Shown piece after piece: positions 1 to 64,000 of a DNA stretch of 64,000 nucleotides. The DNA lies in the NCBI RefSeq assembly GCF_021869535.1, contig NW_026262679.1, positions 96,100,001 through 96,164,000 of the forward strand, given 5' to 3'. This DNA is from Mytilus californianus. Taxonomy: Eukaryota. How positions within the stretch are numbered: the first letter of the stretch is position 1; every line of letters begins with the position of its first letter. The position numbers and the translations under genes are program-made. The notes beneath the pieces were generated by a model, which was not told the DNA's origin, searched no databases, and worked only from the letters and a program-made list of their open reading frames with translations.

Positions 1-322
1 AAGAAAGTGGAGACTATCCAATTAAATATATGTACCCTATAAGTATTGGGGGAAGTATAAAGCCATCAGATCCTCAAAATTGAAATGAGGTTAACTATAA
101 AATATCATTACTGTACTGTACCATCAACCACAAAAACTGTTTTGTGTGCGTCTTTCTTAGATTTATTTTTATGTTTGTCTTGATTTTTTAAGCCAGTTGT
201 GTTGTATATCCATGATATATGTTTACCCATTTGTGGATCCCCATTATTGTGACGTTAACAAATTTTGTCTGTTTGCATTTAGTTGTTTACACAATTTTGT
301 CAATATAACGGAACTATAAACA

Positions 323-404
323 ACTGTCTTACCAGAAGTTTAGCTAGTATAAAGCCAGGTTTAACCCACCATTTTCTTCGGAAAATGTCAGGAATATGGC
401 AGTT
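323..404 (+). ncRNA. Remnant twister-like motif (family B) with L4 deleted
   Basis: TAA-CCC-AC-C-ATTTTC[TTCG]GAAAAT-G then directly TCAGGAATATGGCAG. The CCTGTACCAAGT block of the 15967, 37312 and 55692 copies is missing. P3 is capped by a cUUCGg tetraloop. Confidence 0.45.
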
Positions 405-3400
405 GTTTTCCATAGTTCATTTTGTTGATATAGTCGAGCGATTTGATTTGTCAGGTTTTATGGACTTTTGCCTTTTTGAATTTACCTAGGAGTTCAGTAT
501 TTTTGTTAATACATTTTTTTTTAATCATAATGCATTTATTATTGGTTCCTATTCGTACATGCTTTATAAATTATAAAAAGTTGAATTTGTAGTTACCTCC
601 ATATCAAACTCTTATTTGACTCTTTGTTTTGTCAGACAGTTCAACAATTCTTATATGGTTGCCATTCGTGTGACTTGTAGGTTGACTGATATCTAATATT
701 CATATCAATTTTCTTTTATGATTCGAGGTTGAGCAAATGTAGATTAAATGGTTGAATTGTTTAAATAAGAATTTGAAATACATTCTTATTTTAAAAGGGT
801 GGATATAATTTTTACAAATTTCATTATAATGATTATCAATCCTTTGTTAAATATTTGGCACATGTAATAATATTTTAAATCTATTTCCTCGTGTAGGCCA
901 GATTGTCTGACCTGAATACATTATATATGTCTGGTAGTTTTACAGCAATAAATTAAATGCAGTTACAATTATTATCCCTTCATGTCACGTTGTGGTTAAT
1001 CTTTGATCTTTTCCATTATCATTTAAGATCAGATATTCCCCAACATGTTTATCCTTTAAAAAAGTGAACTATTTAGAAGATAAAGGCTTCATAAAGAAAT
1101 GAATAGTAAGATATAATTATGCGTATTGTTGACAGTTAGATGTAATAACTATATGTCCTTTTACTATGTTTGCTACTATTTTCTGACTGAAAAAATATAG
1201 AATTATATTAAGGTCTTACCAGCAACGATGAGCCATATCTTATATCCACACTTTGTTTTAATTATCCCAACGGGGACAATCGTCGTGCCCAGGGTGGGGG
1301 TGGACTTTTGAACGCAATTTCTATGAGATCGTTTGACAAAAACCTTACCTCGTAGGAATCTTTCCCATCATATGAAATTGACAATATTGTATCGCCATTT
1401 TGAATCGACCAATTTTACGTTGAAATTCTCCTTCGCCATGATCGTTCAAATTTAAAGTATTTCTTAAAAAACTTATCATAAATAAGACAAAAATCTAGAT
1501 ATAGATTTGGTTGCTCGCAGTTACTTCGATCATGTGTATTTGACCATATTGTACTGAAGTTTTGAATTGACAATTTTTACGGGAGTTATGGAACTTTGAC
1601 CGTTTTTTTTTCTTGTATTATAATAAGAATAACGGTACCAATGTTACTGCACCAGATGGGCATTTCAACAATAAATGTCTGAAATCTAAATTAATTTCCA
1701 TAATTTTGTAACAGGATATTCGTAACATAGAATTAATGTTTGCCATCATGTGCAGCCAATTATGATGTACCGTCATTTTGCTTTTGCTATTTTTACTGGT
1801 TTTACGGCGTTCCAATCTTCTAATATACTTATTTGTATACCTTTTATAGACATAATAAAACACGAGTTTCAGTGTTTTAACAAATATATAATTTACGTTA
1901 TTCAAAGGGTCAAAAGTAAAACCAAATAATTTCCATGATACCTGTATCTTAAATAAAAGAAACACAAGGGGAAAACTTAACCCTTAACACAGTGCATTGA
2001 TATCGACTGATGTTTTTCCCCTATGGGTAGATTGCATTAGCCAGATTTGGCACAACTTCCTAGAATTTTTTGTTTTCAATGCTCTTCAACGTCGTTTTTG
2101 ATTTGGCTGTTCAAGTGTTTAGATTCGCGATCTTCACCGATTAGTCTTGTTTAGAGGAAACGTGTGACTTACGTTGCACATTATACGCTTTAATTGTTAG
2201 TAGAAAGAAATTTTTTAATTTTATATTAAATAGATATTTATGAAAATGAAAAATGCAACCAATTGATACTATTTTCATACGCTATTGTGCAATGTAAAGT
2301 TGGTGTTATTTGTTTTATAGAATCTCCGGTAATTCAAGGGAACAAGGGGAACCATGATTTTTATCAAAATATCTGAAATATACTTTAAGTTATCCATATG
2401 CCACATTGTACTCATTGCGATGCATGTAGGTGATTCATGGAAAAACAAACATAGTTGATCAAAAGCTAGCAGAACTTTTCAAATTTCAAAAAACTTATTG
2501 TCATATTTTACCTTCTTATTTTCTCATAAACTTTTCTTAAAAATTTCCCTGATATTTTGTGAGAATTATAGAACATAATAATGCAGCCAAAATTTATGAC
2601 TCATTACTGTTATAACATACATCTGTCAGGTATAGGTGTTATCCAAAATTTCAATAAATGCCATGAAGTATAATCGTTATATCCGTATTTTAAATTACTT
2701 CTAAGAAACGTTTAAAATCATATAATCTACCCCCACGCAATTTCTATAGTTTACTATGCACTTTTAAAAAGGTAATTTAAATAGACCGTTTTCATCTGAA
2801 TGGAACATGAATAATCTGTTTTAAACATACGGTATTATTACACGGAAAGGAATGTTTATTGTGACGTAATAGTTTAAATGAATATTTCCCGTCACGAATG
2901 CTTTTACGTAGAAAATCGCTTAAGGTCCTGTTGACTTTTGCCGACAATGTATTGTATATAATGTCAGTGGGAGTAAATATAATACATGACATCTATTTTC
3001 AACAGTTTAAAATGTAAAGAAATTTTTAATTAGCTAAATCAATCCCAAAAAAACAATGGTTTAAAAATTCAAAAGCAAAATAGATCATAAATCCGTCTAT
3101 GTACATGAGATTTTATTGAGATGAGTAATACCCGAGATCACAAAAGCGATAGTTTTTTTATTATCGATATTTTCTCAAATTTTCCATGATCTTTCTGTGT
3201 AATAATTTTCAATCTTACTATACATGAGCGAGATGGACTCTTCTCATCCGTGTAGTGCAAATGAATATTTACCGATTTTTTTAAAAATCTTTTGAGCATT
3301 CAAATTCATTTGATATACAGCGGAGACAGATTACGATTGGATTTAAAAGATCCACAATCAACCACGGTTATGTGATAAAATTTGCTTCAATTATTGAAAA

Positions 3401-3552
3401 CCGATAGTGGCAGCGCAGATAAATGCCCCACTAGCGAGTTATCACATTGTTGACAAACTGAGTCGGTATCTTCCATTTCCTTGAGAACTCAGTAGCGATA
3501 GCTAGGAATGTGCTAATTTCTCGCAGATTTAGGCAGTATCTGTTGTTATTGC

Positions 3553-4010
3553 AAAACATGTCGCTAGTAAGTTGAGACACTGACAAGTCGTATCAGTCAA
3601 CCAGTTTGTGATGCTGACCTTAAAATTTATGCAGTGTCGATGTCAGTCGTTCGTCCTCATAACTCAGTTTATGTGTTAGGAGCACACCCATGTTAATGAG
3701 TTCCGAAAAGTGTGAACATGCACGAGCGTAACTTATTGACTGAGATATGTAAACGCCATATACGATTGAGAAGACGGTATGTTACTTCTGAGAAATTGGA
3801 CGCTGACAAGTGGAAGTTGGAATCATCACGTTTGTCATAGATTAGTTTTGAAGTCATCCATCTGTGTCAATATGGAGGACAAAAATCAAGATATGAAGCA
3901 GACTTTTGGTAGTATCCATAATCTCAAGTTCATTATGATATATGAGATGAAAGCACTCATTGAAATGTGGGTTATTGTTGGACACAACTGCATCAATATA
4001 TCTGAAATTG
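3553..4010 (-). pseudogene. Penelope-like retroelement reverse transcriptase, C-terminal fragment with stops and frameshifts
   Basis: Minus-strand translation across frames gives FRYIDAVVSNNNPHF..LIYHNELEIMDTT..HIDTDG..IYDKRDDSNF..GVYISQSISYARACSHFSE..KF*GQHHKLVD*YDLSVSQLTSDMF. This matches the recalled invertebrate PLE RT pattern FRYIDD..ELEIKDTT..YDKRDDF..YGVYISQLIRYARAC. Confidence 0.8.
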
Positions 4011-7000
4011 AAATAAAAAATAGAGCAAACGAAAATATAACCATGCATCCGGTATATGACAGAAAGAACAGCAGTTTGACAATACTTTGGTATTAATCAT
4101 TAATGGTAATAAAAAAGGAAGAAAACAATCTAAATGAATTCGGCAACTGTGTTTATCACCACCATCCTCATTTTACTGTATTCTTGATTTTTCTTTTATC
4201 TTTGGTTTTTTTTTCTTTATTCGTTTGCAGTTTAATATGATAGCCGAATATTGACGTCATAATACCGATGTCAGCTGAGGTGTCAAAAGTAAACAGACAA
4301 AAAGGGGAGTGATAACACCGGAATGTTGCATGCTCTTCAATCGTAATAAGACTGTTTTCACTTCTGTTCGTAGAATTGAAAAGTAGAAAAGCTATTTAGT
4401 TTTCGTTTTGAAGAAATAATCCGTCTTATCTATTAACCTTCCTTAACCTCAAACCTTGATCTTACATGATAGTTCACTTTGTGATTTGGGTTGAAGAAAC
4501 GAAAATATCAATGCGGTTCGAAAATGATAAAACTCAGAGGAAAAATGTTCGTCCACAGATATGAATAGAGGTAGATGCGGGATAAGGTCAACGAGACAGA
4601 AACCCAACGACGAAGATAACCAAATTACATCTATCGGACAACATGCAGTAGACAAAAAACAGGTGTCTAAACAATATATATGTTGAAGCTGTAAATCGCT
4701 ATGAGTCTTTTAAAGTCGAAAATAAATAAATCAGGTATAAACAAAATTTTTCACTTAAAGTTTTGCAGTCACAGTTTACAACTTGTAAATTAGAGAGTTC
4801 ACTGTTGTAATGCGGGTTATATATATTTATATATTTGAGAAAAAATTTCTTTTTCACTCGAAATATTTGCACAAATTTCAAACTAAGTAACTTTCATATA
4901 AACGATCAGCTATAGCACTGGGAGTTCAACATATTGCATGATTGTTCTGCTGTCCTGCTATAGCAAGAGAGGTAAAGGTCAGTGTTTTATCAAATCAGAT
5001 AAACACAGGTACAAAAATGATTAAATTGCAACGAGAATGAATTCATGCATACAACATTGATATGCTTGTGGATTATGTAAACATTTTTTTTTAATTTAAA
5101 TTGGTATGTCAATTCTATACAAATTCAAATTTTACAAAAAAAAAATTCCAAGAAAAAATATATTGTTGTTTTTTTGTGTGTTCTCATCTAAGTATTCACT
5201 ATATCGTACATAATTTACATATCTGTATCATGTTGCTTTTAAGTTGGAGTCTATGCGATATTACATGTAGGTTTTAGTATTTTCCATGGTTTTCGTCTCT
5301 TTTGTCTATAACAAGAAATATGCAGCGAAGTGTTTCAATTTCAAAAAAGGGAATACTTTGGTTCTCAAACTCGAAATGGGCCAAACTTTGATTGCAGAAG
5401 GACTTAGAAATTTTATTGAGCTCGGAAAGATTGAGTTTTCTTTTGTGGTGAGCTGCCCACGTATGCATTCAAACAAGATCCGGCCAATTTATTTAATAGT
5501 TGCAATACAGTTTCGAATGTGTTTTGACAAAAAAATTCCCAACGATTCCTAGATGAAAACAAATGTTGAAAAGTAGGTTAATATATAGTCATCTATTTTA
5601 ATTGAAGATGCAACTGAATTATAACACACAAGGGTGTATATCATATTCCTAATTATTTGTAAAATTATTCAATCAAACGAGACCAAGTTATTTGGCATAT
5701 CCGGATACTAATTAGTAAGAATTATAATAGACATTGACAGTTCCGTTTACGATTTCTGAATGTCTCATTGATTTCATTCATATAATCTAAATTCCAATAA
5801 ATGTTTTTTTTGGCTGATTAAAATCGCTATATATTACAAATAACTTATTATTGGGGTTTTTATTCTTTTTCTCAATATCGTCACGATTCAAGGTATTATT
5901 GTCCTGCAAAACAACAACAAGATATACATCAAAATAGTAAAATTTTCATTTTGTTTGTGGGGTTTCTGCGGGGGGACTTAAATCTTGTTTGACTCACACT
6001 CACAATCAGTGGTAAAAAGAAAATTTAAACAATAACATGAACAACAACAATGTCGAAAGGGGCCTTATGAATCGTTAAAACCTGTTGCCGGATGAAACTG
6101 ACTGAGAGCTGAAATTTTTTGGATCTTACTTAACTATTTACTTTCTTACATATTGTAATTATTAAAATTTTGAAATACAACTTCACTTTTTTTAAATACG
6201 TATAGGTACATATAAATGTATAAACGCTTTAAATTTAGTCTGTGTACTTTTATGCACAATACTGAAACCAGTAGGTATTTAAATGTGTATTGAAAAGTTT
6301 TTTCACAAATATATCTTCTGCAAAAAGAAAAGATTTTCTACCTGGAGAAATGTTTACAATGACTTAAATATGAGACAAGGTCATTTAAAATTGTTTTTCT
6401 CTTTTTGTCATATTATACACATATGACTATACACAAGTGACTGTCTGTATGAATATGGCAAATATAATATCGATCTTGTTTCATGCTGAAAATAACGTTC
6501 CTTTTAAATATTAACATATATCAAATATCATTTAACCTGAGAAAAATATCAGGTCATGACACAAATTGGATTAAAAATAACTCATGATGATGGATAAGAA
6601 TTCATGACAAAACATCGCTACACGCACTATGAAATAATACAGCGATTGTATTACTGTTTTATTTCTCCAAGTCAAGACGAACCCTTTAATACAGACTTAC
6701 TAAACAATTATAGGTTACCGTACGGCCTTCTACAATGAGCAAAGCTTATACCGCATAGTCAGCTTTTCTTTAAAAGGCCCGGCATGATTAAATGTGAAAC
6801 AATTCAAACGAGAAAAAAAAAACCAATGGCCTGATTTTTGACAAAACAATAAACGAAAAAAATATGACGGATAGCAACCAACGTCAACCGCAAATTTTTA
6901 GGCTCCTGATTTGGGACAGAATTTTTTTTAATTGTAGCGGAATTAAACATGCATGTAAGCGCTAAACACTTCCCTTTACCTGGGACATTGCTGTAACAGC

Positions 7001-9700
7001 ACAACATAAAAACAAACTGTTAATATCAGTTGGAAATGGCTTTAGTCAACAGATTGTCGCGAATCACAAAAACAACTAACGTAAAAACAAAAGACACAAA
7101 GTACAGATATAAAAGCACTGTTTTTATTAATAAATTTCTCAATATTTTTGTAGCATTAAAATGGTACATATTCTAGAGTACCAGACGTGGGCATTACGAA
7201 AAGTGATGTTTCTTCAATAAATGTATGGTCATCCCGAAAAGGATTTCATTTTTCAATTTTTCAGAAAAAAAAGTATCAGACTATACTCTGTCAAATTAAT
7301 TTTCAGAACAAACTTTAATCATTACATATTTTATCAAGATATATTGTATAATATATTGATTCTTTTCCTAAGTATGGATGAAATATTTGCCAATAAGCAT
7401 AAAGCAAACTAAAATTGATCTAGTTTACATATAGGCAAAGAGTATAAACATTAACATAATTTTAAACATTTAAAACCAAGAATACATGTCCATAACAAAT
7501 AATAAAAACAAAAAAAATCAAGACATTGAAAAATCAAAAGAAAAATCCCAAAATGTATAACTAACTTGCCTAGCTCTGCTTACAACATTTCAAAGGTTAA
7601 GCGACAATGATTCATAGCTATCAATGAGTCAAATCCGGCTTGGAATGGGAAATACTCGGAAAACATATCTGGATTGAACCGGCAATGGCGGCGAAAAACA
7701 TTCCTGCAACAGTTACGCTCACTTAGCTTAAATTCCAATAACAACACAATTAGTTACTCATACTTAGTTTAATCAAAAATTCAGTATCCTTATACATTTT
7801 GGATTTTCAAACGTTTCCTCCTTAAACTTCTTGGGTGTTAAGATTTTATTTTGATAAAACATTTCAATAATTTATGAATGAAAATTAAGTTATCAACGTG
7901 TGTGCTATTAAGCGTGCAAACCTTACCTGAAGAATATATACATTGTATTTCCTGTTATGTTTATTATCATTTATATTGCTAAGGAAAATCTTATATAGCA
8001 GCTTTTCTTCGCAAATGTAAAGCCCCGAGGAAACTTCGAGTTTATTTATAGGAAACAATCTCTGGCTAAGTACTCCCCCCACCCCCACCCCCCTCCGAAA
8101 TCAAAACCATACTCCCATAGAGCGTCAATGGTTTGCAGGGTGTATGCAACCCGAGTTTGGAGAATGCAGCACACCCAGCACATATAATATCTCTCTTAAA
8201 AACATTCGTCCAGAAAATTAAATTCGATGTCTCGCATCCACACTCTCTGCACTTTAAAGAACTCTTGCAACAACTCTTTAATGGGTACGTAGATTACCTG
8301 TTATAGTGCAAATATTTTGCCCTATCTAACTTACCCTCATTTTCCAGTGTCAGTGTAAATGTACCTCCCTCCATTCCGGCCGACCTACCTTGCCGAAGCT
8401 ACCTTTTTTATTATTTTTTTATTTGCGTTAGTCCTTCATATGCATATTTTACAATTTACTGGCACATATATGTTTTGTAAAATCACTATGCTATATTCAG
8501 AGACATTCCACATATCTGCCCTTTACCGAATAAGAATTAATAGACTTTTTTTTTAAAATGACCCTGGTGTGAAATGAATTCAAGGAATTACAGTTTATAT
8601 TTTGTAGGTGACCTAAAGAGAAACACATATAATGGATAAAATTAATACCTGCTGGGATATTATTTGTGGCTGAAATTCAACTAAGATATGCAACGGTGAA
8701 TTCTTTTAACGACATTATCATTTTAACAGAGTCTATGTGTAAGATTTTGCAGATTTACCATACCATCGTAAATTCCAGAATTTTGCTCTTTAGTAAACTG
8801 TTAATCCTATACGCATTACGCACGTAAGAAGTATTTATAATGGTGAATACTGTTTTTGGAATGTGACGAAGTAATCATCTTAAGGACAAGATGAATGAAG
8901 ATGGACAATAACAAAATAACTCTATATTCCTAAAAAAAGAACGAAGGAGCGTAAATACTTAACTTTACATGTGTCTTTTAATTCAAATGAAAGATTTCGA
9001 ATGTGTGTCCTTATTGGCATGTTTGGTTCATTAAAAAAAGTCATAAATATATATAAAACGTCTAGATATTAGTCAACGATCTTTCTAACGAGGGCACACT
9101 ATGTCTCTTCAGAGATGCTCGCGGCCAAAATATTTGAAAATCCAAAACCTTCTATAAAGTTCTTTTTACTAAAACTCGTTGCAGTATAAAAAGATTTCTA
9201 AACAAGTAATTTGTTAGATATTTTCATGCTGTAAATTTTTCGTTCTAGAAAATTTTCAATAACACATGTATATTTTTTAAAGTTTAGTAATTATAGTGTA
9301 GCACATATAAATCACACTTTAATACTGAACTGTGCATATAAAAAGAGAGGGAATAGCTATACTATCAAACGGGCAATCGAAAATCATATGTCAAAAAAAA
9401 AAAAATAATGCCAGGGCCAAAAAATAAAAACGTCGAAAAGATGAACAAAAATAACAAAACATTACACAGAAAACAAATGCTTTAGCATCATGAACCCATG
9501 GCCGTTTAAAAAGCTGGGGGACGGGGGGAGTTGGTGTCTCAGGTGCATTTGTAGATTTCATCGATCTTATATGTTCATCCGTTTTCAATATTCATAGCTT
9601 AATATTATGAGAAAATATAAAGAGTCCATTGTGTATTTAAATTGTACATGTTTAAAATCAGCCTATGTGTTATCAAAGTTTTTAAAAGGTTTGGCCTGGA

Positions 9701-10077
9701 GCATCACCGAAGAGCTATTAACTGTAGAAATGCGCATCAGGTGCGGTATAGTTGGTAATGTTGATGTAATAACTACCACTGAGTCGATACCTCTGCTGGT
9801 GGACTTTTAATCACTGAGGTAACACCAGTTCAGTAGCCAGTATTTTGGTACTGGCATCAAAACACGGATATTGTTTTATTACAACTTGGAAGTAATTTTA
9901 CATTAAAGAATGTACCCTCCTCAAGCATAGCTCTGATTCCTTGCCCGGATTTGGCTATACTTTGGTTACTTTTGTTTAATCAGATCATCAACTTTTGTAT
10001 AAGATTTTGGATTTTCAAAATATTTGACCTCGAGTATCACTGAAGAGATATAAATTGTCGAAATGCGCATCTGGTGC
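9701..10077 (+). mobile_element. Retrozyme-like unit bounded by two type-I hammerhead motifs (333 nt between predicted cleavage sites)
   Basis: Degenerate hammerhead at 9701-9744 (CCGAAGA..GAAA-TGCGCATC) and intact one at 10034-10077, same orientation. Related sequence occurs on the minus strand near 16160-16300, 17155-17255 and 60170-60240. Confidence 0.7.
10034..10077 (+). ncRNA. Minimal type-I hammerhead ribozyme, core intact
   Basis: GTATCA-CTGAAGA-GAT[ataaatt]GTC-GAAA-T[GCGC]AT-C-TGGTGC. Stem I is 6 bp with G-U pairs; core CUGANGA/GAAA; palindromic GCGC loop III; AUC cleavage triplet after 10071. Confidence 0.85.
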
Positions 10078-13039
10078 AGTACATTGGTACCGATATGAGC
10101 CGGAAATATATAACCTTCATCGTATCCACTTGTTTCTAGAATATTTATACTTAATTGTCCATTGCCAAGGTAGCAAAAAATATCACCAGCTTTGATACAA
10201 ATGTATCGACTTGGAACATATTTGGATTTAAGATACTCGGGAGAAGAAAGCTAAGAGGAAGGGGACTTTCACCGATTCCAAACCCTTAAAGGTGAAGCCA
10301 AACTAATTGTTCTGAAAGACTCATGAAAAATATTCTACGTGTTGGACACCTAGAACTATCCTAACACGTAATAAGAACGACGAATAGCTTAGCCTCCCCC
10401 AAAAAAATAATAATCAAAATAAAACAAACAAACAAAATAAAACAAAGGGTCAGTGTGAATCAATGAATGACGTAGACCACATTTTTAATTTCTATTAAAG
10501 AGGACATAAAATTCTTTACTTATGATGCTATGGGTTGTCCGATGCTTTTTTTGTGGTAATCTGTCGTCAATACTCTATATGATTCTATATCGAAATTTAA
10601 AGATATATCAAACTTAAGTTTTATTTATAGGACATAAATAAATATATATATAGTCGCGTCCGCTATATCTCAATAAGTGTGTTACTCATTGTGATGACTT
10701 TATTACCATCACAGCGATATACAGTGGTAGTAGCCGGGAAAAATAAATAAAATCGTTCCTGTGATGGTTTTGGGAAGTAACACTTTGTACGTGTGTCTGT
10801 GTTTGTACAAAAACAACATTCGTTAACCCTATTAAATCCTTCCTTAAAAAGAGATCGGCATCCACTCTGAATGTACACATTGATAATGTGAGGCAAAAAT
10901 TTAGTTTTTCCTAAAAGGCTAATGACAATATTCTTGTTGGACCCTTCAAACTATTCTTACACTTACTAAGAACGTCGAATAGTTAAGCTCCCCCTCCCAA
11001 ATAAAAAGATAAAAAAAATTCAACAACATACAAACAAAATAAAACAAAGAGTCAGTGTAAATTAAGGAAAGACGAAATTTCGATAAAAGAGGACAATAAA
11101 ATTCTTTTCTTTTGATGCTATGTGCTTTCCGATGCTTTTTTTTTACAGGTAGTACACCGGTATCTGGACGTTATTTTACTGGTGAATGGTATTAATTTTA
11201 AGGAAAAAAATCACTAAAAACAGAAAAAGTACTGGTAATTCCTCTTGGTAATGATTAAATACATAAATATATAATCAAAGTAAACATGACGTTATTTGGT
11301 TTTAAACTTACCAGAATGGGGTTTAAAGTGAAGTTCTAAGAAATTTGCCCTTTTTTCATTTACCCCAGAATGAAACAATAAGCCATTGAAATTGATAGAA
11401 AATGGAGTTGTCCATCCGTTACATTATTGTTATAATTATCAATACACTTTGTTGACCCAAATTGTTTATACAATAGGTGCTACGATCCAACCGGAATTTT
11501 AATTTCATAACAAATTGTACATGCTTCCTTTAAATCGACGACAAAACAAAATAAACAGTCTGTTGTGTTTAACATTTTTCGCAGTTTTTCAGCTATTATT
11601 TTATTTATAAGAACTGCATGTATATTTCGTTTAAAACGCAAGTTATCTTGTTTGTTTTCAATTTGTCGTCAATACGCTATATATATGATCATATTACATC
11701 GACATTGAAAGTTAGATTAAACTTAATTTCATTTATGATTTAAACATATTAAATATATATATTTGCGTCAGCCATATTTCATTAAGCGTGTTACTCATTG
11801 TGATGCACAGCAATAAGCGATATAAGTAGCCGATATAAAATTAAAAAATTGTTCCTGTGGTGGGTTTGGGAAGTTACACTTTGTACAAGTGTCTGTGGAT
11901 GTACAAAAAAGAACATTCGTTAACTTTTAATCCTTCATTAAAAGGGGATAGCATCAACATGGAATGTACACATTGATAAAGTGAGGCAATTATTATTTTC
12001 CATAATGCCATAACTTGTTTTGACCTAAATTTGCGTGAACTATTTCCCACTGAAAGTTGAGCAAACAACATTTGATCAATTTGTATAGTTGGTTCTCTAC
12101 ATAATATATCTCTGTTTGTTCAAATGAAACTAAAACTGGTGGCGGAAAGTACTTTTCAGGTGAATGGTATTAATTTAAAATGAAAAATCACTGTAAACAG
12201 AAAAATACTGGTCTTTCCTCTTGGTGATGATTAAATACATAAATATATAATCAAAGTAAACATGACATAATAGTTTTTTCCTAATTACTAAATTGTGGTT
12301 TTAGGTGATTTTTTTTTTAGAAATTTGGCATTTTTTTTTCATTTACCCCAGAATGATACAATAAGTCATTGAAATGGATAGAAGAGAGTGCTATCCATCC
12401 GTTGCACAATTGTTATTAACATCAATACACTTGGTCGACCCAAATTGAATATACAATATATACCAAGATCCAACCGTCATTTAAAATACAAAAGAAATTG
12501 TATCCAAATTGAAGTTACCATAGGTTAGGTACTACGATCCAACAGGTATTTGAATCTAAAAGAAATTGTACATGCTTCCCTGAAATCGACGACAAAAAAA
12601 AAATAAATAGTTGACTGTGTTTAAATTTTGGTACTTAAATTTGTCTTTCATTTTATATATAACCGGTGTTTTGCTTTTGCGCCAATTGGCATTTCATTTG
12701 CACCAAAAGAATCTTTCATTTGCGCCACATACGACATGTCATTTGCGCCAATTATACACGTAAATGGTTTAAATAAAGAGACTTTTGATAATAATGATTA
12801 CAATACAGATTTGAACATATTTATCATTAAACCAAAATGAAAGCATTTAACACTGATTTAATTTTTTAAATGTTGAGATTGTACTTTCGGCTAGTGTAAA
12901 TCGTGGTTGACTGTATTCATTCGATGTTTTATAATGGTTTTGCTGTCCACATCTATTGTGATTCTGGCTTTGCAACGACTTACATCCGTTTTTCCATACA
13001 CTAGATATCTTTTTTTGTGTGAGCACAAACACATACAGA

Positions 13040-13720
13040 CGTATTTCTTCCTTTATTTGTCTCCAAATGAATTATGTCCATCTTGTCACCTCGAACATGT
13101 GAGCACTATAAAATTGAGATTGGAAATGGGGAATATGCCAAAGAGACAACAACCCGACCAAAGAGCAGATAACAGCCGAAGGCCACCAATGGGTCTTCAA
13201 CGCAGCGAGAAAATCCCGCACCCGGAGGTGGGCCTCAGCTGGCCCCAAAATAAAAATGTGTACTAGTTCAGTGAAAATGGACGTCGTACTAAACTCCAAA
13301 ACATATAAATGAACTAAAATTAAAAAACATACAAGACTAACAAAGGCTAGAGGCTCCTGACTTGGGACAGGCGCAAAAATGCGGCGGGGTTAAACATGTT
13401 TAGTGAGACCTCAACCCTCCCCTATACATCTAGCCAATGTAGAAAAAACAAACACACTGTAATACGCACAGTAAAACTCAGTTCAAAAGAAGTCCGAGTC
13501 CGATGTCAGAATAGGTAACAAAAGAAACTAAGCAAAATGACAACGATACATAAATTAACAAAGGACTACTAGCAGTTACTGACATGCCAGCTCCAGACCT
13601 CAATTAAACTGATTGAAAGATTATGTCTTCATCATATGAAAATCAAGCACAATCCCTCCCGTTAGGGGTTTAGTATCATACCATCATAAAATATATGAGA
13701 AGAACATAACCCGTGTCATG
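13040..13720 (-). mobile_element. Abundant non-autonomous interspersed repeat (family C) carrying a twister-like motif
   Basis: Reverse-complement homologue of 59290-59790, with a partial copy at ~44660-45000. Confidence 0.75.
13345..13435 (-). ncRNA. Twister-ribozyme-like motif, P5-type permutation (best copy)
   Basis: Minus strand: GGCTAGA-tgtata-GGG-GAGGG-ttgaggtctcactaaacatgtt-TAA-CCCC-GC-C[GCA tttt TGC]G-CCTG-TCCCAAGT-CAGG-agcc-TCTAGCC. It has P5 (7 bp), P2, P3, P4, L4 UCCCAAG and GAGGG, as in the recalled twister consensus. P1 is not Watson-Crick. Confidence 0.7.
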
Positions 13721-15730
13721 CTATATATGTTTGTATGAGAAATGAATATGGACTCACTTACTTATACCCTACTTAATTCCTCGTATCTAAGATACAACTT
13801 AATACATGTGTATTAAAACATTTCTGTTATTTTTACCTGTATTTGGCGCAAAAGAAGTAAATATTTTTGACGCAAATGAAATATAACCCCATGGCGTAAA
13901 TGAAATACCACATTTTTCAAAAATTGGGGCAAGTTTAATGCGCCCGTATATAACTGCAGTATATTTTGTTTCAAAATGCAAACATATTAAGTCGCTATTC
14001 ATTTTTAGGGAAATCTGTCGTCAATACTATATATTATCCTATATCGACATTGAAAGTTAGATTAACTTGGTATCTCAAATTCAAGTTTCATTTATGACTT
14101 AAATATTTATAGTCGCGTCAGCTATATTCCATTAAGCGTAATACTTATTGTGATAACTTCATTACCAGCAAAGTGATATACGGTGTTAGTAGCATATACA
14201 GAATTTTAAAATTGTTCCTGTGGTGGGTTGGGGAAGTAATACTTTGTGTGTGTGTGCCTGTGGTTTTACAAAAAGAACATCTGTTAACCCTATTTAATCC
14301 TTCATTAAAGGAGGATAGGCATCCACACTGAATTCACACATTGATAATGTTAAGTATTCATCCCGCAGACGCGTTTTAAAACCGCGCGCTTGTGTGTGTA
14401 TGGGGGTTAGGGGGGGGGGGGGTGTATTTATCTGTTTTGTATTGCGCTTTTTTGGGTCTGCGTTTTTTTTTTTTTAGCTAGCGGGGCTGAGAGTGTTTTT
14501 TATATTATGAATAAGAACACAGACTGAACCACCACTCCATATATATTAAATATACACAGATTTCAATTTTAAGCTTGCTACTTAATTCCCCGAAAAAAAG
14601 AAAAAGAAAAATACAATATGTTTATACGGAAAATAGCCTTTGCACGATAAAAATATATGACTTCGTCCCCTTTAACTTCCACTCATACATTATACTAGCT
14701 TTAGAAAACAAAATATGACTGTTATTTGTATTTGTTCATAAAACTACTTTCAGAAAACGAGATTCATTGGTCGTGAAGCATACGAGACAAACCAAAGTTA
14801 TATTATCTAAGAAAAATTAGAACACGTGAGCAATACAAGAGGTTCTGGATGAGAGGTCTTTATTATTGTATTCATTAATTCTTCGGTCCATTATCCGCTT
14901 TTCGATTTATTTCACTACCTCAATATTCCCTATTTTTTATTTTATTTACCTATTTTTCTCAATTTATTAGTTAATTTTGGCCAATTATTCTAAATTCTGT
15001 AAACTCCATCAAGACCCTCATATAGAATCCACATCTGCTCTCAATCTTTTAATTTTTTTCTTCTAAACTTAATATTTTATAAGCAATTTGCTTCCAAAAT
15101 CACATGTATGACTTTCGCGTATCTTCCAAACCCTTCCGAAATATTACATATGTTTATTTAAAGGCATTATGCACTCATCTATATTTGGTCATCCCTTATA
15201 ATTGAACATTTTGTTATTTTTGCCTATTTCACACGGGAAAAATAAAAACGCATTTTTATGAATGGGTACTTAATTGTAGGCATAAATACATTTGACGGTC
15301 GATTTGGCCAATCCTTGGTTACCGTTTAATCCATAACATACACGTAGAATGTTACACGTTTAACTTGACGATCAAGGAAGACACTCAAGAGGTTAATTTG
15401 GCATACAATTATTATTCAACTGAAAATTTCCAATGTCCGGTGACGATTGACTTTGAACTTCGCCCATTAGAAATAGATGACCGACGATTATATGCGAGTG
15501 TTTGTTTTCAACATTAAGGAAATACAATAAAAACAGTATGCGAAAAATCACAATAATACAATGTCCTTAAACTCACCAGGGTAAATTTTAATATTAAAGA
15601 TAGCTTTAATTTTTTATAATGTTCAAATCTGTTTAAAATTTAATATTTAATGACATTGACAGGCTTAATAAATAAGCAGCTACAAAATGTGTGACTGTAT
15701 AAAATATGAAAATAACACTTTATAATTTCC

Positions 15731-15772
15731 GCGACCGAAATACTTTTCTGGATTTACCATCATCAGAAACGC
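15731..15772 (-). ncRNA. Minimal type-I hammerhead variant, core intact, weak stem I
   Basis: Minus strand GCGTTT-CTGATGA-TGG[taaat]CCA-GAAA-A[gtat]TT-C-GGTCGC. A more degenerate sibling lies near 16330-16375. Confidence 0.55.
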
Positions 15773-15966
15773 TCAAAGCCGAATATTTGAAAGACAATGG
15801 CGTATACGAAGCGAAAAAGTCGAAGAGCTATATGACCAAAAAGGAACTAAAGATAGTCAAAAGTAAAATAACAAAAATACCGAACTCCAAGGAAAATTCA
15901 AATCAAAAAGTCCTTTATCAAATGGCAAAATCAAAAGCTCAAACACATCAAACAAATGGAAAACAA

Positions 15967-16066
15967 CTGTCATATTCCTGACTTGGTACAGGCATTTCCT
16001 TATGTAGAAAATGGTGGATTAAACCTGGTTTTATAGCTAGCTAAACCTCTTACTTGTTTGATAGTC
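15967..16066 (-). ncRNA. Twister-like motif, family B
   Basis: Minus strand GAGGT-ttagctagctataaaaccaggtt-TAA-TCC-AC-C[ATTTTCT..AGGAAAT]G-CCTG-TACCAAGT-CAGG-AATATGACAG. The L4 ACC / GGT pair replaces CCC / GGG. Confidence 0.55.
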
Positions 16067-17526
16067 GCATAAAATTCCATTATATTGACAACAATGTGTG
16101 AACAAATCCATCTAACTAAAGATCAATTTTGCCTGAGGGAGTTGAAACCTCAGTTTCTTCATAATTCCCAACTTTATAAACGAACAATTTTAGAAAGGTT
16201 TGTTATAAATGATGTTAGTACCGAAGTACTGACTACTGAGCCGATGAAACCCTCGGGGACTGATAGTCCACCAGCAGCGGTATCGACCCAGTGCTTTAAA
16301 AAAAATAAAAACAGCACTTTATTAATTTTATGCGTTCGAAGCGCTTTTTTTAATTTACGTTCACCAAAAACGCTCAACGCCGAATATTTGATAGCCAATC
16401 ATGTATTAGAACCGAGAGCTATATATATATGTATGACCAAAAAAGCACCTATAAAAGTAATAGACAAATCCATCAACAATCAACTTTGCCGAGGGAGTTG
16501 AAACCTTAATAGAAAAGAAAGGATATGGGGTATCCATCCATCACACAAAATCAGTATATGCACAGCAAAAAAAAAAAAAAAAAATAAAAAAAGGAAAGGC
16601 ACATCTCCTTTATTGTTGTTCATCATCTCAAATCACAGTAAGGCCTTCCACACGGTGCTAAAAACTCTAACCTCACTGCAAGTTTTAGACGACCCCTAGC
16701 ACCGGTTTAAGCGGAATTCTCTGCAAACTGACGATCACGCCACAACTGTGAAATGAAGAACAAAGCCATGTAGTAATATCAATGAAATACATCTGGCAAA
16801 GAATCAAACATTTATTATTCACTTTGTTTAGCAAACTACACATCAGTGTATAATGTTTTTATTTTGAATCAAATATTTATTTATGACATATAAAAGGCTC
16901 CCTAAGATCCTCTTTTTTATATGTCTGGGATAACTTTGTGGTTTGCTTTTAGTCTCACAACATCAAAACGGGCGAAACACAATAAAAACATTTCGGTCTT
17001 GTAAAAATAAAAAAATGTGGTATAATTGCCAATGAAACAACTCTCCATCAAAGACTGAATGACATAGAAGTTAACAACTATAGGTCACCGTACGGCCTTC
17101 AACAATGAGCAAAACCCAAACCGCATAGTCAGTTATAAAAGTTTCTTTAAAATTTCTAACTTTATAAACGAACAATTCTAAAAAGGTTTGTTATAAATGA
17201 TGTCCATACCGAAATAATGACTACTGATCGAGCTGATGATACCCTCGGGGACTAATCTGTTTAATTATTTGTTTAGCAAACTCCACATCAGTGTATAATT
17301 TTTTTACTTTGAATCAAATATTTATCTATGACATATATAAGGCTCCTTAATATCCTCTTTTTGAAGTGTCTGGAATAATTTTGTGGTTTGTTTTTTGTCT
17401 CACACCATAAAAACGGGCGAAAAACAAGAAAAACGCTTCGGTCTAATTCCTTACTTCTTATTAAAACATAAGAAAAATAAATTAAGGAATATGGATAATA
17501 GCATATATCTCTGATCGATTTATCAT

Positions 17527-19712
17527 CAGGCGCGTAGCTACGTTTACGTCAAAACGCCCGGGCGTACACATGAATTTAGGAGAAAAAATAATTAATCTAA
17601 ACAAATAAAAAAAAGCTTAAACCACACGAGCCTTCATATTCTTTCTTCAATAATAAATTTTAAAATTCACGAAATTTACTTTTTAATGAAATAGTATCAC
17701 ATTACATATTCGTTCATTTTCCGTCAAAGTCTGAATCTACTGTGAATTCTACTCAGTTTCCTATTGTTTAAAGTAATTCATTCGATATGTGATTTGCATT
17801 TTTGACGAGCCTGCGACATTAATGTCGGGAAAACGAGACCGTGGCTTAGCGTTCCTAGATTCCATCGGTGTCGTCAACATTTAGGTTCAGTCTGTTGTTA
17901 AAGTTATTTTTGGTTTTATCAATAACTTTGTCAGACATTCATGGAATTTTACGGAAGTTAGACGGAAGCTTTTTATGACCAAATTTAAGACAGTATTCAG
18001 AGCAAAATTTTATGAATATTTCTTTTGATTTTTGTCTCGCCTTGACGGAGTCAAAAAGTGAGACATAGGTATGTTGTTTCCTGCGTCGTTGTCGGCGGCG
18101 GCGTCAACAATGTATAAGTTTGTTATTAGGTCACTTTATGAGGAACCACTAGTGGTAGGCAAATAATATTTAGTATGCAGTTGTATTATCATTGACACAT
18201 CTCATTTCCATGGCGATTGTTTGGTCCCGCCCCCTCAGTCATGGTCTATTGACTTTGAAACTTTTGCTTGGTTTACATGCATTAGTTTGTAATAAGTTTG
18301 TTTATGGGAAACCACTAGTGTTATGTCAACGATATTTAACTACTAGGGGGTGTTTAACGACCTTGACTTCAATGAGGGTCTCGCACGGTCGACTAAATGG
18401 ACTTGTCGTTTGTTGATGTGGTTCATAAGTGTTTCTCGTTTTTTATATAGATTAGACCGTTGGTTTTCCCATTTGAATGGTTTTACACTAGTAATTTTTG
18501 GGGCCCTTTATAGCTTGCTGTTCGGTGTGAGCCAAGGCTCCGTGTTGAAGACCGTTCTTTGACCTATAATGGTTTACTTTTATAAATTTTGACTCGGTTG
18601 GAGAGTTGTCTCATTGGCACTCATACCACATCTTCTTATATCTATTAGTTTTTGTTTACAGTTAATATTTAGATGCCGTACAAGGTTAAAGTTTTTTCAG
18701 AAATCAATTACTTTGTCAAACCTTCATGAAATTTTACCTAAGTTGGACACAAACTTTTTATGATCAAAAGTCAGTATCCAGAGCATAATGAAAATATATA
18801 TTTTTTTATTTTCCGTATTTAACTAATAAAAGGACTTTGTTGTTTTGTAGTTAATAAGAAGATACATTTTGAGGTTAAAGTTTGTTACAAATCAATTACT
18901 TTGTCAAACTTTCATGGAATTTTATGAACATTTGGCAGAAGCTTTTTAAAGATTTTAAAAGAGATAATTTTGAAATTATTTTTTTTATTTTTTTATTTTT
19001 CAGTATTTTACTGACTTATTTTTTTTTTATAATTAACAGACGGTCTGTTTTTACATGATGAATTTGTAAACCTTCATAGATTGTTATGAACCTTGGAAAT
19101 AAGCTTATCTTAAAGATAAAGTTTTTCTTTTCTTAAATCATGTATTTCACTTATCAATAGATAACTTTTTATAGTCACACTGACAGAAGTAATCCCAGGC
19201 GAGACACAGGGTTCCACGGAACTCTTTACGAATTTTATATTTCACCTGAAAATCTATGAAAATTATTTATTTCATGTGTCTATTAACAGAATTTGCGCAT
19301 AAAAATGGGTGAAAATTTAGATGAAGTCGAAATAATTAAAAGAACAACATTGAAATGGAGACTTGCTTTTTTTATTATCTTGATTTGGCTATTTGTAGAT
19401 CCCACATCTCCTTTTACACATATTTTAAGTAACTGGTTTGGACATTTTTCTCTAAGACAAATGATCATTGGATTCAAAATCAACACAATGAATAAATTAA
19501 ACTTAAAAAAAAATAAACTAGACTCTAAATATTTAGCTATGGATGAGTTTTTAATGACAGAAATGGTATCTCTTTCTCGATAACGCGAGTATCTGGGGCT
19601 TCACCCCATCAACCCCCTACTAGGAGGATCTCTGCCCTGGACCCGCTTTGGTCCCTCAGACACCTCGCCGAGTATCGGGCGTACACTTACAAATGGCCTA
19701 GCTACGCCACTG
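17527..19712. mobile_element. Non-autonomous TIR DNA transposon (hAT-like termini) with nested insertions
   Basis: Left end CAGGCGCGTAGCTAC; right end reverse complement CAGTGGCGTAGCTAG (12/15). Flanked on both sides by ATCAT (17522-17526 and 19713-19717). Both ends carry an internal GGGCGTACAC. Confidence 0.55.
17799..19226 (+). mobile_element. Nested Helentron-associated-like (HINE/pearl-type) elements with internal subrepeats
   Basis: T-rich start TTTTTGACGAGCCTGCGAC. A second start TTTTTGTCTCGCC..GTGAGACATAGG..GGCGGCGGCG occurs at ~18028. Repeated CTTTGTCAAAC.TTCATG cores; terminal GCGAGACACAGGGTTCCACGGAACTCT hairpin. Confidence 0.55.
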
Positions 19713-20899
19713 ATCATGATTATTCATATGATCACAAACATCTTCAATTAAAAGAAATTTTCTTTCATGATAAAAAGTGTCCTTACACCCAAAATGTAAT
19801 TGGAAGTTTGACATCGGTTAACAATTTAATGTTTAATCAAATGGATAAATATTATACAGGTGCATTTAAATGTTGTCAAGTTTGCATGTATGGTTGTGAA
19901 AAAATAATTTCTTCCCTGATTTTATCTCACACCGGAATACCATTTTCTATCTGCAATCTTAATTCATGGTATTCAAGTGTATTTTAAGGTATTAAGGTTT
20001 TAACAACATTTTGTGAATTCTAAATTATAAATGCCTAAAGATGCCTAAAAAACTGCAACTTTGACAGATTTTGACATAATTGACAAATTTGTAGTATTGA
20101 TCGTTATAAATTATCACAAGATAAACATATAAATAAATAAAGCAACGATAATACCATACATATACTAGTTTACGTTTAAAATATGTCCGACTTGTTTTTG
20201 ACATTGTTGGTACATATTTACAGCCGAAGAGAGCTCTGAAATTATATAATAACTTAATCATCTACAATTCATCAGACTTAAACACGATTTACTTACATGC
20301 TATTTATAAGTTTGTTTGGAACATGTACATTAATGAATATATTATCATGAATCTAGGATATTTATCAATCATGTTTATTCATATTAAAGACACGACTTAA
20401 CCTATATTTAAAGGTACGGAGTGTTTCGCAGTATTTTAGATTAGATCAGCTTTTGTTTTTGTTATTGTGTTATTATGTAAGGAAATAAGGGAACTTTATC
20501 TTTATTTCTTAAGCATTTCTTATTTAAGTTTTTTTCATTCATTTTCGCATTTAAGTTTCGGTTACATTATTATTGAGAATATGACAATAAACTTTAAGTG
20601 AGACCAAAAATTTTTATAAAGCAAAGACGGGCGCTATTGGTTCTGTTGGTCACAAATTATACTAGACTATTAATACATGCAATAGTAAAAACAAACAAAA
20701 AACTCTTATTCTGACCTACAATGTAGGATTTTGAAAGTGTACTGACTGATATTTTAGTCTTAGATAGCTTTGATCTAGTTTTTATTATCTGCCATTACTC
20801 TCAGATCTGTACTTTATGACTTTTGGTTTTTTGTTAGTTTTTTTGTGTGCTTTGTATCGATCTGATGAGTTAATCCCTATTCAACTGATTTTTATAGTT

Positions 20900-21265
20900 T
20901 CTTCTTATGGTATGCTTTAACACGTACCCCTGTCCAAGGTTAGGGAAGGGTTGGGTGCCAGCAAACATGTTATACTCCGCCACATTCTGTATGTGCCTGT
21001 CCTAAGTCAGGTCCCTGTGATCCGGTAGTTGTCGTTTGTTGCTGTATATTATACTCTTGTGTTTCGTTAATTGTTTTGTACGTAAATTATGTCATTACTT
21101 TTTTTTCGTTTGGAGTGTTTGACATTTGTCATTTCGGGCCTTTTATAGCTTACTATGAGTTTTGCTCATTGTTTAAGGGCATATGGTGACCTAACGTTGA
21201 TACATTCTACGTCGTTTGATCTCTGGTGGAGAGTTGTCTCATTGGCAATCATACCACATCTTATT
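20900..21265 (+). mobile_element. Abundant interspersed repeat family A with degenerate twister-like motif (~20936-21017)
   Basis: Shares GGAGAGTTGTCTCATTGGCAATCATACCACATCTT and GTGCCTGTCC.AAGTCAGG with copies or fragments at ~6715-6990, ~17005-17140, ~18437-18645, ~22720-22800, ~29775-30100 and ~63430-63750. Confidence 0.8.
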
Positions 21266-22299
21266 TTTATACTAGGAGGTTATATGCAAATGTACTTGGT
21301 TCGACTGACAAGCGATACGGCTAATTCTGAAATATTCTACTCCCTCTCATGAATTAAATTGTTTCGGATAAAAGAAATACTCGAATTAAATTGTTTCGGA
21401 TAAAAGTGATACTCTCGACTTCATTGTCAGCTAATAGAAACAGTGAGAGATACATATATCTAAATAAAACAGTGAGAGATACATATATCTAAATGTACAA
21501 ATACATTGGTGACGGTATAAACGTGCGTGTTGTTTTGTTGTACTTACTATTTCAGTGCACTTTCCAGACCCATATTTTCTTAATTGTTTACTATTATAAT
21601 GTAACAAATTACTTACAACACACAAATGTCTAATACATATACTTATATATCGGTCAGCACTGAATAAATGTATCAGCGAACAGAGCTATTTATCAGCTGT
21701 TTAAGTCTAATTTCGAAATACATGTAATAGTTTCTGGTGATACCTTTTTAAAAAACCATTGCGACATACATAGCAAATAATGTGTATAAAACGAATTGTG
21801 TATACAATGAATATTAAGCAAAGGAAATGTGTAATCATAAAGAATCAATTTAGACTGTCAGTGATTTTCCAACAATGTGTATCCGATGCGATCCTATAGC
21901 AATATAGTTCATGCGATCGGTTCTCGAATACCCATACTGATGATTTAATCAATCTGGATTCTGATCTTCAGTGTATCATTTCTACTCCTTTCCGAAAGGC
22001 GTTCCCAAGTTTGTAACTCAGCCTATTAGCCAATTGAATCTTAGCAACTCCATCTGGAAACCAATCAGAACTAACGTGTGTTATGTAAAAATAATAATAA
22101 TTTGAAGATGGTGTGTATATCGTATGAAAGTTTTATAGCTTCGCATCGTTATACGAAGCAATCGGACGAAAGAAAACTGGATTTTATTTTACATTTACTG
22201 TAAAACATCAGACAAACGTAGAAATATTTACGTAAAAATACTGCGGTTAACCAATGAACATATTCATAATGTAAATTAGAAAATGTTTATTCAAAATTT

Positions 22300-23480
22300 A
22301 TTTATTGTCATTAGAAGACTTATGTAAATAATTTACGTTGCATAAAGAACTTATAGAGACTTTTACATTAAAAAGGCTGAATGTTGAAGCAGTTCATATT
22401 TGTAAAAATTTTGAATCATAATTTAAATTCTAAAAAAATATATGTTGAGAACATTCTGAGTAAAGATTGAATCTTAAGTCAACATACAAAGAGCAGTTCA
22501 ATAAAAAATGTTTCTTAAATTCAATACAACTATTAGAACAATATATACAAAGACGGTCGTCAACTGGTATTGGTGGTCTGATGACTCTGCCAGTCTCGAT
22601 GGCTAACGGAAGTGAGCCTGCACGGAACAGGGTCATAACACGTGTGTATGGCCGGTGACTATAATTTGCAAGATATATTCAAAATAATGGTCCATAGGTT
22701 CTCAATATAAAAATAAAGAGATGAGGTATGATTGCCAATGAGACAACTATCCACCAAAGTTAAGATGAAGTGGATGTAAGCAATTATAGGCAAATGTACA
22801 GCCTATTTATTTCCGGTCATCATTTCCTGTCATAATAAAGTTCTCTTTTCTATTCCATATTGTTAAGAAGTTTAACGTTTTCGAATCTTCTTTTCATGAC
22901 TATTTTGGTTCAAATTGTCACATCACTTACAAGTTCATTTTAATTCCAACATGCCGACCGTCTTCCTCATTCAGTGTTCCAGCCTTTTCGCCGACGCGAT
23001 ATCCAACTCTAAATCTTATAGACAGTTCTATTTCCCACAGTCGAATTAGATTACACAAAAGCTGAACGAAAGAAACACTACATGTTGCTTAATTAAAAAC
23101 ATGAAGTCCATCCTAGGTCACGAGGTCACCGACCGTAGAAATTTTTGAAGCATTTTTCCCAACAGACAAAGGGTACTTGTAGCTTTATTTCAAACAGCAT
23201 TGATTCATTATATGATAAAGTCCCCTAAATTTCGCTTCCTAAAATCAAAATAGACTCCATTATAGAATTGTACAGTTTTATGTAAACCTTGTATGACATA
23301 CCACCAGAAGAGATGAATCGTCCGAAAACTGCTTTCAAAGTTCGGCTCACTGATTTAGCAAGTTCTTTAGTGCTTTTCGTAAACGTTAGATGCTTGTCAA
23401 ACCAAATCCTAATGTATTTGTAAGAGTTCGTATTTGTAATATTATAAATACTACGTAAAATAATGGTCTGAAATATCAAA
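22300..23480 (-). pseudogene. CR1/L2-type LINE ORF2 3-prime remnant
   Basis: YKYIRIWFDKHLTF..ELAKSVSR..GGMSYKVYIKLYNSIMESILILGSEI (post-RT region) and RAGSLPLAIETGR..DRLCIYC..HFLLNCSLYVDLR (C-terminal Cys/His motif). Interrupted by a family-A fragment at ~22720-22800. Confidence 0.8.
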
Positions 23481-23499
23481 CGCGAAATGTGTACTTTCG

Positions 23500-23670
23500 C
23501 AGGGAATAGAGTGTATGCTGGGTAATACAAAAGGTTTGCCTTGCAACAGTTAACTAAAGGACCCCTCTTTTGTACGTAATTAGATCTTTAAGCTCGTGAA
23601 ACTCTGTACAAACACAGGACATCGGATTTTACATTCCCATTTCGACTGGACAAGACTTTCTATTTATATA
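23500..23670 (-). mobile_element. Degenerate SINE central-domain fragment (Meta/RUDI-like)
   Basis: Minus strand GGGAATGTAAAATCCGATGTCCTGTG..CTTAAAGATC..AAAGAGGGG, similar to 56405-56620. Confidence 0.4.
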
Positions 23671-24014
23671 CACATAACAGCTAACGTATGCCTCCAGACA
23701 TGGGGCTTATACGTCCGGACAGTATAAATTAAATTGATCATATACTTAGCATTTCCGTCAACTTTGACATTTTAAAGAGTATTCTTATAACACTCATATA
23801 CTATAAACGCATCTTGCAATTGATAATGTAAAAGTAAGCTCACACGACACATGCTCCTGGGATACTTTGTGTAACGCAAACTTGTAGCCAAAAGTTTTGA
23901 AGACAAATACATTAACCGAACGTTTGTGAACTCAAACCAAGATGGCCCTGTAAATAAGAAAAACAAGATTTCAAAATTAAACTGGCAAAAGTGATCTTTT
24001 CCACAGGTTAAAAT

Positions 24015-24400
24015 CTTATAAAAATAAGAAGATGTGGTATGATTGCCAATGAGACAACTCTCCACAAGAGACCAAATGACAAAGAAATTAACAACTATAG
24101 GTCACCGTACGGCCTTCAACAATGAAAAAAATCCATACCGCATAGAAAGCTATAAAAGGCCCCGAAATGACAAATTTAAAGCAATTCGAACGAGAAAACT
24201 AACGGCCTAATTTATGTACATAATAATGAACGAAAAACAAATATGATACACAGAAACAAACGATAACCACAGGCTCCTGACTTGGGACAGGCACATATAG
24301 AATGTGTCTCGGTTAAACATGTTAGCGGGCGCCCCCCCCCCCCTAACATGGGACAGTGGTGTAACAGTACAACATTAGAACAAACTATAATCAAAGTACT
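24015..24400 (-). mobile_element. Interspersed repeat family A, near-complete copy
   Basis: Full AAGAAGATGTGGTATGATTGCCAATGAGACAACTCTCCA..GGCTCCTGACTTGGGACAGGCACAT block on +. The twister-like motif on - is degenerate but keeps the palindromes GGGCGCCC and AACATGTT. Confidence 0.8.
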
Positions 24401-26792
24401 GAAGTACTGAACATCGGATGACCGCAAGTTCTTGTGGATGGTCACAAGCACTTGTCTCAGAAAAAAAATCACATCTTTATACCTGAAAGTGAGGTTAAGA
24501 TATAAAGAAGATATATTTATTCAAGTTCGTGCGTGGATGATGAAAAAATGACAGGGAATTCAACCTCACCGTAATAACTATAATATTGAAGTGATACAAA
24601 TCATTATACTCTGGTTTGTTGTTATATATTATATTTATATTTGTATATAACAGTTACATGTATATATAATTTTCATCCATTTATATATCATTCTATTTTA
24701 CTATTCTAATAATAGTGCAGTGCAAGTGCATGGTGAACATTCTTCTGTAATAATTCGATTTTTCTAATAGATTGGATTTGAGTAGGCATTCATATTTTCC
24801 CGCAAAACGTTCTTCCGCATGCGTTAACACACATTTTCGGTATTCTTGATTTGTTATTGATATATATATATTTCTCACGACAAAACATTTTCATATCATT
24901 TATCTACGTTCTTAAAAATATTTATTGATGAAATTGATATATAACAAGCGATAGGGAATGTTATTTTGCGTTCGGTTATCAGTCAAAAACGAAAGTCACG
25001 TGAGTAGAAATATCTGTGGCAACAATACACCGGAATGCCCTCACGGTCATCCGATGTAAAAATCAGTTGAAAAAGGCTTACTTAACTCATCAGATTGATA
25101 CAAATAGAAATACATCTAACAAAAACACTGAGTGGACGTGGCAGGTTACTTATGCATCCCCACAACAAATAGACACTTAGTACAGATCTTAGAATACTCG
25201 TAGTTACTGACAGCTAGTTAAAAGCCAATAGCAACTAATAACAAAATCATGCATCTCAGACTAAAATAAACCATACAAAGTATGACAAAGGAACAAATTT
25301 ATGCTAAAATGAATGAAGGTGTTGTGCGAGATCTTAACAGACATTTAGTTCAGAATTCACCGTTTCAGAATATAAAGGACTCTGAGTAGTTTCGTCGGTC
25401 TTTATAGTTACCCCTATTTAAGAATAACTTCAATTCATTGGTTGAATTTCCATTTGTAAAGAAGTTTTTAACCAATCACAATGTTTTGTGTACACTTTTG
25501 AAAATATTACCCAGTATGCTTTAGGTTCTGAAACAGCAAATTCAGTCATTTATAATTTTATAAAAAGTATTATTAAAATATAATTATTGTCATGCCAGTT
25601 CCGAAGCCTTGTGAAAAGTGGAACTAAAATTTACCTACAGAAGTACATAATCTGCTGTATTGAAATAAACATAGTACATGTATGATACATATTCCAGAAC
25701 GTAGGACATATATTCTTTAATAATCTTTGTAGGGGAGCCAAAAGTTTAGAAGACAAACATGAAAATTTGGGATCACAAAACTTAATGGAAACAGCCAGGT
25801 CCACAACCACTCGGGAGACCGTTAAATAATTTTGATGATTAGAATTGCGAGCTATTTATAAAAAATTTTTTAACAAATCATAAGTTCTATGTATACAATG
25901 TATACCCAGCGAGCAATTTAAAAAGGTGACAATCAAATCAAACGTCATGTAGTCATTAGACTTCCGGCCTTATTACATTGACTCTAGGGGTAAACCTGTT
26001 TTATAACTTTAATTAAGGTGACGTCAGGCTGGCTGCTATGTTGTTTTAACAAACAAACAAAAAGAAATATAAGTGGACAACCATAAAATATAAAAAAAAA
26101 TACGTTACTTGTTACCAAGAATGAAACAAACCTTTTCACACTATAATATAAGTTTTAAGAGTGTTTTATATTTGTTTATTAGAAAAGTCTTCATCTCCGC
26201 AAAAAACTCTCAATTCTCTTTCAAATGACATCTTTAGCATCTGTCTTTTTATGTGATTTATTTTTCATTATGACCTGCAAAAGCGAATTCAGGTGCGGAC
26301 ATGAACCTGACACGCCTACTTCTCGTTTAAATCTGTTACTGTTAATATAAAGCCTTCTAGATGAACAAGAGTGTACATGCCTACTTTACTTATGATTGAA
26401 TTTATGTAATTTATATAATGGAATGCTTTGTATGTCGCTGTAGGAGTCAATTTGTTTGTTAGTAGCAATTTTTCGGATTTTTAAGTTATAGTATAGTGGG
26501 TCGATCGGGATAAAAGAGGGGGAATGTAGAATTTCACGGGGAAAAGGTCAGAAGAACATACGAACGGACGGACGAGGTGCGATTACCACGCTAAAGTGCG
26601 ATCACCTTGCACTTTCACGACTTGACTGTGGTTTTCTACAGCAGTTTGTTCAAATTTCTGACCAGTTGAACAGTTTGGTTTTATAAAACAAATTGCAATT
26701 TGGTCAGAATTTTGAATAATTTGCAATAGGTGGAGAGCAGCACTGACAGTCAAGTCACAGTAATAAGTTTCCATGGGAGATAACCTAAAATC

Positions 26793-27113
26793 CAACACTA
26801 ACAGTCAAGTCACAGTAGCATGTAAATGATGTTTACTTAGGTGGAGAGCAACACTAACAGTCAAGTCACAGTAGCATGTAAACGATGTTTACTTAGGTGG
26901 AGAGCAACACTAACAGTCAAGTCACAGTAGCATGTAAATGATGTTTACTTAGGTGGAGAGCAACACTAACAGTCAAGTCACAGTAGAAGTAAATGATGTT
27001 TACTTAGGTGGAAAGCAACACTAACAGTCAAGTCACAGTAGCATGTAAATGATGTTTACTTAGGTGGAGAGCAACACTAACAGTCAAGTCACAGTAGCAT
27101 GTAAATGATGTTT
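26793..27113. repeat. 56-bp tandem minisatellite, ~5.7 copies
   Basis: Unit GGTGGAGAGCAACACTAACAGTCAAGTCACAGTAGCATGTAAATGATGTTTACTTA starting at 26840, 26896, 26952, 27007 and 27063. Confidence 0.95.
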
Positions 27114-28841
27114 GATTGATTAGTTTTTGTTTGCGTTCGGTGGCAACTATGTCATACTTGAAGGGAATACATTAACAATAAATACAATATGTAGATTATT
27201 CAAATTAGGTCGACAGGGGTAAAGTGCGAGAATGTTAATGCTGGTAAAATAATATAGACTAGTATTTAATATTTAAAAAAGGTGAATTCCGGGTGAAATG
27301 CATGATATTCACTATAAATGAAATATAATGTGTAGGTATCTAAAATAGTTGTCAAAGAGGTACACTGATCAAGTTAACACGACAGTGATTGAGTATTTAC
27401 ACAACTAGTGGAAAACAATGAATATGTCTAAGTTCAAAGTAGAGTTTTCTCTTTGTTTTACATCCGCTTCCGTGTATGAAAATACAACTTCTAAGGGGAC
27501 ATTTGAACTTTCGTCTTATGTATTTCTTAATCAGTATTTGCTCCAAAATGAAATCATTATACACTGACGTCTTTACCAGATACACAATTTTGAACTGGAA
27601 TAGTTTAAATATTAAAAAATGACTCAAAACTGAATGATGTAAATGATTCTTTTATATTGAAATGTTTTATATTTCTGAGTGTGTATTTCTTTCCTTAGCT
27701 GGGTGGTGGATTTGACTTGACTCAAAACAAATGAATAATAGACACGGCCTTATGTTTCTGTACTGAGGTAAAAAAATCATTTATGGGCGTTGCTGCCTTT
27801 TCTTGCAATATGAATCCAATTTCTATAAACACGCCCATATTAAGAGATTCTCTCACGTTGTCATGAGTCAAGTCCGTTATTAACTTGTAATTCTGCAAAT
27901 TACCAAACATCATGTATGCAAGTACATACAAATGCAGTTGTTTCGAAACTCTTCTAGCCTCTAGATATTATATACGCCTATGTTAAGAAATCGCTTTTCT
28001 ACATGACCATGCATTTATTACTTTGTACTTTGTGTTTATTTTATTATTGAATAGGATCGGAAAACAAGTGCATTATCACTTTTACAAATTCATCGCCAGT
28101 ATTACTTGTCGCTAAGAAATTGAGTTATTTTTATATTCATTTCTTCTATCAATAACACAAGTAAACAAAAAGGGAATGTCGAATGTGCAAATGAAGTTAA
28201 TTCAATTAAGTGGCACTTAAAAGATTGTTGACCTCAACACATTATCACTTGAATATACTTTATGCAAAAAATCATTACATTGTATTCTTATCCGCTTATA
28301 AATATGTTACCATATAGGGGAATTAAGATTTTAACAAGAAAACATTAAACTTGATCGAAGCCGAGTTTTATTGGTGCATGTTTTTAAATCATACAATGTT
28401 ATATCCTCATTTGAGTTCTTTGTTTATGACAAATACTGATTATCATGATTATGAGAAAAACATCAGTATTATTGAAAGAAGAATATATTAAAGATGATAA
28501 GTAGATGTATATTTTTCTCCTACTCATATAACGATAGGAAACTCTGCAAAAGCTTGAAAACAGATATCCATTGGTCTTAACTTTTACTTACAGTAATTTT
28601 GTAACAATTACGTAGATTTATTCTAATAGTATGATAACACCTCATGGAAATTAGATAAAAAAAGGGAGATTTTGCAACAAGATTTTACGGTTTGAGTCAT
28701 GTATTAATTTCATTTCAGTAAGTTATAAATGTACAATGTTGTTTGAAGCAAATGTTTATTTTGTCCATTCTTCAATAAAAATTGTGTTTATTTTTCTTGC
28801 TTCTAATAAGCTCATCACAGATACCAGGATAAAAATTGTGT

Positions 28842-28885
28842 ACGGCAGACGCGCGTTTCGTCTACAAAAGACTCATAAGTGACGC
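28842..28885 (-). ncRNA. Degenerate hammerhead in a retrozyme-like fragment
   Basis: Core reads CTTATGA instead of CTGATGA; stem II GTC/GAC, GAAA and CGCGCGTC are retained. Confidence 0.6.
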
Positions 28886-29361
28886 TCGAATAAAAAAAGT
28901 TAAAATGGAAGAATAAATTAAGAAGTTGAAGGGCATTGAGGACCCAAAATATTGAAAGGTTTCGCCAAAGTCATTATACAAGATCACGCCTGCCTTTACT
29001 GTTTATGACGTAGCTGTAGAAATTTTATTTGAAGTATAGTTACTGATATTAGAATGTGTGACAGTGTTACTTTTTACTAGCGGTTATGTACTTTTAGCTT
29101 GCTTTTCAATAATAATTGCAAAAATTCTTTGAAACGGTATCGTCTATTGTCGGTCCCGCTTTGCTTGTGCTTGTGTTTTGGTATATACTATACTGTATTG
29201 TGTAGTATTTATTCATTACCGAGTTTCATTGTACGTCCCTTGATGTTATATGTTATTCAGGTTTCAGACAGGGTATATAATGTGACATTCCCAGCTTAGG
29301 GTTTATATTCCAATGACAGATATAAGAAGAGATAGGATTGAGATCTAAATAAAGCCAATTG

Positions 29362-29588
29362 TTAAACTCAGGAACACATTTAAAGACAGGAACACATTTA
29401 AACTTAGGAACACATTTAAAGACAGGAACACATTTAAACTTAGGAACACATTTAAAATCAGGAACACATTTAAACTCAGGAACACATTTAAACTCAGGAA
29501 CACATTTAAAGACAGGAACACATTTAAACTCAGGAACACATTTAAACTCAGGAACACATTTAAACTCAGGAACACATTTAAAATCAGG
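29362..29588. repeat. 18-bp tandem minisatellite, ~12.5 copies
   Basis: Unit AGGAACACATTTAAACTC with AAGAC, ACTT and AATC variants. Confidence 0.95.
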
Positions 29589-30329
29589 GACCTAGTCAGT
29601 GGTTGTCCTAATGTCATTTGGAGAATATGGAACTAATGGCGGATTTTAATTGTAAAATACCTGTCCGAGATCGTATTCTGACATCAATGGTCTTTTTGTG
29701 TCGTTGGGTCAATGTCTGATATGTAAAACATATAACCAATATATATATATATATATATATTTATTTGCCTATCACAAGTTAAGACATTTTTAACCCTGTC
29801 AAATTCTGTATGTGTCTGTCCCAAGTCAGGAGCTTGTAATTCAGTGGTAGTCGTTTGTTGCTTTATATCATATTTTTTTTTCGTGTTTATTGTTTTGTAC
29901 ATAAATCAGGCCGTATGTTTTTTCGTTTGAATTGTTTTACATTTGTCATTTCGGGGCATTTTATAGCTTGCTATGTGGTATGGCTTTTGCTCATAGTTGA
30001 AGGCCGTACGGTGACATATAGTTGCTTATTTCTACGTCATTTGCTGTATATTGGAGAGTTGTCTCATTCTGATCATATCACATCTTCTTATTTTTACAAA
30101 AATAATGAGATGTGGTATGATTTCAAATGAAACAGTTATCCATCAGAGTCCAAAAGACGTGCATATAAGCATCTGACCGTACGGTACTGAAAGCCAGTTC
30201 AAAGCCAATAACAACTAAACAAACTCTTAAATCTAAGACGAACTATCATTTTATATACTTTTTATGTATATCAAATAAACAACCCTTCTACGGAAACTGC
30301 CTCTGCCATGTCACGTTTATTTAATTTCA

Positions 30330-32130
30330 TTTTCCATATGTCCTTTTAAATTGTGTTGTCAGTAATTTTTCTCATTTTATTGAAGGCTTTCCAAATGATG
30401 TTTTCTCGTTGAAGTTAGTAGTGTGAACATAAATCAATAAAAGCAAAATATTTATCTTGAAAATAAAAAAAAAAAAGAAAACCCACAGTCAAACATAAGA
30501 TTACATTCAACCACTCCCAATACACACAAACACAGACACACACAAATAAATAAATATAGAATAGAGGAAAACGAAACTAAAAATTAACATATGTCAAAGC
30601 AAAACAAATACTTATAATTCTATGTGTTTGTATAACTTATAAATCTACGTGTTAATATTATTCAAAAATTAAATTTCAAAACTTTCAACATTCGTTTCAC
30701 AAACAGCATAGGTTGTTAACAGTTTTTTTTTATTGTTTTCCTTTGTAAATCATGGAAAATCGTATATTATTTTACTATTCCATGTTATCACAATATAAGA
30801 GAATCTTTCGAAATATACATTGATGAAACCAGAGACATAAAATACAATATTATATGTTTCTGATGAAACCGAGAATTATAGGAAAATCTCTAGTATTAAT
30901 GTTAACAAGGCAACAAAGTTCACTGTTAGTTCACATTGGTTATAAGATCATTAGTTCTCTTCACAATCTATTATTCCTTAAGTGTTTAACTATTTAAGGA
31001 AATTAAAAATAAACTGTACATATTTTAATTTTGTTTGCAACAATTGCTTAAATTCACAGGCGCAGCTTATAATGGATGTAGACACTTATGGTTCTGCGTC
31101 AGACATTTAATTTTTCATCTTAAACTTTCTAATCCAATCAACAAATTGTTTCTGAATGTTATATTTAAGTTTCCTTGTTTGATATTTCATATATTTGATT
31201 TGACCATCGACATATATTTTATAAATGGTTTGCCTACCAAATATATACAATTAAAATGAATTTTCCATATGTCCTTTTAGATTGTGTGTTCAGTAATGTT
31301 TCTCGTTGTATTTAAGACTTTCCAAATGATGTAACCTCGTTGAAGTTAGTAGTGTGACACATAAATTAATAAAAACAAAGTAATTATCTTGGAAATAAAA
31401 AACAAATAAAAAACTAAAAATCAACCCACAGTCAAACATAAGATTACAATCAACCACTCCCAATACACACAAACACAGACACACACAAATAAATAAAGAA
31501 AGAATAGAGGAAAACGAAACAAAAAATTAACATATGTCAAAGCAAAACAAATACTTATAATTCTATGTGTTTGTATAACTTATAAATCTACGTGTTAATA
31601 TTATTCAAAAATTAAATTTCAAAACTTTCAACATTCGTTTCACAAACAGCATAGGTTGTTTACAGGTTTTTTTAAATTGTTTTATTTTGTAAATCATGGA
31701 ACATCGTTTATTATTTTACTCTTCCATGTTATCACAATATAAGAGAACCTTTCGAAATATACATTGATGAAACCGAGATTATAGGAAAATCTCTAGTACT
31801 AATGTTAACAAATTATTTTTCAAGGGCAACAAAATTCACTTTTAGTTCAAATGGGTTATCAGATTATTAATATAATTCACAATCGATTATTCCTTAAGTG
31901 TTTAACTATTTAAGGAAATTAAAAATAAACTGTACATATTTGAATTTTGTTTGCAACAACTGCATAAATTCACAGGCGCAGCTTATAATGGATGTAGACA
32001 CTTATGGTTCTGCGTCAGACATTTAATTTTTCTTCTTATAATTTCTTATCCAATCAACAGATTGTTTCTGAATGTTATATTTAAGTTTCCTTGTTTAATA
32101 TTTCATATATTTGAATTGACCATCGACTTG
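30330..32130. repeat. Direct tandem duplication of ~0.92-0.93 kb immediately upstream of the cytokine-like gene
   Basis: TTTCCATATGTCCTTTTA at 30331 and 31262; TGACCATCGAC ends at ~31212 and ~32128; the units are colinear with small indels. Confidence 0.9.
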
Positions 32131-32282
32131 CAATATATTCTATTATTAAATATTATTTTCTTGTTTAAATGGTTTGCCTAATGAATTTCAATTATAAATG
32201 AATATATATTTAGATCGGAACCATTGATTGCGGTTGAGAAGACAAATTATAAGATTCAGAAGTGGGTTTGGTATGCATGTCC

Positions 32283-32397
32283 GGGAAATTCGTTGGGAAC
32301 ACAATGACCACCTCGATAAGCGATAGTAAACTCATTTTGGCTAAAAATAGAATAGAATTTCCCCTGTATACATTGTAGGCTAAATGTAGTATATATG
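32283..32397 (+). promoter_or_regulatory. Candidate proximal promoter: two kappaB-like sites and a TATA-like element
   Basis: GGGAAATTCG (32283-32292, +) and GGGAAATTCT (32354-32363, -) are each one base from GGGAAATTCC. TATATATG at 32390-32397 lies ~70 bp before the ATG. Motif match only. Confidence 0.4.
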
Positions 32398-32467
32398 CTA
32401 GTTAAAACATTATTTTTCTCATATTTCAAAACTTATATTAAATAGAAATAAGTTTTTTGAAGATACT

Positions 32468-32537
32468 ATGTACAACAAAATGATGTTTGACACAAAAACG
32501 TCTGCATATTTTATAACGCATTCTCTTTGCACACTAG
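32468..32537 (+). CDS. Cytokine-like gene exon 1 (signal peptide)
   Basis: MYNKMMFDTKTSAYFITHSLCTL plus 1 nt, donor GTATGT. The upstream or the second/third ATG could be the start. Confidence 0.75.
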
Positions 32538-35500
32538 GTATGTCTTTAGATTTTCTGCTAAATGCTTATTGTAAAAAAGGTTTAACATCGTTATTTAAAA
32601 AATATAGTGTCATTACCAAGATTTTTTGTTTTTGATAACAAAATCACTAGGTACATGAACTTTTAAAAAACATTTTGGAATTGTCAACGTTGTTAAAGGG
32701 CTTGTAGTTTAGTCTGCGGGTGAATTTAAATTTAACTTTTTGACTTAATGTTTTTCAGCGAAATATTTGAGTGAAGATTGCACACATGATTGGTTACTAA
32801 CATGATTTTTATTTCTATTTAACAGCAATTCTTACATCGCTGTTTTCGAGGGTAAAGACAACACCAACAGGTGCTGAGCGATGGCGACATCCTTGTGGAA
32901 TATCAAATACTGACACTAGCCATCTTTCTCCAGTACCCACACGACCACTTGTTGAGATTATTACTGGCATGCTAGTACAGATCAGAGAGGGCCAAGAATA
33001 TTCAAGCAACCTACAAGAGAAAATTGTAAATATTTTTCTTACTTTTTTGCATAAAACAGTACTAAATTTCATTTAAAAATGGCGAATAAATGTACATGTA
33101 AAGGTACTTTTTAAATAATAACTGTCATTATTATAAACATCCTTTTCGGACTGTTTTTTTTATATATTTAGTGGGTTGTTGTATAGTGCAGAGAATATTG
33201 TAGATGGGAAGTGATATAAAAACAAATATCTTGCATTTTTACTAGAAAATCATTCTTACCGTCGATATTTTAAATTATTCAAATCCATGTTTAAGAAAAT
33301 TCATAAGCTATCTTATTCATTTTATCAGTAAAGGAACGTTTAAAAATTCATTCATAATATTACTACACGGTCGGTGATTTTCTTTAAAGTTAGTAAACAA
33401 TATGAGAAAAATATGTCACTGCAATTCTCGGAATACGGAAGTAAGTTGTAAGAAACGTGATCTAATGACATATATTTGGATTTTAAATACAATGCATAAC
33501 CCTCTTATCGCACTACAACCACGGACTTCTTGTTACGTTATAAGAAATTTTAATGTCAAAATATTTGAAAAAGGGTAAATTGAAATAATTATCAAATATT
33601 ATCACAGAAAAAAGGGAGAAATGGATTGGGGTTTTGATATTTTAATTTTGTATATCTATATTAATATATTTCCTTATTTTTAAGTGTCATAATTATAAAT
33701 CGATCCTATCTTATTTAAATATACACAATAACTGAATAAGTATTTATACATGATAAAATAAACAATTATTAACTATTTAATTGACGGATGTAATCTTCGT
33801 GAATAAACAAAAGTGTTACAATCCTGCATTCGTTAAATTTCCATTGGTCAGTTGAATTACATCTTCCCGCTTGTGTTCAATATCATCCTCTTTGATTTTA
33901 GGCCATGGAGCGAATACAAAGTATGCGAAATGTGGCATTTCTGAATAGTCTTCATCATGATGGATTTCCAAGTGTCAAAACTTCGACGGAAGAGGATATA
34001 CAAAATTCCTTAATCAATGTAAGTTTACATTATTATTGAAAAGTATATTCAAAATAACAATGTTTAACTTTGAAAATGAATTAGGGAATATCCTTATCTT
34101 TAAAAGCGCCAAATTAAAACGTTTCGATTCAGTTTTGTTGTTGATTAATGTTTGCAGTTTTTAAATGAGTATATATAGCACGTTATTGTTGTCGAAGGGG
34201 AAGTTACATTAAGAGTCAAAGATCAAATTCCAAAAATTACAAAAGAAAACGGAAAATCCTGCACCAGTTATTTATGGTTTCAGATTAATTGAGGAGGCAC
34301 ACCTCTTTCTTAATAGGCAGCCCGTTTACCGGTAGTTATAAATGTTGAATATGCAAAAGTTTGAAAAATTCTCAATTTTCCCAGTATACCATGATGCTCT
34401 CCGTATTAAACATATAGTTTATTACAATAAAAACGAATTTTTCTATCGATTCGTTACCAAATAAGAAAAATAGTACAATTTCGAATATTGCCGCCAAAAC
34501 GTTACCACATAACAAGTGTATATTCAAGTTTTCCTGCGTACTAACTTTACGAGTCCCACTTTAAAAGACAAGATTTCTGTGTTCTCTGAGCTGTCGTCGA
34601 TACTTCTTTTTTAATCCTTCAGAACGAATTGAGAGACATGTAGAAAACAAGATTGTTGATGAATTGGTTTCATACAAATTACTAGCCACTATGGATTATA
34701 TTAGCTCTACTTTAGACCTCTGTAAAAAGTTGTTTTACCAAATAGTGGTTCCCACCTTAAACCAGTCATAAAATGGAGGTCAAAATGACCTTTTCGTTAC
34801 CTATTTTAAAATAACAGTTGGTTCCATATTGATGTATCGTTTTACGATGGTATTTGCATTAAATGAACAAACAATATTTACAACAAGGTATATTCATTCT
34901 ATGATATTTTTAAAGGAGGGTCTGGATAGGGTGTCCTTTATTTCTTTGTTCTTTAATTTTTTAGGCCATTTTTCTCTATTCTTTTTATGTGTTGCCCATT
35001 ATTCTCTATTCTTTATCTTTTAGTACCTCGTTATTCTCGATACCTTTAATTTTTTGGTCTATTTTTCTCTATTCTTTTTATTTTATGCCTATCATTATCT
35101 ATTCTGTAAACCCCAATCCACACCCTCTTATAGCTGCCATTGCTTACAGAATTACTCGGTTACAGGTATTGATAACTTGTTTGTATTTATAAAAACAATC
35201 TTACCATGATAGAATGATTATTTACGTATTTTTTTATTATTATTTCAGGTAACTAAAACTCATTTAGAAAACTACAGAACTTTAGCAATTACTTTAGTCT
35301 TCATTGAAAAAATGAGGTTTGACGAGGAGATATATGAAAACAAAAAATATTCCAATGACATTCTTACTATGGAGTCAAAGCTTTACGACGTTCTCTGCCA
35401 TATGGATGAAGCTTTAAGCACAAAAGGAGACAGTATTGAACACGTGACACGTGAAGTTATGCAAATGGAACTGCGCACACTTTCGTCAAGAATGGACCGT

Positions 35501-35599
35501 TTCATGCGAGATTACATAACAGTGAAAGATACTTCTAAAATCTTGGACCATTTAATTTTCCAATACTCAGCTTTAAATAATAAATACCAAGAAAGCTAA
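32468..35599 (+). CDS. Secreted Unpaired-like / class-I helical cytokine, 4 exons, 245 aa
   Basis: join(32468..32537,32826..33025,33902..34018,35249..35599) = 738 nt with no internal stop. All introns are GT-AG with compatible phases 1,0,0. Hydrophobic N-terminus (AYFITHSLCTLAILTSLFSRVKT-TP), WRHPCG, LYDVLCHM, VTREVMQMELRTL..RFMRDYI. The family call is from recalled motif similarity. Confidence 0.8.
32826..33025 (+). CDS. Cytokine-like gene exon 2
   Basis: Acceptor TTTCTATTTAACAG; (A)ILTSLFSRVKTTPTGAERWRHPCGISNTDTSHLSPVPTRPLVEIITGMLVQIREGQEYSSNLQEKI; donor GTAAAT. Confidence 0.85.
33902..34018 (+). CDS. Cytokine-like gene exon 3
   Basis: Acceptor CTCTTTGATTTTAG; AMERIQSMRNVAFLNSLHHDGFPSVKTSTEEDIQNSLIN; donor GTAAGT. 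Confidence 0.85.
35249..35599 (+). CDS. Cytokine-like gene exon 4 (terminal)
   Basis: Acceptor TTATTATTATTTCAG; VTKTHLENYRTLAITLVFIEKMRFDEE..LYDVLCHMDEAL..RDYITVKDTSKILDHLIFQYSALNNKYQES*. Confidence 0.9.
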   Translation, partial: VTKTHLENYRTLAITLVFIEKMRFDEEIYENKKYSNDILTMESKLYDVLCHMDEALSTKGDSIEHVTREVMQMELRTLSSRMDRFMRDYITVKDTSKILDHLIFQYSALNNKYQES

Positions 35600-35976
35600 G
35601 GTTAATCAAAAGCTTATTCAATCTTGAGGTAAATCAAGAGAAAATCGAGTAGATTATATTAATCAACAGTAAGTGAGGTCCACTCTATTGTGTTGTGATC
35701 TTTACATATGTGCCTTGGAACTATTGTTCGCCTTTTAATTACTTATATATAACATTTTAGATAGAACTTCTCGTTTACACGAAAATGACAATCCGATGTT
35801 TTCATTGTAAGAATGAGATATATACTTGGGATGAATGAAAGTGAATGAAAGTAAACATAAGTATACATACTCTACAATTTAACATTTTACATGAAAGTTT
35901 GTTCTGTGACAATTTTATATGTTGATATATTAAAGTGACTGTGATACATGTTAAATTCTGGTCATTAGATTTTAAA

Positions 35977-36039
35977 ATTTATTTACATAAATGTTTAATG
36001 TTGTATTGTTTTATCATTTTTTGTTTGTTATTCAATAAA
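35977..36039 (+). terminator. Candidate 3-prime UTR AU-rich element and poly(A) signal
   Basis: ATTTATTTA at 35977-35985 and AATAAA at 36034-36039. Both motifs are common in AT-rich DNA, so this is weak evidence. Confidence 0.3.
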
Positions 36040-36840
36040 CTTATATATTATACCTACACTGGGCCAGTTTCTCATGACCAAATACAGTGCATGAATATTA
36101 CACATGCATGTATGGATATATGAATACATTCTTAGTTAATTTATACTTTCACCAACTAGTTGCGTTTATTTATAAATCGGCTTGGTTGTTCTCACTTCTT
36201 CTTTCTCAAATTTAATAACATCATCTTATATTCCTCGCCGCCCTTTTGAGACTGAACAAAAAAGCTACCTCGCCTGATAACGTAAGATATTTTGTAACAA
36301 AAGAGATACCAAAAAGACATTATAACAAAGATCTTTCAATATTTGAGCACAGTAGTTTCCGTTGAAATTGAGTAGAACAAAGGGATTAATGTTTAGTTGA
36401 AACAAAAAATCCTGTTCCTGTATTTTATTGAGAAAAACAAAATATGTTGGCTTAGAAACTTGATTTAAGTCGAAAAAATGATGTGTCCCGAGAAAAGACT
36501 GTAATAAGACATTTTGAAAATATTCTGTATTATTCAAACCAAAACTTCAGAAAATATTATTCATAAGGACATAAGACTATTCTCATGTAGTATCTTCCTT
36601 TGTACGGTAAATGTTAAGTTCAAAACTGCTAACGCCCTTAAAACGTGGGATGCATTATTAATGATTTTATGTTGTCTGTCCGCCTGTCAGTCCACATCTT
36701 CGAACGCGTTGCGCGAAAACATGTTATTTTTAACCAGTCCTTAAGAAATACAAAGATAATATGAGGTTAATTCTAAGATTATAATTTTGACATAAGCTGG
36801 TGACAGAGTTACTGAACGTAGTATAAACATTGAATAGTTA

Positions 36841-36934
36841 TCAAGTTTGATAGTAAGTCAAGTTTGATAGTAAGTCAAGTTTGATAGTAAGTCAAGTTTG
36901 ATAATAAGTCAAGTTTGATAGTAAGTCAAGTTTG
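36841..36934. repeat. 17-bp tandem repeat, ~5.5 copies
   Basis: Unit TCAAGTTTGATAGTAAG. Confidence 0.95.
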
Positions 36935-37311
36935 CGATGTTCCAACTTAACGAAATATCTACACAAAATTAATCCCATAAAGACAATTCAAACGTTCACG
37001 AATTTGTTATTTTGTAGCAACAGAGTTATGTGACTTATTTTAAATTAAGCCCAAAAAAAAACCCATTATCACAAAAATAACAAAACAAAAAGACCATAAA
37101 CAGTCCATAAAACTCTACACAAAACTAATAAGAATGAATTTTTCCACAACCAATAATTCATACCAGCTTTTAATATTAAGTACTACTTTATTATGTTAGG
37201 TTATTTACTTAAATTAAATTGTTCAAATACAATTATGTTTATACGAAATTCAAAAAGTTATTTTAACTTCCTGTTTTGATTTTATCAGAATGTTTGAAAA
37301 GACTATTCTAT

Positions 37312-37403
37312 TCATACAAGTGAGAGGTTTAGCTAGCTATAAAACCAGGTTAATTCCACCATTTTCTACATAAAAAAATGCCTGTACCAAGTCAGGAATA
37401 TGA
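37312..37403 (+). ncRNA. Twister-like motif, family B
   Basis: TCATA..GTGA-GAGGT-ttagctagctataaaaccaggt-TAA-TTCC-AC-C[ATTTT..AAAAT]G-CCTG-TACCAAGT-CAGG-AA-TATGA. Confidence 0.55.
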
Positions 37404-37951
37404 CAGTTGTTATCCATTCGTTTGATGTGTTTGAGCTTTTGATTTTGCCATTTGATTACGGAATTTCCGTTTTGAATTTTCCTCAGAGTTCGGTATTTTT
37501 GTTATTTTACTTTTTTTTTACCAACAGCGGCTTCAGTATTATTCAATTTTTAATCGGTTTTAATCCTACTAGTAAATCCTTCAGGCTTATAAATGTGCTT
37601 CAGGCAGTTGTAACTCATTCATTGAAATTCCTTGTTTTTAATTGTAAGTAGACCTAAACAGTAGGACATCACTTACGAAGAATATGATTTACATTTATTC
37701 TTCACAATTAAGAAACACCAAATCCTACAATTTCATTTGTCGAGAGCACTTTGCTAGAGTCTAACATCAAATTGTGGTCACATCAACTTGAAACTTAGAA
37801 CACATGTTTATTTAAATTGATATGCAAAATTGCGGTTAACCCTGATAAACCCTGATTAGACGGTTCACTGAACACGAAAATGTGATAGCGGGTAATGGTG
37901 TTATATTTTTGATACCTTGTACCAATACGATTAAAATATTTTAAATATATA

Positions 37952-40015
37952 TGTAGGACTCTAAAGTGCGATGGGGACGCTCAAACGCGATGGTCACGCT
38001 AAAGTGCGATGGCCTACGCTAAAGTGCGATGGTTTGATACGCTAAAGTGCGATGGTCTGCGCTATTTAATGGAACACGCTAAAGTCCGATGCCGCGATAC
38101 GCTAAAGTGCGTTTTTCAGCGAAAGTGCGTTTGTTCGCGAAAGTATGGACGTTTGCAACGTTAAGGGCATACGATACAGTTACAGGGGAGGTAATGACGT
38201 TGCTAACGTAAAATGTTATTTTGGCGACGTCTAACTGTGACATATCGGGAAAAGATGTATTTTTCGACTGATTTTTATCATTCAAACTGATCTAACTTGA
38301 AAACGAGTTCATGGACCCCTCTTTTTAAAAATGACATTCGGTTTGATTACGTATGAAGATTATTTGTACCAATTTTCATGAAAAAGTCAATAATGCAATT
38401 TTTTTAAATTTGATAAATATACAGTAAAAAATGACGTTTTTTTCTACATTCATGAACATTTGATGAATTTGAGTTATTTCTAAAGAAAAGATTTCATAAA
38501 TTTATAGGATACTTATATAAAACAGAAATTACAAATAATTTAACAAAAAGCAGCTTGTGTTTATCTTTTAAAACAAAAAAGTTATACATTTCTGTTGGAA
38601 GGAAAAATACGTCCACAAATCCGAATTTTGAGCAAATATCTGAAATTTCGAACTCATTTTACTCAAAAAGTAGCACATGAAGGCATATTTTTTTATCACA
38701 TATTTGATTTAATCAGGTAAAAAATAGCCTATTTGCAAATTTTCATCAAATTTTCATTATGGGATCAAAACTGTATCGTATGCCCTTAAATAGCATTATG
38801 ACGATACAAGCCGTTTGTACAAACAAAAATGGAAATGCAGCAGATGAAGGTTTTTTACTAGACAAGAAAAGAGAAACAAATGATCCCAATCCGGAACATT
38901 TTTGGTTGGTGCTAGAAGAGTTTGTATGCGGAAGAGTTATTTCCCAAAATATCATCGACAGTAACAGAAATGCAAACCTATGATCCCGTCTGTGTTCTAT
39001 TCATTTGGGATGTACAAGTACGCAGCCACGTTCGCTGTGTCGGCGGGGAAAAACGTGTTTTTGTCAGGAAACTGGTAAAAAAAATACATCTCATAAACAT
39101 AGAAACTGACGATAGTAAGGGGGAGGTGTATACCGTAAAAGAGAGCGAAAACGGCAAAATACACCAAGTGTCAAAGTATTAAATTCGTCCAAATTTAATT
39201 TAGAAACTCCTTCTATGTTTTAATCCCACATATTGTCATTTATTTACGTGAAATAAAAGCTACTTTTTACTTTCTAATTGAAGTATTTTATAAAACATTT
39301 TTTTTACAATATGGTTCGTCATGTCTGTGAAAGAGATGGATACTCGTCAACAAGACAGTAACATAACGACCAGAGGTGTAGTATCATAATATGATTGCCA
39401 ACGAGACAAGTCTCTATCCAAGGCTAAATGTGACAGTCATTAATGTAATTAATTATAGGTTACCGTATGGCTAGTCCCGCAGATCGTATTCTATAAAGAT
39501 TATATACAAAACAATAAGCAAAAAACAAATAAGAAGATGTGGTGTAATTGTCAACGAAACAACTATCCACTAAAGACCAAATGTCGTTGATGTATGCACC
39601 TAATAACATTATGACCTTGAACGTGGAGCCTTGCCTCACGTCGCATAGCAAGCTATATAGGACAACACATTGACTAGTGTAAAACAATCTAAAAGAGAAG
39701 GACAACGGCATGATTTATAGACAATACTATAGACGAAAAACTAATATGAACACAGCAAAAAACAAAAGCCATTGCCTGAACCCCATTCCCGTTTTACACC
39801 ATCGCACTTTAGCGTGTTAAACCAACGCACTTTTGTCGTATACCATCGCATTTTAGCGTGACATACCATCGCACTTTAGCGTGTCATCTAATCGCACTTA
39901 AAATACAAACAACCATCGCACTTTATCGTCTGACACCATCGCACTTTAGCGTAGACCATCGCACTTTAGCGTGACCATCGCACGTTAGAGTACCATCGCA
40001 CTTTAGAGTCCTACA
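37952..40015. mobile_element. Non-autonomous TIR DNA transposon with arrays of subterminal inverted motifs
   Basis: Perfect TIR TGTAGGACTCTAAAGTGCGATGG at both ends, TATATA on both flanks, and multiple CGCTAAAGTGCGATGG motifs (left) mirrored by CCATCGCACTTTAGCG (right). No transposase seen; unrelated repeats lie inside. Confidence 0.85.
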
Positions 40016-40779
40016 TATATAAAATTAAATGTTACAGTAGATGTATACTAAGCAACAGACATAACGCCTCAAAGTCACTGATCTAATATAACCTTTCAAT
40101 AGCCCTTTGCTATGAAAACACGATCTAAGCATGCGTGGACAACATTTTTTAAACAGAAATGTTGAATTGATATGATTCTTTCAAATAAATAAGTAAAAAT
40201 CAAATAAAATGAATATTGTTTTAGGACACTGTTGTTAGATATTTTTTCAAAGTGTACGTATATTGTATTCCTGACCCGTTCAGAAAAAATGACGAATTTG
40301 CATCAACATGACAGAGATAAACAAAATAACATGACTTGTCTTTAAGAAGACAATTTTTGAACACATTTGGTTTGAAGTCCTCTTAAACTACAAAGATATT
40401 AGGTAAAACTTCAGTGTGAAGAGAGCTTATTCGAAATTATCCTTATTTTTTACACAAATATATGATTATATGAACAAACATCAATAATGCAGTAACTGAC
40501 CGAAAGATATAAAGAAATCTAAACATAACCGACCACAATAACAAACAGTCATCCTCACCAATAAGCTCTATTTTATGAAATAATTTTAGAAAACTATCAC
40601 AAAAAACCGCAAATGAACAAACCCGATTAACCCCGTCTTTTATATTGTATATTTTGCTCACTATTGATCGTGTCGTGGACCCAAAGGACCACCGTAATAG
40701 CTGCCAGAGTGCACACACACAATTGAGTTTCAAATAAACAATGAACATACAGGAAAACGACAATCATGCACTAAAAAAA

Positions 40780-41515
40780 AGGGCACAGGACGTTTGCGCT
40801 TTTTTACCTGTAACACGAAAGGACATTTGTGCTAAAAAAAACTATGAACATTTGCGTTTTAAATTATGATACACATGAACTAAATTCACCGGGTAAAATT
40901 TTTTCTTTTCACCTTTAATAGTTTACCTGTAATCTTAACCAAATTAAACAAAGTTATTGAGAGATGTTCACATATTCTTTGAAAATTCTTTTGAACAAAA
41001 GACAAAATCAGAAAAGAATTATTCGGGTATACTATAGAGAAATTTTTAAGGATGGAACATTAAATTTTGCCCTAAATTCCTCAAGCAGTTTAATACAATT
41101 CCTGGATTTAAAATTGAAAATCATATACTATTGCGTGGATATTCCGTGGAACTGTACCATCAATGGCTTATCTCAAAGCTTGTTCTAACTTGTTAATACC
41201 GTAATTAGATTTTTTTAAACCACCTGCTGTTCATGTGGTCTTTTAAAAAAAGTCTTGGTTGTTATAATGAATTTACTTCCATTCGCCCTCTTGAAGTATT
41301 GTCGTGTTCATCTGACACAAGTACAAATGAGAATGTATTGTGTCTTTGATATTAGAGATCTTTTAAACTTTTAACCTTGATATAACTCAAATTTTGTGTT
41401 GATAAAGCGCATATGTCCTATTGAAAAAGCTCAAATGTCCTAAAAATTAAAGCACAAATGTCAATTAAAAAAGCACAAATGTCCTATCAAAAACCTCAAA
41501 CGTCCAACGCCGGAA
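40780..41515. mobile_element. Probable degenerate MITE
   Basis: AGGACATTTGTGCT-type motifs at the left end mirrored by several AGCACAAATGTCCT-type motifs at the right end. Exact termini and TSD not resolved. Confidence 0.4.
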
Positions 41516-42129
41516 AAAAAGTTGTGACTTCGGACTTAACGTACAGACTGAACTATTACACTTTAGTTCTATAGTGTTGCTATAGTGACCAACCGTCCTA
41601 GTTATGAATACCCTTGATCAGTTTAAATAAAAATAAGAAATAACTATGAAGATTATGGAAAAGTACTTCATTCAGTTATCCGCCAAGTGGATAGGACAAC
41701 ATTCAGAGAAGGCAAAACAGTACGTTAAAAAATGAAAAACAACACATTATTAAATGTACACAAAACGTGCAATGTCTAAATACCTTTTAGAAAATTCAAT
41801 TTTAGAGGGGAAGGCAAATCTTTAATACCTTTTTTGAATTAAATACATTTTTAAATAGACTCAGGACCGATTAACAGTTTGACCCGTTGTTAAGACACAT
41901 GTCTTTTGTTGAATAAAAACAAACGGAGATGTTGGGTCAACGACAAACATGAACAAAAGACATTACGAGGTCAATATACCATAAAAACTGAGTAGAGTGC
42001 ATAATCGTAATTTATTTGACCTCTAGATAGTTTTTATGTGTCTTCGGGTTACTGTTTAAATACCCCAAAATATCATTTTATTCATAAGTATTGTGCAAAA
42101 AAAAAAACATAAAAGATTGCAATATTAAT

Positions 42130-42172
42130 GCACCTGATGCGCATTTCGTCAAATAATTTCTCTTCAGTGATG
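42130..42172 (-). ncRNA. Degenerate hammerhead
   Basis: CTGAAGA and GAAA-TGCGCATC are retained, but stem II (GAA/GAC) and the first stem I pair are mismatched. Confidence 0.5.
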
Positions 42173-44023
42173 ATCGAGGCTTGACAAGTTAGATAATAAA
42201 TAAAAAAAATGTTTGTCTTCATATTTGTTTCTCTCTCAACAGTATCATTTTAGTTGATTATATCACTGTTTTGATACGACCGAACTTAATTGGCAAAGCC
42301 TAATCAACGAAAAAAATTCCTAAGTAAAATCATACAATGATTTTAAGCATATTATGTGTGGTAAGGGAGGTAAATCGTGATGGATTTGAATTTGTTTACA
42401 TTCGTTGTGTCTTTCTCTGTTACAAAAACTTAAAATAAAAACCGATTCTAGCTCTTATTTGTATTTGTTACAGTTAAAAAAACATGCGAACCAATGAGCC
42501 GTAAACAGCTTTAAAATTTTCAAAATGAATTTCAGTCGGGTTGAATTAATATGATTTTTCAAAATCCAAATAACCCTAATGAGGGACTAATGATTAGCAA
42601 ATTCTCATCATCTTATTTTTAAAGTAAACTCCCTTAAATAACTAAAATGTTTGCTACAGATTTGCAAAAGACCTGCTGCAGGTTTTCTGCAAACAGAAAA
42701 TTTGCAGAAAACCTTAAAATAATGTTTTCAGATGTCTGCAGCTATAGCTATCAGCAAGATTGCAGAAACAGTTATGTTCGCAATAAGATTGCAATAGGGA
42801 ATATTCGCAACTGGATGACAGAAATCCTTGATCAATCTATATGTGCGCAAGATCATCACAAGAATAACTTAGAATGCTTACTGGTAACATTGGTGCTTGA
42901 TCATATATTGATGGTGTTTAAGTAAATTTTATATATATATAAGAGTTCAAGGAGCCATTTTTTAATCCTTATGGGATATTCAATGTGTAATTTTCATCAT
43001 TTGAAAGTATAAATAACAGATATAAATGAATGGAAACATTTGATTGTATTGAGACTTAAACTTATTAACGTATTCAGTTGTCACCAACTCCCCCCCCCCC
43101 CAAAAAAAAAACCCCAAAAAGGTTTGAAAAAAAACAAACATGTTTTTAATACCTAGTACTCTAATCTGTTTACATTTTGTAACTAATTAGATATCATGTT
43201 TCAATAAGTCATGATAAATTTTGAAATTAAACGAACTTAGCCAGCTGTATTCACAAAATGCTTTTCAGATAAATTCTTTTTTTTTTATCCACATTTGAGC
43301 ACTTCTACAAATACAAACATATTATATCTTAAAAGATATCTATTGATACTAAGATAATTTTGCAAAATATGATGTATTCGAATGATTTTATATATGTGAC
43401 AGGGCTTTTTCAGAATTTGCTGTGTAATTTGAATAAGCTGACGCGTAGACAACATACCATAATATATTGTAATGTGGGTAGATCCTGAATGTTTGAAGTT
43501 GACACCCAGGAAAGAGACTAATTTAACATAAATGTTTGCTGAAGGGCTGCGACACACACTCATTTTCATGATAAATTGTTTCCGGCAAACTTTTGACACC
43601 ATTGCAGCAAAGATGCAGAATTACATGTAGAGTCTATTCAAAATTATTCTTGGGCCTCTATGCAAGCTTGCTGCAAATGCACAAAAAAATGTTTGCTGCA
43701 AATATTTGTAGGAGGCTGATTTTTTTCAGTAAGTGAGCTTTAAGGTAAATGAAAGTGCGAAAGTTTTTTTTTTAATCAGGATAAAGGATAGATATAACTA
43801 TATATAGCCTAATACAGATATTTCTGAACCCTAAGGATTGACTGAGTGTATTGACATAGACAGATGATCAACCAGTGAAATTCTCCCGTCCGCCATATAA
43901 ACCCTTAAACAATTGTCTGTTTGGCTTTGTTGGATGGTTGAATACGCAGATACGTTTGATTGGAATGGGGGCATTTGATTCGATGACTCATTCTTGGTGC
44001 TTGAAGAACGAGATTCATTTGTG

Positions 44024-44231
44024 GTCGAGTATCGAGTTGCGAGTTACGAAAGTCGAGTTGCGAGTTACGAAGGTCGAGGTGCGAGTTATGAAAGTCGAGT
44101 TGCGAGTTACGAAGGTCGAGTTGCGAGTTACGAAGGTCGAGTTGCGAGTTACAAACGTCGAGTTGCGAGTTACGAAGGTCGAGTTGCGAGTTACGAAGGT
44201 CGAGTTGCGAGTTACGAAAGTCAAGTTGCGT
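44024..44231 (+). repeat. 21-bp minisatellite, ~10 copies
   Basis: Unit GTCGAGTTGCGAGTTACGAAG. Confidence 0.95.
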
Positions 44232-45289
44232 GAAAATGGTGAAAACTATTTTAATTTTTTGGTGTTCATTTTTGAATGATGATTGCCTATAGAATTGTAT
44301 ACAGTATTGTTGATTCTTTTTGTTGTTTAAACTTAATCTGAGTCTCGTTTAAAAAAAGCATGAATGGATTGCTTACATAATCACTACGCAAAGTATTTTC
44401 TGAAGAAACAGCCTTTTGAAATACAGCGGATGGCTTGTAGTTTAATTATTATTAAATTTCATAGCTAGCACCGTGATATTAAACGTAAATGGAGATAGCA
44501 ACTAATTTATAGTACATACATGTATATGTAAAAGACACCTTCTGCAGATTTCGTTAAGAGTGGGCTCTTCGGGGCAGTTGCAGAGGCAATATTTGTTAGA
44601 GACCCCAAAATTTATTCTTTGGCAGTGTCACTCAAAATTGTGGACGTTTAAGTTACTAGTATATATGTCTACATTCGCTAGAGGTAAATGGGAAGGCTGA
44701 GCGCTCATAAAACCTGTTTAACCCAGTCGCATGTTTGCGTCTGTCCTTAATCAGGAACCTCTAGCCTTTGTTGGTCTGGTATATTTTTTAATTTTGGTTC
44801 ATCTATATGTTTCGGAGCATAGAATGGCGTCCATTTTCTTGATCTAGTGTACATTGTGTTTCGGGGCCTGCTTGGGGCTGCCTCTGGGTGTGGGATTTCT
44901 CGCTGTGTTGAAGACCCATTGGTGGCCTTGGGTTGACTTGTATATTTTGGTTGGGTTGTTGTCTCTTTGAAACATTCCCCGTTTCTATTCGTTATTCTAT
45001 ACATGTAGCTGTCAAAGATACTTTTGTAAAAAATGCAAAAGACGCAGTTTTGGAATATGTAACTTCTTTCTAAAAAATGGGTTAATCATACCCAAATCAA
45101 TTAAGTTAATCTAGGAATAACATGCTGACAAATATAACTCTTTTTACTTTTTTTTTGACACGAAACTCATTGTGCAGTAGATGGGAAACTGATTACATAA
45201 AGTTTGAATTGTCTGTATAAAACGTCATAAATTTTTATATCAATATGAAAAAGTGCAGTTTTAAAGAGTTGTTAGTTATTTGAAAACAA

Positions 45290-46093
45290 TTCAGAGAAAT
45301 TCAACATTAACCAATGAACCATGAAATATGGTCATGGTCAGATGAAACATGCCAGACATTTATTTACACCTTACAATCATTCCATAAACCAAATATAGTT
45401 CAAATATTTCTTATAGTATCTGAAAAACAGACCAAACAAGAAAAAAAAATAGCATTGACCAATGAACCATGAAAATGAGGTCAATGTTAGATGATTACTG
45501 TCAGACAGACATGTACACCTTACAACCATTCCATACACCAAAATATAATTGACTGAATACTTATAGTATCTGCGAAATAAACCAAAACACAAAAAGTTAA
45601 CTTTGACCACTGAACCATGAAAATGAGGTCATGGTGAGATGACACCTGCCAGTCATTCCATATACCAAATATATAAAAGACCTATTGCTTATAGTTTCTG
45701 TGATATGGACTTGACCACGAGAACTTATCTTTGTTCACTGATCCATGAAATGAGGTCAAGGTCAAGTGAAAACTGTCTGACAGGCATGAGGACCTTGCAA
45801 GATACGCACTTACCAAATATAGTTATCCTATTTCGTATGATAAGAGAGAAATTGACATAACAAAAAATCTTAACTTTTTTTCAAGTAGTCACTGAACCAT
45901 GAAAATGAGGTCAAGGCCATTGGTCATATGACAGACGGAAAGTTCGTAAGATAAGGCATCTATATACAAAGTATGAAGCATCAATTTCTTCTACCTTCTG
46001 AAATACTAAGCTTTTAAGTCAAGAGCTAACGTCGCCGCCGCCGGATCACTAACCCCAAGTCTCGCTTTCTGCGACAGAAGTCGCAGGCTAGAC
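45290..46093 (-). mobile_element. Helentron-associated-like (HINE/pearl-type) element with ~150-bp internal repeats
   Basis: Minus-strand start TTGTCTAGCCTGCGACTTCTGTCGCAGAAAGCGAGAC..GATCCGGCGGCGGCG. Repeated GAACCATGAAAATGAGGTCA cores at ~45315, ~45465, ~45613 and ~45893. Confidence 0.6.
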
Positions 46094-47852
46094 AACTAGA
46101 CTTATCAACATTTTACAAACCAAAATCCGAGGAAGAATCAAGGTGCCACCGAAAGGCAAAACATAAACTACTCCACACGGGACACCTGTCTTATGGCTTA
46201 TGAAAGAATGTATTCCGTGATGAGTTATCCGATGGTATCACATTCGGCGGAGACGACGACGCTGTGGTTTAAGGCAATTTGGTATTTGGAGACAGTTTTT
46301 CCTACGTGTTATCTTAAATTATGCCACTGAAAACCCTTAGTTTAGTAGCTTTCATGTAGACAGCAACCCTAAATCCTGAGTTATGCATTCTATCATAAAA
46401 GAAAGGCGGAACATACCGAAAGGAGGATTTAAAACTCTTTGGTCAAAGACAAAGTGGCAAACTGCTGTTCACAAAAGGCAACATCACAAACCTCTCATAA
46501 TCTGATTATAATTGCTTTGGAAGGATAAGTATATTTGGTTCACCATGTGAAACGAATCGTGTTGCTCATGATTTACAAATTGACAATGTCTCTTTTGTTG
46601 TTCCATATTCGAGACAAAAAGATGATACTATGGTAATAACACTGTGTTATTGGTTGTGATTCGCTGTGAACCAGCTCTCAGTATTTAGCCGAGAGGATAA
46701 TTTGATTGGTTCTTTTTGTCTGTGGTTTCACTTTGGTTAAAATAGCACATGATTTTTCAGGGAAAATTATTTTATTTTATTATTTACCACAGAGAGCATT
46801 CATTATCTTACATGGTCATTCCAAATTTCCTGAGAGTGTTTTATGCCTGTCTGAAAGTGAATTAGCAACTTCAAGCTTGAAAATATGTGAATAGGTCGGG
46901 AAAACTATCAGAAATATATGATAAGGTCAATAAAGTACCCATAATTTCTTCGTCTGTCATCTTTCTTGGTGTTCCCGGCTGTGTTTTTATCAACTAATTT
47001 TCTCTCTTTTGGCACTTTGGTATTCCACTTTTACATTACACATTACATGAAACCCAAACAATATGGTAAAAGGTAACATTTTTACCTACGCAATATATGA
47101 AAAGGTATACATTTTTAAAATCTAAAATATATGAAAAGGTTGGGGTAACAGAACCCCAGCAGCACTCCCTATCAATTAAGTAATGACAGTACAACTTAAT
47201 GCCATACTTACCCGGGTAAAACTTTTTTCAGGTGCTCTCGTGACAGGCTATGCATGATATTAAAATGAAAAGTAAGCACATTTTTTTTAGAAAAATGTAC
47301 AATACCCAGCTGATATCTGAAACTACAACATTTGTATCAAGGCTGCATGCAGGTAAAAAAGTAAACACGTGACAGACAAGGCTTCTGTGCTCATACCGTA
47401 AAAACACACGCCGCCATAACATTCCTTAAAACTGTTCCTTTTATTTTTTGTAACAGCGGTATAGCTTATTGTAGAATAACGTCTTTCCAAATTAAAAAAA
47501 AAAACAAATCATATTATGATCTATGCCATGAAGTTACCATAATATCATAGAAAAACATCTTTAGAATGCTTATTTTTTGCGTTGTAGTATTCAGATATAC
47601 ATACATTGAACAACTCGATTATTAACTATTTGGTATATATATGCACTCTCCGCTTGGGGTTGAATCACAAAGTTAACAAAGTTCAAAATTATTTAATTTA
47701 TCACATAAAGCACATAACATATCGCATTTCTAACTAATTCATGAGATATTTTCCTAAGTTAAATGTGCAATTGTGCCTATATCATGCACTCTAAGCCTTT
47801 GCGAAAGACGAAGAGTTAGCACTTGGTATGCTAATGAATATCCTTTATTCAA

Positions 47853-47896
47853 ACGTCACTGATGAGTCTTGTAAAGACGAAACGCGCGTCTGGCGT
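47853..47896 (+). ncRNA. Minimal type-I hammerhead ribozyme, core intact
   Basis: ACGTCA-CTGATGA-GTCT[tgtaa]AGAC-GAAA-C[GCGC]GT-C-TGGCGT. Stem I 6 bp, stem II 4 bp, GUC cleavage triplet after 47890. Confidence 0.9.
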
Positions 47897-48148
47897 AGAA
47901 AATATTATAAGCCTGGTACCTTTGATAACTTAAGTATTTACTTTAGGCCTAAAACAGTGCCATATTCTGTGAGATGTCGATAATTTGCAAGTATATTTCA
48001 TTTGTCTACATGATTTATTTTCTTATGCTTGATTATTAAATGCGAACCAAACCTGAAAATTCTGTTTCAAAAATCAAACGACACGACCGTTTATATATAC
48101 GACCGTTTATATTTATAATTCTTAAGAAATTAGAGAAACAATATTTTT

Positions 48149-48298
48149 GTAACTCGCAACTCGACCTTCGTAACTGGCAACTCGACCTTCGTAACTGGCA
48201 ACTCGACCTTCGTAACTGGCAACTCGACCTTCGTAACTGGCAACTCGACCTTCGTAACTCGCAACTCGACTTTCTTAACTCGCAACTTGCAACTCGAC
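48149..48298 (-). repeat. 21-bp minisatellite, ~7 copies, inverted relative to 44024-44231
   Basis: Unit AACTCGCAACTCGACCTTCGT (several copies AACTGGC), the reverse complement of the 44 kb array. Confidence 0.95.
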
Positions 48299-48726
48299 GA
48301 CAAGAAATCCTCTTGGAGAACACACGCTTTCTGCAAGTAATAGAACCCTTGTAATACTGTATTGCACTTCTCTTCGCGTTTACTTGTTCTCACGAAATAG
48401 CTAGTTCAATCGTGTGTATTGAATTTCACGTCATTTGATGCTGAATTAATATCAGTAAAAATTGTAGTTGTGTTTTGAATGTTTCGTATTGGTGAATATT
48501 TTCAAAGAGCATTTATATTTTCATAAGTCTTTATATGCTTAAGAAGATAAAACAGATCAGTGTTGCTGTTCATAAAATAACAATGATTATGCAATCGTCC
48601 AAAAAGTTGTCTGCAATAGTATTGTCTGGTAGTTACACAACAGTGGCGTAGGAATACAGTGAAAAGTAGATGTGTGTGTCTGCGGTGGGGTGTGGAACAA
48701 ACATCTGACAAGTGGCAAACACCTAT

Positions 48727-49638
48727 TGTGACGAAAATTATTCAGTTACCTTACTAATGTTAGGAAGTTCTAAGTTTATCTGTTAGGAAGTCGGCAAATG
48801 TTTAAATACAGTGAATGTTCATATAACAAATTCTACTTTCACTTTCGTTTGTTAAATACGTACGCTAATTACGGTTGTAATACGTACTGGTTCCGATCAT
48901 TCCTAGTTGAAAATAAAGTGCTTGATATTAAAGTACTATAGGCGTTACATTAAAACGTAACAGTAATACGGAATATATTTATTTCTGTTTAGAGATTATA
49001 TGCATTTTGATTAGAGATTATTCTAGTATATAAGTAGAGTTTCTCGCAGCGTAAATCAGTTCGATCGTCAGAGCTCTTAGAGTAAAGACATACGAAAAGG
49101 TAACTATAAATATTTCTGAATAAAAAGTTGCTTACCAAGGACCTTCGGTTAAGCTTACATAAGCAAGAGCCGATTGTACTCTCTGAATGAGATAGTGACA
49201 TATTGTCCTGTGGTATATAATTAAGGTTACAACGTAATACTGTCCCTTTGGACCAGTGACACCTTGGCCCTGAATAAGGACCAGGGGCGCACTAGATACC
49301 ATATTTTCATATATTACCTTAGAATCAAAGAGCTTAAGTACTGTAAGGCAAATAGGTGAACAGTCATATATCTAATTTTGAAGTAAGGCTAAGTCAAAGT
49401 TCCAATAAACCGTCCCTTGTGTTGTACTCCATTGTTAGGTTAAGGGCCCCATTTAGTATACTTACCGGAAGTTATCTTTTTCATTCCCGTTAGGCTTTTA
49501 TATCTAAGTTTAAGTTAAGTTCAGGATACACGTTACCATTTGTAAGGTATAGCCAACAGTACACAACAAATCCAGGGAAGTAACCCTGGTACGGGTTCAC
49601 GGGTACATCTGGCGTGTAGGACCTCCCTGCACGTTACA
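48727..49638 (+). repeat. 5-prime LTR (912 bp)
   Basis: Starts TGTGACG, ends CGTTACA (imperfect terminal inverted repeat). About 94% identical to 57049-57960 by hand count (~51 differences). Confidence 0.95.
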
Positions 49639-49643
49639 GAATT

Positions 49644-49661
49644 TGGTGGCAACGGTGGGAT
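49644..49661 (+). promoter_or_regulatory. Primer-binding site, probably tRNA-Leu
   Basis: TGGTGGCAACGGTGGGAT, 5 nt after the LTR. Complementary, with one difference, to the recalled animal tRNA-Leu 3-prime end ATCCCACCGCTGCCA-CCA. Confidence 0.75.
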
Positions 49662-49733
49662 TTGTTCGCTGTATAGTTGGTTATTTAGATATATCAGTCA
49701 GTATATAGTCAGACATCAGTTTTCTTTATAAAT

Positions 49734-50921
49734 ATGGATAAAGCCGCAAATTTGTCTGCCCAATTGTCTAGGCTTGAGAAAGATCTTCAGGACACCTTGT
49801 CAAGGAGTCGCCATTCACATTCTACACCCATTCCCGGGTTTGCAAGTGACTCAGGGATGATTACTACACAGCGCAATGACCAAACGTCTGTTGACAAAAC
49901 AACCCCGATTCATAGTACCCCAGTTGGTCCACATTATATAGGTATTGGCGCAAGACCAAAGGTCTTCCAAGATGAAGGAGCCTCAAATCAGTTGAAACCT
50001 CATGATATTCAAATTGTTAAGGAAAACCCCGTCAACTTGCCCGATAAGAAGTCAACGGGGAAGGCACCAGGGACAAGCATGAGTAAGCGTAGAGATATTA
50101 AGGTTGCAACGTACGATGGGTCAGGTGATTGGAATGACTACCGTTCATATTTTGAGTCATGTTCCTCTATTAACGGTTGGGATAACCTAGAGACAGGGTT
50201 ATACTTATCGGCTTCCCTAAGGGGTCGGACTCAAGGTGTTCTTGGGGATTTATCAGATGACAAGAAAATTCATTGACCAGTTGTTTCGATCTCTAGAAGA
50301 GAGGTTTGCTCCCCAAATCAGTCAGAGTTATACACGGTAAAATTGAAAGAAAGGAAGCAGAGGGCTTCAGAGTCGCTTCCTGAATTAGGACAAACGATAC
50401 GCCGACTGGTGAATAAAGCGTACCCCACTGCCCCAGGAGATGTTAAGGAAACATTGGCTAAAGAACACTTCTTGGATGCATTGATTAATACCGAAATGCG
50501 TATAAAAATCAAACAATCACGGCCCCCTGACCTTAATTCCGCTATTTGTTTAGCTGTAATGTTAGAAACGTTTTACAAGGCAGAAAAGCAATTTGAAGTA
50601 GGGAAAGCCCATTTAAGAGTTGTAGACAATAATGAACAGGTGGTAAGAGAGTCGGAGTCTCATGATAAGTTGTCAGATAAAATTGAAGGCGTGTTAGCAG
50701 CTCTCAATGATCAATTGGCAAGTATGAGTAAAGAGTTAGATGAATTAAAGAATAAAGCCAACATGCCTGGGCCAGCTGATTGGTCGAAGTTTCTTTGCTT
50801 TAATTGTGGTAAACCCGGCCACATGGCTAGAAATTGTAATGCTCATAGAAATAGGAGGCAGAACAACCAAGGATCACCAGGACCTTCGGTTAGAAGTATG
50901 AACAACCGTAGTGGTAAATGA
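49734..50921 (+). pseudogene. gag: gag (frameshifted near 50276-50343)
   Basis: Capsid-like KVATYDGSGDWNDYRSYFE..NGWD..LYLSASLRG and QRASESLPELGQTIRRLVNKAYP; CCHC knuckle CFNCGKPGHMARNC. Confidence 0.9.
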
Positions 50922-50949
50922 AAACGTAAATCTTTGTACCTCGGCTTAA

Positions 50950-53900
50950 ATACACTTAACAATGAAGCAGGGCTCTATGTAGAGTTATTTATAAATGGAA
51001 TCCCTGCCAAGTTTCTTGTTGATACGGGAGCTACAGTTAGGTAGGTGACGGATACTCTTGAGAAATTTAAGTCCCGTGATAGGCCAAGTGTACGACAGGT
51101 CACTCAAGAAATTACAGTAGCCAATGGAGAGTCTTTAAAAATCATTGGTAATGCACTGTTTTCTGTTAAGTTGGGAAGCTTTCACACGGTCATTGAAGGT
51201 GTTATAGCAGGTTTGTCAGTGGAAGGTATTCTTGGACTAGATTTTCTGCAAACAAACGGTTGTAAAGTTGATTTAGGCAATAGAGTGATAGGAAGGGATA
51301 ATCAACAAATACCTTTGTTACTACAGGGAAAGTTAGGCGTTTATCGGGTGGCAGTTAAAGATAAAATTAGCATAACCCAAGGTCAGAGGTAGTATTTCAG
51401 GGCGAAGTACTGAACTATGATTCAGCTGTTAAGGTTACTGGCATTATTGAACCAAGTGAAGAATTTCTTGATCGAGGAAAGGCTCTTGTAGGGAAATCTG
51501 TTGTCACGTCTGATAAGACAGTTCCTGTTAGGCTGTTGAATATAAGTGACAGTGTCCAAGTACTAGATGTCGGTATTGTGGTCGGAAATCTCAGCGGAGT
51601 TGAAGTTGTTAGTCAGGTAGACAATGATAAGGATTGTACTCTTAGCATTGGAAAAGTTATTAGATAGGTCTAGTGAGAGTCTTGAGCATGGACAAAAGGA
51701 AAAGGTCACAGAGTTGTTATTGAAATTTAAGCACCTTTTTGCAGCTTCGGATTCAGATCTTGGACAAACAAATATTGTGAAGCACAGGATTGACACTGGT
51801 GCTGCAAGGCCAATAAAGCAGCCACCACGGCGCAAACCCAAAAGGTCTTAGGGAGGAAGTAGATCAACATTAACGATATATTGGAAAGAAAAATTATTGA
51901 GCCTTCGGAAGGACCATGGTCCTCTGGGATAGTTTTGGTTAGAAAGAAGGATGGAACCACTAGGTTTTGTGTAGACTAAAGATAGTTAAACGCTTGTACT
52001 ATCAAAGATGCGTATCCTTTGCCCCGAATTGATGATTCGCTGGAACAGTTGTCAGGAAACAAGCGCTTTTCTACTTTGGATTTATGTTTTGGATACTAGC
52101 AGGTAGAAGTAGAGCAATCAGATCGCCCTAAAACGGCCTTTGCCATACGGATGGGTCTTTATCAGTTTCGCCGTATGTCATTTGGTCTGGCAAACGCCCC
52201 TGCCACCTTTGAGCGGCTAATGGAGAATGTTATGGCAGAGCTCCAATGGGACATTTGTCTCAAATATCTGGACGATATCATAGTTTTGGCTAATACTTTT
52301 GATGAAATGATACATAATTTACGCAAGGTTTTTGTGACGTTACAAGGCGCAGGGTTTAAACTCAGTTGCCTTTCTCGGACATGTTGTTTCGGAATCGGGT
52401 GTTGCCACCGAACCCGATAAAATTAAGTGTATAAAAGAATGGCCAGTTCTCCAGATCCTTCTTGGGTTTGTGTGGCTATTATCGCCGGTACATAATAAAT
52501 TTCTCAGATACGGCTAAGTGCCTACACCAAATGACCGAAAAGGGTCGCGAATTTCTATGGACAAATGATAGTCAGGAGGATTTTGAAAAGCTGAAAGGAA
52601 AATAAGTAAGTGCCCCAGTCCTCAGTCATCCTGATTTCTCCCAAACATTTATTCTTGATACGGATGCAAGTATCAGAGCGATAGGTGGTGTTTTATCACA
52701 GGTTATCGATGGTGAGGAACATGTTATTGCATATGGGAGTCGTACCCTTTCAAAAACAGAGCGCCGGTATTGTGTTACTAGGCAGTAACTGCTAGCCCTA
52801 GTCCATTTTGTTCAACATTTTAGGCATTTCTTGTACGGTAGGCGGTTTATTATTAGGACAGATCACAGCTCATTACAATGGCTCATTCGATTCAAAAACC
52901 CAGATGATCAACTAGCCCGTTGGCTGGAAGATATAAGTTCATACGATATGGTTATTAAGCATAGGCCAGGTACGTAACATCGCAATGCTTTGGGTCGACC
53001 CTTGTAAACAGTGTGGCTTTGTCGAGAACTGGGAAGCAGTTGGCTCAGTCAATATGGTAAAATTACAGGGAGGCAATAATGATGATCTTGAGCCAGATAT
53101 ACGACAATTGCAAGAAAAAGACAAGGACTTGCAGACTGTTATAGGATGGTTGACTGCTGACTCAAGACCATCATACTCGCAAACCGGCAAACACAGTTAT
53201 GTTGTTAAGTCCCTTTGGTCCCAGTGGAATGTTTTGAAGGTTCAAGATGGTATATTGTTTATGGAAGACTCGGAAACAAATTTGAAACAAGTTGTCATAC
53301 CAATGAAGGAAAGACGTAAAATTCTTGAGTTTGCTCATGATAATAGGACAGCTGCTCATTTGGGCATTAAGAAAACTTTGGCTAGGACTAAAGAAAAAAA
53401 TTATTGGCCAGGTGTTAGAGGTGACACTTGGAGTTATATTGCTGGTTGTTCAATTTGTAATAAGAGAAAGAAACCAATTACTAAAAGAAAGGCCCCAATG
53501 CAAGTTAAAGAGTCAGATTATCCCATGGAGAGAATTGCTATGGATATCCTTGGGGAACTCCCCGAAAGTGACAAAGGCAATAAATATATATTAGTTATAA
53601 GTGACTATTATACTAAGTGGACAGAGAGTCACCCCATGCCCAACATGGAGGCAACTACAGTTGCAAACATTTTTTATGACTGAAGTTATTTCTAGGTTTG
53701 GGGTACCAACTATTATCCATTCCGATCAAGGTAGTCAATTCGAGAGCCACTTGTTTAAGGAAATGTGGAAGTTGCTTCGAATTCAGATAGAAAAGACCCG
53801 TACGACCCCTTATCACCCAAAATCTGACGGGATGGTAGAACGATTCAATAAAACTCTCGCTACAATGCTTACAGGGTATGTAAATGAATATCACTCCAAT

Positions 53901-54557
53901 TGGGACATATTACTTCCTTGTCATGATGGCCTATAGGTCCTCTCAACATGAGACCACTGGTTACACCCCCAATAGATTAATGTTGGGAAGGGAAGTGTCT
54001 ACACCCCTAGACTCAATATATAAGTTACCATCCCAAGTAAAGGCAATACCTCAGAATCAATTGGCATGGGAATTACAAGAACACATGGAAGAGGCACATC
54101 AGATTGTTCAGAGACATGTCTCTGGACAAATGTTAAGGTCAAAGAAAAACCATGACAAAAATGTCAGTTGGGCTAAATTTGAACCTGGCAACATGGTTAT
54201 TTTCCCCTTAGAACCCCGGGTTTGTCGCCAAAGTTCACTAATCAGTGGCGTGGTCCATATAAGGTGCTTAAGATAAACTCAAGTGTCACATACACCGTCA
54301 ATTGTGGACGTAAGGGAGTGAGTCAAGTCATACATGTAGATAGGATGCGCCCTCGTCCCCAACAATTACTAAGGGGGAAAACCTTGTTGACGAACAAAGT
54401 CCTGAGAAAACAGGCGAGTTAGAATCGGAGATTCATGAAGAAGAAGTTATCATTGACTCTTTTCCTTTATTGGATCTAGATGATCATGAGGATGTAGATA
54501 ATGATAGGCCAAGAAGGTTTAGAAAACTCCATCGTGGATGAGGACTACGAAAGTTAA
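50950..54557 (+). pseudogene. pol: pol (protease, RT, RNase H, integrase) with many stops and frameshifts
   Basis: FLVDTGA (DTG 51021-51029), YLDD (52265-52276), FILDTDAS, TDHSSLQWL, integrase H..HLG..CSIC, MDILG, HSDQGSQFES, GMVERFNKTL, WRGPYKV; stop at 54555-54557. Confidence 0.95.
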
Positions 54558-54642
54558 ATTGTTAAGTTTTGAGTTGTAAATAGACAGTGTAAATATGTAT
54601 TTTTAAATATCAAATATCTGTTTTATAATTGTAGATCTAAAT

Positions 54643-55399
54643 ATGGTAAATACAAAGATAACGCCAGCAAAGTCCTCACATGAGACTTACAGATGTCCTG
54701 TCTGTGGTGATAGGTTTTCCACAGCAAAAGAGTGGGGTGACCATATAGTCAAATGATGTGAGGAGAAGCGGGTGTCCACCTCTTTCATTTGCATTGAACC
54801 GGTGTGTACTTATGCAGCCCTTCTTGAAAGAGATCTCAGAAGGCACAACAAGAGGAAACACCAGAAATCTGCCGTAGCTGTGCCGGAAAGTGATACTGAT
54901 TCTGGTGAAATTCAGTTTAGTCAGAGACCGACTGCGTCATCCTGCATTGATGTCACGTCGGCCACTCCGGATGTAGCATCAAGCCCGGAGATAGCACCAG
55001 TGAGAAAGCCAACCAAGCCTCTGCCAGTGTTTGGCTCGGCCAAGAAGAGGCAGTTGATGGAACGCCTGGCAGATAGTGTGAGACCGGTTAAAGAACCGAG
55101 GACTACTGCCACCGCAATAAGAAGTAATTTAGTAGTGGCTTCCTCTATCACGTCTCCAGTTCTATTTACAAGTCCATTGGCACATACTCACGTAACGTCG
55201 TCGCTAGGAGGTGGCGTCTTTCGTCAGCCGGCTTGTGGTCTGATTGTTCCTGCCAGGAGGACAATTGAAACACAAACCCCCGAGGTCATGAGAATATCTA
55301 AGACATGGTTCTCATCACCATGATAAAAGAACTGTCCGATTATGGTATGAAGATGGTGTAAAGGTAGAAGAGACCACAGAAGAAACTTGGGACGATTGA
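54643..55399 (+). pseudogene. Third ORF of the Gypsy element: tandem zinc fingers plus S/T/P-rich region (~250 aa repaired)
   Basis: ATG 54643; YRCPVCGDRFSTAKEWGDHIVK*C (Cx2Cx12H, stop at 54754); in-frame FICIEPVCTYAALLERDLRRHNKRKH (Cx4Cx12Hx4H). A probable frameshift at ~55321 leads into DKRTVRLWYEDGVKVEETTEETWDD*. An acceptor-like TTTTATAATTGTAG ends at 54634. Confidence 0.7.
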
Positions 55400-55691
55400 C
55401 TGTACATTACATACCGTGTGTAAATAATTCTACATGGAAGCCAGGGAGGCTACATGTCAGTACTTCGTGCCAAGATACGTGTACGAAATCAATTATCAGT
55501 GTTTAAGAACTGTAAAATAAAGGCAACAGTAGTATACCGCTGTTCGAAATTCATAAATCGATTGAGAAAAAAACAAATCCGGGTTACAAACTAAAACTGA
55601 GGGAAACACATCAAATATAAGAGGAGAACTACGACACAACAGAAACACAACATTAAAATGTAACACACACAGAAACGAACTATAATATAAC

Positions 55692-55784
55692 AATGGCCAT
55701 TTTCCTGACTTGGTACAGGACATTTTAAGAAAAAAATGGCGGGTTGAACCTGGTGTTGTGGCTAGCCAAACCTCGCACTTTTAC
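55692..55784 (-). ncRNA. Twister-like motif, family B (downstream unit)
   Basis: Minus strand GAGGT-ttggctagccacaacaccaggtt-CAA-CCC-GC-C[ATTTT..AAAAT]G-TCCTG-TACCAAGT-CAGGA. Confidence 0.5.
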
Positions 55785-55966
55785 GGCAATGTTAAATATA
55801 ACACTAAAATGACACCATTACATGACATGAATACAGTACAACATTACGGACAGAGAATAACGCAAATAAACAATACAATATAGTACATTTGAACAACGAA
55901 ACAACAGAAACACTGAAGTGAACAAACGACAATGCAACACACGTAGAAACAAACTATAAGATAACA

Positions 55967-56064
55967 ATTGCCATTTTCCTGACTTGGTACAGGACATTTT
56001 AAAGAAAAAATGGTGGGTTGAACCTGGTTTTGTGGCTAGCCAAACCTCCCGCTTTTATGGCAAT
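55967..56064 (-). ncRNA. Twister-like motif, family B (upstream unit)
   Basis: Minus strand ATTGCCAT..GCGG-GAGGT-ttggctagccacaaaaccaggtt-CAA-CCC-AC-C[ATTTT..AAAAT]G-TCCTG-TACCAAGT-CAGGA-aa-ATGGCAAT; P5 is 8 bp. Confidence 0.55.
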
Positions 56065-56190
56065 GTTAAATATAGCATTAAAATGACAACAGTACATGAC
56101 AGGACTAAAATACAAATAAATGGGAGAATATATAGGACAGAGAAACATACGAATAATAGCTAACAAAAGGTACCAGGTTTAAAATTTAAT

Positions 56191-56234
56191 ACGCAAGACG
56201 CGCGTTTCGTCCACACAAGACTAACCAGTGACGC
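56191..56234 (-). ncRNA. Hammerhead-derived motif with altered core
   Basis: GCGTCA-CTGGTTA-GTC[ttgtgtg]GAC-GAAA-CGCGCGTC-TTGCGT; two core changes relative to CUGANGA. Confidence 0.55.
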
Positions 56235-56404
56235 TCAGATCAAAAAAGTACGAAAGCCAAAACAAGTACAAAGTTGAAGAGCATTGAGGACCAAAAGTTC
56301 CAAAAAGACTTAGTTGTAAGACTGTGAAAGGACACATTATATGATAAAAAGAGTACTATTATATGGTAAAAGATACCAGATATGATTATTGTGTTTTTAT
56401 TTTA

Positions 56405-56620
56405 TGGTATGGCCGTCCGGTCGGACTGGGGACGTTAAATCCGATGCCCCGTGTTCAGGAAGTGTCACGTCCTGTGCACGTTAAAGATCCCTTTGTAGAG
56501 TTCGTTGAGAGTAGGCTCCTTGGGCCGCTACATAGGCTAAGTTTTTGCAACCAAGATTATTTCGGAAAGTTCAGTTTCCAGTGGCAGTCTAAATTTTCCC
56601 TTTGACACCGGATTTACGAT
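56405..56620 (+). mobile_element. 5-prime-truncated SINE fragment (Meta/RUDI-like central domain)
   Basis: GGGGACGTTAAATCCGATGCCCCGTG..GTGCACGTTAAAGATCCC..GAGAGTAGG resembles the recalled MetaSINE core. Confidence 0.5.
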
Positions 56621-57048
56621 CGAAATTGTTAGTTATTAATTTCAATTCTGATGCCCACAGCCCATAGTGTTTTTGTTAAATATCTTTCTTAAGTTAAGTT
56701 TAAGGAACATAGTGATATATGCCTTCGGTGTTTAAATTTTATATAGTAAGGGTAGGGTATTAAGTTCAGTAGTTTTGTTAGGAATCCATTACCCATTGGT
56801 AGTAGTATTGGAAGGAGCTGGTTGAAATCTGACCCTATGTTAGATGTATTGTCTACGAGTTGATATAGTGGAAATTTATTTTGTTCGGTTAATTTTAATT
56901 GGTACTTTGGAGAGTATCTTGAGAACATGCTCAGTGGTTACTGTAGAAGATATAGTTGATAGAGTTTGGATCTAAAAAAGGGCCAGAGGTCGATGATTTA
57001 GCTGGGGTATTGTAAATGCGGGGCGCATTTCTTTTGAGGCGTGTGCAA

Positions 57049-57960
57049 TGCGACGAAAATTATTCAGTTACCTTAATAATATTAGGAATAACTAAGTTCA
57101 TCTGTTAGGATGTCGGCAAATGTTTAAATCCAGTAAATGCTCACATAACAAATTCTTCTTTCACTTTCGTTTGTTAATGACGTACGCTAATTTCGGTTGT
57201 AATACGTACTGGTTCCGATCATTCCTAGTTGAAAATTGAGTGCTTGCTATTAAAGTACTATAGGCGTTACATTAAAACGTAACAGTAATACGGAATATAT
57301 TTATTTCTGTTTAGAGATTATATGCATTTTGGTTAAAGATTATTCTAGTATATAAGTAGAGTTTCTCACAGCGTTAAGCAGTTCGATCGTCAGAGCTCTT
57401 AGAGTAAAGACATACGAAAAGGTAACTATAACTATTTCTGAATAAAAAGTTGCTTAGCAAGGACCTTTGTTTAAGCTTACATAAGCAAGAGCCAATTGTA
57501 CTATCTGAATAAGGTGGTGACATATTGTCCTGTGGTATATAATTAAGGTGACAACGTAATACTGTCCCTTTGAACCAGTTACACCTTGGCCTTGAATAAG
57601 GACCAGGGGCGCACTGGATACCATATTTTCATATATTACCTTAGAATCAAAGAGCTAAAGTACTGTAAGGCAAATAGGTGAACAGCCATATATCTAATTT
57701 TGAAGTAAGGCTAAGTCAAAGTTCCAATAAACCGTCCCTTGTGTTGTACTCCATTGTTAGATTAAGGGTCCCATTTAGTATACTTACCGGAAGTAATCTA
57801 TTTAATTCCCGTTTGGCTTTTGTATCTAAGTTTAAGTTAAGTTCAGGATACACATTACCATTTGTAAGGTATAGCCAACGATACACAACAAATCCAGGGA
57901 AGTAACCCTGGTACGGGTTCACGGGTACATCTGGTGTGTAGGACCTCCCTGCACGTTACA
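57049..57960 (+). repeat. Second full LTR (912 bp)
   Basis: Starts TGCGACG, ends CGTTACA. The upstream polypurine tract is poor (CTTTTGAGGCGTGTGCAA). Confidence 0.95.
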
Positions 57961-57965
57961 GAATT

Positions 57966-57983
57966 TGGTGGCAACGGTGGGAT
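57966..57983 (+). promoter_or_regulatory. Second primer-binding site
   Basis: Identical TGGTGGCAACGGTGGGAT, followed by the leader and ATGGATAAAGCCGCAAAT (58056-58073). Confidence 0.9.
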
Positions 57984-58074
57984 TTGTTCGCTGTATAGTT
58001 GGTTATTTAGATATATCAGTCAGTATATAGTCAGACATCAGTTTTCTTCATAAATATGGATAAAGCCGCAAATG

Positions 58075-58212
58075 TAAGTTAAGTTCAGGATACACGTTAC
58101 CATTTGTAAGGTATAGCCAACGATACACAACAATTCCAGGGAAGTAACCCTGGTACGGGTCCACGGGTACATAAAGTAACATCTGGCGTGTAGGACCTCC
58201 CTGCACGGTACA
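58075..58212 (+). repeat. Third, partial LTR (3-prime ~130 bp)
   Basis: TAAGTTAAGTTCAGGATACAC..CCCTGCACGGTACA with a 10-bp insertion AAAGTAACAT, followed by the CTAT TSD. Confidence 0.9.
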
Positions 58213-59289
58213 CTATTATATAGCCTAATAGCTTATAGTGTAGAAGTTAGTCTCTCTTCTCTTATTTTTTTTTTATATTTCCAATATAGTTTTTTATCAA
58301 AAAGTAGAGGGGCGAGAGCGGGATTGGGGGAAAGCAACGTTTTGCCTCAGGCTCCTTATCCCATGCATAATAAAAATGTCACATTTGCTTGGGTTTGGGT
58401 AATTATTTGTTATGGTTTGTACTTTTAACCTTTGATTAAAGACATGTATTGTTAATTCAATTGACGTTATTTCAGGTAAACATACATATAGAGTTATAAT
58501 TCCGGTTGGTATTAATTCAAGTGTTTTTTTTTAACATTGACTTAAACTGCATTTTTATTCGAGTGATTTTGTTTTTGCGAAACTACACATTTGAGCAAAA
58601 TGTATTTTGTTAGTTCACCTTGTTCTTGTGACACTGTAATAACATCAATGCATATAGAACCTCAATTCATTTAAGGTATGTTTTCTCTGGTCCCGAGGTT
58701 GACCTTTAAATACTGGTTAGACTGTAGTTATTTAAGGTAATTAACTGTAAGAAATTTAATGCACCACATGTCTCAGTATTATACTGATTTCTCAAACTGT
58801 CCTATTTACCAATATCAATATTTGTTTTGTTAATTTGTTCTTATCGTAACGTATTTTTTTTTTTATTTGGCATTTATTTTATATGTATTAAATTTTTGTC
58901 AATCAATCAATAAATAATTTCGATACCAATGTTTACAGGGAACACAATCTTGTCTAGGGAGAAGATATGATAATAAGCCACTTTTTGGTCCCTTGAATTC
59001 AAAAATCAAAAAGCATATTTCTGTTGATCACGAGACATTAGTCTGTCAGATTTTTGTATTTGGAAAAATTGTTCTTTATCTAACTTGCTTTAGGACTTCT
59101 TTAAATGCAATGCGAAACTGCAAAAACTGTCAACACAGTCTAAAAATAATGACGTCATTCACCTCAAAAGCTAACCAAACCTTTGAACAGACTTATTCAG
59201 AAGGGATATAGTTACGATACTGTTGTCAGGTCATTAAAAATGGCATTTTTGGGAATTAATATTGATTCACTCATAGAGTCTTTGCATCC

Positions 59290-59790
59290 GAAATAAACAC
59301 ATTTATTCTAAAACCAGTTGTTGGCATGATACGGGTTATGTTCTTCTCGGGAGGGATTGTGCTTGATTTTCATATGATGAAGACATAATCTTTCAGTCAG
59401 TTTACTTGAGGTCTGGAGCTGGCATGTAAGTAACTGCTAGTAGTCCTTTGTTAATTTATGTTGGTCTTTGTCATTTTGCTTAGTTTCTTCTGTTATCTAT
59501 TCCAACATCGGACTCGGACTTTTTTTAAACTAAGTTTTACTGTGCGTATTGCAGTGTGTTTGTTTATTCTACATTAGCTAGAGGTACATGTATAGGGGGA
59601 GGGTTGAGATCTCACAAAACATGCTTAACCCCGCTGCATTTTTGCGCCTGTCCCAAGTCAGGAACCTCTGGTCTTTGTTAGACTTGTATGTTTTTTTTTT
59701 AAATTTTGGTTCATTTATATGTTTCGGAGTTTAGTATGACGTCCATTTTCTCTGAACCAGTATACATTTTTGTTTAGGGGCCAGCTAAAG
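59290..59790 (+). mobile_element. Interspersed repeat family C
   Basis: Reverse-complement homologue of 13040-13720. Confidence 0.75.
59577..59672 (+). ncRNA. Twister-ribozyme-like motif, P5-type permutation
   Basis: GCTAGAGGT..GGGG-GAGGG-ttgagatctcacaaaacatgct-TAA-CCCC-GC-T[GCA tttt TGC]G-CCTG-TCCCAAGT-CAGG-a-ACCTCTGGT. Full 4-bp P2; predicted scissile U/A at 59626/59627. Confidence 0.68.
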
Positions 59791-60269
59791 CCGCCTATTG
59801 TTGAATAATTGTCATAAATATTTAGATATCACTGAGCCACGTATTTAAACGCAAAGATATGTTATTATAAAATGTCTTACAAAGTAATCTTAGGAACTGT
59901 CAAGACTCATCAAGGATACTTATTATTTTGTTCGCTAGACGTGTTTCGTCTACATAAAACTAAAAAAAAACAGTTAGAAAGCCAATTCAAATACAAAGCT
60001 AAAGATCATTATTTGCCGTAAAATTCGAAAAGTTGTGACAAACACGGTTAAAGCAATATTTAGGGTGGGTAGATAAAACCTTAGTGCTTTGAATATTTCA
60101 ATATTTTTTTTTCAAATTGAAAGTGAATTTACAGAAAATGAACAAATCTATAATATTTTAGTCAGCTGACTACTGGGATGGTGATATCCTTGGGGACTAA
60201 ACGTTAACCACCAGTGGTATCTACCCATTGGCTGTAAAAACTCTTCAAAGTTATAAGCTCATAATTGGT

Positions 60270-60312
60270 ACGCCAGACACGCGTTTCGTCTACATAAGAC
60301 TCTTCCGCGGCG
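60270..60312 (-). ncRNA. Degenerate hammerhead
   Basis: Core CGGAAGA (one change), stem II GTC/GAC, GAAA, CGCGTGTC. Confidence 0.5.
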
Positions 60313-63300
60313 CTCAAATCAAAACAGTTAAAAAACCAAGAGTTCTCCTGATACCTTTAGAACAGGTTCTGCCAGACACAGTTCCACCCTAGAACAATTC
60401 TATCTTGTTTTGTAAAGCTTTAATTATTTATGTATTCATTAATTTATTTATTTATGTATTTATTTATTGCCAGAAAGGGGGCAAAATCTTACAAAGGTTG
60501 ACAATTTTTGATACTTTTTCTTTGTTTATTAATCTAGGCATTTTTTTTTTTTAAAGATTTGATCTAACTTCTCGTTTATTATTGATCATTTTTTAATTGT
60601 ATTCATTTTGTTGTTGTCAGCGTATGTATACATTTACACAAAATACTTAATAACATATTAATAATTACATTATATTGTATAATTACAGTTAAACTCAGAT
60701 ACAAAAACACTCCCCCAGAAACGGCGGAAGATATTTTCATCTAAAGGATTGGTCATTTTAGCGCCAAAAGTATAACCCTTTTCAGCGATAAAGTTTGTGC
60801 CAGTTTTAGTCAAAAGTAACCTTATCAATGTCCATTTTTGCGGTATCAATTATTCCATATGTTCCTTCATCCCAAGAGAGGCAAAAGATACCAAAGTGAT
60901 ATTCAAACTCAAAAGTCGAAAACAAACTGTCAATGTTATGGCAAAAGACGAAAACGACGAAAATAAAAACAACAGTACACACATAATAAACTAGAAAACT
61001 AAAGACTGAGCAACACGAACCCCAACACAAACCGGATGTGATCTCTGGTGCTCCTGAAGGGTAAGCAGATCCTGCTTCACATGTGACACCAATAATGTTA
61101 CTCCTATAGAATATGTTGGTACGTTATATCAAGTGATTAGGCATCACGCAATAGCGGATTGGTAATTGACTCCTTTCTAACCATAAGACATCACCAAATT
61201 CATAATTCATTGGTCATGTAAATTTTCTAATCCTGAAACTTAACCGAAAGTGAAATTTTAAATTGAAACTACTTTTTCAGGACAAAAGATAGATATACTG
61301 CTACCGGTATAACATAACATGCATTAGAAAAAAGCACAAAGAACAACTGTTTCACACCAAACTTACATACTTTCAACATTCTGTAAGATATAGAATAAAA
61401 CATTTTAATATCAAGACAGCACAATGTACAAATGTTATATTCACTAAAATGCAAAACTAGAAGTAAATACTGAATAAAACCAATTCTTACATATTTGAGT
61501 TCCGTCTTAGTCTGGAATAAAGACAACAATATTATGGAAAGTTTACATAGTGTCTAGATGGGAATACTTCCTCTCTGTATTCTTTAATCTTAATAGGTTA
61601 TTTTTCTCTATTCTTTATGTATTTGGACCATTATTCTCTATTCATGACATTTTTACACCCATTATTCTGTACTTTTTGTCCACCATTCTCTATTCTGTAA
61701 ACAACATCCAGAACCTCATCACTAGAACGTAAATATCTAATCTATGAAACTATTTGTGTGCAGTTCATAATAATATGAGGCAGGTGTTACCTGTGAAAGG
61801 GGACGAAGTCAGAAAACCTGTAGAATACTTTACGATATCCCGTTAACAGCAGATTTATATATAGAAACATTTTTTGCAATTCCCAGCATTATTTCTGGTG
61901 AGAAAAAAACTCAATTTAATAAGAAAACAACATGATTTATACATTAAAAACAGAAGCATATATTACATATTATTAGAAGTAATATACGTCTCAGCAAGGA
62001 TTAAGCACCCGGGCATCACTGTAGGTGAGGCTTTTCATTACTAGATACGCTGCTCACTCTTTAACCGAGGTTAACTTATAATTATCGAATCTGGCAATAC
62101 ACATTGCATGGTGTGAAAAAAGACATAAAAATAATAATTATATAAAACGTCTATTAAATTATTTTCACTTTATTAAAAATTTTTATAATGCATACGTAAA
62201 TTGATATCAATCGATAATTTAAATAATCTGATGATTTTGGTTGAATTGAAATTCTATTAAAATGTTAAAATCAAAATATATGCCCTTTATTTATGCAGAA
62301 GTATATGTCATCATACATTTGTTAATACCTTTCAAATTCTATGGAAGTCTCGGTAAAAGCTAGCCATTTACAAAATTACAAAGTATATGATGCATATACA
62401 GTGAACCTATAAAAAGATATAATACATTTTCAATTATAGAGGTATTATATTTTGATAGATAGATTGACTTTTAATACAGATATTGTAAACAAAAAAAAAC
62501 AAAACTGTTACATGGAAAGGTCTTGTTACGTCAGAATTACTGACTAAACCACGTACCTGCAAACTACTGGAAAAGAACTGCATGTAACACATGACAAAAG
62601 AATGATACTTATGTTCTAATTCGTAACCTCAACCGAACATAAAACATTTATCAATATAATACAAAACTCTCACTTGGGAGTAGCCACTTGCAAAAGTCAA
62701 GTGCATTTTTATTCAGGTAATAAGTACATGTAATTCATTTTATATCAATGAGAATTGTGAGAATTGTCTCTCTCTGACTAGCACATCAATATTTGCGACC
62801 CATCTTGAACTATCAACCTGTAAATAAATAATTTTTATAATTATTTATTTGGAAAAAAGCCTCTGGAACACTTGACTGCAATGACTCGAATGACTTTAAC
62901 TACTATCAAACCACCCGTGCATGAAATTCTACCCGTATACTTTATATAACCAAATCAAACAGACCTATCTATAAATAGCATAAACACACGTACCTTACCA
63001 AACACAACAAACTTGCATCGATATATGTACAACTTTGATAAATATAACTATTTTATGACATGTATCTAGCTCATCTGCAGATTACCGTGCATCAGTGAGT
63101 TCCCTTATGTACAACAATTATGAGTTATGCTATGTGCACAAACACTTGCAAAGTCAACCTGTAGGGTAAATTCTCAAACTGAATGGTTACATCTGAGATT
63201 CCTATAACCACTGATATAGTAATCTCAGGTTACATGGAACATGTGGAAGGTGATATGGGGTACTATTGAATCTGGGTGCCGGACATGTCAGACACTCTAC

Positions 63301-63429
63301 CACCAATACAATAGACAATAACATTATTGAAGCTTGAGGGCTGCAACTAATTAAAACTTGAACAGTTCTGTGCTTTTTATATAGTCCGGCAGCCTATCTC
63401 TTTTGCATAGTCTTTAACGAATAGAATAT

Positions 63430-63750
63430 ACAAATAAGAAGATGTGTATGCCAATGAGACAAATCTCTAGCAGAGACCAAACGACGTAAAGACATAAAAG
63501 TTAACAGCTATAGGTCACCATACGCCGTCAACAATGAGCAAATCCAATACCGCATAGTAAGCTTTAAAATGCCCAGAAATGACAAATGTAAAACAATTTA
63601 AACTAGAAAAACTAACAGCCTGATTTATATACAAAACAATAAACGAAAAACAAACATTATGTACAACAACAAACAACCACTGAATAACGGGCTCCTGATT
63701 TGGGACATGCACATACGGAACGTGGCGTGGTTAAACATGTTAGCTTGAAA
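63430..63750 (-). mobile_element. Interspersed repeat family A copy
   Basis: AAGAAGATGTG..GCCAATGAGACAA..CTATAGGTCACC..GGCTCCTGATTTGGGACA..GTTAAACATGTTAGC. Confidence 0.8.
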
Positions 63751-64000
63751 AGAAAAACTATTAAAGTCAGTTAAAAAGAGCTTAACTTATCGATACATAG
63801 CATAAAGTAAAATTAAAGTATATTTTTTTTTACCTTGAAAACACTTGACAAGCAGGTACATTTAGTAGGTTAGATACCAGGCAAGCGGATGAGAAAGTCA
63901 AGCTATCATGTACTAATTCAGATTGTTTAACACCAGAAAATGTCATGAAGAATTCAAGTAGTAATTCCACTTTGTTGATTTCTGCCAAGTACTCGAAAGT

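Follow-up and report, generated by a model that had tools for sequence, protein, structure and literature searches.

The twister ribozyme class was reportedly defined by Roth et al. 2014. In Twister type P5 (RF02684), its elements are ordered as P5, P2′, GAGGG, N↓AA (the arrow marks the cut site), P2, GC, C-P3-G, P4 and a UCCCAAGY loop, with the pseudoknots T1 and T2, and a published segment table gives the same twister elements in P1-open order (PMC8501958). Twisters tied to a retrotransposon have been described as the T-variants of Schistosoma mansoni Perere-3 (RTE), which are of type P1, occupy the 5′ end of a LINE and remove the RNA upstream of them (PMC8501958). According to a 2020 review, there are unpublished twisters at RTE 5′ ends, and PMC13725137 (November 2026) cites only the Schistosoma Perere-3 study for retrotransposon twisters.

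Penelope-like elements carry minimal and type-I hammerheads (PMC4209133). In animals, the helix III of these hammerheads is very short, with a palindrome as its cap, and the ribozymes appear to work in dimeric form (PMC4209133). Naiads, the dominant retroelements of bivalve genomes, lack canonical hammerheads, and their multiplication without a hammerhead has been taken to indicate a possibly dispensable or parasitic ribozyme (PMC8557442). Selenoprotein Naiads have been described in clams (PMC8557442).

Here, we analyse a 64,000-nt stretch of Mytilus californianus DNA (the window), in which a ~90-nt module recurs. We assign a probability of about 0.6 to the reading that this module is a circularly permuted (P5-open) twister-class ribozyme and a standing part of Naiad 3′ UTRs and of their truncated or non-autonomous copies. 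The motif, its covariation, its location after Naiad ORFs and its conserved palindromes are shown below. What is new is a known ribozyme class, in a variant form, in a new host element, the Naiad, with cleavage unproven. The word 'twister' has 0 occurrences in the main text of PMC8557442, and no paper joining twister ribozymes with Naiads was found in the literature searched.

The module shares with Twister type P5 the whole order given above as well as T1 and T2, which in the module are backed by covariation, and the model aligns the module over its full length. Unlike Twister type P5, the module has two palindromic boxes and YAAA in place of the P1 hairpin joining GAGGG to UAA, mostly U at position 31, an A25:U49 pair in T2 in many families and an often imperfect P2, scores below threshold, and resides in an animal retroelement. 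With the Perere-3 T-variants (PMC8501958), it shares the tie to a retrotransposon, a P1 that is degenerate or absent, and N↓AA cut sites; unlike them, it is P5-open, lies in a Penelope-like 3′ UTR and bears palindromic boxes. With the Penelope-like hammerheads (PMC4209133), it shares the host superfamily, a repeated terminal location, a short palindromic closing helix and the provision of two ribozymes by tandem copies, but it belongs to the twister rather than the hammerhead class and its dimer action is only inferred. The module-bearing loci share with Naiads (PMC8557442) the N-terminal GIY-YIG, CxC, DKA and C-terminal RT, a selenoprotein lineage, flanks that are AT-rich or (TA)n and copies arranged head to tail, whereas no canonical hammerhead was reported there and a twister-type module lies in the 3′ UTR here.

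Module copies and repeat families in the window

The 17-mer GCCTGTMCCAAGTCAGG occurs 10 times in the 64-kb window with no more than two mismatches, against 0.01 occurrences expected. A covariance model built from the module, R1, finds 13 copies (E 2e-17 to 6e-3), of which six are well kept, three moderately decayed and four badly decayed. In a self-comparison of the window, the sites fall into four repeat families, A–D, and only the ~90-nt module can be aligned between them (Table 1). A first-pass annotation, made without database searches, had read 13345-13435 (-) as a P5-type twister and proposed about a dozen intact or decayed copies. Both the number and the interval held, the latter being exactly one module from the first to the last P5 base, and so did the other positions it gave (59577, 15967, 37312, 55967 and ~20.98 kb). 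Its interpretation is supported by every sequence-level feature except a canonical P1, and its caution that P1 is non-canonical and activity unproven also stands.

Table 1. Positions of repeats, module copies, parts of copy A1 and Naiad-derived sequences in the window
Feature	Position	Strand	Evidence or score
Family A repeats	13231-13661 (-), 59348-59792 (+), 44668-45001 (+)		self-comparison
Family B repeats	15859-16105 (-), 37312-37518 (+), 283-522 (+)		self-comparison
Family C repeats	55626-55841 (-), 55891-56115 (-)		self-comparison
Family D repeats, five copies	near 6.9, 21.0, 24.3, 29.8, 63.7 kb		self-comparison
Copy A1 (flagged by the first-pass annotation), complete P5-open twister-like module, 91 nt	13345..13435	-	R1 74.3 bits
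Copy A2, complete; P5 9 bp, P2 GGGG:CCCC; predicted cut U59626↓A59627	59577..59672	+	R1 82.2 bits
Copy A3, decayed: GAAGG, UCCUUAAU	44676..44766	+	R1 45.2 bits
Copy B1: GAGGU, UACCAAGU	15967..16064	-	R1 81.6 bits
Copy B2: GAGGU, UACCAAGU	37310..37406	+	R1 85.5 bits
Copy B3, decayed: P4 loop deleted, P3 with UUCG loop	323..403	+	R1
Copy C1, downstream unit of head-to-tail pair; predicted cut C55746↓A55745	55691..55791	-	R1
Copy C2, upstream unit of the pair; predicted cut C56020↓A56019	55965..56065	-	R1 88.1 bits
Copy D1, decayed: AAGGG; UAU replaces UAA	20927..21023	+	R1
Copy D2: G run replaces 5′ half of core; P3, P4, loop and palindromes retained	24265..24361	-	R1
Copy D3: GAGGG and box 1 deleted; adjoins (TA)n run	29764..29841	+	R1
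Copy D4, decayed	63682..63778	-	R1
Copy D5, decayed	6893..6991	-	R1
A1 P5 5′ strand GGCUAGA	13429..13435	-	7 bp with UCUAGCC 13345-13351; present in minimum-free-energy fold
A1 P2′ AGGG (13420-13423), then conserved GAGGG (13415-13419)	13415..13423	-	Rfam alignment
A1 GGG of GAGGG, T2 3′ strand	within 13415-13419	-	
A1 palindrome box 1 UGAGGUCUCA; 1 mismatch to family A UGAGAUCUCA	13404..13413	-	
A1 palindrome box 2 UAAACAUGUUUA, perfect 12-nt palindrome containing predicted scissile U13392↓A13391	13391..13402	-	
A1 P2 5′ strand CCCC	13386-13389	-	
A1 T1 strand GC	13384-13385	-	
A1 P3 hairpin C-[GCA UUUU UGC]-G	13372-13383	-	
A1 P4 CCUG/CAGG, loop UCCCAAGU	13356..13371	-	loop CCC is T2 strand, GU is T1 strand
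Family A element: 3′ UTR and tail of selenoprotein-type Naiad	13107..13700	-	87% identity/647 nt to L014 3′ UTR
SECIS-like element, family A, about 200 nt upstream of twister-like module A1	13633..13697	-	Rfam SECIS_1 30.1 bits, threshold 35
Naiad ORF end, last ~45 codons, directly upstream of A2 3′ UTR	59153..59287	+	tblastn, L014 C-terminal part: 80% identity, E 6e-17

The module has the order of a twister opened at P5

On the repeat strand, the module starts with the P5 5′ strand, an A-rich joiner, P2′, GAGGK, UU, palindrome 1, YAAA and palindrome 2, and continues with N↓AA, P2, RC, C-[P3]-G, P4 CCUG, a UMCCAAGY loop, P4′ CAGG, 1-4 nt and the P5 3′ strand. This element order is that of a twister opened at P5, and all twister core elements are present in it in six window copies and about 120 external loci. 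Specifically, the conserved core nucleotides N↓AA, RC-C after P2, the G before P4, the loop UCCCAAGC, the A-rich joiner and GAGGG are all found in A-type copies; the first G of GAGGG in A1 is presumed to be the catalytic guanine, an inference made without cleavage data. Copies of types B, C and E carry G49>U together with C25>A, and loop position 31, which is mostly U, pairs with A or G at position 13.

The individual pairings proposed by the first-pass annotation were recovered. For T2, CCC:GGG is found in families A and D and ACC:GGU in B and C, and for T1 both GC:GU and AC:GU are present. The P3 helices GCA:UGC, ACA:UGU and AUUUU:AAAAU exist as claimed, with the UUCG loop in the decayed copy at 323-403, as do the P5 helices GGCUAGA:UCUAGCC, AUUGCCAU:AUGGCAAU and UCAUA:UAUGA.

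Rfam scores and phage twisters

The same annotation had suggested a comparison with the Rfam twister models. At curated thresholds, Rfam gives zero twister matches in the window, and relaxed, targeted scans align the models to the module below threshold. Rfam Twister-P5 (RF02684) aligns positions 1-58/58 of the model to 13356-13422 (-) at 19.1 bits (threshold 37.6), and its register on A1 (P2′ GGG, GAGGG, P2 CCC, GC, P4 and the loop) is the one first proposed. Rfam twister-P1 (RF03160) matches only the UAA-to-P4 half of copy B2, at 20.7 bits (threshold 67.2). The small E-values of these alignments stem from scanning stretches picked for their twister likeness and are weak proof alone.

A search of viral contigs for the 17-mer recovered type-P1 twisters of canonical form in phage-like contigs (L001, L004 and L006). 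Their P4 stem and loop 17-mer GCCUGUCCCAAGUCAGG is identical to that of the module, and they share with it A13:U31 in T1; unlike the module, they have a normal P1 and the P1-open order. These twisters score 48.7-54.5 bits and are also under the type-P1 threshold. Rfam thresholds are therefore a poor negative test, and we discounted the absent Rfam match as evidence against a twister. Four other loci from the collection scans (L002, L005, L009 and L098) look like chance matches and were set aside.

Both pseudoknots are supported by covariation

To obtain related loci, we searched metagenomes with the pattern GAGGKTT-N38-68-CCTGTMCCAAGTCAGG, which returned at least 120 loci. In these external copies, GAGGK-UU and most of the P4 loop are fixed by the search pattern. 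The loci are AT-rich and eukaryote-like, and contain the window families A, B and C, a very abundant family E, further families F, G, H, K and P, and others. Scanning them with R1 yielded about 25 extra, more divergent bystander copies that are not constrained by the pattern. For the covariation analysis, 74 copies were aligned with R1; because the pseudoknots T1 and T2 are absent from R1, the alignment is not fitted to them.

With T1 and T2 added, 83.8% of cells in the 74-copy alignment are paired, compared with 75.7% after shuffling (0/500 shuffles come up to the real alignment) and 37-46% after sliding of the partners. In T2, the 25:49 pair is U-A in 37 copies, G-C in 17 and U-G in 3, with non-pairs in 12/70, while its remaining two pairs are near-invariant G-C (56-60 of about 70 copies). 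In T1, the 13:31 pair is A-U in 35, G-U in 16 and G-C in 11, and the 14:30 pair is C-G in 55. By Fisher 2x2 tests, the values are 2e-9 (T2) and 1e-3 (T1), uncorrected for shared descent; the copies are related by descent, so that cell counts overstate independent events. T2 varies among C:G, A:U and G:U, and T1 among G:C, G:U and A:U. The two occur together as C:G with G:U, C:G with A:U, C:G with G:C, A:U with A:U, and A:U with G:C (T2 state first), and several combinations of states therefore require more than one evolutionary event.

In at least 12 families with unrelated P5 sequences, a P5 helix of 5-12 bp is maintained, and a subfamily of E has exchanged A-U for G-C at the inner end of P5. 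P3 shows G-C/A-U and U-A/C-G swaps. Furthermore, the module is the only part that can be aligned between distant families, whose ORFs are 37-46% identical. T1 and T2 are supported by covariation in the 74 copies, and P5 and P3 by compensatory changes across numerous unrelated families.

The fold also has weak points. P4 is 93% paired in the 74-copy alignment, and P2 only 65% overall. Only in families where CCCC follows AA does P2 form a clean G-C helix of 3-4 bp; a C x U mismatch is retained in families B, N and H, and in families C, O, E and P, CCC lies opposite GCGG, leaving about two pairs plus a bulge. A nested helix, GGK-U/AA-CC, is mostly pairable and competes with T2 and P2; minimum-free-energy folding places it in A1, C1 and C2, and it is possible that it represents an inactive conformer. 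T2 is paired without the nested helix in 8 copies, and the nested helix without T2 in 2. Minimum-free-energy z-scores of the whole module are weak (-1.9 to +0.35) and give no positive support, as would be expected if stability resides largely in the pseudoknots, to which the folding program is blind. An earlier candidate cut site, 'YAAAAC', was ruled out, as P2′ would not adjoin it.

Two palindromic boxes occupy the position of P1

No direct pairing that would form P1 joins the bases following GAGGK to those preceding N6. Instead, the P1 position is occupied by two perfect palindromes with a YAAA spacer between them. Box 1 occurs as UGAGAUCUCA, UGGGAUCCCA, UGGCUAGCCA, UGGCAUGCCA, UAGCUAGCUA, UAGCGCUA, GGCGCGCC, GGCGCC, UGAGCGCUCA, UGAGCUCA and UGGGCCCA, all of them self-complementary. 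Box 2, which abuts or contains the scissile dinucleotide, occurs as (U)AAACAUGUUU(A), AAACUAGUUU, UAAACCGGUUUA, AACC-A-GGUU and AAUC-U-GAUU. Were the boxes hairpins, a loop of at least 3 bases would leave their centres free to vary, yet the centres stay self-complementary. Consistent with pairing between copies, the linker folds as a monomer at 0 to -1.6 kcal/mol and as a homodimer at -9 to -20 kcal/mol, and the homodimer energy exceeds that of shuffles in 11/12 cases.

The sequences thus fit a short, self-complementary closing helix whose only possible partner is a second copy; that function depends on such a dimer is an inference. Activity is known for twister variants whose P1 is mismatched or missing and for those that have C, G or A in front of the cut (PMC8501958), so the non-canonical P1 and the CAA sites of the module do not exclude activity.

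The module follows the ORFs of Naiad elements

The E-type module at 3394-3492 of metagenome locus L047 lies downstream of an ORF of 1019 aa, whose stop is 180 nt upstream of it. This ORF encodes an N-terminal GIY-YIG domain (residues 139-230, 25.9 bits, cut-off 22.6) and a weakly matching C-terminal RVT_1 domain (739-870, 19.7 bits). The CxC linker and DKA-for-DKG motifs are present as TCDCS and ADKAS in L047 and as SCNCS and ADKAA in L014. Homologues of the L047 ORF are found in L014, L023, L034, L113 and L075, and homologous ORFs of 37-76% identity lie upstream of modules in families A, F, G, K and P, with the module 180-340 nt from the ORF stop.

Three of the loci (L014, L066 and L095) have a single in-frame TGA, aligned with the Cys of VFVCK in L047, a SECIS-like element just past the TAA stop (SECIS_1 30.9-32.3 bits, under the threshold of 35) and the module 333-337 nt downstream of the stop. 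Because of the in-frame TGA at Cys and the SECIS-like element after the stop, this lineage matches the clam selenoprotein Naiads (PMC8557442). The first part of L095 and of L066 is a preceding copy's tail; such a head-to-tail arrangement is typical of these elements. Hammerhead searches of eight Naiad-bearing loci gave no match (E up to 5).

In the window, the Naiad link was established by tblastn with ORFs from the external loci (Table 1). ORF listing and Pfam beside the window copies revealed no Naiad ORF, only a decayed Gypsy element at 49.7-55.3 kb. Rfam listed neither a SECIS nor a twister in a 561-nt stretch scanned for A2, and no twister lies downstream of the reverse-transcriptase fragment at 3554-4018 (-). 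An ORF was not found for families B, C and D, and their assignment to Naiads is inferred from the shared module alone.

The ORF end is retained in only 14/95 copies, and copy 5′ ends are scattered 20-540 nt upstream of the cut site. Most 'repeats' are therefore 5′-truncated tails or non-autonomous derivatives. This goes beyond the first-pass annotation, which had described repeat families; they are the 3′ tails of Naiad Penelope-like retroelements and truncated copies of these. A pile-up of copy 5′ ends at A7, which would be a footprint of cleavage, could be sought without bias in only three bystander copies, the pattern-selected set being biased, and these start at -10, -5 and +28. In family E, the conserved tail stops about 120 nt past P5 and is followed by an AT-rich flank.

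Proposed mechanism and alternative explanations

In the reading we favour, P2, P3, P4 and P5 together with T1 and T2 would form a twister active site, and the RNA would cut itself between N6 and A7, that is, at U13392↓A13391 in A1. This site and U59626↓A59627 in A2 are those predicted by the first-pass annotation; they hold as locations, cleavage itself being unproven. We lean towards self-cleavage of the module, but this is inferred, with no cleavage data. On the most economical reading, the two boxes would pair between two copies, so that cutting would be favoured when two twisters meet, either within one tandem (pseudo-LTR) transcript or on two separate RNAs. Cutting at two copies of a tandem transcript would release unit-length element RNA. 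Most animal Penelope-like hammerheads are likewise thought to work as dimers (PMC4209133). Whether the module needs a dimer to cut is also a matter of inference, and we see the balance as just short of even; a role in RNA processing is likewise only inferred.

The alternative that remains possible is a catalytically dead twister descendant whose fold is retained for reverse-transcriptase recognition, RNA stability or packaging. In its favour are the loss of P1, a weakened P2 in the most abundant families and Rfam scores below threshold; moreover, the 3′ ends of retroelements often have structures that their own reverse transcriptase recognises. Against it, nucleotides needed only for catalysis (the first G of GAGGG and A7/A8) are retained in every well-preserved copy, in families that share about 40% ORF identity, although this retention is partly imposed by the search pattern, and twisters without a good P1 are active (PMC8501958). 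We consider it unlikely that the module is instead an active monomer twister without P1, its palindromes serving RNA-RNA dimerisation (packaging, template switching) or double-stranded DNA sites. In favour of this view, P1 is dispensable in the S. mansoni variants (PMC8501958) and the palindromes resemble protein- or restriction-type sites (GATC, CTAG, CATG, GGCGCC, GGATCC), but box 2 abuts and partly contains the scissile dinucleotide and is hence hard to separate from the active site, and the parallel with dimeric Penelope-like hammerheads is close.

There is very little room for the view that the nested GGK-U/AA-CC hairpin around the palindromes is the functional structure and the twister likeness incidental. 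It is present in minimum-free-energy folds, and column 22:71 is U-A in 32 copies and G-C in 15, but the linked change in the P4 loop (25:49), the T1 changes and the identity to phage twister P4 loops would all be left unexplained, and copies that pair T2 alone outnumber those that pair the nested helix alone (8 to 2). Finally, an ordinary SINE core domain or chance repeat without ribozyme ancestry is virtually ruled out: the module is common to unrelated short repeats, as SINE core domains are, but it follows Naiad ORFs, its twister core elements are in register and its pseudoknots covary.

Implications

A conserved twister in the Naiad 3′ UTR would reverse the inference that the ribozyme is dispensable, and would be a second, independent ribozyme linked to the replication of Penelope-like elements. 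Animal twisters would also gain tens of thousands of members that current models miss, real family members being hidden by the curated Rfam twister thresholds. Under a bolder reading, which we think less likely than not, Naiads swapped the Penelope-type hammerhead for a twister with independently evolved palindromic, dimer-only cutting. If this were true, dimer-gated self-cleavage would be a general, required step of the Penelope-like life cycle, and unit-length, possibly circular, RNA would be freed from tandem copies. The favoured twister reading would further supply a natural twister with dimerisation boxes for P1, a testable design for concentration- or tandem-gated cleavage. The predicted cuts of the head-to-tail modules C2 and C1 are spaced 274 nt apart.

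A hammerhead and a hammerhead-derived motif near a twister pair

The window contains a type I hammerhead at 47853-47896 (+), which scores 35.7 bits and exceeds the Rfam threshold of 34, together with a weaker relative at 60270-60313 (-, 24.9 bits). A hammerhead-derived motif (~56191-56234, -) precedes the tandem twister units of family C, C2 and C1, by about 130 nt, indicating that relics of two ribozyme classes are present within one insertion. In this motif, CUGAUGAG is replaced by CUGGUUAG, and GACGAAACGCGCGUC is common to it and the hammerhead copy at 47853.

Possible alternative pairing and decay in twister modules

In the 74-copy alignment of twister modules, columns 20-23 and 69-74 define a nested GGK-U : AA-CC helix, which is pairable in most copies and competes with the pseudoknot T2 and helix P2, potentially yielding an alternative, inactive conformer. 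In copy D2 (family D), a 12-G run occupies 24320-24332 (-), where the GAGGG region is expected; either the sequence has truly decayed here or the homopolymer was misassembled.

Retroelements and external loci

No twister module was found downstream of the Naiad-like reverse transcriptase fragment. L034 represents a second Naiad lineage (twister family F), with an ORF 41% identical to that of the Naiad locus L047, and it too carries a SECIS-like element. The type-P1 twisters of the phage-like contigs score 48.7-54.5 bits versus the Rfam threshold of 67.2 bits, and are therefore overlooked by scans run at that threshold.

Features in the window and, where prefixed by L, in external loci
Feature	Position	Strand	Remarks
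Decayed Gypsy-type LTR retrotransposon	49734-55323	+	gag zinc knuckle and integrase domains
Its gag zinc knuckle	50343-50921		
Its integrase zinc-binding and core domains	52985-53936		
Naiad-like reverse transcriptase fragment	3554-4018	-	aligns with residues 854-1013 of L047 at 34.5% identity (E 4e-14)
Nested helix, window example	13414-13418 with 13387-13391		
Canonical-looking type-P1 twisters	L001:4030-4100, L004:10321-10381, L006:7986-8058		phage-like contigs
SECIS-like element	L034:614-678	-	28 bits; between ORF and twister

What the first reader, a model, noticed from the sequence alone, without database searches (positions are those of the whole stretch)
32468..35599. Intact spliced gene for a probable Unpaired/IL-6-type JAK-STAT ligand in a mollusc-like genome
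Seen: four exons join into a 245-aa open frame; only the last exon appears in the ORF track. The protein has a signal-peptide-like N-terminus, just two mature Cys (WRHPCG and VLCHM) and amphipathic helical segments. Known (recalled): arthropod Unpaired-family proteins share WxNPCG, a LCE motif and a C-terminal MxxxxR..RxxRD pattern, all mirrored here. Inference: a four-helix-bundle cytokine and candidate ligand for a Domeless/gp130-like receptor; such ligands are poorly characterised in molluscs.
Basis: partly seen in the sequence, partly recalled or inferred. Interest (0 to 1): 0.8.

Follow-up and report, generated by a model that had tools for sequence, protein, structure and literature searches.

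The report
Mussel Unpaired/IL-6-type helical cytokine gene
The window holds an intact four-exon mussel gene for a probably secreted four-helix-bundle cytokine that is related to an insect protein family distantly linked to Unpaired and folds like vertebrate IL-11/CNTF/IL-6, giving a concrete candidate for the unknown JAK-STAT ligand of molluscs.

Summary
Exons 32468-32537, 32826-33025, 33902-34018 and 35249-35599 (+) join through GT..AG introns into a 245-aa frame. The conserved start is more likely the ATG at 32480, giving 241 aa.

Transcript contigs of a close relative show junctions 2 and 3 exactly. Junction 1 was not seen in RNA: three contigs read through its acceptor. It is supported instead by purifying selection on exons 1+2 (dN/dS 0.19-0.32), no indels in 726 nt against about 17 expected, identical 241-aa models in three other Mytilus species, and a phase-1 signal-peptide intron shared with scallop, limpet and sawfly genes.

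- A Mytilus-only profile finds 140 cluster representatives in molluscs, a brachiopod, an annelid and arthropods.
- It matches the arthropod W-x-N-P-C-G / L-C-E / R-D-W family at 98% hhalign probability.
- That arthropod family gives only sub-threshold, colinear hits to Pfam Unpaired. The mussel protein gives none.

Secretion, receptor and STAT activation are inferred.

The parts
32468..32537 (+). Exon 1: start codon and the first part of the signal peptide. The first in-frame ATG is at 32468. The conserved ATGATG at 32480-32485 is the likely true start.
   Evidence: sequence, donor AG|GTATGT; the 32468 ATG is deleted in M. trossulus and 32480 is conserved; orthologue models start MMFDTK.
32538..32825 (+). 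Intron 1, phase 1, splitting the signal-peptide hydrophobic core. Its removal was not seen in the RNA contigs.
   Evidence: GT..AG. Contigs X1 rec2, X3 rec17 and X2 rec8 read through the acceptor. A phase-1 intron at the same place occurs in the scallop, limpet and sawfly genes.
32826..33025 (+). Exon 2: end of the signal peptide, the N-terminal tether with W-R-H-P-C-G, and most of helix A.
   Evidence: 87% and 81% aa identity with an open frame in the two M. trossulus copies. dN/dS 0.19-0.32 for exons 1+2. Helix A is residues 61-91 of the model.
32882..32899 (+). Codons for W-R-H-P-C-G, the family's N-terminal signature with the first conserved Cys.
   Evidence: Family conservation: W 48/60, P 58/59, C 54/58. 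Nearly invariant W-x-N-P-C-G in arthropods.
33026..33901 (+). Intron 2, phase 0.
   Evidence: Joint 33025>33902 (GT..AG, skips 876) in transcript contig X1 rec2. Same alignment column and phase in scallop, limpet and sawfly.
33902..34018 (+). Exon 3: end of helix A, the short helix and the A-B crossover loop. Its last codon is the N of the N-V-T sequon.
34019..35248 (+). Intron 3, phase 0. It contains a highly repeated element (about 34874-35224, with a 30-nt tandem array at 34959-35105).
   Evidence: Joint 34018>35249 (GT..AG, skips 1230) in contig X3 rec18. Repeat depth is in the thousands. TRF. Same column and phase in the other species.
35249..35599 (+). Exon 4: helices B, C and D, plus the stop codon (TAA, 35597-35599).
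   Evidence: 78% aa identity to M. trossulus LOC134714236. Contigs cover it and continue into the 3' UTR beyond 35800.
35396..35398 (+). Cys codon of V-L-C-H-M in helix C, the second conserved Cys and the presumed disulfide partner of the W-R-H-P-C-G cysteine.
   Evidence: C present in 133 of 134 family members. The disulfide itself is inferred, because no model coordinates were available.
35507..35515 (+). Codons for R-D-Y at the start of helix D, the most conserved motif of the family.
   Evidence: R 130/135, D 109/135, Y/F/W 128/135. R and D are invariant in the arthropod alignment.

Best explanation
This is an intact, selectively maintained Mytilus gene. Its product is 97.5% identical to M. 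coruscus CAC5401457.1. It encodes a protein of about 241 aa, predicted here to be secreted. The protein has a signal peptide split by a phase-1 intron, then an N-terminal segment with W-R-H-P-C-G that is probably disulfide-tethered to the L-C of helix C, then a long-chain up-up-down-down four-helix bundle with one N-glycosylation sequon. It belongs to a protostome-wide family found in molluscs, a brachiopod, an annelid and arthropods. The arthropod branch is a large set of 'uncharacterized' proteins that gives the only recurrent, though sub-threshold, Pfam match to Unpaired. The most likely function is a cytokine that is secreted, binds the cytokine-binding module of a gp130/Domeless-type class I receptor, and activates JAK-STAT.

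Shown here: gene structure, purifying selection, fold, and homology to the arthropod family.

Inferred: secretion, the disulfide, the receptor and the pathway.
For: Gene:
- Canonical splice sites and an open frame.
- Junctions 2 and 3 appear in transcript contigs.
- 0 indels against about 17-19 expected, and dN/dS 0.37-0.40 against two M. trossulus copies.
- The same 241-aa model is annotated in M. coruscus, M. edulis and M. galloprovincialis.

Fold:
- AF2 pLDDT 89.9 and pTM 0.82, with helices 61-91, 116-154, 160-183 and 206-240, long A-B and C-D loops and a short B-C loop.
- All of the first 47 Foldseek rows are long-chain cytokines.
- Language-model features point to the cardiotrophin-2/CNTF/IL-11/IL-6/LIF clusters.

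Family:
- The Mytilus-only profile finds 140 cluster representatives, from bivalves, gastropods, Lingula, Owenia, Strigamia, insects, mites and ticks.
- hhalign of the mussel profile against the arthropod profile gives 98%, E 1.6e-13, over 201 columns.
- Introns 2 and 3 fall in the same alignment columns with the same phase in mussel, scallop, limpet and sawfly. Intron 1 is phase 1 in the signal region in all four.
- PF15972 Unpaired is the most frequent Pfam match of the arthropod branch (9 of 115, best E 4.7e-5, colinear).

Secretion:
- Hydrophobic core LCTLAILTSLF with Kyte-Doolittle mean 2.24, no other hydrophobic span, and one sequon.
- Homologues carry clear signal peptides just before W-x-x-P-C-G.

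Context:
- A 2026 survey finds IL6R-like receptors, JAK and STAT in molluscs but no IL-6-like ligand (PMC13203501).
- A mosquito Upd-like protein activates JAK-STAT through Dome (10.1101/2025.09.21.677592).
Against: - No Pfam family reaches threshold for the mussel protein, and PF15972 gives no hit at all.
- There is no sequence match to any PDB cytokine.
- The link from the arthropod family to Drosophila Upd is only sub-threshold. No Drosophila Upd sequence could be compared directly.
- The exon 1-exon 2 junction was not seen. Three transcript contigs read through the acceptor, and the NCBI M. trossulus model starts at the exon-3 Met (154 aa, no signal peptide).
- The one RNA run of the window's own species label showed no reads on the exons, with about 6% of the run read.
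- The signal peptide was judged by a heuristic only. No receptor-binding test was possible.
- The structure was modelled on P0006 (235 of 241 residues identical), not on the exact window product.
Confidence: 0.72

Rival explanations
1. It is a secreted long-chain helical hormone or neurotrophic factor of the same fold class, but not a functional counterpart of Unpaired. It could be a prolactin/GH-, leptin- or CNTF-like factor that acts through another receptor or pathway, with growth, metabolic or neural roles.
Confidence: 0.15
2. The real product is a shorter intracellular helical protein translated from an internal Met (exon 3, as in the 154-aa NCBI model of M. trossulus). In this reading exons 1-2 are untranslated leader, and the cytokine-like fold is a coincidence of helical bundles.
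For: The NCBI model LOC134714236 starts at MERIQ. Transcript contigs read through the exon-2 acceptor and stop at 32714/5 in two runs, and no exon1-exon2 joint is listed. The only Pfam hits are sub-threshold coiled-coil families.
Against: Exons 1+2 are the most constrained part of the gene (dN/dS 0.19-0.32, no indels). W-x-x-P-C-G lies upstream of any internal Met and is conserved from molluscs to arthropods. Homologues have signal peptides directly before it. The read-through contigs contain three short upstream ORFs and in-frame stops, as expected of unspliced RNA. Helix A of the bundle is encoded by exon 2. Cytokine matches lie 9 Z units above other bundles.
Confidence: 0.06
3. It is a decaying or silent duplicate of a multigene family, intact by chance in this genome and without present function.
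For: The family is tandemly duplicated: two copies in M. trossulus L001, adjacent accessions on one contig in M. coruscus, and three tandem genes of matching length, two of them family members, in Lottia L004. No reads fell on the exons in the RNA run of the same species label. Exon 3 has dN/dS of 0.7-0.9.
Against: There is no stop, frameshift or lost splice site. Overall dN/dS is 0.37-0.40, and 0 indels were found against about 17-19 expected. Spliced transcripts exist in runs of a close relative, from several studies.
Confidence: 0.03

Closest known systems
Arthropod W-x-N-P-C-G / L-C-E-L-Q / R-D-W-I-I-F-R-D family, all 'uncharacterized' (for example Neodiprion LOC124221492, Nasonia LOC100678690, Strigamia T1IIR0, tick and mite members)
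   Same: Significant profile-profile homology over 201 columns (98%, E 1.6e-13). Same length class, same two conserved Cys and the same R-D-aromatic motif at helix D. Same three intron positions and phases. The predicted structure of its Atlas cluster superposes on the mussel model (TM 0.76).
   Different: Only about 18% identity. The mussel protein has W-R-H-P-C-G and L-C-H-M in place of W-V-N-P-C-G and L-C-E-L-Q. It has a shorter A-B loop, and it lacks the extra intron before L-C-E found in the sawfly gene.
Drosophila Unpaired ligands Upd1/2/3 (Pfam PF15972), ligands of Domeless. Upd3 has been proposed as an ancestral four-helix-bundle cytokine (Oldefest et al. 2013, title seen in the reference lists found).
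   Same: Both are expected to be secreted glycoproteins with a four-helix cytokine fold. The arthropod relatives of the mussel protein give recurrent, colinear, sub-threshold matches to PF15972 that begin at the W-x-N-P-C-G position.
   Different: The mussel protein has no PF15972 match even at E 10. The Pfam model is 273 positions long. By my recollection, not checked here, Drosophila Upds are about 400 aa with long disordered regions. No Drosophila sequence was available for a direct comparison. Function is shown for Upd and untested here.
Vertebrate gp130-family cytokines: IL-11, CNTF, CLCF1, LIF, OSM, IL-6 and IL-27p28
   Different: Sequence identity is 8-13%, and neither HMMER nor Pfam gives a match. 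The Cys pattern differs from that of IL-6. Receptor-site residues could not be compared. Common ancestry with the vertebrate families is plausible but not shown.
Prolactin / placental lactogen / growth hormone (Pfam Hormone_1)

Membership tests
Pfam PF15972 Unpaired | The protein scores at or above the gathering threshold (27 bits) against the family HMM. | tested here: not met
   P0006 (97.5% identical to the window product), P0005 and the separate exons give no PF15972 hit at E up to 10.
Pfam PF15972 Unpaired | Remote homology through intermediate sequences. | tested here: inconclusive
   The step from mussel to the arthropod family is solid. The step from the arthropod family to PF15972 is only sub-threshold: 9 of 115 members at E up to 0.1, best 4.7e-5 (score not returned; the two shown in detail scored 15.4 and 19.4 bits), always colinear. 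A profile-profile test against the Pfam HMM could not be run.
Pfam PF15972 Unpaired | Activates JAK-STAT through Domeless. | not testable with these tools
   No experiment and no co-folding tool was available. The analogy rests on fly Upd and mosquito Upd-like.
Long-chain class I helical cytokines (IL-6/gp130 type) | Four long helices in up-up-down-down order, with long A-B and C-D crossover loops and a short B-C loop. | tested here: met
Long-chain class I helical cytokines (IL-6/gp130 type) | N-terminal signal peptide, so that the protein is secreted. | tested here: inconclusive
   The hydrophobic core has a Kyte-Doolittle mean of 2.24 over 11 residues, several -3/-1 cleavage candidates lie at 31-40, and there is no other hydrophobic span. 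Homologues have clear signal peptides. SignalP was not available, and junction 1, which builds this peptide, was not seen in RNA.
Long-chain class I helical cytokines (IL-6/gp130 type) | Sequence membership of a vertebrate family HMM (IL6, IL11, CNTF, LIF_OSM, GCSF, Hormone_1). | tested here: not met
   The mussel protein has no such hit. Only 3 of 136 family members touch IL11 below threshold (best E 2.7e-5).
Long-chain class I helical cytokines (IL-6/gp130 type) | Binds the cytokine-binding module of a class I receptor through sites I, II and III. | not testable with these tools
   No multimer prediction or binding assay was available.
Protostome W-x-x-P-C-G ... L-C ... R-D-Y family (unnamed; defined here by the hits) | N-terminal W-x-x-P-C, an invariant Cys in helix C, R-D-aromatic at the start of helix D, and a length of about 200-280 aa. 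| tested here: met
   All are present in the window product. Family frequencies: P 58/59, C 54/58, C 133/134, R 130/135, D 109/135.
Protostome W-x-x-P-C-G ... L-C ... R-D-Y family (unnamed; defined here by the hits) | Shared gene structure: a phase-1 intron in the signal peptide, then phase-0 introns after helix A and before helix B. | tested here: met
   Identical alignment columns (119 and 167) and phases in the window gene, scallop (L002), limpet (L004) and sawfly (L003).

The most novel reading that the evidence does not exclude
The gene belongs to a single ancient bilaterian cytokine lineage. In this reading, mollusc, brachiopod, annelid and arthropod W-x-x-P-C-G proteins, Drosophila Unpaired and the vertebrate gp130-family cytokines all descend from one ancestral gene. 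That gene already had the N-terminus-to-helix-C disulfide of LIF/OSM and the three-intron structure. The mussel protein would then be the missing endogenous ligand of the molluscan IL6R/gp130-like receptor, which closes the 'receptor-JAK-STAT without ligand' gap described for molluscs.
Probability: 0.45. Interest if true: 0.8.

Novelty: new member of a known kind. Interest (0 to 1): 0.66.

Why it matters
Molluscs have class I cytokine receptors, JAK and STAT. A 2026 survey across 18 metazoan phyla and subphyla found no IL-6-like ligand in them and suggested that 'alternative ligands' might exist (PMC13203501).

This gene and its paralogues are concrete, testable candidates for that ligand in a commercially and ecologically important bivalve. 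The family found with it also covers bees, ants, ticks and mites. From memory, not from a paper read here, Upd-type ligands have also been hard to find in those groups.

The conserved intron positions and the IL-11/CNTF-like fold give a handle on whether gp130-type cytokines predate the split between protostomes and deuterostomes.

On the practical side, the NCBI model of the M. trossulus orthologue appears to lack its signal peptide and helix A.

Tried and rejected
- **Pfam on the separate exons and on full-length orthologues.** Only sub-threshold coiled-coil hits (GOLGA2L5, CC_CDK5RAP2), rejected as helical noise.
- **HMMER profiles A2, A4 and A5 against PDB sequences.** Nothing relevant.
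- **RNA raw reads of the window's own species label (X21).** Zero depth on the exons and reads only on the intron-3 repeat. With about 6% of the run read this is not informative.
- **An alternative acceptor at AG 32711-12,** to explain contigs that start at 32714/5. Joined to exon 1 it gives a stop after three codons, and it does not fit the contig starts, so it was rejected. A heterozygous site, or unspliced RNA, is more likely.
- **Linking the arthropod family by gene ID to the published Nasonia 'unpaired-like' and honey-bee 'Unpaired-like A'.** The papers at hand give no accession numbers.
- **Literature searches for mollusc Upd/IL-6-like ligands.** None found. Subscription journals are not covered.
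- **The look-up of encoding contigs for the sawfly isoform P0144.** It failed because only the longest isoform is on record. P0146 worked.
- **A second paralogue in the window.** None found.
- The exact spliced 245-aa protein was not sent to any tool, because it has no reference. P0006 (235 of 241 residues identical) and the separate exons were used instead. A consensus of the arthropod family was not scanned against Pfam for the same reason.
Full report
**1. The observation**

The window is AT-rich (33% GC). At the stated coordinates, four segments join into 738 nt with one open frame of 245 codons ending in TAA: 32468-32537, 32826-33025, 33902-34018 and 35249-35599, all on the + strand. Every intron begins GT and ends AG behind a pyrimidine-rich tract.

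The product has Cys at 21, 47 (W-R-H-P-C-G) and 179 (V-L-C-H-M), and one N-x-T sequon (N129-V-T) that spans the exon 3/4 junction. Beyond the N-terminus there is no hydrophobic span.

**2. Is it a real gene?**

A word search with exon 4 found M. trossulus LOC134714236 (154 aa, 78% identical). A search with that protein found 241-aa models in M. edulis and M. coruscus. The M. coruscus model, CAC5401457.1, is identical to the window product at 235 of 241 positions. An equivalent model exists in M. galloprovincialis. All of these start MMFDTK, which corresponds to the ATG at 32480.

The M. trossulus locus (L001) carries two tandem copies. It aligns to the window at about 81% nucleotide identity through exons and introns alike. 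There the 32468 ATG is deleted while ATGATG at 32480 is kept, so 241 aa is the more likely length.

| Measure (window against M. trossulus) | Result |
|---|---|
| Exon nucleotide identity | 82-91% |
| Intron 1 and 2 identity | 83-87% |
| Indel events in 726 coding nt | 0 |
| Indel events in about 2,000 flanking/intronic nt | 47-51 (17-19 expected in the exons; P about 1e-8) |
| dN/dS, whole gene | 0.37-0.40 |
| dN/dS, exons 1+2 | 0.19-0.32 |

The exons are barely more conserved than the introns in sequence, but they contain no indels. Both M. trossulus copies keep the whole four-exon frame. The NCBI 154-aa model, which starts at the exon-3 Met, is therefore most likely truncated.

**3. Transcripts**

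Seventeen runs of a closely related organism label hold 7-17% of the region's sampled 31-letter words, close to the 22% of the region that is exon. Three of these runs were laid on the region, together with one raw-read RNA run of the window's own species label.

- A 691-nt contig (X1) joins 33025 to 33902.
- A 481-nt contig (X3) joins 34018 to 35249.
- Both joints are GT..AG and match the predicted sites exactly.

Junction 1 was not observed. Contigs from X1 and X3 run from exon 2 back through the acceptor to 32714/5, and the X2 contig runs back to about 32770. Separate low-depth contigs cover 32300-32521, and nothing covers 32522-32713.

The read-through stretch holds three short ORFs and in-frame stops, and the X1 contig also retains the start of intron 3. 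I therefore read these contigs as incompletely spliced RNA, not as an alternative mRNA, but this is an inference. The same-species RNA run gave no reads on the exons, with about 6% of the run sampled.

**4. Fold**

Pfam finds no family for the exons or for the full-length orthologues. A Mytilus profile finds nothing in PDB sequences. Protein-language-model features of exon 4 alone point to cardiotrophin-2-like, CNTF, IL-11, IL-6 and LIF clusters (score 0.93). The full-length protein gives the same picture.

An AlphaFold2 model of P0006, built with a 136-sequence family alignment, has mean pLDDT 89.9 and pTM 0.82. Its helices are A 61-91, B 116-154, C 160-183 and D 206-240. The A-B loop is long (24 residues, with a short helix), the B-C loop is short (5 residues) and the C-D loop is long (22 residues). 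This is the up-up-down-down long-chain cytokine topology.

|---|---|
| IL-11 (rmsd 2.5 A, 168 of 169 residues) | 18.4 |
| CNTF | 18.2 |
| Prolactin | 17.2 |
| CLCF1 | 16.9 |
| IL-27p28 | 16.7 |
| LIF, OSM, IL-6 | about 16.1 |
| G-CSF | 15.5 |

**5. Family**

The Mytilus-only profile (A2) was searched against 1.84 billion cluster representatives. It found 140 proteins at E of 1e-3 or better, many of them full length at 200-285 aa. Look-ups place them as follows:

- Bivalves: Mytilus paralogues, Ylistrum, Tegillarca, Saccostrea, Ostrea, Mya, Potamilus.
- Gastropods: Lottia, Elysia, Gigantopelta, Haliotis, Pomacea.
- A brachiopod (Lingula) and an annelid (Owenia).
- Arthropods: Strigamia, Hemiptera, Hymenoptera, a beetle, mites and ticks.

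All are 'uncharacterized', except that UniRef labels the Lottia and Elysia proteins 'Ciliary neurotrophic factor'.

| Position (P0006 numbering) | Conservation across the family |
|---|---|
| W39 | 48/60 |
| P42 | 58/59 |
| C43 | 54/58 |
| C175 | 133/134 |
| R212 | 130/135 |
| D213 | 109/135 |

In 115 arthropod members, W-x-N-P-C-G, L-C-E, M..R and R-D-W are invariant or nearly so. Profile-profile comparison of the mussel alignment with the arthropod alignment gives 98% probability and E 1.6e-13 over 201 columns, running from W-x-x-P-C-G to the C-terminus.

Gene structure gives independent support. In the window gene, scallop (L002), limpet (L004) and sawfly (L003), intron 1 is phase 1 inside the signal region. 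Introns 2 and 3 are phase 0 at identical alignment columns. The sawfly gene has one extra intron.

**6. Is it 'Unpaired'?**

Pfam has a family Unpaired (PF15972). The mussel protein does not match it. Among the arthropod relatives it is the most frequent Pfam match: 9 of 115 at E up to 0.1, best 4.7e-5. It also appears in 3 of 136 members of the mixed alignment. It always scores below the 27-bit threshold and is always colinear, with protein residues about 20-180 against profile positions about 20-170 of 273, starting at W-x-N-P-C-G.

Twelve hits to one family out of 24,736 cannot be scattered noise, although shared helical composition could contribute. I rate the link as probable but not proven. 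No Drosophila Upd sequence was available for a direct test.

Published context:
- Upd3 has been proposed as an ancestral four-helix-bundle cytokine (title seen in the reference lists found).
- A mosquito 'Upd-like' protein with low identity to the fly Upds activates JAK-STAT through Dome.
- Nasonia and honey-bee 'unpaired-like' genes are in use, but the papers at hand give no accession numbers.

**7. Mechanism**

Shown here:
- an intact, constrained, spliced gene;
- a long-chain cytokine fold;
- homology to a protostome-wide family that includes the arthropod branch linked to Unpaired.

Inferred:
- The N-terminus acts as a signal peptide. Its core, LCTLAILTSLF, has a Kyte-Doolittle mean of 2.24, with cleavage somewhere between residues 31 and 40 of the 245-aa form.
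- C47 and C179 (245-aa numbering) form a disulfide that ties the N-terminal segment to helix C. From memory this is as in LIF and OSM, and the structural alignments to LIF and OSM do extend into this segment.
- The protein binds a gp130/Domeless-type receptor and activates JAK-STAT.

A 2026 survey reports IL6R-like receptors, JAK and STAT in molluscs 'in the absence of a canonical IL6 ligand' (PMC13203501). The proposed role therefore fills a stated gap.

The fold cannot exclude a prolactin- or CNTF-like hormonal role through another receptor. That is the main rival.

**8. Novelty and verdict**

The gene model already sits in public annotation as an unnamed product, and automatic pipelines have hinted at a cytokine fold for two homologues. 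In the searchable literature I found no description of a molluscan Unpaired/IL-6-type ligand. I class it as a new member of a known kind.

- Real gene: about 0.95.
- Long-chain helical cytokine: about 0.85.
- Unpaired-type JAK-STAT ligand: about 0.6.

**Limits**

- The exact spliced product could not be passed to the tools, so P0006 and the single exons stood in for it.
- SignalP, multimer co-folding and a profile-profile search against the Pfam HMMs were not available.

Noticed in passing
window 47853-47896 (+): Type I hammerhead ribozyme. Rfam RF00163, 35.7 bits (gathering threshold 34), E 2.9e-5, full model length. It lies just upstream of the gypsy-like element.
   Followed up: no
window 49734-55323 (+): Degenerate Ty3/gypsy-like retrotransposon. 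It has a gag ORF with a CCHC knuckle, protease-like and integrase-like ORFs broken into several frames, and a further 183-aa ORF at 54772-55323. Other notes of this scan already cover it.
   Followed up: no
window 34874-35224 (intron 3 of the gene): Highly repeated element with a 30-nt tandem array at 34959-35105. Summed contig depth reaches hundreds to thousands in the three contig runs, and the raw-read RNA run has about 70 reads deep here and none on the exons. Many rearranged joints were seen. This stretch aligns only in part to the M. trossulus introns.
   Followed up: partly
window 44032-44230 (+), inside ORF 43875-44279: A 21-nt tandem repeat, 9.5 copies at 92% matches, that reads as (ELRVTKV)n in a 134-aa ORF. 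It is probably a minisatellite rather than a gene.
   Followed up: no
L001 10001-11131 and 17414-18515 (M. trossulus): Two tandem copies of the gene (dS 0.047 between them). Both are annotated as 154 aa starting at the exon-3 Met, although conserved exons 1 and 2 lie intact upstream at about 8575-9137 and 16012-16556. The N-terminus is probably under-annotated.
   Followed up: yes
L004 (Lottia gigantea): 1-3731, 10001-13450, 20526-23450: Three tandem genes of 224-239 aa. At least two belong to this family (LOTGIDRAFT_174017 and 174018). In M. coruscus the paralogue P0007 has the neighbouring accession number and lies on the same contig as the orthologue P0006. Tandem expansion seems typical of the family.
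   Followed up: partly
Proteins P0273, P0275, P0278 and P0125 (ticks and a spider mite): The arthropod branch includes ticks (Ornithodoros, Rhipicephalus, Amblyomma) and Tetranychus. These would be candidate endogenous Dome ligands in chelicerates. Not examined further.
   Followed up: no
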